Part shown: positions 1 to 64,000 of the stretch, one piece after another | How positions within the stretch are numbered: position 1 is the stretch's first letter | How the letters are laid out: every line of letters begins with the position of its first letter | NCBI GenBank assembly: GCA_051313645.2 | Contig: JBNRSN020000017.1 | Span: 16,554,001-16,618,000 of the forward strand | Source: Centroscyllium fabricii | Lineage: Eukaryota | Reading direction: 5' to 3' | DNA length: 64,000 nt | Position numbers and translations under genes: made by a program | The notes under the pieces: generated by a model | The model's input: only the letters and a program-made list of their open reading frames with translations | Told to the model about the DNA's origin: nothing | Databases searched by the model: none

Positions 1-1191
1 AAGTATCACAGCCCTTAAGGGGAGTGCAGACTCTACCAATATATAACATGTGGCATCAAGGAGCCCTAGCAAAGCTGAAGTCAATGGGAATCAAGGGGAA
101 GACTCTCCATTGGTTGGAATCATACCTAGCACAAAGGAAGTTGGCTGTGGTTGTTGGAGGTCATTCATCTCAACCACAGGACATCACTGCAGGAGTTCCT
201 CAGGGCAGTGTCCTAGGCCCAACCATCTTCAGCTGTTTCATCAATGACCTTCCCTCCATCATAAGGTCAGAAGTGGGGATGTTCGCTGATGATTGCACAC
301 TGTTCAGCACCATTCGAGACTCGTCAGATACTGACGCAGTCCGTGTCCATATGCAGCAAGACCTGGACAACATTCAGAGTTGGGCTGACAAGTGGCAAGT
401 AACATTCGCACCACACAAGTGCCAGGCAATGACCATCTCCAACAAGCGAGACTCTAACCATCTCCCCTTGACATTCAATAGCATTATCATCGCTGAATCC
501 GCCACTATCAACATCCTGGGGGTTACCATTGATCAGAAACTGAACTGGACCAGCCATATAAATACTGTGGCTACAAGAGCAGGCCAGAGGCTGGGAATTC
601 TGTGGCGAGTGTCTCACCTCCTGACTCCTCAAAGCCTTTCCACCATCTACAAGGCACAAGTCAGGAGTGTGATGGAATACTCTCCACTTGCCTGGATGAG
701 TGCAGCTCCAACAACACTCAAGAAGCTTGACACCATTCAGGATAAAGCAGGCCGCTTGATTGGCACTCCATCCACCACCTTCAACATTCACTCCCTCCAC
801 CACCGGCGCACTGTGGCTGCAGTGTGTACCATCTACAAGATGCACTGCAGCAACTCGCCAAAGCTCCTTCAACAGCACCTTCCAAACCCGCGACCTCTAC
901 CACTTAGAAGGACAAGGGCAGCAGATGCATGGGAACAGCACCACCTACAAGTTCCCCTCCAAGCCACACAACATCCTGACTTGGACCTGTATCGCCGCTC
1001 CTTCACTGTCGCTGGGCCAAAATCCTGGAACTCCCTTCCGAACAACATTGTGGGTGTACCTGCACCATATGGACTGCAGCAGTTCAAGAAGGCGGCTCAC
1101 CACCATCTTCTCAAGGGCAATTGGGGATGGGCACTAAATGCAGGCCTAGCCAGCCAGCGACGCCCACATCCCATCAGTGGATTTTAAAAAA
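1..1191 (+). mobile_element. Non-LTR retrotransposon 3' portion (CR1/L2-group LINE): RT domain and 3' tail
   Basis: ORF 24-1187 has RT motifs [20 protein letters not shown] and W..KWQVTFAPHKC, plus C-terminal YKAQVRSVMEY. It frameshifts near the end. The tail ...gcgacgcccacatcccatcagtggattttaaaaaa follows. Confidence 0.9.
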
Positions 1192-2009
1192 TGTCCTCTT
1201 TCTGTGCTGTTATGACTCGATGACTCATGACTCGATGTAAGCTCCCTCAGGCAAACTCAGCAACCTTTCCCAATTACTGCCATCTCACTGTTTAAACAGA
1301 AAGATTTAAGAAAGAAATGGATAGAATAAAAGAGATTAATGTCGATGCCAATTTGTGGTAATTGATTTTTGAAAGAGAGCGCACTGGAGAGAACCTCTGT
1401 CTGTAGGTGACCTGGAGATGGTACGTGTCATGTTCAGAGGCTGCCCATTGTCCTGGGCCATTCTGAACATGTAGTTTTCCAGTTTATTTTAATAATACAA
1501 GCGACTGAAGAATAGATCAGATGCAGGCTTTACAAGGAAACACCCCTCCAGCCCAGTAATTGAACCAGGTGCAGCTAATTGGCTTTTGACATGCTGGCCA
1601 TCAGGCAATTGGTTGTTGCCTGGAGACCAGCTCGGCCAGTCACTGGAGAGGAACTGGAAGAGTGGGTGATTGGAAGTGTCGTAGGAGGGGGATGCAGGCT
1701 CCCAGCAGACATTGAATGAAGAGCAAATTATAAACACAATGCTTTGAAAAATGCCCCATACATGGATAGTAATATAATTGGCTCAATGTCCCTGAAGGGC
1801 TGATTGGTGTTCTCTACTGCAGTTGGGCTATTAATGAGCCTCTCGGAGCTGGTAATGACCTTAATACACCAGAGAGCGATCATTTAGTTACATTATTTTA
1901 TACTCCCCGGGCTGTTGGTTCACTAAAAATATGGAGTGCAGTTTTTCCACCCCAAGACTAGAAGAAAGTAACTGTTGTTAAGTTTGATTGTGCTGCAATC
2001 CCAGTTCAG

Positions 2010-2600
2010 TGATGGACTCTGTACTGAGAACCATGTGGCACAGGTAAGCTGAGAGAGAGCGTGACTCTGTACTGGGACTCATGTAGCACAGGTGAGCTGA
2101 GAGAGAGTGTGACTCTGTACAGGGAACCATGTAGCACAGGTGAGCTGAGAGAGAGAGTGACTCTGTACTGGGAACCATATAGCACAGGTGAGCTGAGAGA
2201 GAGAGTGTGACTCTGTAATAATAATAATTCAACTTTATTGTCATTATACAATGTACAAGTACATGAACAACGAAATGTGATCTTGCAAGCTCCCAAGAGT
2301 CCAGCAAAGCCGCTGCGTCTGTGCGCGCCACCATTCCATCTTTCCATCATTCCCACAATCTTCAGCCAACCGCCCCTCCCCGGGGCTCCTTTCGTGACCT
2401 TCTGCACCTGGTATTCCCTGGCGGTCACCCATCCAAGTACTAACCAGGCCTGGCTCTGCTTAGCTTCCAAGCCTTGCCAGTGACCCTGTCCCTAGTCCCA
2501 GGAACAGGGATGTACTGGGAACCATGTAGTCCAGGTGAGCTGAGCGAGAGTGTGACTCTGTACTGGGAACCATGTAGCACAGGTGAGCCGAGAGAGAGCT
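2010..2600. repeat. Minisatellite with a ~45-47 bp unit (gtgactctgtactgggaaccatgtagcacaggtgagctgagagagag), interrupted by a SINE
   Basis: About 4.5 units at 2010-2217, about 2 at 2511-2600, and a remnant near 2826-2850. Confidence 0.9.
2218..2510 (-). mobile_element. 5S rRNA-derived SINE (SINE3-like) with a LINE-type 3' tail
   Basis: Minus strand 2471-2398 reads cttggaagctaagcagagccaggcctggttagtacttggatgggtgaccgccagggaataccaggtgcagaagg, matching the 3' part of 5S rRNA (internal control region). It ends in atttcgttgt...aatgacaataaagttgaa(tta)n. Candidate TSD TGTA at 2214-2217 and 2511-2514. Confidence 0.8.
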
Positions 2601-2826
2601 CACAATATATATACACGCAATACATCTGTAAAAGGTTACAGATGTATTGTGTGTATATATATATAAATATACTGTACATATGTACAGGGGCATATCTGCC
2701 CATACATTGTATACCTGTATCTATGCATTTTAACTATGTATGTTATGTTTTATACTTTGGCAACATAGGGATGTATCCTGTCATGCCAATAAAGTTTTTT
2801 AAATTGAAAAATTGAATTGAAAATTG
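2601..2826 (+). mobile_element. 5'-truncated LINE 3' tail inserted in a GA run (clade uncertain)
   Basis: AT-rich segment ending gtcatgccAATAAAg...aattgaattgaaaattg, flanked by gagagag of the minisatellite unit. Confidence 0.45.
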
Positions 2827-2879
2827 AGAGAGCATGGCTCTGTACTGGGAAGCAAGGGTGCCAACTGAAGAAATATGCT

Positions 2880-3012
2880 CAAGCTATTGGTCATCTTCCC
2901 AACATCTCCTTATGTGGCTCGGTGTTAAATTTTGTTTTATGACACTCCTGTGAAGCACCTTGGGACATTTTACTAAGTTAAAGGCACTGTATAAATGCAA
3001 GTTGTTGTTGTT
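2880..3012 (+). mobile_element. L2-type LINE 3' tail
   Basis: ctcctgtgaagcaccttgggacattttactaagttaaaggcactgtataaatgcaag(ttg)n; the same tail occurs at 45290-45360 (-) and 51645-51712 (+). Confidence 0.7.
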
Positions 3013-4329
3013 GGAGTGAAATCCATGTCATTATTTACTGACAACAGAAACAGGCCCTGTGCTTGTCCCATGACCCAGTTTTGGTCCGATTTGCACTGGC
3101 AATAAGTGTGGGGCCTGTAGCTGCTATCCTGGGTTTAATTATACAGACTAATGGACTGTTCCAGGAATTCCAATTAAACAGATGTAGCCCTTTGTGTTTG
3201 AAGAAAAGCGACTTGGGATTTAGCTCATGTCGGGGAAGAGATAAGCCGCCTGCATTGTATGTAATGAACAATGGAACAACATGATTTATTTTCTTTATTC
3301 ATTCTTTAATGGTACAGAGTTATTCTAAAACATTGCTTGCTATTGAAGGCCATTGCAAGTATTAACCCCTATAGACTGTCGTATAGATTTTTGGTGATCA
3401 CCATATGGCCCAGAGATCATTAGTAGTCAACATGTCTTTGGCCTTTGGCTCTCGGCAGTCTTGTTGCTTGATGTTTCTCTGAGCCTCTTGTTGAACTCCA
3501 CAACGCTCCCTGACTAGACTCCTTCAGGTTGGGTCCAGAGGTGCACAGCCCCATTATTCTGCTTGACTCCGAGCTGAACCTTCTATCCTACATCCGGGAG
3601 GCTGCCTCTTTCACCTCTGCAACGTTGGCCGCTTCTCCCTCTACCTCGCTTAATCTGCTGTCGTTTGACAAACTCCCTCCCCCCTCCATCTGCCCCCTTC
3701 ACAAACCTCAGCTATTCCCGAGCTCTGTGACCCGCTGCCCCCTCCCACTCCAAGGCCCGCACTTCCGTCATCTCCCATCCTCACCCAGCTACACGGGCTC
3801 CTTGTGCCCCAGCCAATCAACTTCAAGACCTTTGAGCTCATGTTCCAATCCTTCCGGGGCCTCGCTGCACCTTCTTTTGATCGTCCCCTCTGGCTATACA
3901 TCCCAGCCGGCAACCTCCCTTCCTCTGACTCCAGGTTTTTCAGTGACCCCCTCCCCTCCCCCTCGGTCTTTGAGCCATTATGCTGTTGTCCTCAGAAACT
4001 CTTGTTGAAACTGTTGAGTCCGTGCTATGTGTCTCATAGAACAACGGACTAGACTCCAAGGTATAAAACAAGGAGGTGTTTATTCTTCAATTACAGAGTC
4101 TGGAACTGAGCATATCGCTCCACGTACGAACTTATATACACTTGTGGTAGACTGCGGTACTGCAGTATTACGGCATTACACAAAGCAGTGTCCAGTAGAA
4201 TTACTTAAAGGCACATACACAACATTCCTCCCCTCTTAATTTACCTTTACGGTTACAATGCTTCAGAATACGAGGTGAATAACAATTAATGATTTTTACA
4301 ACAGTAGTATATGTACATGTTCTAGTTAT

Positions 4330-7300
4330 GTTTAAAGGTTCAGTCTCTGGGGGGTCTGCTGTCTCTAGCCGGATACTGTCTTATAACGACTGGTGTGGTC
4401 GTGGTCCTTGGTGACTCACTATCAACGTCTACATCCGGTAGACTGTCCTCAAGCGCCTCGTCTTCTGTGGTAGTGTCCTGGGAGATCGTCTGTTCCGTCG
4501 GTACCGTTGTCTGAGGCAACTCTTTAGTGGCTACCGGTCCGTAGCCTTCACGATTTGATCAGCGTGTCTTCTAATTTGCCCCTCTGGTGTGTCCACAGTG
4601 TACGATAATGGCCCTTGTCGGTGGCTGATAGTTCCGGCCTGCCATTTATCGTTTCGATAGTCACGGGCCATTACAGCTTGACCCACTTCGAAGCTCCAGG
4701 TTTCCCTGTCAGAAGCTCTTTGGAACACTCTGTTTTCCACATCTCATCTGATGTTAGGTTGTAACAGATCCAGTCTGTTGCGTAATCTCCTATTAAAAAA
4801 CAAAACTGCAGGCGCTTGGTTAGTTATTGCGTGGGCAACGTTGCGGTACGCAAATAGGAAATTATCGATTTTGTGTTGTAAATCCAACTTTCCTCCCCCC
4901 ATGGCCTTGATGGCCTTTTTGAATGTCTGGACGAACCTTTCAGCCAATCCATTAGTGGCCGGGTGATGCGGCGCTGATCTATAATGCCGTATTCCGTTCC
5001 TTTTTAAGAACGATTGGAACTCTTCAGAAACGAATTGAGGTCTGTTATCTGAGCAGATTTGTTCAGGGACGCTATTTCTGGCGAACATGGTCCGGAGAAC
5101 TGTGACTGTCTTCTCCGCTGTGGTGGAGGACATTTTTATTACCTCTGGCCATTTGGAATGTGCGTCCACTACCACAAGGCCGTGTGATACATTTCTAAAG
5201 GATCTTGTTGTCCCCCTCTCCTGTTTCTGGCAGGGGTAACCGAGACAGGCCATCCGCATTGCCATGCCGTTTGGTTCCCTTATGTTCAATTGTGTACTGG
5301 TGTGCACCCAAGAACAATGCCCATCACTGTAGCCTCTGAGCCATCATCTGGGGTACCCATTTTTCCGGGTGAAATATCGAGACCAAGGGTTGGTGATCAG
5401 TTAATAAAGTGAATTTTTGCCCATGTAAGTAGTGATGGAACTTTTTCACTCCCCACACGAGGCTGAGTGCATCTCGGTCTATCTGGGCGTAATTTTTCTC
5501 TGCTGTAGTGAGTGATTTAGACGCAAATGCGATTGGTCTTTCTGAACCATCTCGACATTTGTGTGATAGCACCACCCCAATGCCATACGGGGATGCATCA
5601 CATGCCAATCTTATGGGTAAGCTGGGATCAAAATGGACCAACACCTCTTTGGAGGTGATCATGTTTTTACTTTTCTGAAAAGCTGCCTCACAGGTTTTCT
5701 CCCACCTCCAGGGTGTTCCCGCTTGGAGTAGTGCATTCAGTGGATATAGCACTGTTGACAAGTTGGGTAGGAACTTGTGGTAATAATTTATGAGGCCCAG
5801 GAATGACCATAACTGTGAAACATTTTCTGGGTGTGGGGCATTTATAACGGCCGCAATCTTGTCTGGCGATTTATGGAGACCCTCACTATCTATCTCGTGT
5901 CTGCAATATGAAATGCGGTCCTTGAAGAATTTGCACTTTTGTTTGCTGGCCCGCAGACCATACTCATTTAGTCTCTCTAATACCGTTTCTAGATTGGCCA
6001 AATGTTCCCCATCCGTTTTTCCCATTACTAGAATGTCATCCAGGTAGCATTGTGTCCCTGGAATACCTTGCAATACCTGGTCCATGGCCCTCTGCCATAT
6101 GGCTGGAGCTGACGCAATCCCGAATACCATTCAGTTGTATTGGTATAGCCCTTTGTGTGTATTAATGGTCAGCAGCTTCCTGGAATCCTGTTCCACCTCC
6201 ATCTGCAAGTATGCTTGCGAAAGGTCAATCTTACTAAAGCGTTTCCCACCTGCTAAAGAAGCAAAAATGTCTTCAATTCTTGGTAATTGTCACAGGGTGC
6301 CTGTTCCTTTAAGAATGAGAAACAGTTTTTGTGGTGCTTCACAGCTGTTTTGAGGACTGGGTTCCCTTGTTATGTCATTAATTGTTCTATTATCTGTCTA
6401 TTGCTAGTTGTGTCCTGCTCTCATTGCCTCCAAGTTATTGGCTATCACCAAATGGTTTGCTTGCTGGTTTTAGTTCATAAACTAGAGGTAGGCTTGAGAG
6501 CAGCGCGGGATCATTGTATTGCATTGTATTGTAATGTGTTACTGAACTGGACTTCTACCACACATTCTTCAGGCCACTGGACGAAGTGGTTCCTGCTGCT
6601 GAGCTGAGTGGCCGTCAGAGGCAAGGAGGTTGGAGATCGACTGACTCAGTCTTTACTTTGCACTCTGCTATTTCAGGTGCTCAGGCTGAGTTGCCCGACA
6701 GGGGCATTGGGGTGGAACTCATATCACTCTGCCTTGACAGTGCGCCCTGCCTATCGGGAACCCAGCAATGGACAACTCATATGTGGAGTAAGGGCGTTCC
6801 CCTGCTTGTGGATCTGAATCCACTACTTGGACATTCGTTTCTTCATCCGAATCCAGGTTTGGACATTTGATACCTGTATGCAGAAGCTGTTCCCAAATCC
6901 TCTACGAAGTATTTGGATTGTGATGTCATACTCGCAGAGGAGGACTTGTTCGTTTCTCTTTAAGTATTTGGATTGTGGTTGTCCTGCTTCTAGAGGAGAG
7001 CTCGTTTAAGTTGGACAGTTATGCCTGGACTTGTATTCCTCGGGGGAATGACGCGCTTGGTTGCGTGGCACCCTTCTATCCATTACTCACTATTTTGGGA
7101 AGTCTGTGCCAGTCTTTAGATAAGACTTGTGTTCAATATGTGTCTTATATATTTGTATGTTTATGCTATTTTATGGGGTTGTGTAATAAAGGAGTTTAGT
7201 TATATAAGATGTTTCAGTGTCTCTGCATTTGGGCCCCGCCTTCATTCCGTTTACACCTAACCGTTACAGAATGATCCCGCCAAATTTGGGGCTCAGCAGA

Positions 7301-9951
7301 CACTGTAGCGTCTATGCACTCCTTAAAAATTTTTTTTGTAGACTGTTGTCTCTTCTCTGTACCCTCCACCCACCCTATTTCGGTATATTGGGTATTTGGG
7401 CCGTCGCTGTCGGCCCTTAAGGGGGGGGGTCCTGTCACAGGGTGCCTGTTCCTTTAAGAATGAGAAACAGTTTTTGTGGTGCTTCACAGCTGTTTTGAGG
7501 ACTGGGTTCCCTTGTTATGTCATTAATTGTTCTATTATCTGTCTATTGCTAGTTGTGTCCTGCTCTCATTGCCTCCAAGTTATTGGCTATCACCAAATGG
7601 TTTGCTTGCTGGTTTTAGTTCATAAACTAGAGGTAGGCTTGAGAGCAGCGCGGGATCATTGTATTGCATTGTATTGTAATGTGTTACTGAACTGGACTTC
7701 TACCACACATTCTTCAGGCCACTGGACGAAGTGGTTCCTGCTGCTGAGCTGAGTGGCCGTCAGAGGCAAGGAGGTTGGAGATCGACTGACTCAGTCTTTA
7801 CTTTGCACTCTGCTATTTCAGGTGCTCAGGCTGAGTTGCCCGACAGGGGCATTGGGGTGGAACTCATATCACTCTGCCTTGACAGTGCGCCCTGCCTATC
7901 GGGAACCCAGCAATGGACAACTCATATGTGGAGTAAGGGCGTTCCCCTGCTTGTGGATCTGAATCCACTACTTGGACATTCGTTTCTTCATCCGAATCCA
8001 GGTTTGGACATTTGATACCTGTATGCAGAAGCTGTTCCCAAATCCTCTACGAAGTATTTGGATTGTGATGTCATACTCGCAGAGGAGGACTTGTTCGTTT
8101 CTCTTTAAGTATTTGGATTGTGGTTGTCCTGCTTCTAGAGGAGAGCTCGTTTAAGTTGGACAGTTATGCCTGGACTTGTATTCCTCGGGGGAATGACGCG
8201 CTTGGTTGCGTGGCACCCCTCTATCCATTACTCACTATTTTGGGAAGTCTGTGCCAGTCTTTAGATAAGACTTGTGTTCAATATGTGTCTTATATATTTG
8301 TATGTTTATGCTATTTTATGGGGTTGTGTAATAAAGGAGTTTAGTTATATAAGATGTTTCAGTGTCTCTGCATTTGGGCCCCGCCTTCATTCCGTTTACA
8401 CCTAACCGTTACAGTAATGGGTACTGTACAACCTTTAGAACAGGATTAATGGTCATTTTGAAGTCCCCGCAAATGCGGACTTTTTTCTGTTCACCCTCTT
8501 TTTTCTGTGTTCTTTTTATTACCGGCACTATGGGCGTTGCCCACTCGCTCTATTCGACCTTCGACAAGACCCCTTCTGATTCTAAGGCCTCTAATTCTGC
8601 CTCCACAGCCGGTCTTATGGCGTATGGTACCGGCCGTGCTTTTGCAAATATTGGTGTGGCCCCCTGTGCAATCATCACTTTAGCACTAATGTTCTTTAAT
8701 TTCCCCAGCCCAGGTTGGAAAACCTCTGGGTTTTTCTCTAATATTGTGGTTAGTCTCCCAGCCACCGATAGTTTATCGTCAGTCTTACTCAAAGTCTGGA
8801 GCTTGTTTATTGTACTCCAGTCGAGGTGAATCCTCCTGATCCATTCCCTCCCCAGAAGTGGCGATCCACCATCCCTCAGGACATATAGGTATAGTCCCTT
8901 TACTTCCTTGTCCTTATATTGGACTGTTACGGGCAGTCTCCCCATTGTCCGGAACTTCTGTCCCGTATATGTTTTTAATATAACCGGGGATTCTTCTAAA
9001 GGCACCCCTCTGAATGTCTTTCTGTAAACTTTCTCATTGATAACAGAGAGGGCTGACCCCGTATCTAATTCCATTGACATCTCAACTCCCGCAACCTTGA
9101 GGGGAACCCACATAATACTGCGATCTGTGGAATTGACCATATTGTGGACTTTGAGACTTCCGAGACCCCATTCTTCCCTATTTGAATTTTCTGATTCGTC
9201 ACCCGAACCATCTTCAGAGAGTTTGTGTACCTTCTTAGACCTGGTCTGTTTCTGTAATATTTTAGGTAGCTTCCCAGATCTGCAAACCGCTGTTATATGG
9301 CCTATCTTGCCGCACTGTTGACAATCCTTATCTTTAGCCCAACACTTGCTCTGGTCATGTGTGGTCTTGCTGCAGCGGTAGCACTTTTTAGTGCGGGTTG
9401 TAATTTCATGGGTATCATAGTAGATCCCCTTGTTCCTTATCTCTGCTGCCCCCACAGCAGCTACCTCATGTGCTGCTGCGATTTCTATCACCTGCTCTAG
9501 TGTGAGCGTCTTTTTGGCTAATAGTCTCTTTTGGGTAGATTCATCCAAAATTCCACACACAAATCTGTCCCTTAAGTTTGGCAGTTCATCCCCAAATACA
9601 CAGTTTTTAGACAGTCTTCTGAGTTCTGTTAGTTACTCTGAATGTGACTCTCCTTTTTGTTGGTCCCGTTTAAAGAAGTTGAAGCGTTCTGCTAGAAATG
9701 GTGGTTTGGGGTTTAAGTTTGCTTTTAAAATGTCTATAATCTGTTGTAGCGTTTTGCCCGCTGGCTTATCTGGGGACACCAGGGTTCTCAACAACCCGTA
9801 GGTTTCAGACCCCATTGCATTCAGCAGGGTGCTGGCTTTGTTTGCATCAGTGACTGCCTGTACTTGGCAATAAATGTCAAAGCGTTCCAGGTATGCCTCC
9901 CAGTCTTCCTTTCCTAGTTGGAAGGCCCCAAATGTGTTTGATTTTGCCATG
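4330..9951 (-). pseudogene. gag-pol pseudogene of the Gypsy element
   Basis: Gag start MAKSNTFGAF..EDWEAYLERF; two CCHC knuckles (CYRCSKTTHDQSKC, CQQCGKIGHITAVC); protease LDTGSA; RT YLDD; RNase H CDASPYGIG and TDHQPL; integrase VVDAHSKWPE, SDN and NGLAERFV. In-frame stops (e.g. 9633, 8550, 5324), the insertion at 6288-8413, and an apparent deletion of the integrase N-terminal (HHCC) region near 5180-5210. Confidence 0.93.
6288..8413 (+). mobile_element. Non-autonomous LTR retroelement (981-bp LTRs, 164-bp interior), probably derived from a sushi/Tf1-type chromovirus
   Basis: TG...CA direct repeats at 6288-7268 and 7433-8413, nearly identical. TSD GTAAT at 6283-6287 and 8414-8418. PPT aaggggggggg at 7419-7429. 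No tRNA PBS. It interrupts the host RT coding sequence (YPL|LPRIEDIF). Confidence 0.95.
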
Positions 9952-9974
9952 GTTAAATTTGCCGATGCTTCTCC

Positions 9975-10660
9975 TCCGGTGCTTTTCCCGCCACAAAATG
10001 GCATTTTCCGCCTTTTTGTTTCTCTTCCGGTGCTTTCCCCGCCTCAAAATGGCATTTTCCCGCCTTTCTGCTTCTCTTCCGGCGCTTTTCCCGCCTCAAA
10101 ATGGCGTTTTCCTGCCTTTTTCTTTCCTTCCCCGTTGAGTTTCCAATTACTCGCGATCGCTGGGAAGGATTGCGCTCTACCTGCACTCGCCCATTGTCCC
10201 GTGGCTGCAGGACCAAACCTGATCCTCGACAGCCTCCGTGTACGACTGCCTCTGCCGCATTGGCTCTCCTCTGTCGACGCCCAATGTCAGACTGCCGCTG
10301 CCGTTGTCTGCCTCGCGGCCGACGCCCGATGTCCGACTGCCACTGCCGTTGTCTGCCTCGCGGCCGACACCCGATGTCCGACTGCCGCTGCCGTTGTCTG
10401 CCTCGCGGCCGACGCCCGATGTCCGACTGTCGCTGCAGCACTGGCCCTGCCTCGAGGTCGACGTCCGATGTCCGACTGCCGTTGCTGGGCTGGGTCCCCG
10501 ATTTCTGCTGCCTCCTGCCACCGACGCTATTGCCAACGCTCCTCCCTGCGATGTTGAAGAGCTGGCTGTGCTGATAGTGCCAACGCTCCTCCCTTTGATG
10601 TTGGAGTGCTGGCTGTGCTGATAGTGCCAACGCCACTCCCGATGTTGGAGTGCTGGCTGT
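9975..10660. repeat. GC-rich tandem repeats in the Gypsy 5' leader
   Basis: A 45-bp unit (gccgacgcccgatgtccgactgccgctgccgttgtctgcctcgcg) about 4 times at 10275-10480; ~50-bp units (ccggtgcttttcccgcctcaaaatggcattttc) at 9975-10110; gctggctgtgctgatagtgccaacgc repeats at 10560-10660. Confidence 0.85.
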
Positions 10661-10807
10661 CTCTGTTCCCTCTGCGTCACTGGAGAATCGCTGCCGCTCC
10701 CTCTTTTGGAGTGCAGGGTGTGTCGTTGTAGTCAATGGTCACCGGTAAGAAAAATAATTTTCTTTCTTTTTCTTGTTGACCGATTACACTGCTGTGGATT
10801 CGACCGA

Positions 10808-10818
10808 CCTCGTCGCCA
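10808..10818 (-). promoter_or_regulatory. Primer-binding site, tRNA-Ser(GCU)-type
   Basis: TGGCGACGAGG lies just inside the 5' LTR and is complementary to the ...CCTCGTCGCCA 3' end of vertebrate tRNA-Ser(GCU) (recalled sequence). Confidence 0.8.
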
Positions 10819-12624
10819 TTGTTGAGTCCGTGCTATGTGTCTCATAGAACAACGGGCTCGACTCCAAGGTATAAAACAAGGAGGTGTTTATTCTTCAATT
10901 ACAGAGTGTGGAACTGAGCATGTCGCTCCACCTACGAACTTATATGCACTTGTGGTAGACTGCGGTACTGCAGTATCACGGCACTACACAAAGTAGTGCC
11001 CAGCAGAATTACTTAAAGGCACATACACAACAGAAACCATTTCACCTTGCTGATTCTCTTCAGTTTACACCCCCCCACCCCGCCCCACCCACACCAGTTT
11101 CCTTGACTAAATGTATTGTCTGTTTGCCTCGGTTGGTCGAATGCTTGCCTTTGAATCAGAAGGTTGTGGGTTTCAAGCATCACTCCAGCCCGCAGTCCAG
11201 GATGACCCTTCAGTGGAGTGCTGTCTTTCAGATGAGAGATTAAACTGGCCTCCTGTCTGCCTGTTCCATTGGTTGTTGAAGATCTTCTTTGAAGATGAGC
11301 AGGGTAGTTCCCCTTGGGGTTGTAGGAATTGCGAGACAAGAAAAGACCCTCTAGCTCCCCATTCGACCATCCTGGTAATCGGACGATACAACGATAAGGG
11401 AGTGATTGACTACTCACAGCAATCAATCTCTAAATGAGTCTAGCCAGGCCCTGACATGAGGCGAGGAAAACCCTCAGAGGGACCATAGGTCCAAAACGTT
11501 GCCAACAGCGGCTGAATTTTTGAAGAGTAATTCATTGAGCGTGAAGTGTTTTGGGATATCCTGAGGATTCAGTAAAGTATTTTCTTGCTCTGTAAGGTTC
11601 AGTTCTATTTTAAGCAATTCCGTTACTCACTGATCCATTGGGGAACTCAATCCTCTGCACTTTAAAAAAAATGGCCCTGAGGGCAAAGCAAGATTATTAA
11701 TTTATACTGAACGTATTACATTTGAGCCCGACACTTGAGGTGTAATCATTTTCACTCGTTGAGGTCAGACTATTATCAAGAAAAATAAAACCGGGAACTG
11801 GTGAATATATCAACCATGTCCTTCTATTTACTGTGACTGATATTAATTGGGAGACTGCAGGCTGGGAATGTGTTTGGATCAGGGGTATTACAACAGGTGT
11901 CGGTCTGAGCTGTGGGGTATTTATCTGTTATTCCTCATCTGCTGCACACATTTAAGTATTAATAACGAAGAAAGACTTGCATTTCCATGGCACCTTTCTC
12001 TTCCTCAGGGCGACCCAAAGCACTTCACAGATAATGAAGTACTTTTTGAAGTGTAGTCGTTGTTGTAATGTAGGGAAATGTGGCAGCCAATGTGCGCACA
12101 GCAAGATCCCACAAACCGCAATGCAGTAATGACCAGATAATATACTGGCATGGGTGGAAGATTGGCTATCTAACAGAAAACTGAGAGTTGGGATAAATGG
12201 TTCATTCTCGGGTTGGCAATCAGTAACTAGTGGCGTTCTGCAGGGGTCAGTGCTGGGACCCCAACTCTTTACAATCTATATTAACGATTTGGAGGATGGG
12301 ACCGAGTGCAATGTATCCAAGTTTGCCGACGATACAAAGATGGGAGGGAAAGCAGTGAGTGAGGAGGACATAAAAAACCTGCAAAAGGACATAGGCGGGC
12401 TAAGTGAGTGGGCAAAAATTTGGCAGATGGAATATAATGTTGGAAAGTGTGAGGTTATGCAATTTGGCAGAAAAAAATCAAAGAGCAAGTTATTATCTGA
12501 ATGGAGAGAAACTGCAAACTGCAAAGTGTTACAGTACAAAGGGATCTGGGGGTCCTGGTGCATGAAACACAGGTTAGTATACAGGTACAGCAGGTGATCA
12601 GGAAGGCCAATAGAATCTTCCTGA

Positions 12625-13017
12625 GGGCGGCACGATGGCACAGTGGTTAGCATTGTTGTCTCACAGCACTGGAGACCCGGGTTCAAATCCAGCCTCGGGT
12701 ACTATCTGTGTGGAGTTTGCACATTCTCCCCGTGTCTGTGTGGGTTTCCTCCGGGTGCTCCGGTTTCCTCCCACAGTCCAAAGATGTGCGGGTTAGGTTG
12801 ATTGGCCATGATAAATTGACCCTTAGTGTTAGGGGGTTTGAATATGTGGGGTTACGGGGATAGGGTGGGGTATGTTTCGATATAGGGATCGAGGGATATG
12901 GGGAGAGGGCAGGGGCGGGGCGCTGGGTTTGGATGATCAGCCATGATCTCATTGAATGGCGGAGCAGGCTCGAAGGGCCGAATGGCCTACTCCTGCTCCT
13001 AGTTTCTATGTTTCTAT
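12625..13017 (+). mobile_element. V-SINE (HE1-like, tRNA-derived, CR1-type tail)
   Basis: tRNA-like head with A box (tggcacagtggttagca) and B box (gggttcaaatcc); V core gtgtggagtttgcacattctccccgtgtctg…tcctcccacagtccaaaga; tail shared with the CR1 3' end. Confidence 0.9.
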
Positions 13018-13420
13018 TGCAAGAGGGGTGGAGTATAAAAGCAGGGAAGTCCTGCTGCAGTTATACGGGGTACTGGTGAGGCCACACCTGGAATAATGCG
13101 TACAATTTTGGTTTCCATATTTAAGAAAAGATATACTTGCTCTTGAGGCAGTTCAGAGAAGGTTCACTCGGTTGATTCCGGAGATGAGGGGGTTGCCTTA
13201 TGAGGAATGGTTGAGTAGGTTGGGCCTCTATTCATTGGAATTCAGAAGAGTGAGAGGCGATCTTATTGAAACATATAAGATTGTGAGGGGGCTTGATCGG
13301 GTGGATGCGGTGAGGATGTTTCCACTGATGGGTGAGACTAGAACTAGGGGGCATAATCTGAGAATAAGGGACTGCCCTTTCAAAACTGAGATGAGGAAAA
13401 ACTTCTTCACTCAGAGGGTA

Positions 13421-14153
13421 CAGGTTGAAGTTCATTAATCCGGCACCCGAAAAACCGGCAGCTTCAGTCGTTCGGCAGAGATTTTCCCGACTGCCCGGCG
13501 CATGCGCAGACAATTCAAAATGGCCACCGTCAGGGCTGGGCTTCCCTTTCACCTAACATATACTCACTGGATCCCGGCTTAGTGACCACCCCGATGGCGA
13601 TGGTGAATCCCAGGCCCAGAAGATGAGCTGTTGTACCAGCCGCCTTTCGCAGGACGCGATACAGGCAACGCTCGTGCCCATCGCTGCCGGAGGCTCCTGC
13701 CTGGCTGCGTGCTGACGTCACCGCGTTCCGAAGCTGGCGTGCGGTGGCATCACGTGAGCCGGGCTTGAGCCACGCATTGGGCCTCAGGCCCGCTGAAGCC
13801 ATGCAGGCCGCTCCCTGATCCACAGCAGAATCGATGGCTGCGTGTTGACGTCACTACGTTCCGAAGCTGGCGTGCGGTGGCGTCACGTGAGCCGCACATT
13901 GGGCCTCAGGCCCGCTGGAGCCGTGCAGCCCGCTCCCTGATCCGCAGCAGAATCGAGTGCGAGTTCCACCCGACCCTTGGGCCGAAAATCAACTGCCAGG
14001 TACCGGCGAGCGCCTGCGCAGAGCATTGAAAATTTTGCGTCGGCCATTTTGAATGTTCTGCGCATGCGCCGCCGTGACTTCAATAATTCGGCGTTTTCAA
14101 CAATCCGGCAGGGTGCTGGGCCCGACCCTGCCGGATTAATGAACTTCAACTTG
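13421..14153. mobile_element. Non-autonomous Tc1/mariner-superfamily (pogo/Tigger-like) MITE
   Basis: 25-bp TIRs, caggttgaagttcattaatccggca and tgccggattaatgaacttcaacttg (24/25 match). TA TSD at 13419-13420 and 14154-14155. Removing it restores the CR1 sequence cagagggTAgtaaatct. Confidence 0.93.
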
Positions 14154-15147
14154 TAGTAAATCTATGGAATTTGCTACCTCCGAGCTGTGGAAGCTGCGAC
14201 ATTAAATAAATTTAAAACGGAGATAGACAGTTTCCAAGCTGATAAGGGGTTACGGGGAGCGGGCAGGGAAGTGGACGTGAGTCTAAGTTCGGATCAGCCA
14301 TGATCTTATTAAATGGCGGAGCAGGCCCGAGGGGGCCATATGGCCGACTCCTGCTCCTACTTCTTATGTTCATCTGTTATTATAATTTGTGATTGAAGGA
14401 TAAATATTGGCCCAGGACACCCGGGAGAACGCCCCCTGCTCTTCTTCATACGGTGCCATGGGATCTTATACATCCACCTGAGATGGCAGACGGGGCCTCG
14501 GCTTCATGCCTTATCCGAGCAACGCCACCTCCCTCAGTGCTGCACTGGAGCATCATCCTCGATGTTGTGCTCAAGTCTCTGGGGTGGGATTTAGAACCCA
14601 CAATCTTCTGACTCTTAAGGCAAGAGTTCTACCCACTGAGCCAAGGCGGATGCAGTATATCGGCAGCCTTGTTCAGAGATGGTTGATGCGTGAAATGGAA
14701 AATCTGCACTGAAAGCTGGCACCTCTATGAGGAGTGTGCTGCCGTGTGAGCCTGGATTATGTGCTCAAATCACTGGAGTGAGACTTGAACCCACCACCTA
14801 CTGACTCAGGGACGAGATAGATATATCTTATGGTATTTTGTGTTCAGCTTGAGTCATTGTATTAATGGATCTAACTTGTTTTGACGGGAGGTGGTTATAA
14901 ATCAGTCCGAGCAGGGAATGGAAATCCAGCTGGTGATTCTGACTGAGTTGCCAACATTCTTCATTTCTATCTGTCTGGCAAAAAGAAAAATATTTAAAAT
15001 TCAGACTGACTGGGACGCCGTAGCAGGGTAGGGAAGAGGTACGATGCCCAACTTTTGTTGCTCTGAGCGCCACAGTTGTGGGGCGGTGTCCAGTGTAGGT
15101 TGTGATCCAGCGTTCCATTGAATTTTTCTGGTGTGCAGTCCCTTTAA

Positions 15148-15603
15148 CAATTGCAAGAAGTCACACAACACCAGATTATAGTCCAACAGTTTTATTTTAA
15201 ATCACAAGCTTTCGGAGCTTCTGCCCCTTCGTCAGGTGAAAGAGAGACTGACTTAAAGTACGCACATATGGGAGGAAGGGAGAAATCCGATCTCTCCCAC
15301 ATCTCACCTTAGCAGAGATAGACAGAGCACACAAAGGCGTATTAACATAATTTAACATATTTAACATATGTTAATGTGCCTTTGTGTGCTCTGTCTATCT
15401 CTGCTAAGGTAAGATGTGGGAGAGATCGGATTTCTCCCTTCCTCCCATATGTGCGTTCTTTAAGTCAGTCTCTCTTTCACCTGACAAAGGGGCAGAAGCT
15501 CCGAAAGCTTGTGATTTAAAATAAAACTGTTGGACTATAACCTGGTGTTGTGTGACTTGCAATTGTCCACCCCAGTCCAACACCAGCACCTCCACATCAT
15601 GGC
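15148..15603. mobile_element. Penelope-like element termini arranged as an inverted repeat (foldback)
   Basis: Arm ~15148-15350 is the reverse complement of arm ~15370-15563. Both match the Penelope 3' region seen at 20265-20520 and 39888-40140. Confidence 0.85.
15202..15239 (-). ncRNA. Minimal type I hammerhead ribozyme (Penelope-associated)
   Basis: Minus strand tcac-CTGACGA-aggggcagaagctcc-GAAA-gctt-gtga: core motifs, stem II, a palindromic AAGCTT stem III, and stem I tcac/gtga. Confidence 0.75.
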
Positions 15604-15793
15604 CACTTATAACAGTACATCTCCCAGCAATCTTAGACAAGAACCTTGACCACTGGATCCAAGAACAACCACTAACGTCAACAGAGTAAAAGTCACGGCA
15701 ACACCGCCATTTTAAAATTCTCATCCTTGTGTTCAAATCTCTCCGGAGCCTTCACCTGCCCAGGCCCTAAGCTCTGGAAGTGTGTGTGTGGGG

Positions 15794-16096
15794 TAGGGTT
15801 GCCAACTCTCATTGGGCATATTCCAGGAGGTGTCATCGCATGACCTCCACCGCCCCCGCCCCCACACTCCTGCCATTGGTCTCCCAACACGCCCATCCTC
15901 ACGGTGCTCCACCTTCGCTACATGATTGGATGATTCTTGACTGTCAGTCAAGCAGCCCATAACCAATAAAGAAAAGCGTTCAAAGAAAATGAAATAAAAC
16001 ACAATTTTTCTCCTGGGCTGCTCTCCGCTGTGTCCAGGAGATTAACCTTTTCATTCTTGGAGACTCCAGGACAACCCTGGAGGGTTGGCAACCTTT
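15794..16096. mobile_element. Degenerate hAT-type MITE
   Basis: Ends tagggttgccaactctc and gagggttggcaacctt form an imperfect TIR. No clear 8-bp TSD. Confidence 0.5.
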
Positions 16097-16659
16097 GGAA
16101 TAAACCCAATGTTTAAAAAAAAGACTCCGAGTGCCTTGTTAAAATATTGTGAATCACGACTTTGATTTCCTGGCTGCGGACCTTCCCCATTGGCTGCCAG
16201 CATTCATTGCAGACCAGACTAGTGAATGCCCCATCACTGGGCTGAATACTCAGCCCATCTACAGTCGGAAGCAATAATTACTGGCAACCCTTCATTGAAT
16301 GACAGCCATTCTCAATGGCACGATGGGAATGTAGACTACACGTAGGCAGGTGTGGATTTTCTTCCAGGTTTCCCATGTGTTCTGCAGCTGAGCACAGGAT
16401 GTCCATATATCTGGCATCATTCACTCAGCTCACTAGAACTACTAATAGCGGAGCCCATAACATTTTAAGTAGAATTTACATGACATTGTAACTGAGTGTT
16501 AAGTAAACTCTGGTAGCCCATAACATTGATCTTTTGTCTCGCACAATAAACACGTCAATGGGTGTTCAGCTCCCTGAAAGGAGTAATTCTCTGCTTTATA
16601 GATGATGGGAACAAGACTGAAAGTGTAACTTGTCATTCTGTAAAATAATCAAATGTGCC

Positions 16660-18970
16660 CTCTGTATAATAGGGCCTAGTTTGTCTGTATAATAGGGCCC
16701 AGGGTAACTGTATAATAGGGTCTAGATTGGCTGTATAATAGGGTCTAGATTGGCTGTATAACAGGGTCTGGATTGACTACATAATAGGACCTAGATTGAC
16801 TGAATAATAGGCCCTAGATTGGCTGTATAACCGGGTCTAGATTGGCTGTATAACTGGGTCTGGATTGACTACATAATAGGACCTAGATTGACTGTATAAT
16901 AGGGCCTATATTGGCTGTATAACAGGGTCTAGATTGGCTGTATAACAGGGTCTGGATTGACTACATAATAGGACCTAGATTGACTGTATAATAGGGCCTA
17001 GATTATCTATATAATAGGGCCTAGGGTAACTGTATAATATGGTTTAGATTGGCTGTATAACAGGGTCTGGATTGACTACATAATAGGACCTAGATTGACT
17101 GTATAATAGGGTCTAGATTGACTGTATAATAGGGTGTAGATTGACTGTATGATAGGGCCTAGATTGACTGTATAACAGGGTCTGGATTGACTACATAATA
17201 GGGCCTAGATTGGCTGTATAATAGGGCCTAGATTGACTGTATAACAGGGCCTAGATTGACTGTATAACAGGGTCTAGATTGACTACATAATAGGGCCTAG
17301 ATTGACTGTATAATAGGGTCTAGGTTGGCTGTATAATAGGGTCTAGATTGACTGTATAATAGGGTCTAGATTGGCTGTATAATAGGGCCTAGATTGACTG
17401 TATAACAGCGTCTGGATTGACTACATAATAGAGCCTAGATTGGCTGTATAATAGGGCCTAGATTGGCTGTATAACAGGGTCTGGATTGACTACATAATAG
17501 GGCCTTGATTGGCTGTATAATAGGGCCTAGATTGGCTGTATAATAGGGTCTAGATTGACTACATAATAGGCCTAGATTGACTGTATAATAGGGTCTAGAT
17601 TGACTGTATAATTGGGTCTATATTGGCTGTATAATGGGGTCTGGATTGACTACATAATGTGACCTAGACTGACTGAATAATAGGACCTAGATTGGCTGTA
17701 TAACAGGGTGTAGATTGGCTGTATAACAGGGCCTAGATTGGCTGTATAATAGGGCCTAGATTGGCTGTATAATAGGGCCTAGATTGGCTGTATAATAGGG
17801 CCTAGATTGGCTGTATAATAGGGCCTACATTAGCTGTATAATAGGGTTGAGATTGGCTGTATAATAGGGCCTAGATTGACTGTATAATTGGGTCTATATT
17901 GGCTGTATAATGGGGTCTGGATTGACTACATAATATGACCTAGATTGACTACATAATAGGACCTAGATTGGCTGTATAACAGGGTGTAGATTGGCTGTAT
18001 AATAGGGCCTAGATTGGCTGTATAATAGGGCCTAGATTGGCTGTACAATAGGGTCGAGATTGGCTGTATAATAGGGCCTAGATTGACTGTATAATAGGGC
18101 CTAGATTGGCTATATAATAAGGTGTAGATTGGCTGTATAATAGGGTCTAGATTGCCTGTATAATAGGGTTGAGATTGGCTGTATAATAGGGTCTAGAATT
18201 GACTGTATAATTGGGTCTATATTGGCTGTATAATGGGGTCTGGATTGACTACATAATATGACCTAGATTGACTGTATAATAGGACCTAGATTGGCTGTAT
18301 AACAGGGTGTAGATTGGCTGTATAATAGGGCCTAGATTGGCTGTATAATAGGGCCTAGATTGGCTGTATAATAATGTCGAGATTGGCTGTATAATAGGGC
18401 CTAGATTGACTGTATAATAGGGCCTAGATTGGCTGTATAATAGGGCCTAGATTGGCTGTATAATAGGGTCAAGATTGGCTGTATAATAGGGCCTAGATTG
18501 ACTGTATAATAGGGTCTAGATTGTCTATATAATAGGGTAGAGATTGTCTATATAATAGGGTCCAGATTGACTATATAATCAGGTCTATATTGACTGTGTA
18601 ATATGGTCTAGACTGACTGTTATTATAGGGTGTAGATGACTGTGTAATAGGGTCGTGATTGTCTATATAATAGGTTCTAGATTGACTGTATAATAGGGCC
18701 TAGATTGACTATATAATAGGGTCTAGATTGGCTGCATATTAGGGTTGAGATTGTCTATATAATAGGGCCTAGATTGACTATATAATAGGGCCTAGATTGA
18801 CTGTATATTAGGGTGGAGAATGTCTATATAATAGGGTCGAGATTGGCTGTATAATAGGGTCTAGATTGGCTGTATAATAGGGTCAAGATTGTCTATATAA
18901 TAGGGCCTAGAATGACTGTATAATAGGGTCTAGACTGGCTGTATAATAGGACCTAGGTTGGTTGTATAAT
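16660..18970. repeat. Minisatellite, 23-bp unit (agggcctagattggctgtataat), about 100 copies
   Basis: Continuous tandem array with variants (ttgactacataat, gggtctggatt). Confidence 0.97.
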
Positions 18971-19574
18971 CGGTGGACAAATTAATATCAAATATCACTG
19001 GTTCAATTCAAGGGATCTTTTGGGAAGAGCTGAACTGCAATAGAATGATGATTACTGCTCAATGAATTAATTCAGGACTGGCGTCACGTGATGACTGATC
19101 ACTTTGGGGAAATGCAAGGACCGGGTCCAGCTGTTTAAGGAAAAACAATCAATATGCGTTTGGATTATTCGTAATGATAAGCCAGCTATAAAACACCCAA
19201 CTCTAAGTGAGGGCAGCCATGAAAGTACACATTGGGACATGTCTAACCCTGAAGTCTACTTCTGGAAGTCAATCAAAGGGATTCTCCAATTGTCTCCCTG
19301 CCCCATGTTGATTATTCTGTCATCAGCTGAAGTAATCGGGGCTTAATCGTGTTTCCTCATGAATGTTTAAGCTATTCCTTGAGCAATGTCACAACTAACA
19401 CAAAGACTGCCGCGTGCTGTTGCCCCCGAGAGAGGTCAAGTGCTGCTTGATCCTCCTTTCCAGTTCCACCAGCTGTGCTAGCAGTATCCAATTTCCTGGT
19501 GGTATTTGATGTATTGGCTGTTGACGCAATGACGCAAACCTTACCAATGATGTTAACTGTAACTAGCAGAAAAC

Positions 19575-19905
19575 GTTTCCACTTGCGGAGGAGACCAGAA
19601 CTAGGGACCTTGAATCTAAGATAGTCACGAATAAATCCAGTAGGGAATTCAGGAGAAACTTCTTTACCCAGAGAGGGGTTAGAATGTGGGACTCGCTACC
19701 ACAGGGAGTGGTTGAGGTTAATCGAATAGATGCCTTTAAGGGGAAGTCAGATACACAGATGAGAGAGAAAGGAATAGAGGGTTAGCTGATAAGAGTTAGA
19801 CGAAGAAAGGTGGGAGGAGGCTCGTGTGGAGCATAAACACCGGCACAGAGCTGTTGGGCCGAATGGCCTGTTTCTGTGCTGTTTCTGTGCTGCACATTCT
19901 AAGTA
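19575..19905 (+). mobile_element. Old CR1 3' fragment
   Basis: gagaccagaactaggg…aggagaaacttctttacccagag…tgggccgaatggcctgtttctgtgctg tail. Confidence 0.75.
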
Positions 19906-20264
19906 ATTCTATGAAATATGTCAAACTACCATCTCCCCTGTACGAACGGTTCCTGCTCATTTGGCTCATTGTGCCTGTTAAATGCATTCACTGCAACCAA
20001 CTTGGCTGAGTGTGCTAGCTAGTCATACCAGCTGTGAAGGCAATGATCACTGCTGCACTTCTCCATATACTGCACCTTATTGCTTTGGTTTGTAAGGGGT
20101 TGTTAGACTAGCTGAGCATTACCTCCACTATTAATTGTAGCCAGAATATTTTGACCAGCCAAAGAGAGGCAATGGGAGTAAAGATACCCCCACCTCTTCA
20201 AAATAAAATGAGCAACAATCCAAGTTAAACTGGTGAGAGGTTAACACTCTTACAAGGTGAAGAG

Positions 20265-20948
20265 ATGATGTGGAGGTGCCGGTGTTGGACTGGGGTGGAC
20301 AAATGCAAGAAGTCACACAACACCAGGTTAAAGCCCAACAGTTTTATTTGAAATCACAAGCTTTCGGAGCGCTGCTCCTTCCTCAGGTGAAAGAGAAGTT
20401 CATTTAAAGACAGCATATATACAAGGGAGAGAGAAATCTAATCTCGCCAACATCACACTTCAGCAGAGAGACATACAGAGCAGACAAAGGTGTTTTAACA
20501 TATTTTAACATATTAATCAGGCACCAGTCTGAGATCAATGAGGTATAGTCACAAAGGGTCAAATGTTGCAGTCTTGTGCCTGTGTGAAAACACACAGAAT
20601 GATTTTTTAAAAACTGATTTTCCTTACAAGACCAAGACGACTCGAGTCTGGATGACTCTACATCAGGCGGGGTCACATGTAGCGTGACATGAAGCCAATA
20701 TCACGGTTGAGGCCGTCCTCATGGGTGCGGAATTTGGCTATCAGCCTCTGCTCGATGATTTGCGTTGTCATGTGTCTCGAAGGCTGCCTTGGAGAATGCT
20801 TACCCGAAGATCGGAGGCTGAATGTCCTTGACTACTGAAGTGTTCCCCGACTGGGAGGGAACATTCCTGCCTGGCAATTGTTGTGCGGTGTCCGTTCATC
20901 CGTTGTCATAGTGTCTGCATGGTCTCGCCGATGTACCATGCCCCGGGG
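20265..20948 (-). mobile_element. Penelope-like element 3' fragment (GIY-YIG remnant and hammerhead)
   Basis: The minus strand encodes PGAWYIGETMQTL.QRMNGHR (GIY-YIG region). Hammerhead tcac-CTGAGGA-aggagcagcgctcc-GAAA-gctt-gtga at 20354-20390. Confidence 0.88.
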
Positions 20949-21914
20949 TAAAGAGAGACACTGACGGGTTTAGGCAGTGCCATGGACACTGAGAGCCTAC
21001 AATTTTATTCCCGGTGTTTACAGAAAATGTTACACTTGTTTCATCAAAATAAATATCAACGTTAGTCGTTCAGCGTTGTGTTTGTGGTCCTACAACAGAA
21101 GGTTCAAGGTGAAGTGTTCCTGTGGGATAGTGAGCTGTTTCAGAAAATGTCAGAAGGAAATAGCATGTCCAGCAAAATTAACTATTAATAAAGGTGGTGT
21201 CGCTTGAATGGCTGATTTTTCTGTTCCGTGTCTGAAGCCCTGTCTAGACATTAAAAGCTTCACACCCTCTGCACTGCCAAACATGGTGAAGTATGTTCTG
21301 AAGTCAATCGCTTTTCGACGTATATCGTATTCAATTGAGCGACAAAAAGAAAATCATGTTTGCAGGGAGTTCAGGTTAGAGATAAGTCTATGATACTGCT
21401 GTCAATTCTCCAATTCATACTCCCTATAGCCACAGCTTCCTATTGGGAGGGATCACGGAATTTGCCCTTCTACTTTTCTTTGCTCTTCCTGTGGAGAGCT
21501 GCTCCGGCTCCAACACAGTGACGACACTTCAAAAGTACTTCATTGGCTGTAAAGCGCTTTGGGATGTCCTAAGGTCATGAAAGGTGCGATATAGAAAGAA
21601 AGACTCACCATTTCTACAGAGCCTTTCACAACCTCCAGACATAAGAACATCAGAAATAGGAGCAGGAGTAGACCAATCGGCCCCTCGAGCCCGCTCCGCC
21701 ATTTAACAAGATCATGGCTGGTCTGATCCTAACCTCAATTTTATTTTTACTCTCCATCCCGCCCAAACCCATGTGATCACCTGGGCGAGGCGAAAAACCA
21801 GATTTAAAAACCCAGTGGCCAATTTGGGAGAAAAAATCTGGGAAATTCCTCTCCGACCCATCTATGCAATCGAAAACTGGTCCAGGAGATCACATGGCCG
21901 ATCTGAACCTAGCC

Positions 21915-24862
21915 TCACGTCCACTTACCTTCCCGCTCGCCATAACCCCTAATTCCCTTTACTTCCAGGAAACTGTCTATCTCTGTTTTAAATTTATTCA
22001 ATATAGTAGCTTCTACAGCTCTCTGGGGCAGCAAATTCCACAGCCCCACCACCCTCTGAGTGAAGAGGTTTCTCCTCATCTCAGTTTTGAAATGGCAGCC
22101 CCTTATTTTAAGATTATGCCCCCTAGTCCTAGTTTCACCCACCATTGGGAACATCCTCTCCGCATCCACCCGATCAAGCCCTCTCACAATCTGAAATGTT
22201 TCAATAAGATCGCCTCTCATTCTTCTGAACTCCAATGAGTAGAGGCCCAATCCACTCAGCCTCTCGTCATATGTCAGCCCCTCATTCCCGGAATTAACCT
22301 AGTGAACCTTCTCTGCACTGCCTCGAGAGCAAGTATGTCCTTTCTTAAATAGGGATACCAGAACTGCACGCAGTATTCCAGGTGTGGTCTCACCAATACC
22401 CTGTACAACTGCAGCAAGACCTCCCTGCTTTTATACTCAATCCCCTTAGCAATAAAAGCCAACATTCTGTTGGCCTTCCTGACCACCTGCTGCACCTGCA
22501 TATTAACTTTTTGTGTTTCCTGCACCAGGACCCCCAGATCCCTTTTCACTGAAGTACTTTCCAGTTCCTTTCCATTTAGATAATACCTCGCTCTATTATT
22601 TTTCCTGCCAAAGTGCATAACTTCACACTTTCCAGTATTATACTCCATCTGCCAAATCTCTGCCCACTCACTTAGCCTATCTATGTCCTTTTGCAGGTTT
22701 TTAATGTCCTCCTCATTCATCACCCTCCCTCCCATCTTTGTGTCATCCGCAAACTTTGATATGTTGCACTTGGTCCCTTCTTCCAAATCATTAATATAGA
22801 TTGTAAAGAGTTGGGGTCCCAGCACCGACCCTTGCGGAACACCACTAGTGACTGACTGCCAGTCTGAGAATGAACCATTTATCCCAACTCTCTGTTTTCT
22901 GTTAGAAAGCCAATCCTCCACCCATGCCAGAATATTACCCCCAACCCCGTGATTTTTTATCTTGAGTAATAATCTTCTGTGGGGCACCTTGTCAAATGCC
23001 TTTTGGAAGTCCAAATACACCACATCCACTGGTTCCCCTTTATCCACCCTATATGTTATGTCCTCAAAGAACTCTAGCAAATTTGTCAAACATGACTTCT
23101 CCTTTGTAAAATCATGCTGACTTTGTCCTATTAAATGATGTTTATCCAAATGCCCTGTTACTGTTTCCTTAATAATGGATTCTAACATTTTGCCAACCAC
23201 AGATGTTAGACTAACTGGTCTATAATTTCCAGCCTTCTGTCTATTACCCTTTTTAAATAAAGGCGTTACGTTAGCAGTTTTCCAATCTGCCGGAACCTTT
23301 GTCGAGTCCAGAGAGTTTTGAAAAATTATTACCAACGCATCCACAATCCCTACCGCCACTTCCCTCAAGACCCTAGGATGTAAGCCATCAGGTCCAGGGG
23401 ATTTATCCTCCTTAAGTCCCATACTTTTCCCGAGTACCACCTCCTTAGTGACTTTAATCGTAATTAGCTCCTCCCCCGCTAGAGCCACCTGTTTATCCAT
23501 TGTTGGGATATTTTGAGTGTCCTCCACTGTAAAGACTGATACAAAATATTTGTTCAGCGCTTTTGCCATCTCCATGTCCCCTACCATTAATTTCCCGGTC
23601 TCATCCTCTAAATGACCAACATTTACTTTAGCCATCCTTTTTCTTTTTATGTAACTATAGAAACTCTTGCTATCTGTTTTTATATTTTTTGCTAATTTAC
23701 TTTCATAATCTATCTTCCCTTTCCTAATCAATCTTTTTGTTATTTTTTGCTGACTTTTAAAAGCTTCCCTATCTTCTCTCTTCCCACTAGATTTAGCTAC
23801 CTTATATAACCTTGTTTTTAGTCGGATACTCTCCTTTATTACTTTACTTAGCCACGGATAGCTGTTTTTTCTTTTACACCCCTTTTTCCTCAGTGGAATA
23901 TATTTTTCTTGAAAGTTATAAAATAACTCCTTGAATACACACCACTGATCATGTACCATCTTACCCTTTAATCTGTTTTCCCTGTCCACTTTAATCAATT
24001 CCACTCTCATACCATCATAGTCTCCTTTATTTAAGCTCAGTACCCTTGTTTGAGATCCAACCCTCTCACCCTCTAATTGAATTTGGAATTCGAGCATGTT
24101 ATGGTCACTCTTTCCAAGGGGATCCTCTACTAGGATATTTTTTATTAATCCTGTCTCATTACACAGGACCAGATCTAAGATTGCTTGCCCCCTGGTCGGT
24201 TCAGTTACGTACTGTTCAAGGAACCCATCCCTAATACACTCAATGAACTCTTCCTCAAGGCTGCCCTGTCCAACTTGATTAGTCCAGTCAATATGAAAGT
24301 TAAAATCGCCCATAATTATAGCTGTTCCCTTATTACAAGCCCCAACTATTTCCTGATTTATACTCCGACCAACTGAGTTACAACTGTTTGGAGGCCTATA
24401 GACTATGCCCACCAGTGTTTTTTTCCCTTTATTATTTCTTATTTCCACCCAAACTGTTTCACTATCCTGATCCTTTGAGCCAATATCATTTCGCTGTATT
24501 GCCGTGATTCCTTGCCTTATTAACATAGCCACCCCACCTCCCTTTCCTTCCTGCCTGTCCCTCCTAATTGTTAAATACCCTTGTATGTTTAATTCCCAGT
24601 CCTGGTCACCCTGTAGCCATGTTTCCGTAATTGCCACAAGATCATACCCATATGTATTTATTTGTGCCGTCAACTCGTCCATTTTGTTATGAATACTACG
24701 TGCATTCAAATAAAGGACTTTCAAATATGTTTGACACTTCATTCCTGCTTTTTCCCTTTTTTCAACTTTACCTTTATCTCCATACATTCTTTCCCTTCCT
24801 GACACACACTGTCTTTTAATTGCCCCATTGTTACCTATGTCCATTACCTTCTCCAGTGTCAT
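21915..24862 (-). pseudogene. CR1 ORF2 (APE endonuclease and reverse transcriptase) with one frameshift near 22274
   Basis: EN motifs YLNARS, ITETW, GGGVA, VYRPP, MGDFN, LDLVL and SDHN; RT motifs [22 protein letters not shown] and FADD. The C-terminus continues in ORF 21915-22250. Confidence 0.95.
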
Positions 24863-24900
24863 TTTATTTATTTGCTCTCTAGAAACCTCCCCCCCACTAA

Positions 24901-25856
24901 TTAGTTTAAAGCCCTCTCTGCAGCCCTAGTTATATGATTCGCCAGGACACTGGTCCCAGCCCGGTTTAGGTGAAGCCCGTCCCACCGGAACAGTTCTCTC
25001 CTGTCCCAGTACTGGTGCCAGTGTCCCAAGAAGCAAAACCCATTTCTCCCACACCAGTCTTTGAGCCACGCATTTAACTCCCTAATTTTATTTACCCTAG
25101 CCAAATTCGCTCGTGGCTCAGGTAATAACCCAGAGATTATTACCCTCGAGGTTCTGTTTTTTAGTTTGACCCCTAGCTGCTCATAGTCCTGTAACAGAAC
25201 CTTCTTCCTTGTCTTATCTATGTCGTTGGTACCAACATGTACCAGGACAACTGGATCCTCCCCCTCCCACTGCAAGTTTCTCTCCAGCCCAGAAGAGATT
25301 CATTAACCCTGGCACCGGGCAGGCAACACAGCCTTTGGGACTCCCGCTCTCGGTTGCAGAGAACCCTATCTATCCCCCTGATGATACTGTCCCCTACCAC
25401 TACAACATTTCTATTAACTCCCCCCTCTTGAATGGCCCCCCGTTCCACGGTGCTGTGGCCAGGTTGCTCATCCTCCCCACAGTCCCCGCTCCCGCCCTCA
25501 CAGGGAGTAAGAGCCTCAAACCTGTTGGACAAGAGCAAGACATGCGGCTCTTCCAACACTACCTCCTGGATTCCCGTACCTGCCTCACTCATAGTCACAC
25601 CATCCTGTCCCTGACCACGATCTACATTTAAGTTAATTAATCTATTTGGTGTGGCTATCTCCTGCAACACAAAGTCCAGGTAATTCTCCCCCTCCCTGAT
25701 GTGTCGCAGTGTCTGAAGCTCGGACTGCAGCTCATCAACACGAAGCCGGAGTTCCTCGAGCAAAAAACCCTTGCTGCAAATGTAGTCACCGCGAGCATCA
25801 ATGGTGTCCATGAACTCCCACATCTCGCAGCAGTAACACATCACCTGCTCACCCAT
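24901..25856 (-). pseudogene. CR1 ORF1 (zinc finger/leucine zipper plus SGNH esterase), frameshifted
   Basis: CYCCEMW…YICSK, a heptad LEELRLRVDELQSELQTL, VVGDSIIRGID, CCLPGARV, VHVGTND and DGLHLN, spread over two overlapping frames. Confidence 0.9.
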
Positions 25857-26183
25857 TCTATATATTTAATTATAGTTATTATTAGTTACGCAAAAAGAAA
25901 AAACCTTTGCCCCGATATAGCTAAATATCACGCTATTTAAGAGCACTTTCCACCTATGAGGTATAAAGTGTAAAAGGGAAGCAAGAGTACTTACCAACCA
26001 GCTGATTACCAACCTCCTTCAGATTGCCCCGCCGCTCCTCTTCTGTGGCGCTAGCCGAACCTAAGAGTTGGGACAGAAGCAAAACAGAGAAGCACCCCCC
26101 TCACCTCCCACTTGCCCGAACTCTCCCACTTACCAAACTCTCGTTAGCACTCTATGCCCTCCGCACTCTGTGCACGCCACACT

Positions 26184-26545
26184 AAGTCCCGCCCCTTTTT
26201 AAAGCCTGATTCAACCTCCTGTTTTTCAAAATAGGTTTAAATGAATAAATTTAATTTATTTTTAACTTACACTCTCTTATATTAAATAAATTAAATAAAA
26301 TATACTTCTGTAACCTTCTTACCAATTCACCACTTTTGAACTCACTCTCAGCTCAAAGCACTTTTCACATAAGTCCTGCCCCTTTTAAAGCCTGATTCAA
26401 CTTCCTGTTTTTCAAAATAGATTTAAATGAATAAATTGAATTTATTTTTAACTTACACTCTCTTAAATAAATAAATTAAATTAAATATACTTCTGTAACC
26501 TTCTTACCAATTCACCACTTTTGAACTCACTCTCAGCTCAAAGCA
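26184..26545. repeat. Tandem ~185-bp duplication at the CR1 5' end
   Basis: aagtcc..gcccctttt..aaagcctgattcaac…ctcactctcagctcaaagcac occurs twice. Confidence 0.85.
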
Positions 26546-27090
26546 CGTCCCAAAGCACTTTACAGCCAATGAAGTACCGTTTTTGAAGTGTAGTCACTGT
26601 TTTAATGTAGGAAACGCGGCAGCCAATTTGCGCACAGCAAGCTCCCACAATTATTAAAATAAAAACAGCAAGTGCTGGAAATATGCAGCAGGTCAGGCAG
26701 CATCTGTGGAGAGAGAAACAGAGTTAACGTTTCAGGTCGATGACCTTTCGTCAGAACTCACAAATATTGACCCAGGACACCGGGGAGAACTCCCCTGCTC
26801 TTCTTCGAATAGCGCCGTGGGATCTTTTCCTTCCACCTAAGCAGGCAGACGGGGCCTCGGTTTAATGTCTCATCTGAAAGACGGCACCTCCAACTGTGCG
26901 GCACTCCCTCAGTTCACGTGATAATGACCAGATAGTTTTTTTTAGTGTAGTTGGTTGGGGGATAAATATTGGCCACTGGGGAGAACTCCCCTGTCCTCCT
27001 CCTGATAGTGTCACGGGATCTTTCCATCCACCGCAGAGAGGAGACGGGCCCTCGGTTTAACAAGTTCTATAAATGCAAGTTCTTTCTTTT
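26546..27090 (-). mobile_element. Rearranged Deu-SINE fragments with an inserted Penelope fragment (~26655-26760)
   Basis: Deu core ccaggacaccggggagaactcccctgctcttcttcgaatag…gggatctttt, present twice. Confidence 0.75.
26721..26759 (-). ncRNA. Minimal type I hammerhead ribozyme, second family
   Basis: Minus strand gagtt-CTGACGA-a-aggtc-atc-gacct-GAAA-cgtt-aactc: perfect 5-bp stem I, 5-bp stem II and a palindromic AACGTT stem III. Confidence 0.85.
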
Positions 27091-27236
27091 CCTTTCACTT
27101 AGCGGCTGTCAACGGCGACACGATTGAAATGAGTTGCTGATTGGTTGGGATCCTTAGGCGCAGACCCACACCCATCCCTCCCTGGCAGCCAGCAGAATTT
27201 ACTGAGCAATGACACTGCATGGAATAAAATGACTTT

Positions 27237-28432
27237 AGAAACATATAAACATAGAAGATAGGAGCAGGAGTCGGCCCTTCGAGCCTGCTCCGCCATTCAA
27301 CGAGATCATGGCTGATCATCCAAACCCAGTACCCTGTCCCTGCCTTCTCCCCATATCCCTCGATCCCTATCGAGCCTGCACCGACACATAGCGGCACGGT
27401 GGCACAGGGCGGCACGGTGGCACAGTGGTTAGCATTGTTGCCTCACAGCACTGGAGACCCGGGTTCAAATCTAGCCTCGGGTACTATCTGTGTGGAGTTT
27501 GCACATTCTCCCCGTGTCTGCGTGGGTTTCCTCCGGGTGCTCCGGTTTCCTCCCACAGTCCAAAGATGTGCGGGTTAGGTTGATTGGCCAGGATAAATTG
27601 ACCCTTAGTGTTAGGGGGATTGAATATGTGGGGTTACGGGGATAGGGTGGGATATATGTTGATGCAGGCTCGATGGGGATCGAGGGATATGGGGAGAGGG
27701 CAGGGGCGGGATACTGGGTTTGGATGATCAGCCATGATCTCATTGAATGGCGGAGCAGGCTTGAAGGGCCGAATGGCCTCTTCCTGCTCCTAGTTTCTAT
27801 GTTTCTATGTTTCTATATCCCACCCTATCCCTGTAACCCCACATATTCAATCCCCCTAACACTAAGGGTCAGCCATGATCTCATTGAATGGTGGAGCAGG
27901 CTTGAAGGGCCGAATGGCCTCCTCCTGCTCCTAGTTTCTATGTTTCTATATCCCACCCTATCCTTGTAACCCAACATATTCAATCCCCCTAACACTAAGG
28001 GTGGCACGGTGGCACAGTGGTTAGCACTGTTGCCTCACAGCTCTGGAGACCCAGGTTTAAATCCAGCCTCGGGTACTATCTGTGTGGAGTTTGCACATTC
28101 TCCCTGTGTCTGCGTGGGTTTCCTCCGGGTGCTCCGGTTTCCTCCCACAGTCCAAAGATGTGCGTGTTAGGTTGATTGGCCATGATAAATTGACCCTTAG
28201 TGTTAGGGGGGTTGAATATGTGGGGTTACGGGGATAGGGTGGGATATGTGTCGGTGCAGGCTCGATAGGGATATGGGGGGAGGGCAGGGGCGGGGTTTGG
28301 ATGATCAGCCATGATCTCATTGAATGGCGGAGCAGGCTCGAAGGGCCGAATGGCCTACTCCTGGTCCTATCTTCTATGTTGCTATGTCTATGTAATTTAT
28401 CCTGGCCAATCAACCTAATCCGCACATCTTTC
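27237..28432. mobile_element. Cluster of HE1-like V-SINE copies and inverted fragments
   Basis: Minus-strand tail 27237-27390; full plus-strand copies at ~27408-27815 and ~28000-28392; alternating inverted-core and tail fragments at 27815-28000. Confidence 0.88.
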
Positions 28433-29282
28433 ACTGACAACTTTATTGGTCGTTGACTAAAGTAATGAAAATAAACATATCAAAGAATCACAGAGAAGAG
28501 AGATGAATATGCTATCTTCAAAAAGGCTGGCAGCCAGCAGGCAATCTTCTTTGGCTGTGAGCCATCAGACTATGTTCAGCAACAGTGAGGGAGCCATTGC
28601 TTGCTCTGCACCTATTTGTAGTGTTTCACTGATCATCACTTCACTTTAATGTAAAAGTGAAAGGCCTAAATTGATTTATGGCCCGAGATTATGAGCCAGT
28701 CCGACCTCAGCTACCGACCTCTCGCTCCCTGAAGCACAACCTCAGGTCTGTCCTGCGACCAATCGAAAAGGATTAACGTGTCAACAATTTGGCTAACGGT
28801 GCAGAGAATGCCAGTATTTCCAGCTCACAGCTCCGCAGTTAACTGGCCATTAAACTGAAGAAGGGCCTTTGGGTATGTCAGGCACTTAGGGAGCCAGACT
28901 ATTAACTAGCATCTGGAATGCTCATAGATTTTAACGCATTCTGCTGCTTATTAATGGCATGGATAGTACTTGAGTGGGTGGATGCGGCGACTCAGCCGAA
29001 GGCTCCATCCTTTTACGATTCCCTTGTAAGCAATGTCTAAGTGATTAGACCCTATTCATTCTACAGATTACGTAGAGATTTCAATCTCTCTTGTAACTAC
29101 CACTGACAGGCGGCAGTATTTGACCCGATGCTGACAACTTCTTTCAAATGGATGACATTTCGGTTGCGAGGGATTCTGATGCTGGGGACTAGGACACTTT
29201 TCACTTCAGGTGCTCCCGAGGTCAGGTATAGCACAGCTCACAGCAGAGTAAAGCTTTCTCCTCCCTGCCCAAAACAAACAAT

Positions 29283-30206
29283 GGGGGGAAAAATTGGGTG
29301 GCGCTAACGTCGCCGGGGCGCGAATTTTAGCGAATTTGAGTGGTAGCGCCCCAAGCAGGAGGTGGGAGCATCGGCACGTAGCGCCGCGTCATGGGTGGCA
29401 CGGTGGCATAGTGGTTAGCACTGTTGCCTCACAGCTCTGGAGACCCGGGTTCAAATCCAGCCTCGGGTACTATCTGTGTGGAGTTTGCACATTCTCCCCG
29501 TGTCTGCGTGGGTTTCCTCCGGGTGCTCCGGTTTCCTCCCACAGTCCAAAGATGTGCGGGTTAGGTTGATTGGCCAGGATAAATTGACCCTTCGTGTTAG
29601 GGGGATTGGATATGTGGGGTTGCGGGGATAGGGTGGGATATGTGTCGGTGCAGGCTCGATAGGGATATGGGGAGAGGGCAGGGGCAGGGTACTGGGTTTG
29701 GATGATCAGCCATGATCTCATTGAATGGCGGAGCAGGCTCGAAGGGCCGAATGGCCCACTCCTGCTCCTATCTTCTATGTTTCTATGTTTCTATGTCATT
29801 GCAGGCCTCCCTCCCCCGATCAAAGGGGAGGGGCCTAGCGCTGCGCGCACCAGGACCCTGCTAGACCACCGGGGAGCGGGTTGCCGTGGAAACAGCCCGG
29901 CTCTCAAGAGGAGGCATCCTGAGAGAAAAAGGGGAAGGAGGCAGGAGCTGGCAGTCGACCAAAAAAAGAATGGCTGCCCGACACCTGCCCTTTTTAGTAG
30001 CACCGCCACCGCTGCCAAAACGCCCCCGTGACCCCTGTCGGACATATCGTTCGGCAATAGGTCAGGGTCACAAGCGATGTTTGCGGGGTGCTGAATTTCG
30101 TGGGAGGCGTTAGCGGCGCCGCAGCCGGGCACTAGGCGATTTGCGCCCCATTAGCAACCCCCTGGGGGCGCTAACGAGAGGCGCAAATCAACCCAATCAT
30201 TCCCCC
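29283..30206. mobile_element. Non-autonomous PIF/Harbinger-type MITE with a nested V-SINE (~29394-29795, +)
   Basis: Imperfect TIRs ggggggaaaaattgggt and acccaatcattccccc. 3-bp TSD AAT at 29280-29282 and 30207-30209. Many subterminal gcgcc/ggcgc motifs. Confidence 0.75.
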
Positions 30207-30462
30207 AATGTACCCTACCCCCACCCAACCTCACGAGCAGCAACCCAGCAATATTTTCACTTCCCAGACCAGCATCCAGCGTGGGCTCGCTGAGGGGAGA
30301 TTGCCAACTTGGCAGCAGTTAGCACTAAAATTCGGGCAAGATTTTTGGGAACAGGGCTTTCTTTTGTCCTCCGCTCACAATTGTAAAAAAAAAATAAACG
30401 TCATCAGAAATAATCTCAAGATCAAATTTTAAAATGTAGGCGACTTGCAAGAGTGGAAGAGG

Positions 30463-30719
30463 GACAGTCCAAAGATGTGCGGGTTAGGTTGACTGGCCAG
30501 GATAAATTGACCCTTAGTGTTAGGGGGATTGAATGTGTGGGGTTACGGGGATAGGGTGGGATGTGTGTCGGTGCAGGCTCGATGGTGATCAAGGGATATG
30601 GGGAGAGGGCAGGGGCGGGGTACTGGGTTTGGATGATCAGCCATGATCTCATGGAATGGCGGAGCAGGCTCGAAGGGCCGAATGGCCTACTCCTGCTCCT
30701 ATCTTCTATGTTTCTATGT
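30463..30719 (+). mobile_element. 5'-truncated V-SINE
   Basis: Starts at acagtccaaagatgtgcggg and ends with the (ttctatgt)n tail. Confidence 0.85.
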
Positions 30720-31117
30720 AACCTTACACTAGGAGGCCCTGACATTGTGGAAGTGGCCTGCCCTCCGCACTGGCAGCTGGAGGGCTCCAGTTTCTTCCAG
30801 TGCGTCCCAGTGCTTTTCTAATGTGACTAAGTGATGGATTTTATGTCTTTTGGACTGCTATTATGAGCTGGGTATCTACAGTTTGTTGCTATTCTTCTGA
30901 GTCTTTTGTTGGTGTTCTGTGAGAGCTTTTCCCATTAAAACCACGCACTTGCTTTGGGTCCTTAAAGGTTTACGCTGCTAGTGAGCCAGCAGCCCATCTG
31001 TAGTCAAGCTAATAGAAAGTTCTCCCTCGTGAAAGGCGGTGAGATACTGTGTCTACAAGCATCTTGACTGGGGAGGGAAGGGGGGAGACACAAGAAGGTC
31101 ATTTCTCATCCTTATTC

Positions 31118-31515
31118 CCACTCCAGAGACTTGAGCACAAAAATCCAGGCTGACACTCCAGTGCAGTGCTGAGGGAGTGCTGCACTGTCAGAGGTGCGTC
31201 TTTCGGATGAGATGTTAAACCGAGTCCCCGTCTGCTCTCTCAGATGGACATAAAAGATCCCATGGCATTATTTCAAAGAAGAGCAGGGGAATTATCCTGG
31301 GTGCCCTGGGCCAATATTTATCCCTCAACCAATATCACTGAAACAGATTATCTGGTCATTAACACATTGCTGTTTGTGGGGCTGTGCGCAGATTGGCTGC
31401 CGCGTTTCCTACATCACAACAGTGACTACACTTCAAAAGTACTTCATTGGCTGTAAAGCACCTTGGGACTCCCTGTGGTCATGAAAGGCGCTATAGAAAT
31501 GCAAGGCTTTCTATC
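31118..31515 (+). mobile_element. Deu-domain SINE (SacSINE1/AmnSINE1-like)
   Basis: Core aaaagatcccatggca…gaagagcagggga…ccaatatttatccctcaacc and an L2-like tail (…gaaaggcgctatagaaatgcaag). Confidence 0.85.
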
Positions 31516-31981
31516 TCTCTGCATCTTCTTTGTATTAAAATCAAGACACATCGTACCATCTCCGACTTAATCTTTCCCAGGACCTGAAATCTCTACAATT
31601 CCCTTCTTCCTAAAAATCTACAAGCTTATAAAACCCAAGCTTAGTGTCACCCACCCACCACCGATAAATCCCCAGGGCCTGATAATCTACATCCTAGGGT
31701 ACTTAAGGAAGTGGCCCTAGAAATAGTGGCCGGAATTTTGCCCTAATGGCGGGGAACTGGCGGGGATTGGTCGGGGCGGGTTTTTGTCCCACCTGATTAA
31801 GTGCCTGCGTTTCCCACGAGATTTTAGTCTAAGTACCCAATTAATTCCCCGCCTGTGGGAAGCCTTCTCAATCACCGATTTCCAGTCAGAAAGTCGCACA
31901 ATATGACGTCAGGATTCGGGTTTCCTTTAATAAACACAGCTCGCCTCCCGCACTGCTCAGCGTTCTACAACCTTCAGCAGG

Positions 31982-33956
31982 ATGGCAGAGCATGAGGGTG
32001 CTGCATCGGGCAGCGCGAGGGGACGGCCCGCCCCCAAATTTGATGACGCCTCCCTCGACGCATTACTCGAGGGGGCAACGACCCATAGGGAGGTTCTCTA
32101 CCCCTCCTCAGGGAGGAAGAGACCTCCCTCACAGACCAAGGCTGCATGGCAGCAGGTGGTTGAGGGGGTCAGCTCCTTGGGCACAACACCCCGGTCCTGG
32201 CTCCAGTGTCGCAAGAGATTGCATGACCTTCATCGCACTGCGAGAGTAAGTATTCATTTCCCCTCACCCTCAATCTCATCCCCCTCACCTCTCCTCACCA
32301 CAACCTATCTTCACCACTCCCTTCCTCCACATCCCACTTGCCCATCACATCCACACAACCTTACCCATTCCCTCTCTATCTATGCTCACACTCACGGTCC
32401 TTTCCCTCCATTCAGCTCTCACACTCCCTCTCACTCTCATGCTTGCTGCACATCTGGCACCACACAGGGAGAGCCTTTGGTCTTGCAGGCTCACTGCATC
32501 TTTGTCACCCTCCAACAAACTTTGCTGGTCACTCACTGCAACAACTCCTTCCTTCTCACTCAACCTCCACTTCTCTCCCTCATTGCAGGAAAAGACAGCC
32601 ACCAACAAGCGGCACAGCACCGGGACCGGAGGAGGACCCCCCACCATCCAGCAGCTCACCACCTGGGAGGATGCAGTTCTAGACCTCGTTGGGGAGGGGC
32701 AAGCCCCGGGAGTGGGTGACGGCGAGGCAGGCATGCAATCTCGAGCTGGTGACAGCATGGTTTAATTATTTCTCAAACAAGTAACACATGAGACTGGCAC
32801 AATGAATGTAAAAGCACTGCAGAGGCAGCTCTGCTCAGCTCCTGAATGCTATCTGTATGTAACCTTGCTGATATGTCTCTAACCTCTGCCTGTACTGCCC
32901 CACAGGCCCATCTGCAGCTGGATGACCAAGCAGAGCTGAGCACGAGGCCGCCCTTGTTCAGTCCTCAGAGGAACCTACCACCTCTGAGGGTGCACCATCA
33001 GCACCACAGACTCCACCCGGTACCAGCGCAGAAACTAGCACCTCGGTGGGCCCCCCTAGAGCTACATCTGACTTGTCACTGGGTGATTCAGACAACACAA
33101 GTGAGCCTCAGCAGATTGTGGAGACAGGGACAGCAGTGCAGAGTCCTAGTCGGAGGGCGCAGGACTCTGCCAGCTTAGCTGAGCTGCATGTCGACCCCGC
33201 GCCTTTGGATCCATCAGGCAGAGGACACATGATGGGACTCCAGACACAGATGCAGGCGTCTGACAGGTTGAGGAGTCTGTCGCAAGCATGAGAAGCGACT
33301 TTGCGGAGTCAGTGGCGCATGATCGCATCACCATGGAAAGGATGGCAACCACCATGGAAAGGATAGCGACCACCATGGAAAGGATAGCGACCGTGGACGA
33401 GAGGATGGCCACGGCCATCGAGCACATAAGTCGCCAGTCTTTTGAAGACATGGGCACTGTCCACAATAGATACACATCTCTTGAGCAGCGACTGGCATCT
33501 ATTGAGCAGAGGACCCAGACCTTCGTGGAAGTCCCTCTCAGTAGGACTTCCACTGCAGAAACGGGTCCCCATGGCCCTCCTGAAGTGCAGCAAGGTGCTG
33601 TCCAGCCACTTGCTGGCACTGAGGGGGAGATGACCCATGAGAGGGAGGTTGGTGGTGCAGCTGAAAGAAGTGGGGGCTCCTCTCCAAGCGCTCCCACGTC
33701 CACACCACTGCAGAGCCCTCGGTCAGAGGCCCGCCAGAGTCCCCATGCACCTGAGATGGAAGTCTCATACCCTGCCCAGCCGCAGGAGCAGCAGACTGGT
33801 AGCGAGCCCCCACAGGCTCGCCGCCCCAGAGGACGACCGCCAAAGGTGTCCACACAGGAGCAGCAGGGCACTCAGCAGGGGGCCTCCACATCTGCTGACA
33901 CCACAGGGCCACCACCACGTAGGAGCACTCGCAAAAGAAAACTTAAGCACCCTTAG
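31982..33956 (+). pseudogene. Harbinger Myb/SANT-like (trihelix) DNA-binding protein gene, 3 predicted exons (31982-32245, 32589-32748, 32906-33956), damaged
   Basis: Exon 1 PKFDDASLDALL…W..V…RSWLQCRKRLHDL ends at GA|GTAAGT. An acceptor (ttgcag|) leads to EKTATNKRHSTGTGGGPP. Predicted exon 3 has an in-frame TGA near 32923 and a frameshift near 33270, and ends in a basic NLS-like PRRSTRKRKLKHP. Confidence 0.8.
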
Positions 33957-35421
33957 GCACAACGGGAGTCACTTGGGTGTTAGTATAACAGACATTTAGG
34001 TGTCCAAAGCAGTGGTCAGACAGCAGACCACTGCAGGTGCCACCTGATGCAGTGGTCATGTCTGACATCTTGCGAATGGCCCTTCCACATTGAAACCATA
34101 TGCAGGCTGGACAGCAATCGGGCAGGCCTCACAGATATGCAAGGATGCAGACGCAACATGGCAGAAGCACTTACAGCAAGACGCATGAGGTTCAATAACA
34201 GACTGCAGCTCAATGGTTAAGAGTGAAGGTCCTTGAAATCAGCTTACCTTCATGGTGACGCACACCAGCGAACAGAGGGACTGTATGAATGATGTGTGGT
34301 CCAAACGATGACCAGGTTAACTGAACAAACCACCTGATGTTTTCGCAACACCAGCAAACACGCCTCAGGGCTGAACTTTAACAGGAACAAAACTTTAAAA
34401 GGATGGAGGTGGGCAAAGAAAAGATGGGCCAACTGGTTAAAGTACCCACGCATCCAACATCATCTGGCTGCAACTGGCCCCTCACAGCACCTGACCCTGA
34501 TGGAATGGCCAAGGAGCCATGGTGCCAGCATGCCTCAGCTCTCACACATCAAACAAGATCAGGTGGGTGAAGACCCACCAGACATTGACCCTCACCGCCC
34601 TCCACAGCTCCTGCCTCATGTCCGGGTGCGCTGCCCTGAAGCACCTCCACGACATTTGGAAACACATCAGCCCCACCCGCATAAAGAAACCCGACAGCGC
34701 CTGCATAATTTTTCTATACATGGCTGATGTTGTTCTCCGTTTTTCAAATGAAGGCCTTGACAACCTCCGGGGGGATGGCCGTTGCGATTGGCTGATCAGG
34801 AACCGAGATTTCACTGTGACCCCCCACAGCAGAGTCAATGGTTTGTCAGAATGTGTCACTCTTGAAAAGGGAGGGGCAGCACGTGAGAGGGGGGGAACAT
34901 GATTGACCATGGATATGAACTTGCAAGCTCAAAACTGGACTAGCTGAGGTGCAGCATTGCTGATAATGACATTTTGACCGTTTCAACCTGCATGTCTGCA
35001 GCTGAGATGCCTGGGACATCATTAATGCAGTGATTCATAAGTGCTGGTCATCAGTTGAACAACCATGCATGTGGCCATGTTTGCTTAATGTCATTACTAA
35101 ACAGCATGTTGCAGTTGCAACCTTTAATGTTTCTGTGTTCATTATTGCATGTGATGGATGGATGGATGTTTGGATGGGACCATGTTCATCAATGAAATGT
35201 GTGGTGCATCAGGGGCGTGGGTACATGCGCGAGCGCAGAAAGCAGTCACAGGCACTTGGCAGCCCCAGAAGCACACTCCCCAACCCCTCCTCTCCCCCCC
35301 CCACACAGATGTCATTACAGTAGTGGGACTCATGCAAGTATGAGCTGTGGAACTGCTTGGAGTGTGTCAGTGAGGATGCGCTGTTAGGATGAGGAGAGTA
35401 GCACAAGCTGGCTTGAGTAGG

Positions 35422-36690
35422 CTAAGAAAATCTTGCAAGGATGAGCTCCATCCTTGCTTGCCAGCCAGCAACGGTCTCGCGTAATGGTGGCGCTGGCTGG
35501 GGTCGAGCGGCAGCAACACCGTCCTCCTCTTCCTCCTCCTCCTCCTCCTCTTCCTCCTCCTCCTCCTCCTCCTCCTCTTCCTCTTCCTCCTCCTCCTCAT
35601 CTGAGGACGGTATGCGAGGAGGCAGGTCTTGGTCAGGAGGTTGCAAGCCACGGCGCTGTGCCATGTTGTGAAGTTGACAGCAAACCACTACCATTCTGGA
35701 GACCCTGGCTGGGGTGTATTGCAGGGCTCCACCTGATCTGTCCAAGCATCTGAAACGCATCTTGAGCAAGCCGATGGTGTGCTCTATAATGCTTCTGGTG
35801 GAGATGTGTGTGGAGTTGTAGTTCTCCTCAGCCTCATTGGCTGGCCTCCTGACCGGCGTCATGAGCCAAGTCCTGAGGGGATAGCCCTTGTCTCCAAGTA
35901 GCCACCCCGGAAGCTGGTCCGGCGGTGTGAAGAGCGTAGGCAGGGTTGATTGGCGCAGGACAAAGGAGTCATGGCAGCTGCCAGGGTACCTGGCACACAC
36001 ATGCAAAATCTCCTTGTTGTGGTCACACACCAGTTGAACATTGAGTGAATGGAAGCCCTTGCGGTTGAGAAAAGCTACTGGGTTGTCGTTGGGTGCCCTA
36101 AGGGCCACATGTGTGCAGTCAATGATGCCCTGTACCCTTGGGAAGCCTGCTAGATGAGCCATTTCAATCGCTCGGGCCCTCACACTTGCGCGATCCGTGG
36201 TAAAATGGATGAAATTGTGGGCACGGGCAAAGAGGGCATCGGTTACCTGGGTGATCCAGGAGTGTGCGGCCGACTGGGAGATTCCGCTGATGTCGGCTGC
36301 TGATCCCTGGAATGAGCCCGAGGCAAAGAAGCTGAGTGCGGTGGTGACTTTGAGGGCCACTGGTAAGGCATGTCTACCTGGTGTCCTGGGCTCCAGCTCT
36401 TGCTGCAGCATGGCGCAGATGTCTGTGACTGCCTGTCGGGAAAGTCGGAGTCGCCTTTGGCACCGCCGCTCACTCATGTTGAGGTAGGTGGCTCGGACTC
36501 TGTAGACCCTGTTTGGGGGGTATCTTCTGCGGCACCGGCCTTGGATGCGCCGATGCCTTCTGGCCCATGCTGCCCCCGGAGGGTCCGCAGGAGCGTCAGG
36601 CTCCTGGTGTGGCTGTTGCTGCTGTAGCTGTATCTGCTCCTGGTAGAGATCATGCAATCCCAAGAAGGGAAGGAAGAAAATGGCTCCCAT
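35422..36690 (-). CDS. Harbinger (HARBI1-like) DDE transposase
   Basis: Uninterrupted ORF (open from 36930; likely start MGAIFF at 36690) with HTH region FFASGSFQ…GISQS and catalytic motifs [50 protein letters not shown] and CCQLHN, followed by a poly-Glu tail. Confidence 0.93.
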
Positions 36691-37220
36691 GGCTGTGCTG
36701 GCAGCCTTGGCTGAGGAAGCACTGAGTGAGGGGGGGAAGTGAGAGGGCTTTCCCAGGTCACACTGCAGAAGTGTTTGAGGATGCAACCTTCTACAGGTGT
36801 GCTGAAGCCTGTTGCAAATATCCCCAGGACTGAGCCAACAATGTGTTTGCGGAAGCGAATGATGGCTGATTAAATGTGAGCCTTCATTGAGTGACCGGAC
36901 ACAGATACTCAGCAGTCCAAATGAGTTCACACAAGGGTTTCACCTGACGGGGTTTATCTTGGCAGGTTTTGTGCGTGAAACACCTGAAAATTGCTAAGGG
37001 CCCTTAAAATGGGATTACAGATGCCAATTAAGGGCCCTTAACGACCTTAACAAGCATCCCCGCCGGGCGCCGGCAGGAAAGATTCGGGGCAGGAAAAAAG
37101 GCTGCCCAAAAATTCAAATCCGGCGGGGAATGGGCGGGCTTGGGCGGGAACCAAAATGTTCTAATTTTCACCTCCCGCCCGCCCAAAACCCCGCCTCACG
37201 GGGACATGAAAATTCCCCCC

Positions 37221-38725
37221 AGTGGATGCATTTCAACATTCGCTGTAATCTGGAGCTGTACCTATAGATTGGAGGGTAGCTAATGTTAACCCACTATTCA
37301 AAAAGGATGGTAGAGAGAAAGCGGGGAATTACAGACCGGTAAGCCTGACATCGGTAGTGGGGAAAATGCTAGAGTCCATTATAAAAGATGTAATAACAGA
37401 GCACTTGGAAAACAGTGACAAGATCGGACAAAGTCAACATAGATTTACTAAAGGTAAATCATGCTTGACTAATCTACTGGAGTTTATTGAGGATGTAACT
37501 GGGAAAATAGATAAGGGAGAACCACTAGATGTGATATATTTGGACTTTCAAAAGGCTTTCGATATGGTCCCGCATAAGAGATTAGCATGTAAAGTTAAGG
37601 CACATGGAATTGGGGGCAAGGTATTGACTTGGATGGAGAATTGGTTGGCGGACAGAAAGCAGAGAGTAGGAATTAACGGGTCTTTTTCTGAGTGGCAGGC
37701 AGTGACTAGTGGGGAACCACAGGGATCGGTCCTTGGACCCCAGCTATTCACAATATACATTAATGATCTAGATAGGGGAACTAGATGGAATATCTCCAAG
37801 TTTGCAGATGACACAAAGCTGGGTGGGTGGGTGTGCTGCGAGGAGGATACCAAGAAACTCCAGGATGATTTGGACAGGTTGGGTGATCGGGCAGAAGCGT
37901 GCAGATGCAATATAACGTGGATAAATGTGAGGTTATCCACTTTGGTGTCAAAAACAGAAAGGCAGACTATTATCTGAATGGAAATAGATTGGGAGGCGGG
38001 GAAGTGCAACGAGACCTGGGCATTCTTGTGCACCAGTCGTTGAAGGTAAGCATGCAGGTGCAGCAGGCGGTGAAGAAGGCAAATGGTATGTTGGCCTTCA
38101 TAGCGAAAGGGTTTGAGTACAGGAACAAGGATGTCCTGCTGCAGTTGGACAGGGCCTTGGTGAGACCACACCTTGAGTATTGTGTGCAGTTTTGGTCGCC
38201 TTATCTGAGGAAGGATGTTCTTGCCATGGAAGGAGTTCAGCGAAGGTTCACAAGGCTGATTCCTGGGATGGTAGGAATAATGTATTAGGAGAGATTGGGT
38301 CGATTAGGCTTATACCCGCTGGAGTTTAGAAGAATGAGAGGGGATCTCATCGAAACTTATAAAATTCTGACAGGTCTGGACAAACTAGATGCAGGAAGAA
38401 TGTTCCCGATGGTCAGAGAGTCCAGAACCAGGGGGCGCAGTCTAAGGATAAGGGGTAGGCCATTCAGGACAGAGATGAGGAAGAATTTCTTCACCCAGAC
38501 AGTGGTGAACCTGTGGAATTCTCTACCACAGAATGTAGTTGAGGCCAAGTCATTAAATATATTCAAGAAGGTGTTAGATATAGTTCTAAGAGCTAAAGGT
38601 ATCAAGGGATATGGGGAGAAGGCAGGTACGGGGTACTGAATTTGGATGATCAGCCATGATCTCATTGAATGGTGGAGCAGGCTCGAGGGGTCGAATGACC
38701 TACTCCTGCTCCTATCATCTATGTA
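37221..38725 (+). mobile_element. CR1 LINE 3' half (its 5' piece lies at ~31640-31727), decayed RT
   Basis: RT motifs in ORFs 37357-37977, 37899-38288 and 38295-38639. The tail gatcagccatgatctcattgaatgg… is the type carried by the V-SINEs. Confidence 0.92.
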
Positions 38726-38789
38726 CCTCTTAATTTGCCTCCTCTTCTCTCCAGCTCTTTTCAAGCTTAATATTGTCCTTTAACCAGAT

Positions 38790-39050
38790 AGAAAGAAAAA
38801 AAGACTTGCATTTCTATAGCGCCTTTCACAACCTCAGGACATCCCAAAGTGCTTTACAGCCAATTAAATACTTTTGCCACTGTTGTAATGCTGGAAACGC
38901 GCCAGCTAATTTGCGCAAAGCAAGATCCCACAAACAGCAATGAGACAAATGATCGGTTCATCTGGGATTTTTGTGTGTGTGATTTTGGTTCGAGGGATAA
39001 ATATTGGCCAGGACACCCTGCCCTTCTTCAAAATAGTACCGTGGGAGCTT
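38790..39050 (-). mobile_element. Deu-SINE 3' fragment
   Basis: gacttgcatttctatagcgcctttcacaacctcaggacatcccaaag…gagggataaatattggccaggacacc. Confidence 0.75.
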
Positions 39051-39887
39051 ATGTGCCCAGGCTCCTCACCCAGAACTTGTAAGTGTAAGAAAACAAAAGT
39101 CGGTGTTATTGCAGTGTTTATTTGCATTGTTGAGATTTAGGAGCTATTGTTATTTGATGGAGAGACTGCTCACTTGCCTCAGAGTTTTACGACAGATCTG
39201 TTTAATCTACCTGAACTGATAAACTCTTTCATTATCCATGGGTTGAATCTGGAGTTTCCATAGTATTTCATAATGAAATGCATTAGGCTTGACAACGTAA
39301 AATAATGATATTTACCTTTGGCAATGGCTGGTGTGCACTGCTAATTGACAGCCCTCTGTGCTTTGGTCGGGGTTTACTGGTCTAATGACGTACACGAGCC
39401 ATTTATCCAGGCGGTTGCTCAATTCATGTTTTTCCTCTTCTGTTGTGAAAGACAGTCATTGATGCCCATGTACAAAGTCTAGCCAATCCATGCACTCTGC
39501 CCGAGTCAGAGCTGACTCTGTCCCACTCTCGGTGCCAGCAGATGGCAATGCCACAATCTTGGATTCAAGGCAGCTCCCCTTATTTTTCTCTCTCCTGCCT
39601 TTGAATTCTGGAAAAGCTTCGTGGGGACGTCTCGCCTTTAGGACTTTGTTCAAAAAAAACCCCTCCCCCGGCAAAGATTTCTGACTAACTTGAAGAGCAA
39701 TTTTTTTTGTCTTTTTCTATTTCTGTCCATTATTTAAACAATGAGTTTTGATGACTGCGGTTACTGGTTCGGAGTATTTACTGACACCAACAGTGTAAAG
39801 GAGCCGGACTAACACCAATTGATGCTCTGACGAATCCTACATTATCCAGCTCCCTGATGCTGTCGGGCGCAATGTCTCCACCAAGCC

Positions 39888-40925
39888 ATGATGTGGAGGT
39901 GCCGGTGTTGGACTGGGGTGGACAAATGCAAGAAGTCACACAACACCAGGTTATAGTCCAACAGTTTTATTTGAAATCACAAGCTTTCGGAGCGCTGCTC
40001 CTTCCTCAGGTGAAAGAGAAGTTCATTTAAAGACAGCATATATACAAGGGAGAGAGCAATCTAATCTCTCCAACATCACACTTCAGCAGAGAGACATACA
40101 GAGCAGACAAAGGTGTTTTTGCATATTTTAACATATTAATCAGGCACCAGTCTGAGATCAATGAGGTATAGTCACAAAGGGTCAAATGTTGCAGTCTTGT
40201 GTCTGTGTGAAAACACACAGAATGATTTAAAAAAAAAAGGATTTTCCTTACTGGAAATCGCTGCAGCGAACAAGACAAAGACGACTCGAGTCTGGATGAC
40301 TCTACGTCAGGCGGGGTCACATGTAGCACGACACGAAGCCAATATCACGGTTGAGGCCGTCCTCATGGGTGCGGAATTTGGCTATCAGCTTCTGCTCGAT
40401 GATTTTGCGTTGTGTGTCTCGAAGGCCGCCTTGGAGAATGCTTACCCGAAGATCGGAGGCTGAATATCCTTGACTGCTGAAGTGTTCCCCGACTGGGAGG
40501 GAACACTCCTGCCTGGCAATTGTTGTGCGCTGTCCGTTTTATCCGTTGTCGTAGTGTCTGCATGGTCTCGCCGATGTACCATGCCCCGGGGCATCCTTTC
40601 CTGCAACGTATGTTCTTCATGTTCTTCGCAGCCTTCAACATGTCATTGATGACGACGAACACCTCGCTAAGGCCATCCCCACGCCTCCACTACTCACCTT
40701 CAAACAGCCGCCTAACCTCAAACAGACTATCGTTCGCAGCAAATTACCCAGCCTTCAGGAGAACAGCAACCACCACACCACACAACCCTGCCACAGCAAC
40801 CTCTGCAAGACGTGCCAAATCATCAGCACAGATACCATCATCACACGTGAGGACACCACACACCAGGTACATGGTACATACTCATGTGGCTCGATCAACG
40901 TTGTCTACCTATTCTCGTTATCTAC
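39888..40925. mobile_element. Penelope-like element with an inverted 5' part (minus 39888-~40612, plus ~40615-40925)
   Basis: The minus part encodes IRCRKGCPGAWYIGETMQTLRQR (GIY-YIG) and holds a hammerhead at 39977-40013. The plus part encodes the upstream linker (FKQPPNLKQTIVRSKL…C..CKTC…HGTYSC.S.NVVYL). Confidence 0.87.
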
Positions 40926-43152
40926 GTTGGTGTGTATTCAAGGAATTATTTTATAACTTTCAAGATAAATATATTCCACTGAGGAAAAAGGGGTGTAAAA
41001 GTAAAAACAACTATCCGTGGCTAAGTAAAGTAATAAAGGAGAGTATCCGACTAAAAACAAGGTTATATAAGGTAGCTAAATCTAGTGGGAAGATAGAAGA
41101 TAGGGAAGCTTTTAAATGTCAGCAAAAGATAACAAAAAGATTGATTAGGAAAGGGAAGATAGATTATGAAAGTAAGTTAGCAAAAAATATAAAAACAGAT
41201 AGCAAGAGTTTCTATAGTTACATAAAAAGAAAAAGGGTGGCTAAAGTAAATGTTGGTCCTTTAGAGGATGAGACCGGGAAATTAATGGTAGGAGACATGG
41301 AGATGGCAAAAGCGCTGAACAAATATTTTGTGTCCGTCTTTACAGTAGAGGACACTCAAAATATTCCATCATTGGATAAACAGGTGGCTCTCGGGGGGGA
41401 GGAGCTAATTACGTTTAAAGTCACTAAGGAGGTGGTACTTGGGAAAATTATGGGACTTAAGGAGGATAAATCCCCTGGACCTGATGGCTTACATCCTAGG
41501 GTCTTGAAGGAAGTGGCGGTAGGGATTGTGGATGCGTTGGTAATAATTTTTCAAAACTCACTGGACTCGGCAAAGGTTCCGGCAGATTGGAAAACTGCTA
41601 ACGTAACGCCCTTATTTAAAAAGGGTAATAGACAGAAGGCTGGAAATTATAGACCAGTTAGCTTAACATCTGTGGTTGGAAAAATGTTAGAATCTATTAT
41701 TAAGGAAACAGTAACAGGGCATTTGGATAAACACCATTTAATAGGACAAAGTCAGCATGGTTTTACAAAAGGGAAGTCATGTTTGACAAATTTGCTAGAG
41801 TTCTTTGAGGACATAACATATAGGGTGGATAAAGGGGAATCAGTGGATGTGGTGTATTTGGACTTCCAAAAGGCATTTGACAAGGTGCCCCACAGAAGAT
41901 TATTACTCAAGATAAAAAATCACGGGGTTGGGGGTAATATTCTGGCATGGGTGGAGGATTGGCTTTCTAACAGAAAACAGAGAGTTGGGATAAATGGTTC
42001 ATTCTCAGACTGGCAGTCAGTCACTAGTGGTGTTCCGCAAGGGTCGGTGCTGGGACCCCAACTCTTTACAATCTATATTAACGATTTGGAAGAAGGGACC
42101 AAGTGCAGCGTATCAAAGTTTGCAGATGACACAAAAATGGGAGGGAGGGTGATGAATGAGGAGGACATTAAAACCCTGCAAAAGGACATAGATAAGCTAA
42201 GTGAGTGGGCAGAGATTTGGCAGATGGAGTATAATACTGGAAAATGTGAAGTTATGCACTTTGGCAGGAAAAATAATAGAGCAAGTTATTATCTAAATGG
42301 AAAGGAACTGGAAAGTACTTCTGTGCAAAGGGATCTGGGGGTCCTGGTGCAGGGGACACAGAAAGTTAATATGCAGGTGCAGCAGGTGGTAAGGAAGGCC
42401 AACGGAGTGTTGGCTTTTATTGCTAAGGGGATTGAGTATAGAAGCAGGGAGGTCTTGTTGCAGTTGTACAGGGTATTGGTGAGACCACACCTGGAATACT
42501 GCGTGCAGTTCTGGTGTCCCTATTTAAGAAAGGACATACTTGCTCTCGAGGCAGTGCAGAGAAGATTCACTAGGTTAGTTCCGGGGATGAGGGGACTAAC
42601 ATATGACGAGAGGCTGAGTGGATTGGGCCTCTACTCATTGGAGTTCAGAAGAATGAGGGGCGATCTTATTGAGGTATATAAGATTGTGAGAGGGCTTGAT
42701 CGGGTGGATGCGGTGAGGATGTTCCCAATGGTGGGTGAGACTAGGACTAGGGGGCATAATCTTAAAATAAAGGGCTCCCATTTTAAAACTGAGATGAGGG
42801 GGAACTTCTTTACTCAGAGGGTGGTGCGGCTGTGGAATTTGCTACCACAGAGAGCTGTAGAAGCTACTACGTTGAATAAATTTAAAACTGAGATAGACAG
42901 TTTCCTGGAATTAAAGGGAATTAGGGGTTATGGTGAACGGGCTGGTAAGTGGACGTGAGGCTAGGTTGAGATCGGCCATGTCTGGTTTTTCATCTCTCCC
43001 AGGTGATTACATTGGTTGGGGCGGGGTAGAGAGTAAAAATAAAATTGAGGCTAGGATCAGATCAGCCATGATCTTAATGAATGGCGGAGCAGGCTCGAAG
43101 GGCCGATTGGCCTACTCCTGCTCCTACTTCTTATGTTCTTATGTTCTTATGT
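40926..43152 (+). mobile_element. 5'-truncated young CR1 with an uninterrupted RT frame up to the natural stop at 42958
   Basis: From WCVFKELF onward the protein is nearly identical to ORF2 of the 21640-26545 copy. It ends in (ttcttatg)3. Confidence 0.95.
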
Positions 43153-43159
43153 TACCTCA

Positions 43160-43400
43160 TATATATGCCTGATTAATATGTTAAAATATGTTAAAACACC
43201 TTTGTCTGCTCTGTATGTCTCTGCTGAGGTGTGATGTTGGAGAGATTAGACTGCTCTCTCCCTTGTATATATGCTGTCTTTAAATGAACTTCTCTTTTGT
43301 CTGAGGAAGTAGCAGCGCTCCGAAAGCTTGTGATTTCAAATAAAACTGTTGGACTATAACCTGGTGTTGTGTGACTTCTTGCATTTGTCCGCCAAGCCAG
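43160..43400 (+). mobile_element. Penelope 3' fragment with a degenerate hammerhead (43301-43333)
   Basis: Reverse complement of ~39910-40145. Confidence 0.8.
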
Positions 43401-43825
43401 TATCACAATGGTGTCCCCAGTTCTCACTAAGGTGGTTAAAAAATTCAGCGCGTCACTCTTTGACATATTGGGAGCACGTATCACAAAATTAGGCATTGCC
43501 TGCTCGCATATAGACCCCAGGTCTAGAGGAATAAGCTTTTTTTAGAGCCATAATTCCATAGCACAGCTCATTATGAAGACATTTTGAATGCATGAATGGT
43601 GTTAAAGTAAACCCAGAAGCACTGCTTCAGGGTCAAACAAAGGGAAATGTAACCGGTCAATGGTCAACTCGGGATTGATGTCAGCAACCGTTTCTCCAGA
43701 TGAAAGTCTAAAATGTCCTTCTGGGAAGGGTAGTGGGGGAAAAGACCATAGATTCACTCAAGATCCACACAGGTGACGTTATCTTTGAGATTGTTGAGCT
43801 AAGACGGCGGAAGGGCTTCCCATGT

Positions 43826-44215
43826 CTGTACTCAGTGGGCAGAACCCTCGCCTCTGAGTCAGTAGGTCGTGGGTTCAAGTCCCACTCCAGAAACTTGAGC
43901 ACAAAAAGCTAGGCTGACACTCCCAGTGCCAGTGCTGAGGGAGTGCTGCACTGTCGGTGGTGCCGTCTTTCGGATGAGACGTTAAACCGAGGCCCCGTCT
44001 GCTCTCTCAGGTGGGCATAAAAGATCCCATGACAGTATTCGAAGAAGAGCAGGGGAGTTCTCCCTGATGTCCTGGCCATTTATCACATTGCTGTTTGTGG
44101 GATCTTGCTTTGTGCAAGTTAGCTGCCGCTTTCCCTGCATTACGGCAGTGATCACACTTCAAATTGGTGCTTTGGGACGTCGCAAAAGCCCCTTTATAAA
44201 TGCAGGTCTTTCTTT
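43826..44215 (+). mobile_element. Deu-domain SINE with a tRNA-like head
   Basis: B box gggttcaagtccc and a Deu core as in 31118-31515, with internal deletions. Confidence 0.8.
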
Positions 44216-44509
44216 GCCTGCAGTATGTTGACAACTCCGAGTAATCGTTACTGGTTTCCATACTCATCCCCTTCTCTCCTTCATAAAGGAGCTGTCTCCA
44301 GGGAGTAGAGAGATGAGTTCCCCCTCCCAGGGAGGTGCAGCCCATCTCCGACAGGTATCAGTCCTAATGTGGGTGCCAGTTAAACCACTCTAATTTTTTT
44401 TGCATGGGGCAAAAGGATGAATCTGAAACACCGACAGGAAAAAACAGAAGATAATGTTCAGCAGGGGGACGAACTATCATTAGATGCCAACTTAAGCCTG
44501 CATAGCACC

Positions 44510-44757
44510 TGATGCGTTATCAATAACTCCAAAAGACTAGAAGTTACACAAGTAACAAATAGGCTTTTATTCACTAAAGAATGAGAACATGCCTCTGCTG
44601 ATCGACTGGTCCAGGACTGAAGGGGGGTTGGGGAACAGTCACCTTTATACCTGGGCCTGAGGGAGGAGCCACAGGCGGAGTCAGCAGGGGCATGTCCAGC
44701 CAGGTTACATACAGCAGGTAAGAGTGAACTAGAATACAACAACAGTGGTTTACCACA
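44510..44757 (-). mobile_element. Solo LTR related to the 46821-51597 Gypsy family
   Basis: TG…CA ends (tgatgcg…ggtttaccaca). TSD GCACC at 44505-44509 and 44758-44762. Shares ggctttta.t.actaaagaa and the taccaca end with the Gypsy LTR. Confidence 0.85.
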
Positions 44758-45289
44758 GCACCGTTGTTATAATGGGTCATACAGAAGTACTTCGAGCCAT
44801 GCATCACTTTAATAATTATACGCGACAGTGTATAGGAATCTGATCTCTTTTTTAGTAATGGGGTAACAGCATGACAAAGCCTAAATGATTACAAATATGG
44901 TTTCAGTTATAAACACGCTTGTTGACATAAGCCTCTATTAGTTGCTGAAGGGCTTTGCCTGTACCTCTATTGGATTATAATGTAATGAGCCCGTTACAGT
45001 GTTTGCCAGCAGTAACACAGCATTGGCAGCAGACTGCACAGTGGCAGACTCACTACTGCGTGCCTTAAGTTACAATTTATATCCCCTTCCCTTTATAAAT
45101 CTAGCAGCAGGACCTGTTGAATTCTTTAACGAGCGCCGTAAATTTCATACATGTTGCCATTTACTTGGTCTTTGCTTTGTCGGGGTTTAGTGGCAGCTGC
45201 TCCAGTTGTCTCAGTTAGCTCATGCTCTTAGTCCAAGGGCCGCAGTGATACAGCTTCAACCCTTCCCGTTGTAAAATACTGTCCACCTC

Positions 45290-45700
45290 AACAACAACCA
45301 CTCGCATTTATACAGCGCCTTTAACGTAGTAAAACGTCCCAAGGCGCTTCACAGGAGCGTAATCAGACAACATCAGACACCGAGCCACATAAGGAGATAT
45401 TCGAGCAGAGGTAGGTTTTAAGGAGCATCTTAAAGGAGGAAAGAGCGATGGAAAGGTGGAGAGGTTTAGGCAGAGAATTCCAGAGCTTAGGGCCTGGACA
45501 GCTGAAGGCACGGCCGCCAATGGTGGAATGATTAAAATCAGGGATGCGCAAGAGGCCAGAATTGAAGGAGCGGAGCTACCTTGGAGGGTTGTAGGGCTGG
45601 AGGAGGGTACAGAGCTAGGAAAGGGCTGACGCCATGCAGGAATTTGAAAACAATGACGAGAATTTTAAAATCGAGGTGTAGCTCAGCTGGGAGTCAAAGT
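45290..45700 (-). mobile_element. L2-type LINE 3' end
   Basis: The minus frame encodes TIGGRAFS..GPKLWNSLP…FK.LLKTYL and is followed by the L2 tail. Confidence 0.8.
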
Positions 45701-45798
45701 AGACAAGAGGATAAGTCGGTTGGCATGCGATCCATTCACATCTGAGACCTGGGTTGGCACATTGGCCGCACTGATGAGCTGATAGTCTGAAGTACATA

Positions 45799-45915
45799 GG
45801 GGGAAAAATTCAGTTGGTTTGCGCCTCCAGCTAGCGCCTTAAGAGGGTGCTAATGGAGCGCAAAGCAACTAGCGCCTGTGCACGGCGATGTTTGCGCCAC
45901 TCATGAAATTAACTA
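45799..45915. mobile_element. One end of the Harbinger-type MITE family seen at 29283-30206
   Basis: gggggaaaaattcagttggtttgcgcctc…tgctaatggagcgcaaa resembles the reverse complement of 30130-30206. Confidence 0.6.
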
Positions 45916-45919
45916 GACA

Positions 45920-46472
45920 TTTCGAGACACACGACAATGCAAAATCGTCGAGCAGAAACTGATAGCCAAGTTCTGAACTCATGAGGACGGCCTCAACCGG
46001 GATCTTGGCTTCATGTCACGCTACATGTAACCCCACCTGACGTACAGTCATCCAGACTCGAGTCGTCGTTGGCTTGTTCTCTCTACACAGATGCGGCTGG
46101 ACTTGCTGTGATTTCCAGCAAAATATTTTTATTTCATTTTATTTTTTACTGCTTGTTTGTTTTTTGTTTTTCATACAGCATGTGCAACATTTGACCTCTT
46201 GTGACCCCACCTCATTGTTCTTTGATGGAATGTTTTGCTGACTGACCTGTTTGGATACCATTTACACCTATGATTGCGGTGATTATCTCTCTGCCGAGGT
46301 GTGATAAAGGGCAGTTAGAAAAATTACCTGTAATCATCTAGCATTATTTTCTGACTATATATGCTGTACCTATGTGCATCTCTTCACTTCACCTGAGGAA
46401 GGAGCAGCGCTCCAAAAGCTTGTGATTTCAAATAAAACTGTTGGACTATAACCTGGTGTTGTGTGACTTCTC
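45920..46472 (+). mobile_element. Penelope 3' fragment with a mutated hammerhead (46389-46425, GAAA to AAAA)
   Basis: catgaggacggcctcaaccgggatcttggcttcatgtcacgctaca…aaataaaactgttggactataacctggtg. Confidence 0.8.
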
Positions 46473-46820
46473 ACACTATTGGAAGAGTAGTGAATGGAGG
46501 TGAAGAGTGTGACATTGTCAACGAACGACACCACGCCTGACCTTATGATGGCAGGAAGGTCATTGATGACGCAGCTGAAGATAGTTGGGCCTAGGACACT
46601 TCCTTGAGGGACTCCTGTTCTAATTTAAATACACATTACTTAGCTCGGATTGGCCTGTCAGTTTCAGAGAGATAGGATGGTTGACTCAGGATGAAGTGTT
46701 TGAAAATCATTAAAAATGACCGTTGCCTAAAGTGTTTCAAAATAAAATATCTTATCAGGGCATTTCAGAGACTCTTGACACAGCGGTCCTGGTAGTGGCT
46801 GACTAATTAATGCCAACAGG

Positions 46821-49800
46821 TGACGTATCGTCAAGGTCTTCAATTAAAAGAGTCGACGCGTAGTTACCGAAACTAAAGGCTTTTAATTACTAAAGAACGG
46901 AGCTACTCTCCAGACGAACTACTGTACAGGAATGGATGGAGCCTCGGTCAGACCACACCTATATCGGGGCCTCACCTGGGAGAGGAGTCGGGGGTGTGGC
47001 TGACCTGGCTCCCAACAGAGTCACAGTAAACAGGGCTGTGCCTAACATCTGCACAGCCCATCATTAGCCATGGTGATACAGTGGTATAACTGATATAGAA
47101 TGGTTACCACATTCACCCCTTCTTAAAAACTTTGAGTCCGGGGGGGGTGAATGGATCGAACAGTTCATAATTAGTCTGTCCGGCGGTCGTGTCTGCCTGG
47201 AGGACCGCCGGCGCTCCGGTGTTGGCGGCGGTGCCTCCTGTGTCAAATGGTCCGCATCTGCCGGCGCTGTGACTTCAGGTGGTGGTGGGCTCGGCTGGTC
47301 CCCGCCGTCCGGTTCGTAGTCGGGGAAACTCGGGGGCCATCTTGCGTCTGGTGGTTGGTCGACCTGCTGGCCAGCAGGGGGCGCTGTGGTGGTGTTTCCG
47401 GCAGGGGCCAGGTCCCTGATGGACACGGTGTCCTCACGCCCGTCCGGGAACTGCACGAAGGCGTAGTGCGGGTTCGCGTGTAGGAGCTGTACCTTGTCCA
47501 CCAGGGGGTCCGTCTTGTGGCTCCGGACATGCCTTTTAAGCAAAACCGGCCCCGGAGTCGTCAGCCATGGAGGGAGAGCTGTCCCCGAAGTCGACCGCCT
47601 GTTAAAAGAGAAAATCAGATCGTGCGGGGTGGCGTTAGTAGCAGTACATAACAGAGCGCGAATAGAGTGCAGCGCATCTGGGAGGACTGCCTGCCAATGG
47701 GACACTGGAAGGCCTCTGGACTTAAGAGCCAGGGTGACCGCCTTCCAGATGATCCCATTCTCCCTTTCTACCTGGCCGTTCCCCCGGGGGTTATAACTGG
47801 TCATTCTGCTCGTGGCAACCCCTCTCTGGAGCAGAAACTGGCGCAGTTCATCGCTCATGAACGATGACCCCCGGTCGCTATGGATGTAGCTGGGGAGACC
47901 GAAAATGGCGAACAGCGCGGTGAACTGTTTGATCACCGTTGCGCTCGTCATGTCTGGGCAGGGGAAGGCGAAGGGGAAGCGGGAGAACTCATCCACTACC
48001 GTGAGGAAGTATGAGTTGCGGTCGGTGGAGGGGAGGGGGCCTTTGAAGTCCACGCTGAGACGTTCAAAGGGGCGGGTGGCCTTGATGAGGTGCGTCGTGT
48101 CTGGCCGGAAAAAGTGGGGTTTGCACTCGGCGCAGACAGGGCACTCTCGGGTCATAGCCTTGATCTCCGTGATGGAGTAGGGGAGGCTACGGGATTTGAC
48201 GAAATGGGCGAGTCTGGTGACACCCGGGTGGCAAAGGCGGTCGTGGAGGTCCCTCAGCCGGTCTAGCTGGGCACTGGCGCACGTTCCCCTGGACAGAGCG
48301 TCAGGGGGTTCGTTGAGTTTGCCTGGTCGGTAAAGAATGTCGTACTCGTAAGTCGAGAGTTCGATCCGCCACCGCAGGATCTTATCATTCTTGATTTTAC
48401 CCCGTTGTTTATTATTAAACATAAACGCTACCGACCGTTGGTCGGTGAGCAGGGTAAAACGCTTACCGGCCAGGTAATGACGCCAGTAGGGCACGGCCTC
48501 CACGATGGCCTGGGCCTCCTTTTCCACTGCTGAGTGGCGAGTTTCGGGTCCCTGTAGGGTGCGGGAGAAAAACGCAACGGACCTGCCTGCCTGATTCAGG
48601 GTGGCAGCAAGGGCGAAGTCCGAAGCGTCACTCTCCACCTGGAAAGGGATGGATTCATCAACAGCGAGCATGGTCGCCTTGATAATATCTTCCTTTATCT
48701 TTGCGAATGCCGTTTGGGCTTCCACAGAGAGGGGGAAGACAGCAGTCTTGAGGAGTGGTCTAGCCTTATCTGCGAACTGTGGGACCCATTGTGCATAATA
48801 GGAGAAAAATCCTAGACATCTCCTCAAGGCTTTGGGGTTGTGAGGTAGGGGCAGTTCTTGCAAGGGTCGCATACGCTGTGGGTCGGGGCTGAGGAGCCCG
48901 TTCTCCACCACGTATCCGAGGATGGCGAGCCGGGCTGTATTAAAGACACATTTGTCTTTGTTATACGTGAGGTCCAGCTTAGCCGCCGTGGCGAGGAATT
49001 TGGCCAGATTGGCATCGTGGTCCTGCTGGTCGTGGCCGCAGATGGTCACGTTGTCCAGGTAAGGGAAGGTGGCCTGCAAGTCGTTTTGGTCAACCATACG
49101 GTCCATCTCCCGTTGGAACACTGACACTCCGTTGGTCACACCAAAGGGGACCCGGAGGAAGTGGTAGAGCCGACCGTTCGCCTCGAAGGCGGTGTAGGGG
49201 CGGTCAGCTTTCCGAATCGGGAGCTGATGATACGCCGATTTAAGGTCGATCGTAGAGAACACCTTGTACTGGGCGATCTGATTGACGATTTCTGAGATGC
49301 GGGGAATGGGGTAGGCGTCGAGCCCGGTGTAGCGGTTGATAGTCTGGCTGTAATCGATAACCAGCCGCTGTTTTTCGCCAGACTTCACCACTACAACTTG
49401 GGCACGCCAGGGGCTGGTGCTGGCTTCAATTATCCCCTCCTTCAGCATCCGCCCGACCTCCGACCTGATAAACGTGTGATCCCCCTCACTGTACCGCCGA
49501 CTCTTAGTGGCGATGGGTTTGCACTTCGGGTCGAGGTTGGCGAACAGCGAGGGGGGGTCGATTTTCAGGGTGGAGAGGCCGCAGGCCGGGCTCCGCTTTG
49601 GGAGGAGATTGTCCCGGCTACTGACGGTGAGGGGGGGTAACGTCCCGCCGAACTCCATTGTCACACTCCTGAAGTGGCACTGGAAATCCAAACCTAGTAA
49701 GGCTGGGGCACACAACTGTTGGAGGGTATACAATTTAAAATTACGGTACACGCGTCCCTTGACGGTGAGCGTGACGGAGCAGTAGCCGGTGACGTCCGCG

Positions 49801-51597
49801 GTGTGGGACTGTGAAGCTAGGGAGACTTGGTAGTTGGTGGGCAGGACCTGCAGTCCGCAGCGCCGCACTGTATCAGGGTGAATGAAACTCTCAGTGCTGC
49901 CTGTGTCGAAAAGGCAGTCGACAGTATGATCATTAATGCTAATCGGTATTATTGAGTTAGACAGGGTATGGGGCCTGCCCTGGCTAACTCTGATTCTAGC
50001 TGCCGCAGCCCCTGCTGATCGGGGCTGTGCACAAGATGGCGTCGCCCCTGGCTTGCACATGGATGGGCCCTGGATACAAGATGGCGTCGCCCCTGGCCCG
50101 CAGCTGGTGGGGCCCCGTATACAAGATGGCGTCGCCCCTGGATCGCACATGGAGGGGCTCTGGTTGCAAAATGGCGTTTCTGAGGGGACGCACGCGGTTG
50201 GGCCCTGTGAACGCGCTGGCGGCGCCCGTGATTCGCACGCAGCGAACCGCGGTGATCGGGTTGGCGGTGCCCGTGATTCGCACGCAGCGGGCCGCGGTGG
50301 TCGGGTTGGCGGTGCCCGTGATTCGCACGCAGCCGGCCGCGTTGGGGGGTCGCGCTTGGCCGGCCTTTGCTGCATCAGGGTGGGGGATGGGGGCGCTTGT
50401 TGTTTACCCCCGTACCGTCGCTGGATCGCGCTGCTATTGCAGCTTACCTGGTGTCTGTCGGTGCTCTCACAGGCTGCACTGTTGTACCTTGAGTTGGGCG
50501 CTGCTGGAGCTGATCTGCAGGCTTTAGCGTAGTGTCCCTTCTTTGCACACTTCTCGCAGGTCGCTGTCCTGGCTGGGCATTTCGCTCTAGGGTGCAGTCC
50601 CTGGCTGCAGAAGTAACAGCGCTTGCTTTTAACGTCTTTAATGTCTTTAGTGGCCGTCGCGGCCATCGTGGGGGCCTCGGCCCGTAGCGCCCAGGCCTGG
50701 GCCTGTTGTGGCGCGGCCCATATGTTGTAGGCTTGCGGGTTAGTGCCGCTGTACGCCTGAAACTTGCTACGGACCCCCTCTACCGATTTGGCTAACGTAG
50801 TCGCCTCCTCGAGGGTTAAATTGTCTCTCTCTAGTAGCCGCTGGCGGGCTTCCACACACCTCAGTCCTGTGACATAAGCGTCCCGAACGAGGAGTTCTTC
50901 CTCCTCTGCAACAGTTGTGCCTTTGCAGCCACAGGCCCGTACCAGGGCCAGGAGCGCTTGCTCAAACTCCTCATTTGACTCACCCGGTAGCTGAGGTCTG
51001 GTCGCCAGCACATGTCGGGCGTAGACCGAATGGACCGGGCGCACGTAACATTTCTTCAAAATTAGTATAGTCCTTTCGTAGGTTGTGGCGTTCCTGACGA
51101 GGGTGAATACCCTGCTGGAGATCCTTGATCGCAGGACATGTAGCATGTCCTTGTCTCATGTAGCCTCGGCGGCTTCCATGTAGGCCTCCAGAAGGCCGAA
51201 CCAGTGTTCGAAGGTAGCGGGAGCAGCAGGGTCCTGGGGACTGATGTCCAGCTTCTCAGGTTTAACTGTGCTGCTATCCATTTTAAAATAATTTAGTAAT
51301 TAAAATTGACGTATCGTCAAGGTCTTCAATTAAAAGAGTCGACGCGTAGTTACCGAAACTAAAGGCTTTTAATTACTAAAGAACGGAGCTACTCTCCAGA
51401 CGAACTACTGTACAGGAATGGATGGAGCCTCGGTCAGACCACACCTATATCGGGGCCTCACCTGGGGGAGGAGTCGGGGGTGTGGCTGACCTGGCTCCCA
51501 ACAGAGTCACAGTAAACAGGGCTGTGCCTAACATCTGCACAGCCCATCATTAGCCATGGTGATACAGTGGTATAACTGATATAGAACGGTTACCACA
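46821..51597 (-). mobile_element. Young Gypsy/Ty3 LTR retrotransposon (4.8 kb)
   Basis: 291-bp TG…CA LTRs at 46821-47111 and 51307-51597 (2 differences seen). TSD ACAGG at 46816-46820 and 51598-51602. PPT aagaaggggtgaa at 47112-47124. Confidence 0.98.
47064..51281 (-). CDS. Single gag-pol polyprotein; one in-frame TGA at codon 42 (51156-51158), then 1360 aa open from the ATG at 51146
   Basis: Start MDSSTVKPEKLDISP at 51281. Two CCHC knuckles, protease LFDTGS, RT LDAYPIP and YLDN, RNase H SDASD and TDQRS, integrase H-H-C-C plus VDFKGP, SDRG and NGQVEREN. Confidence 0.93.
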
Positions 51598-51734
51598 ACA
51601 GGTCCAGAGCCTGGGTTACTCCTGTCAACCCTTTGTCCGATAAGCGCGCCTGTGAAACGCCTTGGGATGTTTTACTATGTTAAAGGCGCTATATAAATAC
51701 AAGTTGCTGTTCGTGTTACTTGCTGATTAAAAAT

Positions 51735-52160
51735 AAGGTCTTGCATTTATATCATGACTTATAGCTAATGAAGTACTTTTTGAAGTGTAGTCACTGTTGT
51801 AATGTAGGAAACACAGCAGCCAATTTGCGCACAGCAAGATTGCACAAACAGCAATATGACAATGACCAGATAATTTATTTTTTTAGTGATGTCAATTGAG
51901 GGATGAATGCTGGCCAGGACACCAGGGTGAACTCCCCCTGCTCTTCCTTAAAATAATGCTGTGGGATCTTTTACGTCCACCTGAGAGAGCAGGTTTAACA
52001 TCCCATCTGAAAGACGGCACCTCTGACAGTGCAGCACTCCCTGAGTACCGCACTGGAGTGTCAGCCTGGATTTTTGTGCTCGAGTCTCTGGAGTGGGACT
52101 TGCGCCCACAACCATTGATCGATTCAGATGGCAGGAGTGCTACCCACTGAGCCACGGCTG
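51735..52160 (-). mobile_element. Deu-domain SINE
   Basis: Reverse complement of the 31118-31515 consensus, including the tRNA-like head. Confidence 0.82.
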
Positions 52161-52496
52161 ACACCAGTAAAATGGCCACACCAGTACGTCGAAGCCTGAA
52201 GTGGGACGTCGCAGCCTGTCGGTCTCGGGTGTCGAACGGTGGTCCCCGACAAAACCTGAATGACGGGACGCTGAAAGGAGACAAACAGCACAGGGGAAGA
52301 ATCGTAGAATCATAGAATCATAGAATTACTACAGTGCAGATAGGGGCCATTTCGGCCCATCGAGCCTGCACCGACACGTATCCCACCCTATCCCCGTAAC
52401 CCCACACATTCAATCACCCTAACACTAAGGGTCAATTTATCATGGCCAATCAACCTAACCCGCACGTCAGGCGAAGTGTCGAGATTCATTTAAACA

Positions 52497-52630
52497 ACTT
52501 CACCTGACGAAGGGGCAGACGCTCCGAAAGCTTGTGATTTAAAATAAAACTGTTGGACTATAACCTGGTGTTTGTGTGACTTCTTGCATTTGTCCACCCC
52601 AGTCCAACACCGGCACCTCCACATCATGGC
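52497..52630 (+). mobile_element. Penelope terminal fragment with an intact minimal hammerhead (52500-52537)
   Basis: tcac-CTGACGA-aggggcagacgctcc-GAAA-gctt-gtga. It is preceded by a V-SINE-like fragment at 52310-52467 (-). Confidence 0.8.
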
Positions 52631-53679
52631 TCCTGTTCTTTCCTGAGCTACCAACAGGAGAGGGGATAGGCGGGGCGGGGGGGCGATAGGGGGTCATTTT
52701 CTGAGCACACACTGGCAGTGCGGAACTTTGCCCATCGCCAGCTTCACGGGATTATACAAAAGGCTGAAACAAGCCAGAATTCAATTGTGGTTTCTGACTT
52801 TTGCTCTGTTTCCCGTGCCTGATCATAACACGGAGCCAAGGGGTCTGGCTTTTTATTTCGTTTGTTGTTGAAGGTATTGAGCAAAATTGTGTAATCTGGA
52901 TCCCATTATATTATTTTAAATGATCTTTCCAAGAAGTTGAAGGACAAAGCACTCTATTCTGGCCTGGGAATCCAATTAGTAACACAACAAGTCTTTGATG
53001 GTTGGAGGTGAAAACACCGCAGATGATTCATGCAATTTAGCCTCAATAGAGGGCGGTTGTAATGTGTCCTTTTCACATCCCAGCAAATAGCTCAAATAAC
53101 AGTGCCTTTGCGAATGGGTACATCCAATCATTATGGAACCTTGTTTTGATATAGGGGGATGATGAGCTCCACAAGCTGTGTACGTTCAGAATAGACTCCA
53201 ACTCAGTGACAGCAGCACCTTTGCATTCTGGTTTATGTTGATTGGAGGTTCCTGGAATCAGAGCTAATTTCACGAGTCTGCGCTGTTTTGCCCGCAGTTT
53301 GGCTGCCCGCCATTGGGTTGAAAATGGTGGGCAGCCCCGCACTCGGAGTGGGTGAGGGTCCCTCCTAGCAGCATGGACCCTGATTTCGTTTTTTTTGCCG
53401 TATTATCAAGCAGCTGCCGATCAGCCCAGCAAGCGCGGGATTGCCTTTGCGATTTGGGTTTTCACGCCAGGTTATTTCCTCAGGCCCAGCGCCACCAGCC
53501 ACTCCCATAAACCGACCTTGTGACCCCTATGATCAGGAGTGCGCCTTTACCTACCAATATGAAGGTAACTATAATGAGGCCCAGGGTCAAGCTGGGAAGC
53601 CTTGTCGCTGTACACCAGCTTCCTGGAATATATCACATGCCACAATGTGAACCAGGCGACAGAAGAATATACACTCAAT

Positions 53680-55315
53680 TATAGAATCATAGAATGGTTC
53701 CAGCACAGAAAGAGGCCATTCAGCCTGTCGAGCCCATGCCGGCTCTCTGCAAGAGCACTTAAACTAGTCCCACTCCCCCGCCCTTTCCCCGTAGCCCTGC
53801 AAATTTCTTTCCTTCAGATACTTATCCAACTCCCTTTTGAAAGCCGTGATTGAGTCTGCCTCCACCACCCTCTCAGGCAGAGCATTTCAGATCCTAACCA
53901 CTCGCTGAGTAAACGTTTTTCCTCATGTCGCCTTGGTTCTTTTGTCAATTACCATAAATCTGTGTCCTCTGGTTCTCGACCCTTCCACCAATGGGAACAG
54001 TTTCTCTCTATCTACTAAAACATAGAAACATAGAAGATAGGAGCAGGAGTAGGCCATTCGGCCCTTTGAGCCTGCTCCACCATTCAATAAGATCATGGCT
54101 GATCATCCAAACCCAGCATCCCGTCCCTGCCTTGTCCCCATATCCCTCGATCCCTATCGAGCCTGCACCGACACATATCCCACCCAATCCCCGTAACCCC
54201 ACATATTCAATCCCCCGAACACTAAGGGTCAATTTATCCTGGCCAATCAACCTAACCCGCACATCTTTGGACTGTGGGAGGAAACCGGAGCACCTGGAGG
54301 AAACCCACGCAGACACGGGGAGAATGTGCAAACTCCACACAGATAGTACCCGAGGCTGTATTTGAACCCGGGTCTCTAGTGCTGTAAGGCAACAGTGCTA
54401 ACCACTATGCCACCGTGCCGCCCCCTCTTCTACTTCCCTCACCTCATCATCCATATTCCTTGTGGTTAAAAGCTGCTGTCTGTGGTGTTAACACTTTCAT
54501 TTTAACAGCGGCGTTCAGCCATTGAGCATTAAATGCTGGCCTTGCAGTGACGCCCACAATTGGTGAATGAATAAAAAACTAAAAAAGTCTAAGAAAACGG
54601 GCTGATGTCTTTGTCAAGGACAGTGGAGAGAGGAATACGATGCCAGTATGTTAAACCTACAAACACCATAACCAGTAATCTCATGCACTGGGAATTTCCT
54701 GGGAGCACTGATATTATAACCGGTAATCTCTTCGATTGGGAATTTCCTGGGAGCACTGATATAGTGAGAGGGTTCGAGTACAGGAACAAGGATGTCTTAC
54801 TGCAGTTGTACAGGGCCTTGGTGAGACCACACCTCGAGTATTGTGTGAAGTTTTGGTCACCTTATCTAAGGAAGGATGTACTCTGTCCAGACACCTCATG
54901 GTTTTGAACATCTCTATCTAATCTCCTCTCAACCTTCTCTGCTCTAAGGGGAACAACCCCAGCTTCTCCAGTCTATCCACGTAACTGAAGTCCCTCATCC
55001 CTGGAATAATTCTCGTAAATCTCTTCTGCGCCCTCTCTAAGGCCTTCACATCCTTGCTAAAGTGCGATGCCCAGAAATGGATACAATACTCCAGTTGAGG
55101 CTGACACAAGATTTTATAAAGGGTTATTATAACTACCTTGCTTTTGTACTCTATGCCTCTATTTATGAAGCCCAGGATCCCGTGAGCTTTTTGAAGCACC
55201 TTCCCAACCTGTCCTGCCCCCTTCAACGATTTGTGCACATATACCCCCAGGTCTCTCTGTTCATGCACCCCCTTTAGGATTGTACCCTTTAGTTTATATT
55301 GCCTCTCCTTGTTCA
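53680..55315 (-). mobile_element. CR1 3' fragment(s) interrupted by a V-SINE (54018-54424, -) and other pieces
   Basis: ORF 54918-55343 reads QRDLGV.VH.SLK…PQLEYC..FW…RRLRGD. Tail at 53680-54010. A short plus-strand CR1 piece lies at 54760-54880. Confidence 0.8.
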
Positions 55316-56740
55316 GATTGAGGATCAGGCAGTAAACCTGCATGCAAATTTATTTAACATTAAAAAGGTAAATGAACAGTTTTCAGTACAAACCGCATAT
55401 TTACAGTAAGTTGCACATTACTGTTGGAACAACACATGCGAGTCACTATGGCCGGAGGTTTGTTCCGGGGCCGACGTGTGTTCAGACCAGAAGATTTTTT
55501 ATCCACATACAATTAAATGAAATCATAGCAAATTCAGGCAGAGAACCTCAGCCTTGTTGCTGGCTGTGAAGGCCTTTCATTGGGCATCAACGAGGTCAAG
55601 TGATACCTGCACTATAACAATTTCTTTACATGTTTTCATTGTTGTTGCTATTCTGCATTCTACCTGGTGTATTTCTTCCTGTTGCTTGCTTCTGGTTCCC
55701 ACACTGGTGGTAGACCGGCCTCCATATAATTGGGGTGGATGACATCGAGGGAGTGGGCGAGAGAGAGCCTGGTGGCTTTGTGCAATCCAACAAGGTAAAG
55801 TCTCACTTCGACTTCCTCTTCTTGCTGTTATTTTGCATCCATTCAGTGACTGACATCCGCCCCTCTGCTACACTGAACCGTTTTGGTCTGGCTACTGTAG
55901 CGGCAGTGACCAGCTGCCTAACCTGTGCTAAGATGTTCCCTTTCCTTTGTGTTGGGCTTTCTCAAAGGTCAGGAGGAAGAGGAAGCAATCTCAAGTCAAA
56001 AATTACCCAGCAAGCACTCCAGACCATGCCAGCACAGGCCCAGAACCGTCCACTTCAGATGAATCAGCTTCCATTCAAGTCAATGGAAATAAAAATGTGG
56101 AGGGATTTTACACTGTCGCACAAAGTCGCGGTCTACCCCTTGCACACCCGAGCACTAGAATCATGGGCCATTTTGTTACATGACTGTGGAATTGGCCCGT
56201 AGATTTTTTTGATGTCTGCCATTAGGTATATTCTATGTTAAATATATTTCCACGTTCACTGAGCATTTGTCTTTATTATATCGTGGTTCTTAAGAGTTAA
56301 TTGCTTGTGAGTTGTGCAGTATGTGGCCCATTGGTGCTACCTGTAATGTGCCACATAGGACCTCTCTCCTTGCGCTTGGAGGTAAGTAGCACAGAGTCCA
56401 GTTCTACAGAGTGCTGCTTCGACAGTTAACTAAACTTGGGAATTTGGTGAGTGAGGGAATTCGGTGAAGTGGGGCTAAGAGATGCTGCTTGATACATAAA
56501 AAGGTTAAATTAGGACTGTGGGCTAAGTTACAGCAAAGACCTAAAGCATCTAACTAAATTTAATAAATTAAACAAGGTTATTACCTAGACTAAAAACTAT
56601 TAATAGACAGTTGAGTGTTTTAGAACCTAATTAGTTCAATAAAATATAATGGTGATGGCAGGGCAGGTGCTGTGTTGCAGCTGCAGCATGTGGGAGCTGC
56701 TGTACCCCAGTGTGATCCACAGCGACCACATCTGCAGTAA

Positions 56741-57129
56741 ATTCAATTCAGTTTAATTCTGGAATTAAATGTTAGTCTTAGTAATGGCGACCATGATACC
56801 ATTGTCGATTGTTGCAAAAACCCATCTGGTTCACTAATGTCCTTTAGGGAAGGAAATCTGCCGTCCTTACCTGGTCTGGCCTACATGTGACTCCAGACCC
56901 ACAGCAATGTGGTCGACTCTTAATGCCCTCTGAAATGGCCTAGCAAGCCACTCAGTTGTAAAGAACCGCTACGCAACATTGTGGGTGTACCTACACCATA
57001 TGGACTGCAGCGGTTCAAGAAGGCGGCTCACCACCATCTTCTTAAGGGCAATTAGGGATGGGCACTAAATGCAGGCCTAGCCAGCCAGCGACGCCCACAT
57101 CCCATCAACGAATATATATATATTTTTTT
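56741..57129 (+). mobile_element. 5'-truncated SINE whose 3' tail matches the LINE at 1-1191
   Basis: 56974-57108 is nearly identical to 1043-1177. It is inserted in CR1 ORF1 (tctgcagtaa|…|taagtgtctgcag). Confidence 0.8.
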
Positions 57130-58220
57130 AAGTGTCTGCAGCTCGAGGAACTTCGGCTCAGAGTTGATGAGCTGGAGTCCGAGCTTTGGACACTGCGATA
57201 CATCAGGGAGGGAGAAAGTTACCTGGACACTTGGTTCCAGGAGGCAGTCACACCCCTTAGGTTAAATACTGCAGATTTGATCCATGGCCAGTGACAGGCG
57301 GGTGTGACTACGAGTGAGGCAGGTATGGGGATCCAGGAGGTAGCATTGGAGGAGCCTCAGCCCTTGCACTTGTCCAACAGGTACAAGGTTGTTGCAACCT
57401 GTGTGGATGAAAGCAGGGACTACAGGGAGGATAAGCAAACTGACCACAGCAGGGGGCCATTCAAGTTGGGAGAGTAAAAAGGAATGTAGTAGTGGTAAGG
57501 AACAGTATAGTTAGGGGGAGAGATACTGTTCTCTGCAGCCGAGAGCGTGAGTCCCGAAGGCTGTGTTGCCTGCCCGGTGCCAAGGTTAGCAACATCTCGG
57601 GGCTGGAGAAGAACTTGGAGTGGTCCACGTAGGTACCAACGACATAGGTAGGACTAAGAAAGAGGTTCTGCTGAGGGAGCATGAGCAGCTAGGGGCTAAA
57701 TTAAAAGGCAGAACGACAAAGGTAATAATATCTGGATTACTACCTGAGCCACAAGCAAACTGGCATAGAGTCAATAAGATCAGAGAGTTGAATGTGTGGC
57801 TCAAGGATTGGCGTGGGAGAAATGGGTTTCCATTCATGGGGTATTGGCACCAGTACTGGGGAAAGAGGGAACTGTTCCGTTGGGACGGGCTTCAGTTTAA
57901 CCGTGCTGGGACCAGTGTCCTGGTGAATTGAGTAACTAGGGCTGTGGATAGGGCTTTAAACTAAATAGTGGGGGGGAGGGTTCAGGTGACGGGGATCCTA
58001 GAGAGTTAAAGAGAAAGGACAAGGAAATAGTGAAGGGTAGCGATAGGGGTAATGATAACCAGAGAGTGTGACAGGAAGGGACAGAGCGTACATGCACAAG
58101 AGTGTTCCAGCAAATAAGGTCAGAGGGGAAAAAATGGTAAAAGACAAAATTAAAGGCTCTATCTGAATGCATGCAGCATTTGGAACAAGATAGATGAATT
58201 GACGGTACAAATAGAAATAA

Positions 58221-58378
58221 ATTCAATTCAATTCAATTCAATTCAATTCAAGTTTTATTGTCATTGCAGAGTACTAGTACAATACAACGAGACGAAGACT
58301 CGACTCTCCCGAGAGTAGTGCAAATAAAATAAATAAATTACATGCAAATTGCATACAGTAAAGTACATTATCAGGCGT
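58221..58378 (-). mobile_element. LINE 3' tail (Rex1/Babar-like) with (TTGAA)n end
   Basis: Minus strand ctcgttgtattgtactagtactctgcaatgacAATAAAac(ttgaa)n, inserted in the CR1 EN region. Confidence 0.6.
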
Positions 58379-58607
58379 GCAGGTACCGGGTCTGATCTGA
58401 TGGCCATTACAGAGACGTGGTTGCAAGGTGACCCAAGGCTGGGAACTGAATATTCAGGGGTATTTGACATCTTGGATGGATAGGTAGAAAGGAAAAGGAG
58501 GTGGGGTAGCTCTGTTAATAAAGGATGAGATCAGTACCGTAGTGAGAAATGATCTTGGCTCGGAAGATCAAGATGTAAAATAAATTTGGGTGGAGATAAG
58601 AAATAAC

Positions 58608-59630
58608 GGCCCAGAAATTGCAGTCAGCGCATATCGGGTTTAAGCTCTGCGAGCGCACCAGAGCTTAAACCCGCAGGAAGCAGCCGGAGCGCACGCTTCG
58701 GGATTTCCTATGCCGCTCGGGGGGGGGGGGGGGTCGCTGCTTCCTGTGAGGTCCAGCGTAAAATCACAAAAATGGGGGGTCGCGACCTCTCCTGCGGTTT
58801 CCCACCAGCTTGTCAGTCTCAGGCTGGCGGGTCTGATCAGCCCGCTTCATCCCCGCCCGGCATCAGCAGGGATGGTCGTTAGGTTCATTAGGGGCCCTTA
58901 ATTGGCATGTATAATGCCATTTTAAGGGCCCCTTGCAATTTTTAGCCTTTTCCTATGCAAAGCCCACCAGCTGGAAACCCCGCCGGTGAAACCTAGCAGG
59001 GACACATTCGGTTTGCTGACTTTCACCTTCAAGGCATTGAAGCACTTATAGCAGAATGGCTTCCTGCCTCCAGCATACTGGAGGTCTAACTGTCTCCCTA
59101 GGGTGCCCGAGGTTAGTAGGAAAAACCCTTTAAATAATTTACCTTCCAGCTGCTTTCTAGTAATTGACAGATAGGTATTCCCTAGCTGTCAGGAGCCTGC
59201 CAGTGAAACAAACCACTTAGAGCTGTCAATCATCGACTTGCGGTTAGATTCTGTTGACAGTGGATTGTGACATCACAATGCACTGAAACAACAGAAAGAA
59301 ACAGACCAGACGACATAGAGCTGTCAATCATCGACTTGCAGTTAGATTCTGTTGACAGTGGATTGTGATGTCACAATCCACTGAAACAACAGAAAGAAAC
59401 AGACTAGACTAGTTAGAGCTGTCAGTCATGGGCTCTGCTGGTTACACAGTGGGAACTCCTCCGGCTTTCTATCTAAATCAATCAATTGGCAGGGGCTTCC
59501 CACACGCGGGGATTTAATTGGCCAATTGGGCCAAAATTGCATGGGGCTCCCACACGCTTCAGAAAGCGTGAAGAAAAAGTGATCAGCGGGGTACCCACCA
59601 ATTCCCCACACCTTGAGGAAAATTGACCCC
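58608..59630 (-). mobile_element. Internally deleted Harbinger derivative
   Basis: 58890-58995 resembles the reverse complement of 36935-37040 (the transposase-side end). 59480-59630 resembles 60660-60808 (a Myb-side end). Termini ggcccagaaattg and aaaattgacccc. No TSD seen. Confidence 0.7.
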
Positions 59631-60195
59631 AAAGAGTTTGCAAAGGGATAGGTAAGTTAAGTGAGTGGGCAAAAATTTGGCAGATGGAGTATAGTGTGGG
59701 AAAATGTGATGTTATCCACTTTGGTCGGAAGAATAGAAAAGCAAAATATTATTTAAATGAAGAGAGACTTCAGAATGCTATGATACAGAGGGACCTGGGT
59801 GTCCTTGTACATGAAACACACAAAGGTTAGCATGCAGGTACAGCAAGTAATTAGGAAGGCAAATGGAATGTTGGCCTTCATTGTAAGGAGGATGGAGTAT
59901 AAAAGTGAGAAAGTCTTGCTACAACTGTACAGGGTATTGGTGAGACCACACCTGGAGTACTGCGTACAGTTTTGGTCTCCTTATTTAAGGAAGGATATAC
60001 TTGCATTGGAGGCAGTTCAGAGACGATTCACCAGGTTGATTCCTGGGATGTAAGCACTGTCTTATGACAAGTTGAGCAGTTTGGGCCTATACGCATTGGA
60101 GTTTAGAAGAATGAGAGGTGATCTTATTAAAACATATAAGATTCTGAGGGGGCTCGACAAGGTAGATGCTGAGGGGATGTTTCCATTTGTGGGTG

Positions 60196-60808
60196 TCAAG
60201 TGGGATGTGGAGGAAGAGATTGCTAAAGCTGAGTGCTGATGAGTGCAATGGGGATCAGATTGAGGGTGATGGAAACTTCATACTTACTTTTCCAGTGCGA
60301 TGAAGGTCCTGGAATCTTTTCCTGCACTGAATCCAGGTGCGCCTTGTGAGGCCCAAGGAGTTGACTTCCCCAGACACCTGTAGCCAAGCAGCTTTGGTCT
60401 CAGTGGGTGGCCTCTTCCTCCCTGAAGAAGGGAACAGGACCTCCCTGTGGGCCCTAACCCCATCCAGTAATGCCAGCAGCGATGCCTCATCAAGCTTGGG
60501 TGCAGCTGTTGCCCTCCCGTTGGCCATAGCTCCTGCAGGCTCCTGTGACATCATAAGGGGAAAGCTTGGAAGCCCACAGAGGAAGCAAGGCTTGCTGTGG
60601 ACCTTAAAAGCAGCAGCAATGATGACGTCATATTCTGCGACTTTCTGACTGGAAATACTCAATTGCCGAGGGTTCCCACACGCTGGAAATCAATTGGCCA
60701 ATTGAGTTAAAATTGCATCAATCTCACAGACCCATTTAGATTCGTGTGGGAAGCTCGATATTTGGGGAACCCGACAATTCCCCGCATCTGAGGGAAAGTT
60801 CGACCCCC
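60196..60808 (-). mobile_element. Truncated Harbinger end with Myb/SANT exon 1
   Basis: Translation PKLDEASLLALLDGV.AHREVLFPSSGRKRPP..TKAAW.QV…QCRKRFQDLHRTGK|gtaagt is homologous to 31982-32245, with the same splice donor. Confidence 0.88.
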
Positions 60809-61099
60809 AAGTCTTTCCTCTGAGTGCACAGTAACACCAGCCTGGGTTGAGCTGGCATTGCTACAGTGCTGTTGTCCTGTTTCTCATCGTTGGAGGCCCT
60901 AAACTTTGGGCAGTGCCATGTTGTCGAACCGAGGTGGTGAGGAAGGACTGAAGTTTGCGAATGCCCATTAAGCCGACAGCCTCCAGCTCAAACCCATCAG
61001 TCCGCGCAGGATTTTAACCCAAGTCCACTGAGCCACCCAGAACTCCTTTCTCTGGCCCTGATCACTGTGGGGTTGAGGGAGGTTGTGGGGTTAATTCAT

Positions 61100-61970
61100 C
61101 CAAACTACCTCAACCCCACTAACTACCTCAACTCCAATAACTAACTCAGCTCCACTAACTACCTCAACCCCACTAACTACCTCAACCCCACTAACTGCCT
61201 CAACCCCACTAACTGCCTCAACCCCACTAACTACCTCAACCCCACTAACTACCCCAACCCCACTAACTACCTCAACCCCACTAACTACCTCAACTCCAAT
61301 AACTAACTCAGCTCCACTAACTACCTCAACCCCACTAACTACCTCAACCCCACTAACTGCCTCAACCCCACTAACTGCCTCAACCCCACTAACTACCCCA
61401 ACCCCACTAACTGCCTCAACCCCACTAACTACCTCAACCCCACTAACTACCTCAACTCCAATAACTAACTCAGCTCCACTAACTACCTCAACCCCACTAA
61501 CTACCTCAACCCCACTAACTGCCTCAACCCCACTAACTGCCTCAACCCCACTAACTACCTCAACCCCACTAACTACCCCAACCCCACTAACTGCCTCAAC
61601 CCCACTAACTACCTCAACCCCACTAACTACCTCAACCCCACTAACTATTTGAACCCCACTAACTACCTGAACCCCACTAACTATCTGAACCCCACTAACT
61701 ACCTGAACCCCACTAACTACCTGGACTCTACTAACTACCTGAACCCCACTAACTATCTGAACCCCACTATCTATCTGAACCCCACTAACTATTTGAACCC
61801 AACGAAATACCTGAACCTCACTAAATACCTGAACCCCACTAACTACCTGAACCCCACTAACTATCTGAACCCTGCTATCTATCTGAACCCTGCTAACTAT
61901 CTGAATACCACTAACTACCTCAACTGCACTAACTACCTCAACCCCACTAATTATCTCAACCTGAACTCCA
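61100..61970. repeat. Minisatellite, 18-bp unit (aaccccactaactacctc), about 48 copies
   Basis: Tandem array. The variant block actccaataactaactcagctcc recurs at 61131, 61293 and 61455. Confidence 0.95.
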
Positions 61971-63188
61971 CGGTCCTGCAGAGTAAACAGGAGCAAACCA
62001 AACTTCACCCACAGAGAACAAAACTGAGGAATAGTCACTCTCTTCGATATCTCATGTTCCATATATGAGCAGGGTGGGCAATTTGGACTCCCTCAATCTA
62101 GCGTTAACGGGGAAGTAACAGCCTTACCACCACCATTAACACAGCCGATGCGGCTGCAGCCATTTTGAAAGCTGCCTACCGCTGGGTGTCCAAAGTGCCC
62201 ACCTGTTTCAGGCAATAGGCCCCCTTTCAATACGGCAAATCGGGTTTCTATGAGATAAATTGGTCCCCAGTTGCCATTTCAGATCGGAATTGGTCGGAAC
62301 CTGCGCAGTGCCGGGCTCAACCATTTCCACAGGCGGTGGAGGGGAAGAGGCCGAAGGTAACGTCTCGACTTATTTTTATGGGCCTTGGAGGGGCAGGAGT
62401 GGGGCCCATAAAAATAATCTGGGCCACTGCTGCCCAGGGACCCCCACCCTCAGTGACTGCGCCACCCTGCCCCCCAACACAATTTACCCTCCTGGCCCTA
62501 GTTCTTCTGCTGAGTCTGGTGAGCTGCGGCGAGATGCCTGTTTGGTGGCTTGCAGACTGCCTGGCAATGGTAAATCAGGCCTGAACGGTGGCGGGGGGGT
62601 GGGGGGGGGGGGAACATTTGGCCTCCCGAATGGTTGGCCAACCAAAGGTCAGAATAGACCCTGAGCTGTTTGAGAACCAAGGGTCAGAATAGACCCTGAG
62701 CTGTTTGAGAAGCACACTTTAGTGTTATTAAATAATTTTGACCGGCTTTGCGCCCGCTTTGAAGCCAACGTAACATTTGCTCGCTGAGACACCAGCTTAT
62801 CGACCGCAGGCCTTGTTAGCATCAGGAGCCCAAATGCCTGTGCAAGACTCATGGAATAAAGCAGTGCGATCGTCTGAGGGGGAATTACTGCAGATGGATG
62901 CATCGAGTCCGTTCCGAGGCCCTGTTTAAGCTTGGTTCAACATATTGCGCGCAAAAAAGCAACCTTCTGCCATCTGAGCTTAGAATGAAACACTCGCAGA
63001 ATTGGAAGCGTGGTTGCCTGGAGGCAGAGAGGGGGAGGGTGACGGGAGTCATTCTCTCCTACGGCTGGACTGCGATTTGTATAAATTCGAAAAAAGCATC
63101 GTTATAAAAATGGATTCATCATATTAGAGAGTAAGAAAAGACAAGAGGTATCTGGCTTCTTCTTCACAGGTAACTATTAGCACATAAT

Positions 63189-64000
63189 GGGCCAGAAATT
63201 CCGATGCCTAAAGCAGATGCCCACGGCGATGCCCACGAAAAATGCCCACGGATCCGAGATGCCCACGGATCCGAAACTTCCGATGCTGAGGGAGAAGGGC
63301 CCTCAGCATAATGCCCAGGAATGAGTTGCACCCAAAAATTCCGATTCAAAAAAGGTCAAAAAGGGTCATTTTTTTCTGTGATTCTGTGGGCAACGGAGCC
63401 CACAGATGCACTTGAAAAAAGCTGGAGTAACTCGTTGATGAGGTAGAGAGAAACGTTCTTAAGCATGGTAAGTTAATTTTTTAACTTTAATTAAATTTTT
63501 TTACAGTTTTTGGGAGTAGTGTGGCCAGATCGGAAGCGTTAAATTTTTAAGTTAAAGTTTAAATTTTTTTTTAACAAATCCGATTTTAAGTTAATTTACC
63601 TGGTTGAAATCGCTAATTTTTAAAGTTAAATTTCTGAAATTTTTAACTCTCTAGCTAATTAAAATTTAAAAAAAATCTACGAGGAAAAAATGGCTGACTT
63701 ACCTGCCGTTTCTTCCTCTGCGAAGCTGCTGTGCCCCCGCGCTGCTCCTCGCGAGTCTGTTGTGCAGCTCCGCACTTACCTGCTCTCACAAAGGTCCGAC
63801 TCGGGATCTGTTCATTTAAATTAGCGATCTGGGGGCGTTTTTTATTTAAATTTGGGATCTGTGGGCGGGGCTTACACTTCGCATGTAGCGTGGCTGGACT
63901 GCCACGTTGCGAACGAAGGGGGCGGAGCCAATCGGAAATTTTGAGAAAAAAAAACCTCAGATGTTGCTGGGCTTCTTAAGTGCTCCGCATGGTCCTAGTT
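63189..64000. mobile_element. Possible left end of another Harbinger-type non-autonomous element
   Basis: Begins gggccagaaattcc (similar to 58608) and continues with repeated gatgcccacg subterminal motifs. The other end is not in the window. Confidence 0.4.

What the first reader, a model, noticed from the sequence alone, without database searches (positions are those of the whole stretch)
51292..51380. Gypsy with no tRNA PBS: a 14-bp inverted repeat pairs the PBS position with the 5'-LTR poly(A) signal
Seen: the sense sequence right after the 5' LTR is (A)TTTTAATTACTAAA (51305-51292), with no TGG. It is perfectly complementary to sense TTTAGTAATTAAAA (51380-51367) inside the LTR, 61 nt away. 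That site contains ATTAAA, and the matching position in the solo LTR at 44510-44757 reads AATAAA, which supports a poly(A)-signal role. The hairpin can form only at the 5' LTR. Inference: it could mask premature polyadenylation and/or provide a tRNA-independent primer. For example, the 3' R copy ending just past the signal could anneal to the PBS position. This would differ from Tf1 5'-end priming.
Basis: partly seen in the sequence, partly recalled or inferred. Interest (0 to 1): 0.75.

Follow-up and report, generated by a model that had tools for sequence, protein, structure and literature searches.

The report
Self-priming Gypsy retrotransposon lineage
This jumping gene has no tRNA landing site: the spot next to its left terminal repeat pairs perfectly with a stretch of that same repeat, and its relatives keep the pairing while the letters change, so it likely starts copying itself with a piece of its own RNA, much as the yeast element Tf1 does.

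Summary
A young Gypsy element (51597-46821, minus strand, LTRs 289/291 identical) has no TGG after its 5' LTR. A 14-nt stretch starting one base after the LTR pairs perfectly with an LTR segment containing ATTAAA. It is not chance. Of 11 elements of this lineage with a readable junction, 8 show a perfect 10-17 bp pairing in the same register with different letters, 1 shows a nearly perfect one, and 2 decayed copies fail; none has TGG. All 12 control Gypsy elements have TGG and no such pairing. Among close copies, the only listed variants in the two arms are partner bases (A-U to G-C; phase not shown). Best reading: tRNA-free self-priming, with the 5' LTR copy likely cut at the duplex edge as in Tf1. 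Poly(A) masking is at most a second role: one family pairs 17 bp with no canonical signal. Unlike Tf1/sushi, it has no chromodomain and no three-duplex 'pretzel', and the arm lies about 40 nt inside the predicted transcript start. No RNA ends were mapped. The scan has noted similar self-pairing Gypsy elements in other animal genomes. Verdict: new variant of a known mechanism.

The parts
51307..51597 (-). 5' LTR, 291 bp, TG...CA
   Evidence: direct repeat with 46821-47111, 2 differences
51445..51450 (-). TATA-like box (ATATAG; TATAAA at the same spacing in the solo LTR)
   Evidence: 84 nt before the arm's 3' end, 85 nt in the solo LTR; function predicted
51415..51421 (-). initiator-like CCATTCC; predicted transcription start at 51419
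   Evidence: 31 nt after the TATA-like box; same TATA-Inr-arm spacing (53 vs 54 nt) in the solo LTR; not mapped
51367..51380 (-). LTR arm, the candidate self-primer; contains ATTAAA at 51373-51368 and ends in a run of A before GCC
51306..51320 (-). small U5-end hairpin (6 bp) next to the primer site, including the LTR-terminal CA and the one-base spacer A at 51306
   Evidence: minimum-energy fold; not conserved as such in relatives
51292..51305 (-). primer-binding-site arm, perfect complement of the LTR arm, no TGG
47064..51281 (-). single gag-pol frame (two CCHC knuckles, PR-RT-RH-IN, no chromodomain). Broken by an in-frame stop at codon 42; the frame runs on into the 3' LTR
49050..49061 (-). 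RT active-site motif YLDN instead of YxDD
   Evidence: YxDN in 92 of 120 homologues
47112..47124 (-). polypurine tract
46821..47111 (-). 3' LTR; its copy of the arm lies at 46881-46894
46816..46820 (-). 5-bp target-site duplication CCTGT (other copy 51598-51602)
44510..44757 (-). solo LTR of a related family with a 5-bp target duplication; AATAAAA-GCC at the arm position

Best explanation
This Gypsy element carries, at the primer-binding position, a perfect complement of a segment of its own LTR, and it likely primes reverse transcription with that segment instead of a tRNA: the RNA is predicted to fold back so that the LTR segment pairs with the primer site, and would be cut at the end of the duplex, probably by the element's RNase H as in Tf1. 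Shown: no TGG; the 14-bp complement; its start one base after the LTR end; its conservation with changing letters across the lineage. Inferred: transcription starts near 51419, so the primer would be a capped piece of about 53 nt whose last 14 nt are paired; the cut falls after the A-run (AAA|GC); minus-strand synthesis then copies the spacer A, U5 and the rest of R; the R sequence between the cut and the poly(A) site carries the first strand transfer. Because the paired segment usually covers the poly(A) hexamer, the same fold may also hide the 5' signal during transcription, as a second role.
For: Perfect Watson-Crick run starting at +1 after the LTR in 8 of 11 lineage elements (10-17 nt; dinucleotide shuffles reached it in 0-1 of 300). 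A ninth, L002, has 16 WC pairs, 1 GU and 1 mismatch over 18 positions. TGG is absent in 11 of 11. In the 4 paired elements whose LTR end is fixed by a second LTR (window, L002, L009, L045) the pairing starts at +1 in 4 of 4. Over 8 families, 105 of 112 cells are WC pairs, against 26-49 of 112 when slid by 1-3 nt and a mean of 7.7 of 14 for swapped partners; positions 4-14 each show two or more WC pair types. Controls: 12 of 12 other Gypsy elements have TGG within 0-3 nt and a best self-match of 3-6 nt; so does the second Gypsy in this window. Among close copies the only listed variants inside the arms are at 51297 and 51375, which are partners (A-U to G-C), at 29/43%, 35/35% and 36/35% of depth in three runs. 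The duplex always ends flush at an A-run, and the next base is unpaired in 8 of 8, as expected of a primer 3' end. Precedent: Tf1 RNase H cuts at the edge of an 11-bp self-duplex (PMC7175516, passage).
Against: No RNA end, cut site or cDNA was observed. The two oldest elements fail the test (L047, L049). In run X13 the LTR variant is at 36 of 43 depth while the partner variant is at 0 of 16.7, no phase was shown in any run, and 26 variant rows were hidden. The leader is no more stable than shuffles (z = -0.59), and competing folds win in L009 (pair probability 0.03) and L045 (0.36). The flanking helices that Tf1 requires are not conserved: no leader-U5 helix beats shuffles in 9 of 9, and a U5-end helix does so in only 1 of 9. 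The TATA-Inr spacing recurs in the window LTR, the solo LTR and L001, but not in the other 7 relatives. For 5 single-LTR contigs (L001, L005, L007, L008, L010) I set the LTR end by eye, so their +1 register is partly by construction.
Confidence: 0.62

Rival explanations
1. Self-priming by the 3' R copy, or by a short R-only polyadenylated RNA (from the 5', 3' or solo LTRs), trimmed from its 3' end back to the duplex edge so that no endonucleolytic cut is needed.
For: The 3' LTR arm is equally complementary (I24). The arm always ends in 3-4 A paired with the T-run that opens the primer site, just where a poly(A) hexamer ends. The Tf1 pretzel helices are absent. The predicted start lies about 40 nt before the arm, so R would hold upstream sequence usable for strand transfer.
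Against: It needs removal of the poly(A) tail plus 10-30 nt (textbook distance), and no precedent turned up in the papers read. With the genomic 3' end as primer, the first strand transfer would have to displace the primer itself (inference). The local 5' partner is only 61 nt away and forms first.
Confidence: 0.2
2. The pairing exists mainly to hide the 5' LTR poly(A) signal, like the HIV-1 polyA hairpin, and priming uses something else.
For: 8 of 9 paired arms contain AATAAA (3), ATTAAA (3), AGTAAA or ACTAAA, 23-61 nt before the LTR end. The partner lies outside the LTR, so the local fold is specific to the 5' end. Occlusion of 5' signals is established in retroviruses (PMC3694450 passages; PMC2645353 listing).
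Against: L010 keeps a 17-bp duplex across GGTAAA, and its only AATAAA is 200 nt before the LTR end. L009 and L045 have a second AATAAA outside the duplex. Masking does not need a fixed start one base after the LTR end. No other primer site is present (TGG absent in 11 of 11). Controls with an LTR AATAAA manage without such pairing.
Confidence: 0.1
3. The site is read by a tRNA half or another host small RNA, and the LTR match is incidental.
For: Half-tRNA primers without TGG exist in copia lineages (PMC6317226 passages). No host tRNA set was available for a direct search.
Against: The site differs among families and follows each family's own LTR; a conserved host RNA would not. Rfam found no relevant match in 44000-53000, a weak test for 14 nt.
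Confidence: 0.04
4. Chance match between AT-rich sequences.
For: Both arms are 12 of 14 AT, and the leader's folding z-score is -0.59.
Against: Shuffle and AT-rich controls; G-C-containing duplexes in relatives (L008, L010); absence in 12 of 12 controls.
Confidence: 0.01

Closest known systems
Tf1/Tf2 (S. pombe), Tj1, Tosmo and the Tf1/sushi group of Ty3/Gypsy chromoviruses
   Same: No tRNA site; the primer site just after the 5' LTR is complementary to an LTR segment of similar length (11 nt in Tf1; PMC7175516, PMC4600332, PMC10085805, passages).
   Different: No chromodomain here or in the Pfam lists of 120 homologues. No conserved three-duplex pretzel. The arm overlaps the poly(A) hexamer and is predicted to lie about 40 nt inside the transcript rather than at its 5' end. 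The RT motif is mostly YxDN.
TAR (Houba/Osr-1) Ty1/copia and Tcn1 lineages of plants
   Same: [quoted passage not shown]
   Different: TAR is copia and Tcn1 is a chromovirus. This is a Gypsy-order, chromodomain-less animal lineage.
HIV-1 polyA hairpin and other 5' poly(A)-site occlusion in retroviruses
   Same: The poly(A) hexamer is placed in a helix.
   Different: In HIV-1 the hairpin is present at both ends (PMC2645353, start of abstract) and U1 snRNP contributes (PMC3694450, passages). Here the partner lies outside the LTR at the primer site, and the masking role is untested.
Mag-lineage Gypsy elements
   Same: 5-bp target duplication and short LTRs (PMC3286476 table passage); paired CCHC knuckles (recalled, no call).
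   Different: Mag elements use tRNA-Leu/Ser/Arg sites (PMC3286476). This lineage has none and separates from all TGG-bearing elements sampled.
Saci2-like elements of tapeworms
   Same: Single gag-pol frame of about 1,400 aa; primer sites reported as variable among families (PMC12471100, passages and Table S1).
   Different: 4-bp target duplications, and the primer sites are assigned to tRNAs by the author. Relationship not tested.

Membership tests
Ty3/Gypsy LTR retrotransposon | PR-RT-RH-IN domain order between TG...CA LTRs, with polypurine tract and target duplication | tested here: met
   nearest solved relative is Ty3 Gag-Pol, E 1.9e-56
tRNA-primed LTR elements | TGG (complement of the tRNA CCA end) within a few nt of the 5' LTR | tested here: not met
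   0 of 11 lineage elements, 12 of 12 controls
Half-tRNA-primed elements | primer site complementary to an internal tRNA segment | tested here: inconclusive
   no host tRNA set; ARAGORN found 0 tRNAs in the window; family-specific covariation with the LTR argues against it
Tf1/sushi self-priming chromoviruses | primer site complementary to the element's own 5' LTR | tested here: met
Tf1/sushi self-priming chromoviruses | chromodomain at the integrase C-terminus | tested here: not met
   no Chromo hit in the element or in 4 homologues scanned; none in the precomputed Pfam lists of 120 homologues
Tf1/sushi self-priming chromoviruses | self-primer at the very 5' end of the mRNA | tested here: inconclusive
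   TATA-Inr pair predicts a start 39 nt before the arm; no RNA ends available
Tf1/sushi self-priming chromoviruses | three-duplex 'pretzel' around the primer site | tested here: not met
   flanking helices no better than shuffles: 9 of 9 on the leader side, 8 of 9 at the U5 end; a local 6-bp U5 hairpin in this element only
Tf1/sushi self-priming chromoviruses | RNase H cleavage at the duplex edge | not testable with these tools
   needs biochemistry
Tf1/sushi self-priming chromoviruses | RT-RH phylogeny inside the Tf1/sushi branch | not tested
   no reference Tf1/sushi sequences could be fetched; the tree holds none
Mag lineage | primer site for tRNA-Leu, -Ser or -Arg | tested here: not met
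   against PMC3286476
Mag lineage | 5-bp target-site duplication | tested here: met
   window, L002, L009, L049; L045 unclear
Mag lineage | RT-RH phylogeny with Mag/SURL/Jule references | not tested
   no named references available
Saci2 clade | 4-bp target-site duplication | tested here: not met
   5 bp here; 4 bp in PMC12471100
5' poly(A)-signal occlusion (HIV-1 type) | poly(A) hexamer inside the helix | tested here: met
   8 of 9 paired arms, not L010
5' poly(A)-signal occlusion (HIV-1 type) | pairing lowers use of the 5' poly(A) site | not testable with these tools
   needs 3'-end mapping or a reporter

The most novel reading that the evidence does not exclude
A widespread animal Gypsy lineage, unrelated to Tf1/sushi and carrying a YxDN reverse transcriptase, uses its own poly(A) signal as the primer. 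The polyadenylated R end (of the genomic RNA or of short LTR transcripts) anneals to the primer site and is trimmed back to the signal's A-run, giving a 3'-OH without any tRNA or endonucleolytic cut, while the same pairing in cis silences the 5' poly(A) site.
Probability: 0.2. Interest if true: 0.8.

Novelty: new variant of a known kind. Interest (0 to 1): 0.55.

Why it matters
Self-priming has been shown only for Tf1 and predicted for its chromovirus kin and for plant TAR copia elements. Here a chromodomain-less Gypsy lineage shows the signature with strong covariation. Its homologues are annotated in rays, a catshark, a sea anemone and a nematode, and occur in many public assemblies. That points to another origin of tRNA-free priming, or to a much wider ancestral distribution. 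Such elements would escape control by 3' tRNA fragments, and tRNA-based pipelines would mis-annotate them as 'PBS-less'. The overlap of primer and poly(A) signal makes a sharp, testable prediction: an RNA-DNA junction at AAA|GC. It also raises the question of how one RNA element serves both 3'-end formation and priming.

Tried and rejected
No whole genome is held for the window. Three scans of viral contigs found no relative, nor did the first genome-contig scan. No RNA holder was listed among sequencing runs, which says nothing on expression; the runs laid are contigs and cannot show RNA ends. Rfam and ARAGORN found nothing relevant. The Tf1-type pretzel was tested and not found. A conserved TATA-Inr spacing across all relatives was not found. 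I could not name the lineage: no reference elements could be fetched, and searches for YLDN/YXDN with retrotransposon terms gave nothing relevant. Saci2 was considered and not adopted (4-bp duplications); its Figure S6 on primer sites is in a slide file that could not be read. The primary Tf1 paper PMC1563812 was not held. The careful tree did not finish, so the quick tree is cited. Sequence and place look-ups in the scan's own notes returned nothing. Rows dropped before the lineage count: L003 and L016-L044 (duplicates, or not examined separately); L004, L006, L011, L015, L046 and L050-L059 (no 5' LTR-leader junction); L048 (LTR end deleted, though 9 nt still match by eye). Rows dropped from the controls: L066, L078, L067, L076 and the second L077 copy (same families as rows kept); L061, L062, L071, L073, L075, L079, L013, L014, L024, L034 and L037 (no usable LTR pair reported). 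For L012 the downstream repeat and its flank were used, and the LTR end of L064 is uncertain.

Full report
THE ELEMENT. The finding lies at the 5' end of a complete Ty3/Gypsy insertion on the minus strand. The 5' LTR is 51597-51307 and the 3' LTR 47111-46821; both are 291 bp, they differ at 2 positions, and a 5-bp duplication CCTGT flanks them. A polypurine tract precedes the 3' LTR. One gag-pol frame (51281-47064) encodes two CCHC knuckles, protease, RT, RNase H and integrase, with no chromodomain, and carries an in-frame stop at codon 42. The nearest solved relative is Ty3. The closest named homologues, at 73-78% identity over pol, are from rays and a catshark; many more at about 60% come from public assemblies, with named ones from a sea anemone and a nematode. 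The host is therefore probably a cartilaginous fish (inference).

THE OBSERVATION. It is as stated. After the LTR-terminal CA come one A and then 14 bases (51305-51292) that perfectly complement 51380-51367 in the LTR, 61 nt away. No dinucleotide shuffle of the LTR reached 14 (0 of 300). 20,000 mononucleotide shuffles reached at most 11, and even random 80%-AT sequence reached 14 in only 11 of 20,000 trials. The helix is in the minimum-energy and centroid folds of the leader, but the leader as a whole is no more stable than its shuffles (z = -0.59).

RELATIVES. Related loci came from metagenome contigs (4 loci), from what appears to be animal DNA inside bacterial genome bins (11 loci), and from 35 further regions of two such bins. 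Eleven elements of the lineage, including this one, had a readable LTR-leader junction; the rows dropped are listed under Tried and rejected. None has TGG. Eight show a perfect complement of 10-17 nt that starts one base after the LTR and points to an LTR segment 30-60 nt before the LTR end. L002 shows 18 positions with one mismatch and one G-U. L047 and L049, old copies with LTRs 74% and 92% identical, fail. Each site matches its own LTR: the best non-cognate run is 9 nt or less, except between L009 and L045, which are one family. Over eight families, 105 of 112 cells in the first 14 positions are Watson-Crick pairs, against 26-49 of 112 after sliding by 1-3 nt. Positions 1-3 are always A-T, and positions 4-14 each show two or more pair types. 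For five contigs with a single LTR I placed the LTR end by eye. In the four paired elements with two LTRs the end is independent, and the +1 register holds in all four. As a control, 12 of 12 Gypsy elements of other lineages from the same sources have TGG within 0-3 nt and self-matches of only 3-6 nt, as does a second Gypsy in this window. A quick RT-RH tree puts the self-pairing elements and their homologues on one side of a branch with SH-aLRT 100 and all 13 TGG rows on the other. The sampling was by similarity and the tree holds no named references, so it shows only that the trait follows the lineage.

CLOSE COPIES. Laying public contigs of four runs on the junction listed one variant in each arm: 51297 and 51375. 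These are partner positions, and together they turn an A-U pair into G-C. Their depth shares were 29% and 43% (X1), 35% and 35% (X10), and 36% and 35% (X18). The bases just outside the primer-site arm (51288-51291) vary freely. Against this, X13 has the LTR variant at 36 of 43 but the partner at 0 of 16.7. No listed contig showed phase, and 26 of 66 variant rows were not shown.

MECHANISM. A complement that always begins one base after the LTR and ends flush at an A-run has the geometry of a primer with its 3' end facing U5. A tRNA cannot supply it, because the sequence follows each family's LTR. [quoted passage not shown] I therefore favour a cut in the 5' copy at AAA|GC (inferred, 0.62). The details differ. 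A TATA-like box and an initiator lie 84 and 53 nt before the arm's 3' end here, and 85 and 54 nt in the divergent solo LTR. This predicts a start at 51419 and a primer of about 53 nt paired only at its end; L001 has a similar spacing, but the other seven relatives do not. The two extra helices that Tf1 requires (PMC10085805, passage) are not conserved. The alternative is that the 3' R copy or a short R transcript is trimmed back to the duplex. It fits the A-run and the missing pretzel, but needs removal of the tail and 10-30 further bases and complicates strand transfer (0.2). On poly(A) masking: 8 of 9 paired arms hold a signal-like hexamer, so the fold could hide the 5' signal, as structure does in HIV-1 (PMC2645353, start of abstract; PMC3694450, passages). 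But L010 pairs 17 bp across GGTAAA, and L009 and L045 leave a second AATAAA unpaired, so masking is not what the pairing is kept for. The covariation may come from selection or from copying of the primer into the next generation's primer site. Retroviruses copy the primer while Ty1 and Ty3 do not (PMC7472051, passage), so this is open.

COMPARISON AND NOVELTY. In the papers read, self-priming is tied to Tf1/sushi chromoviruses and predicted for Tcn1 and TAR copia (PMC6317226, PMC4600332, PMC10085805, PMC3601003, PMC6934838, PMC5341516, PMC5443660; passages only). Skipper lacks both TGG and an LTR complement (PMC5006619, passages). Mag elements use tRNA-Leu/Ser/Arg (PMC3286476, passages). The mollusc survey lists many new Gypsy clades and never uses the term 'primer binding' (PMC6238403). 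Six full-text searches on priming showed, in their listings and in the papers opened, no report of self-priming in a chromodomain-less animal Gypsy lineage. The library lacks Butler 2001, Goodwin and Poulter 2001 and Repbase Reports; I recall Repbase notes on 'self-primed' Gypsy families in frog and fish (from memory, lineage unknown), so a prior mention cannot be excluded. The element works like Tf1 but fails two Tf1/sushi membership features (chromodomain, pretzel), so I do not file it there. The scan's own notes report similar self-pairing Gypsy elements in other animal genomes; they are unchecked and are not counted as support.

VERDICT. A real, lineage-wide structural feature best explained as self-priming; a new variant of a known mechanism; interest 0.55. 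The primer's source (5' cut or trimmed 3' end) and the masking role remain to be shown.

Noticed in passing
window 49050-49061 (-) and homologues P0001-P0120: The RT active-site motif is YLDN. 92 of 120 homologues have YxDN and 27 have YxDD. From memory, the same Asp-to-Asn change in Ty1 blocks transposition but not polymerisation, so a natural YxDN lineage is unusual. No relevant paper found.
   Followed up: partly
window 4012-11032 (-): A second, tRNA-type Gypsy element: LTRs of about 213 bp, 5-bp duplication GTTTC, TGG at 10818-10816, AATAAA 67 nt before the LTR end, long leader with short tandem repeats. Used as an in-window control.
   Followed up: partly
window 47064-47111 (-): The pol frame has no stop before the polypurine tract and runs about 16 codons into the 3' LTR.
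   Followed up: no
window 50031-50344: 45-bp tandem repeats in the coding region between the CCHC knuckles and the protease.
   Followed up: no
window 22274-24925 (-), 40481-42958 (+), 37249-37977 (+), 12133-12597 (+): LINE-type RT copies; two are 96% identical in inverted orientation over 1.67 kb.
   Followed up: no
window 35422-36939 (-), 31934-32719 (+), 60255-60689 (-): DDE_Tnp_4 transposase and Myb/SANT frames, as in PIF/Harbinger transposons (family label recalled).
   Followed up: no
window about 16500-18900 and about 61000-62000; 15158-15558: A 23-bp satellite of about 90 units, an 18-bp tandem array, and a near-perfect palindrome with 198-nt arms and a 5-nt gap.
   Followed up: no
G002, G003 (L006, L009, L045-L079): Two genome bins titled as bacteria give over 150 Gypsy pol matches each, with intact LTR elements and satellites; they appear heavily contaminated with animal host DNA.
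   Followed up: partly
PMC12471100 (Saci2-like elements), not in window: The paper reports primer sites that vary among families and assigns them to different tRNAs. It is worth checking whether they are self-complementary to the LTR instead; the figure could not be read.
   Followed up: no
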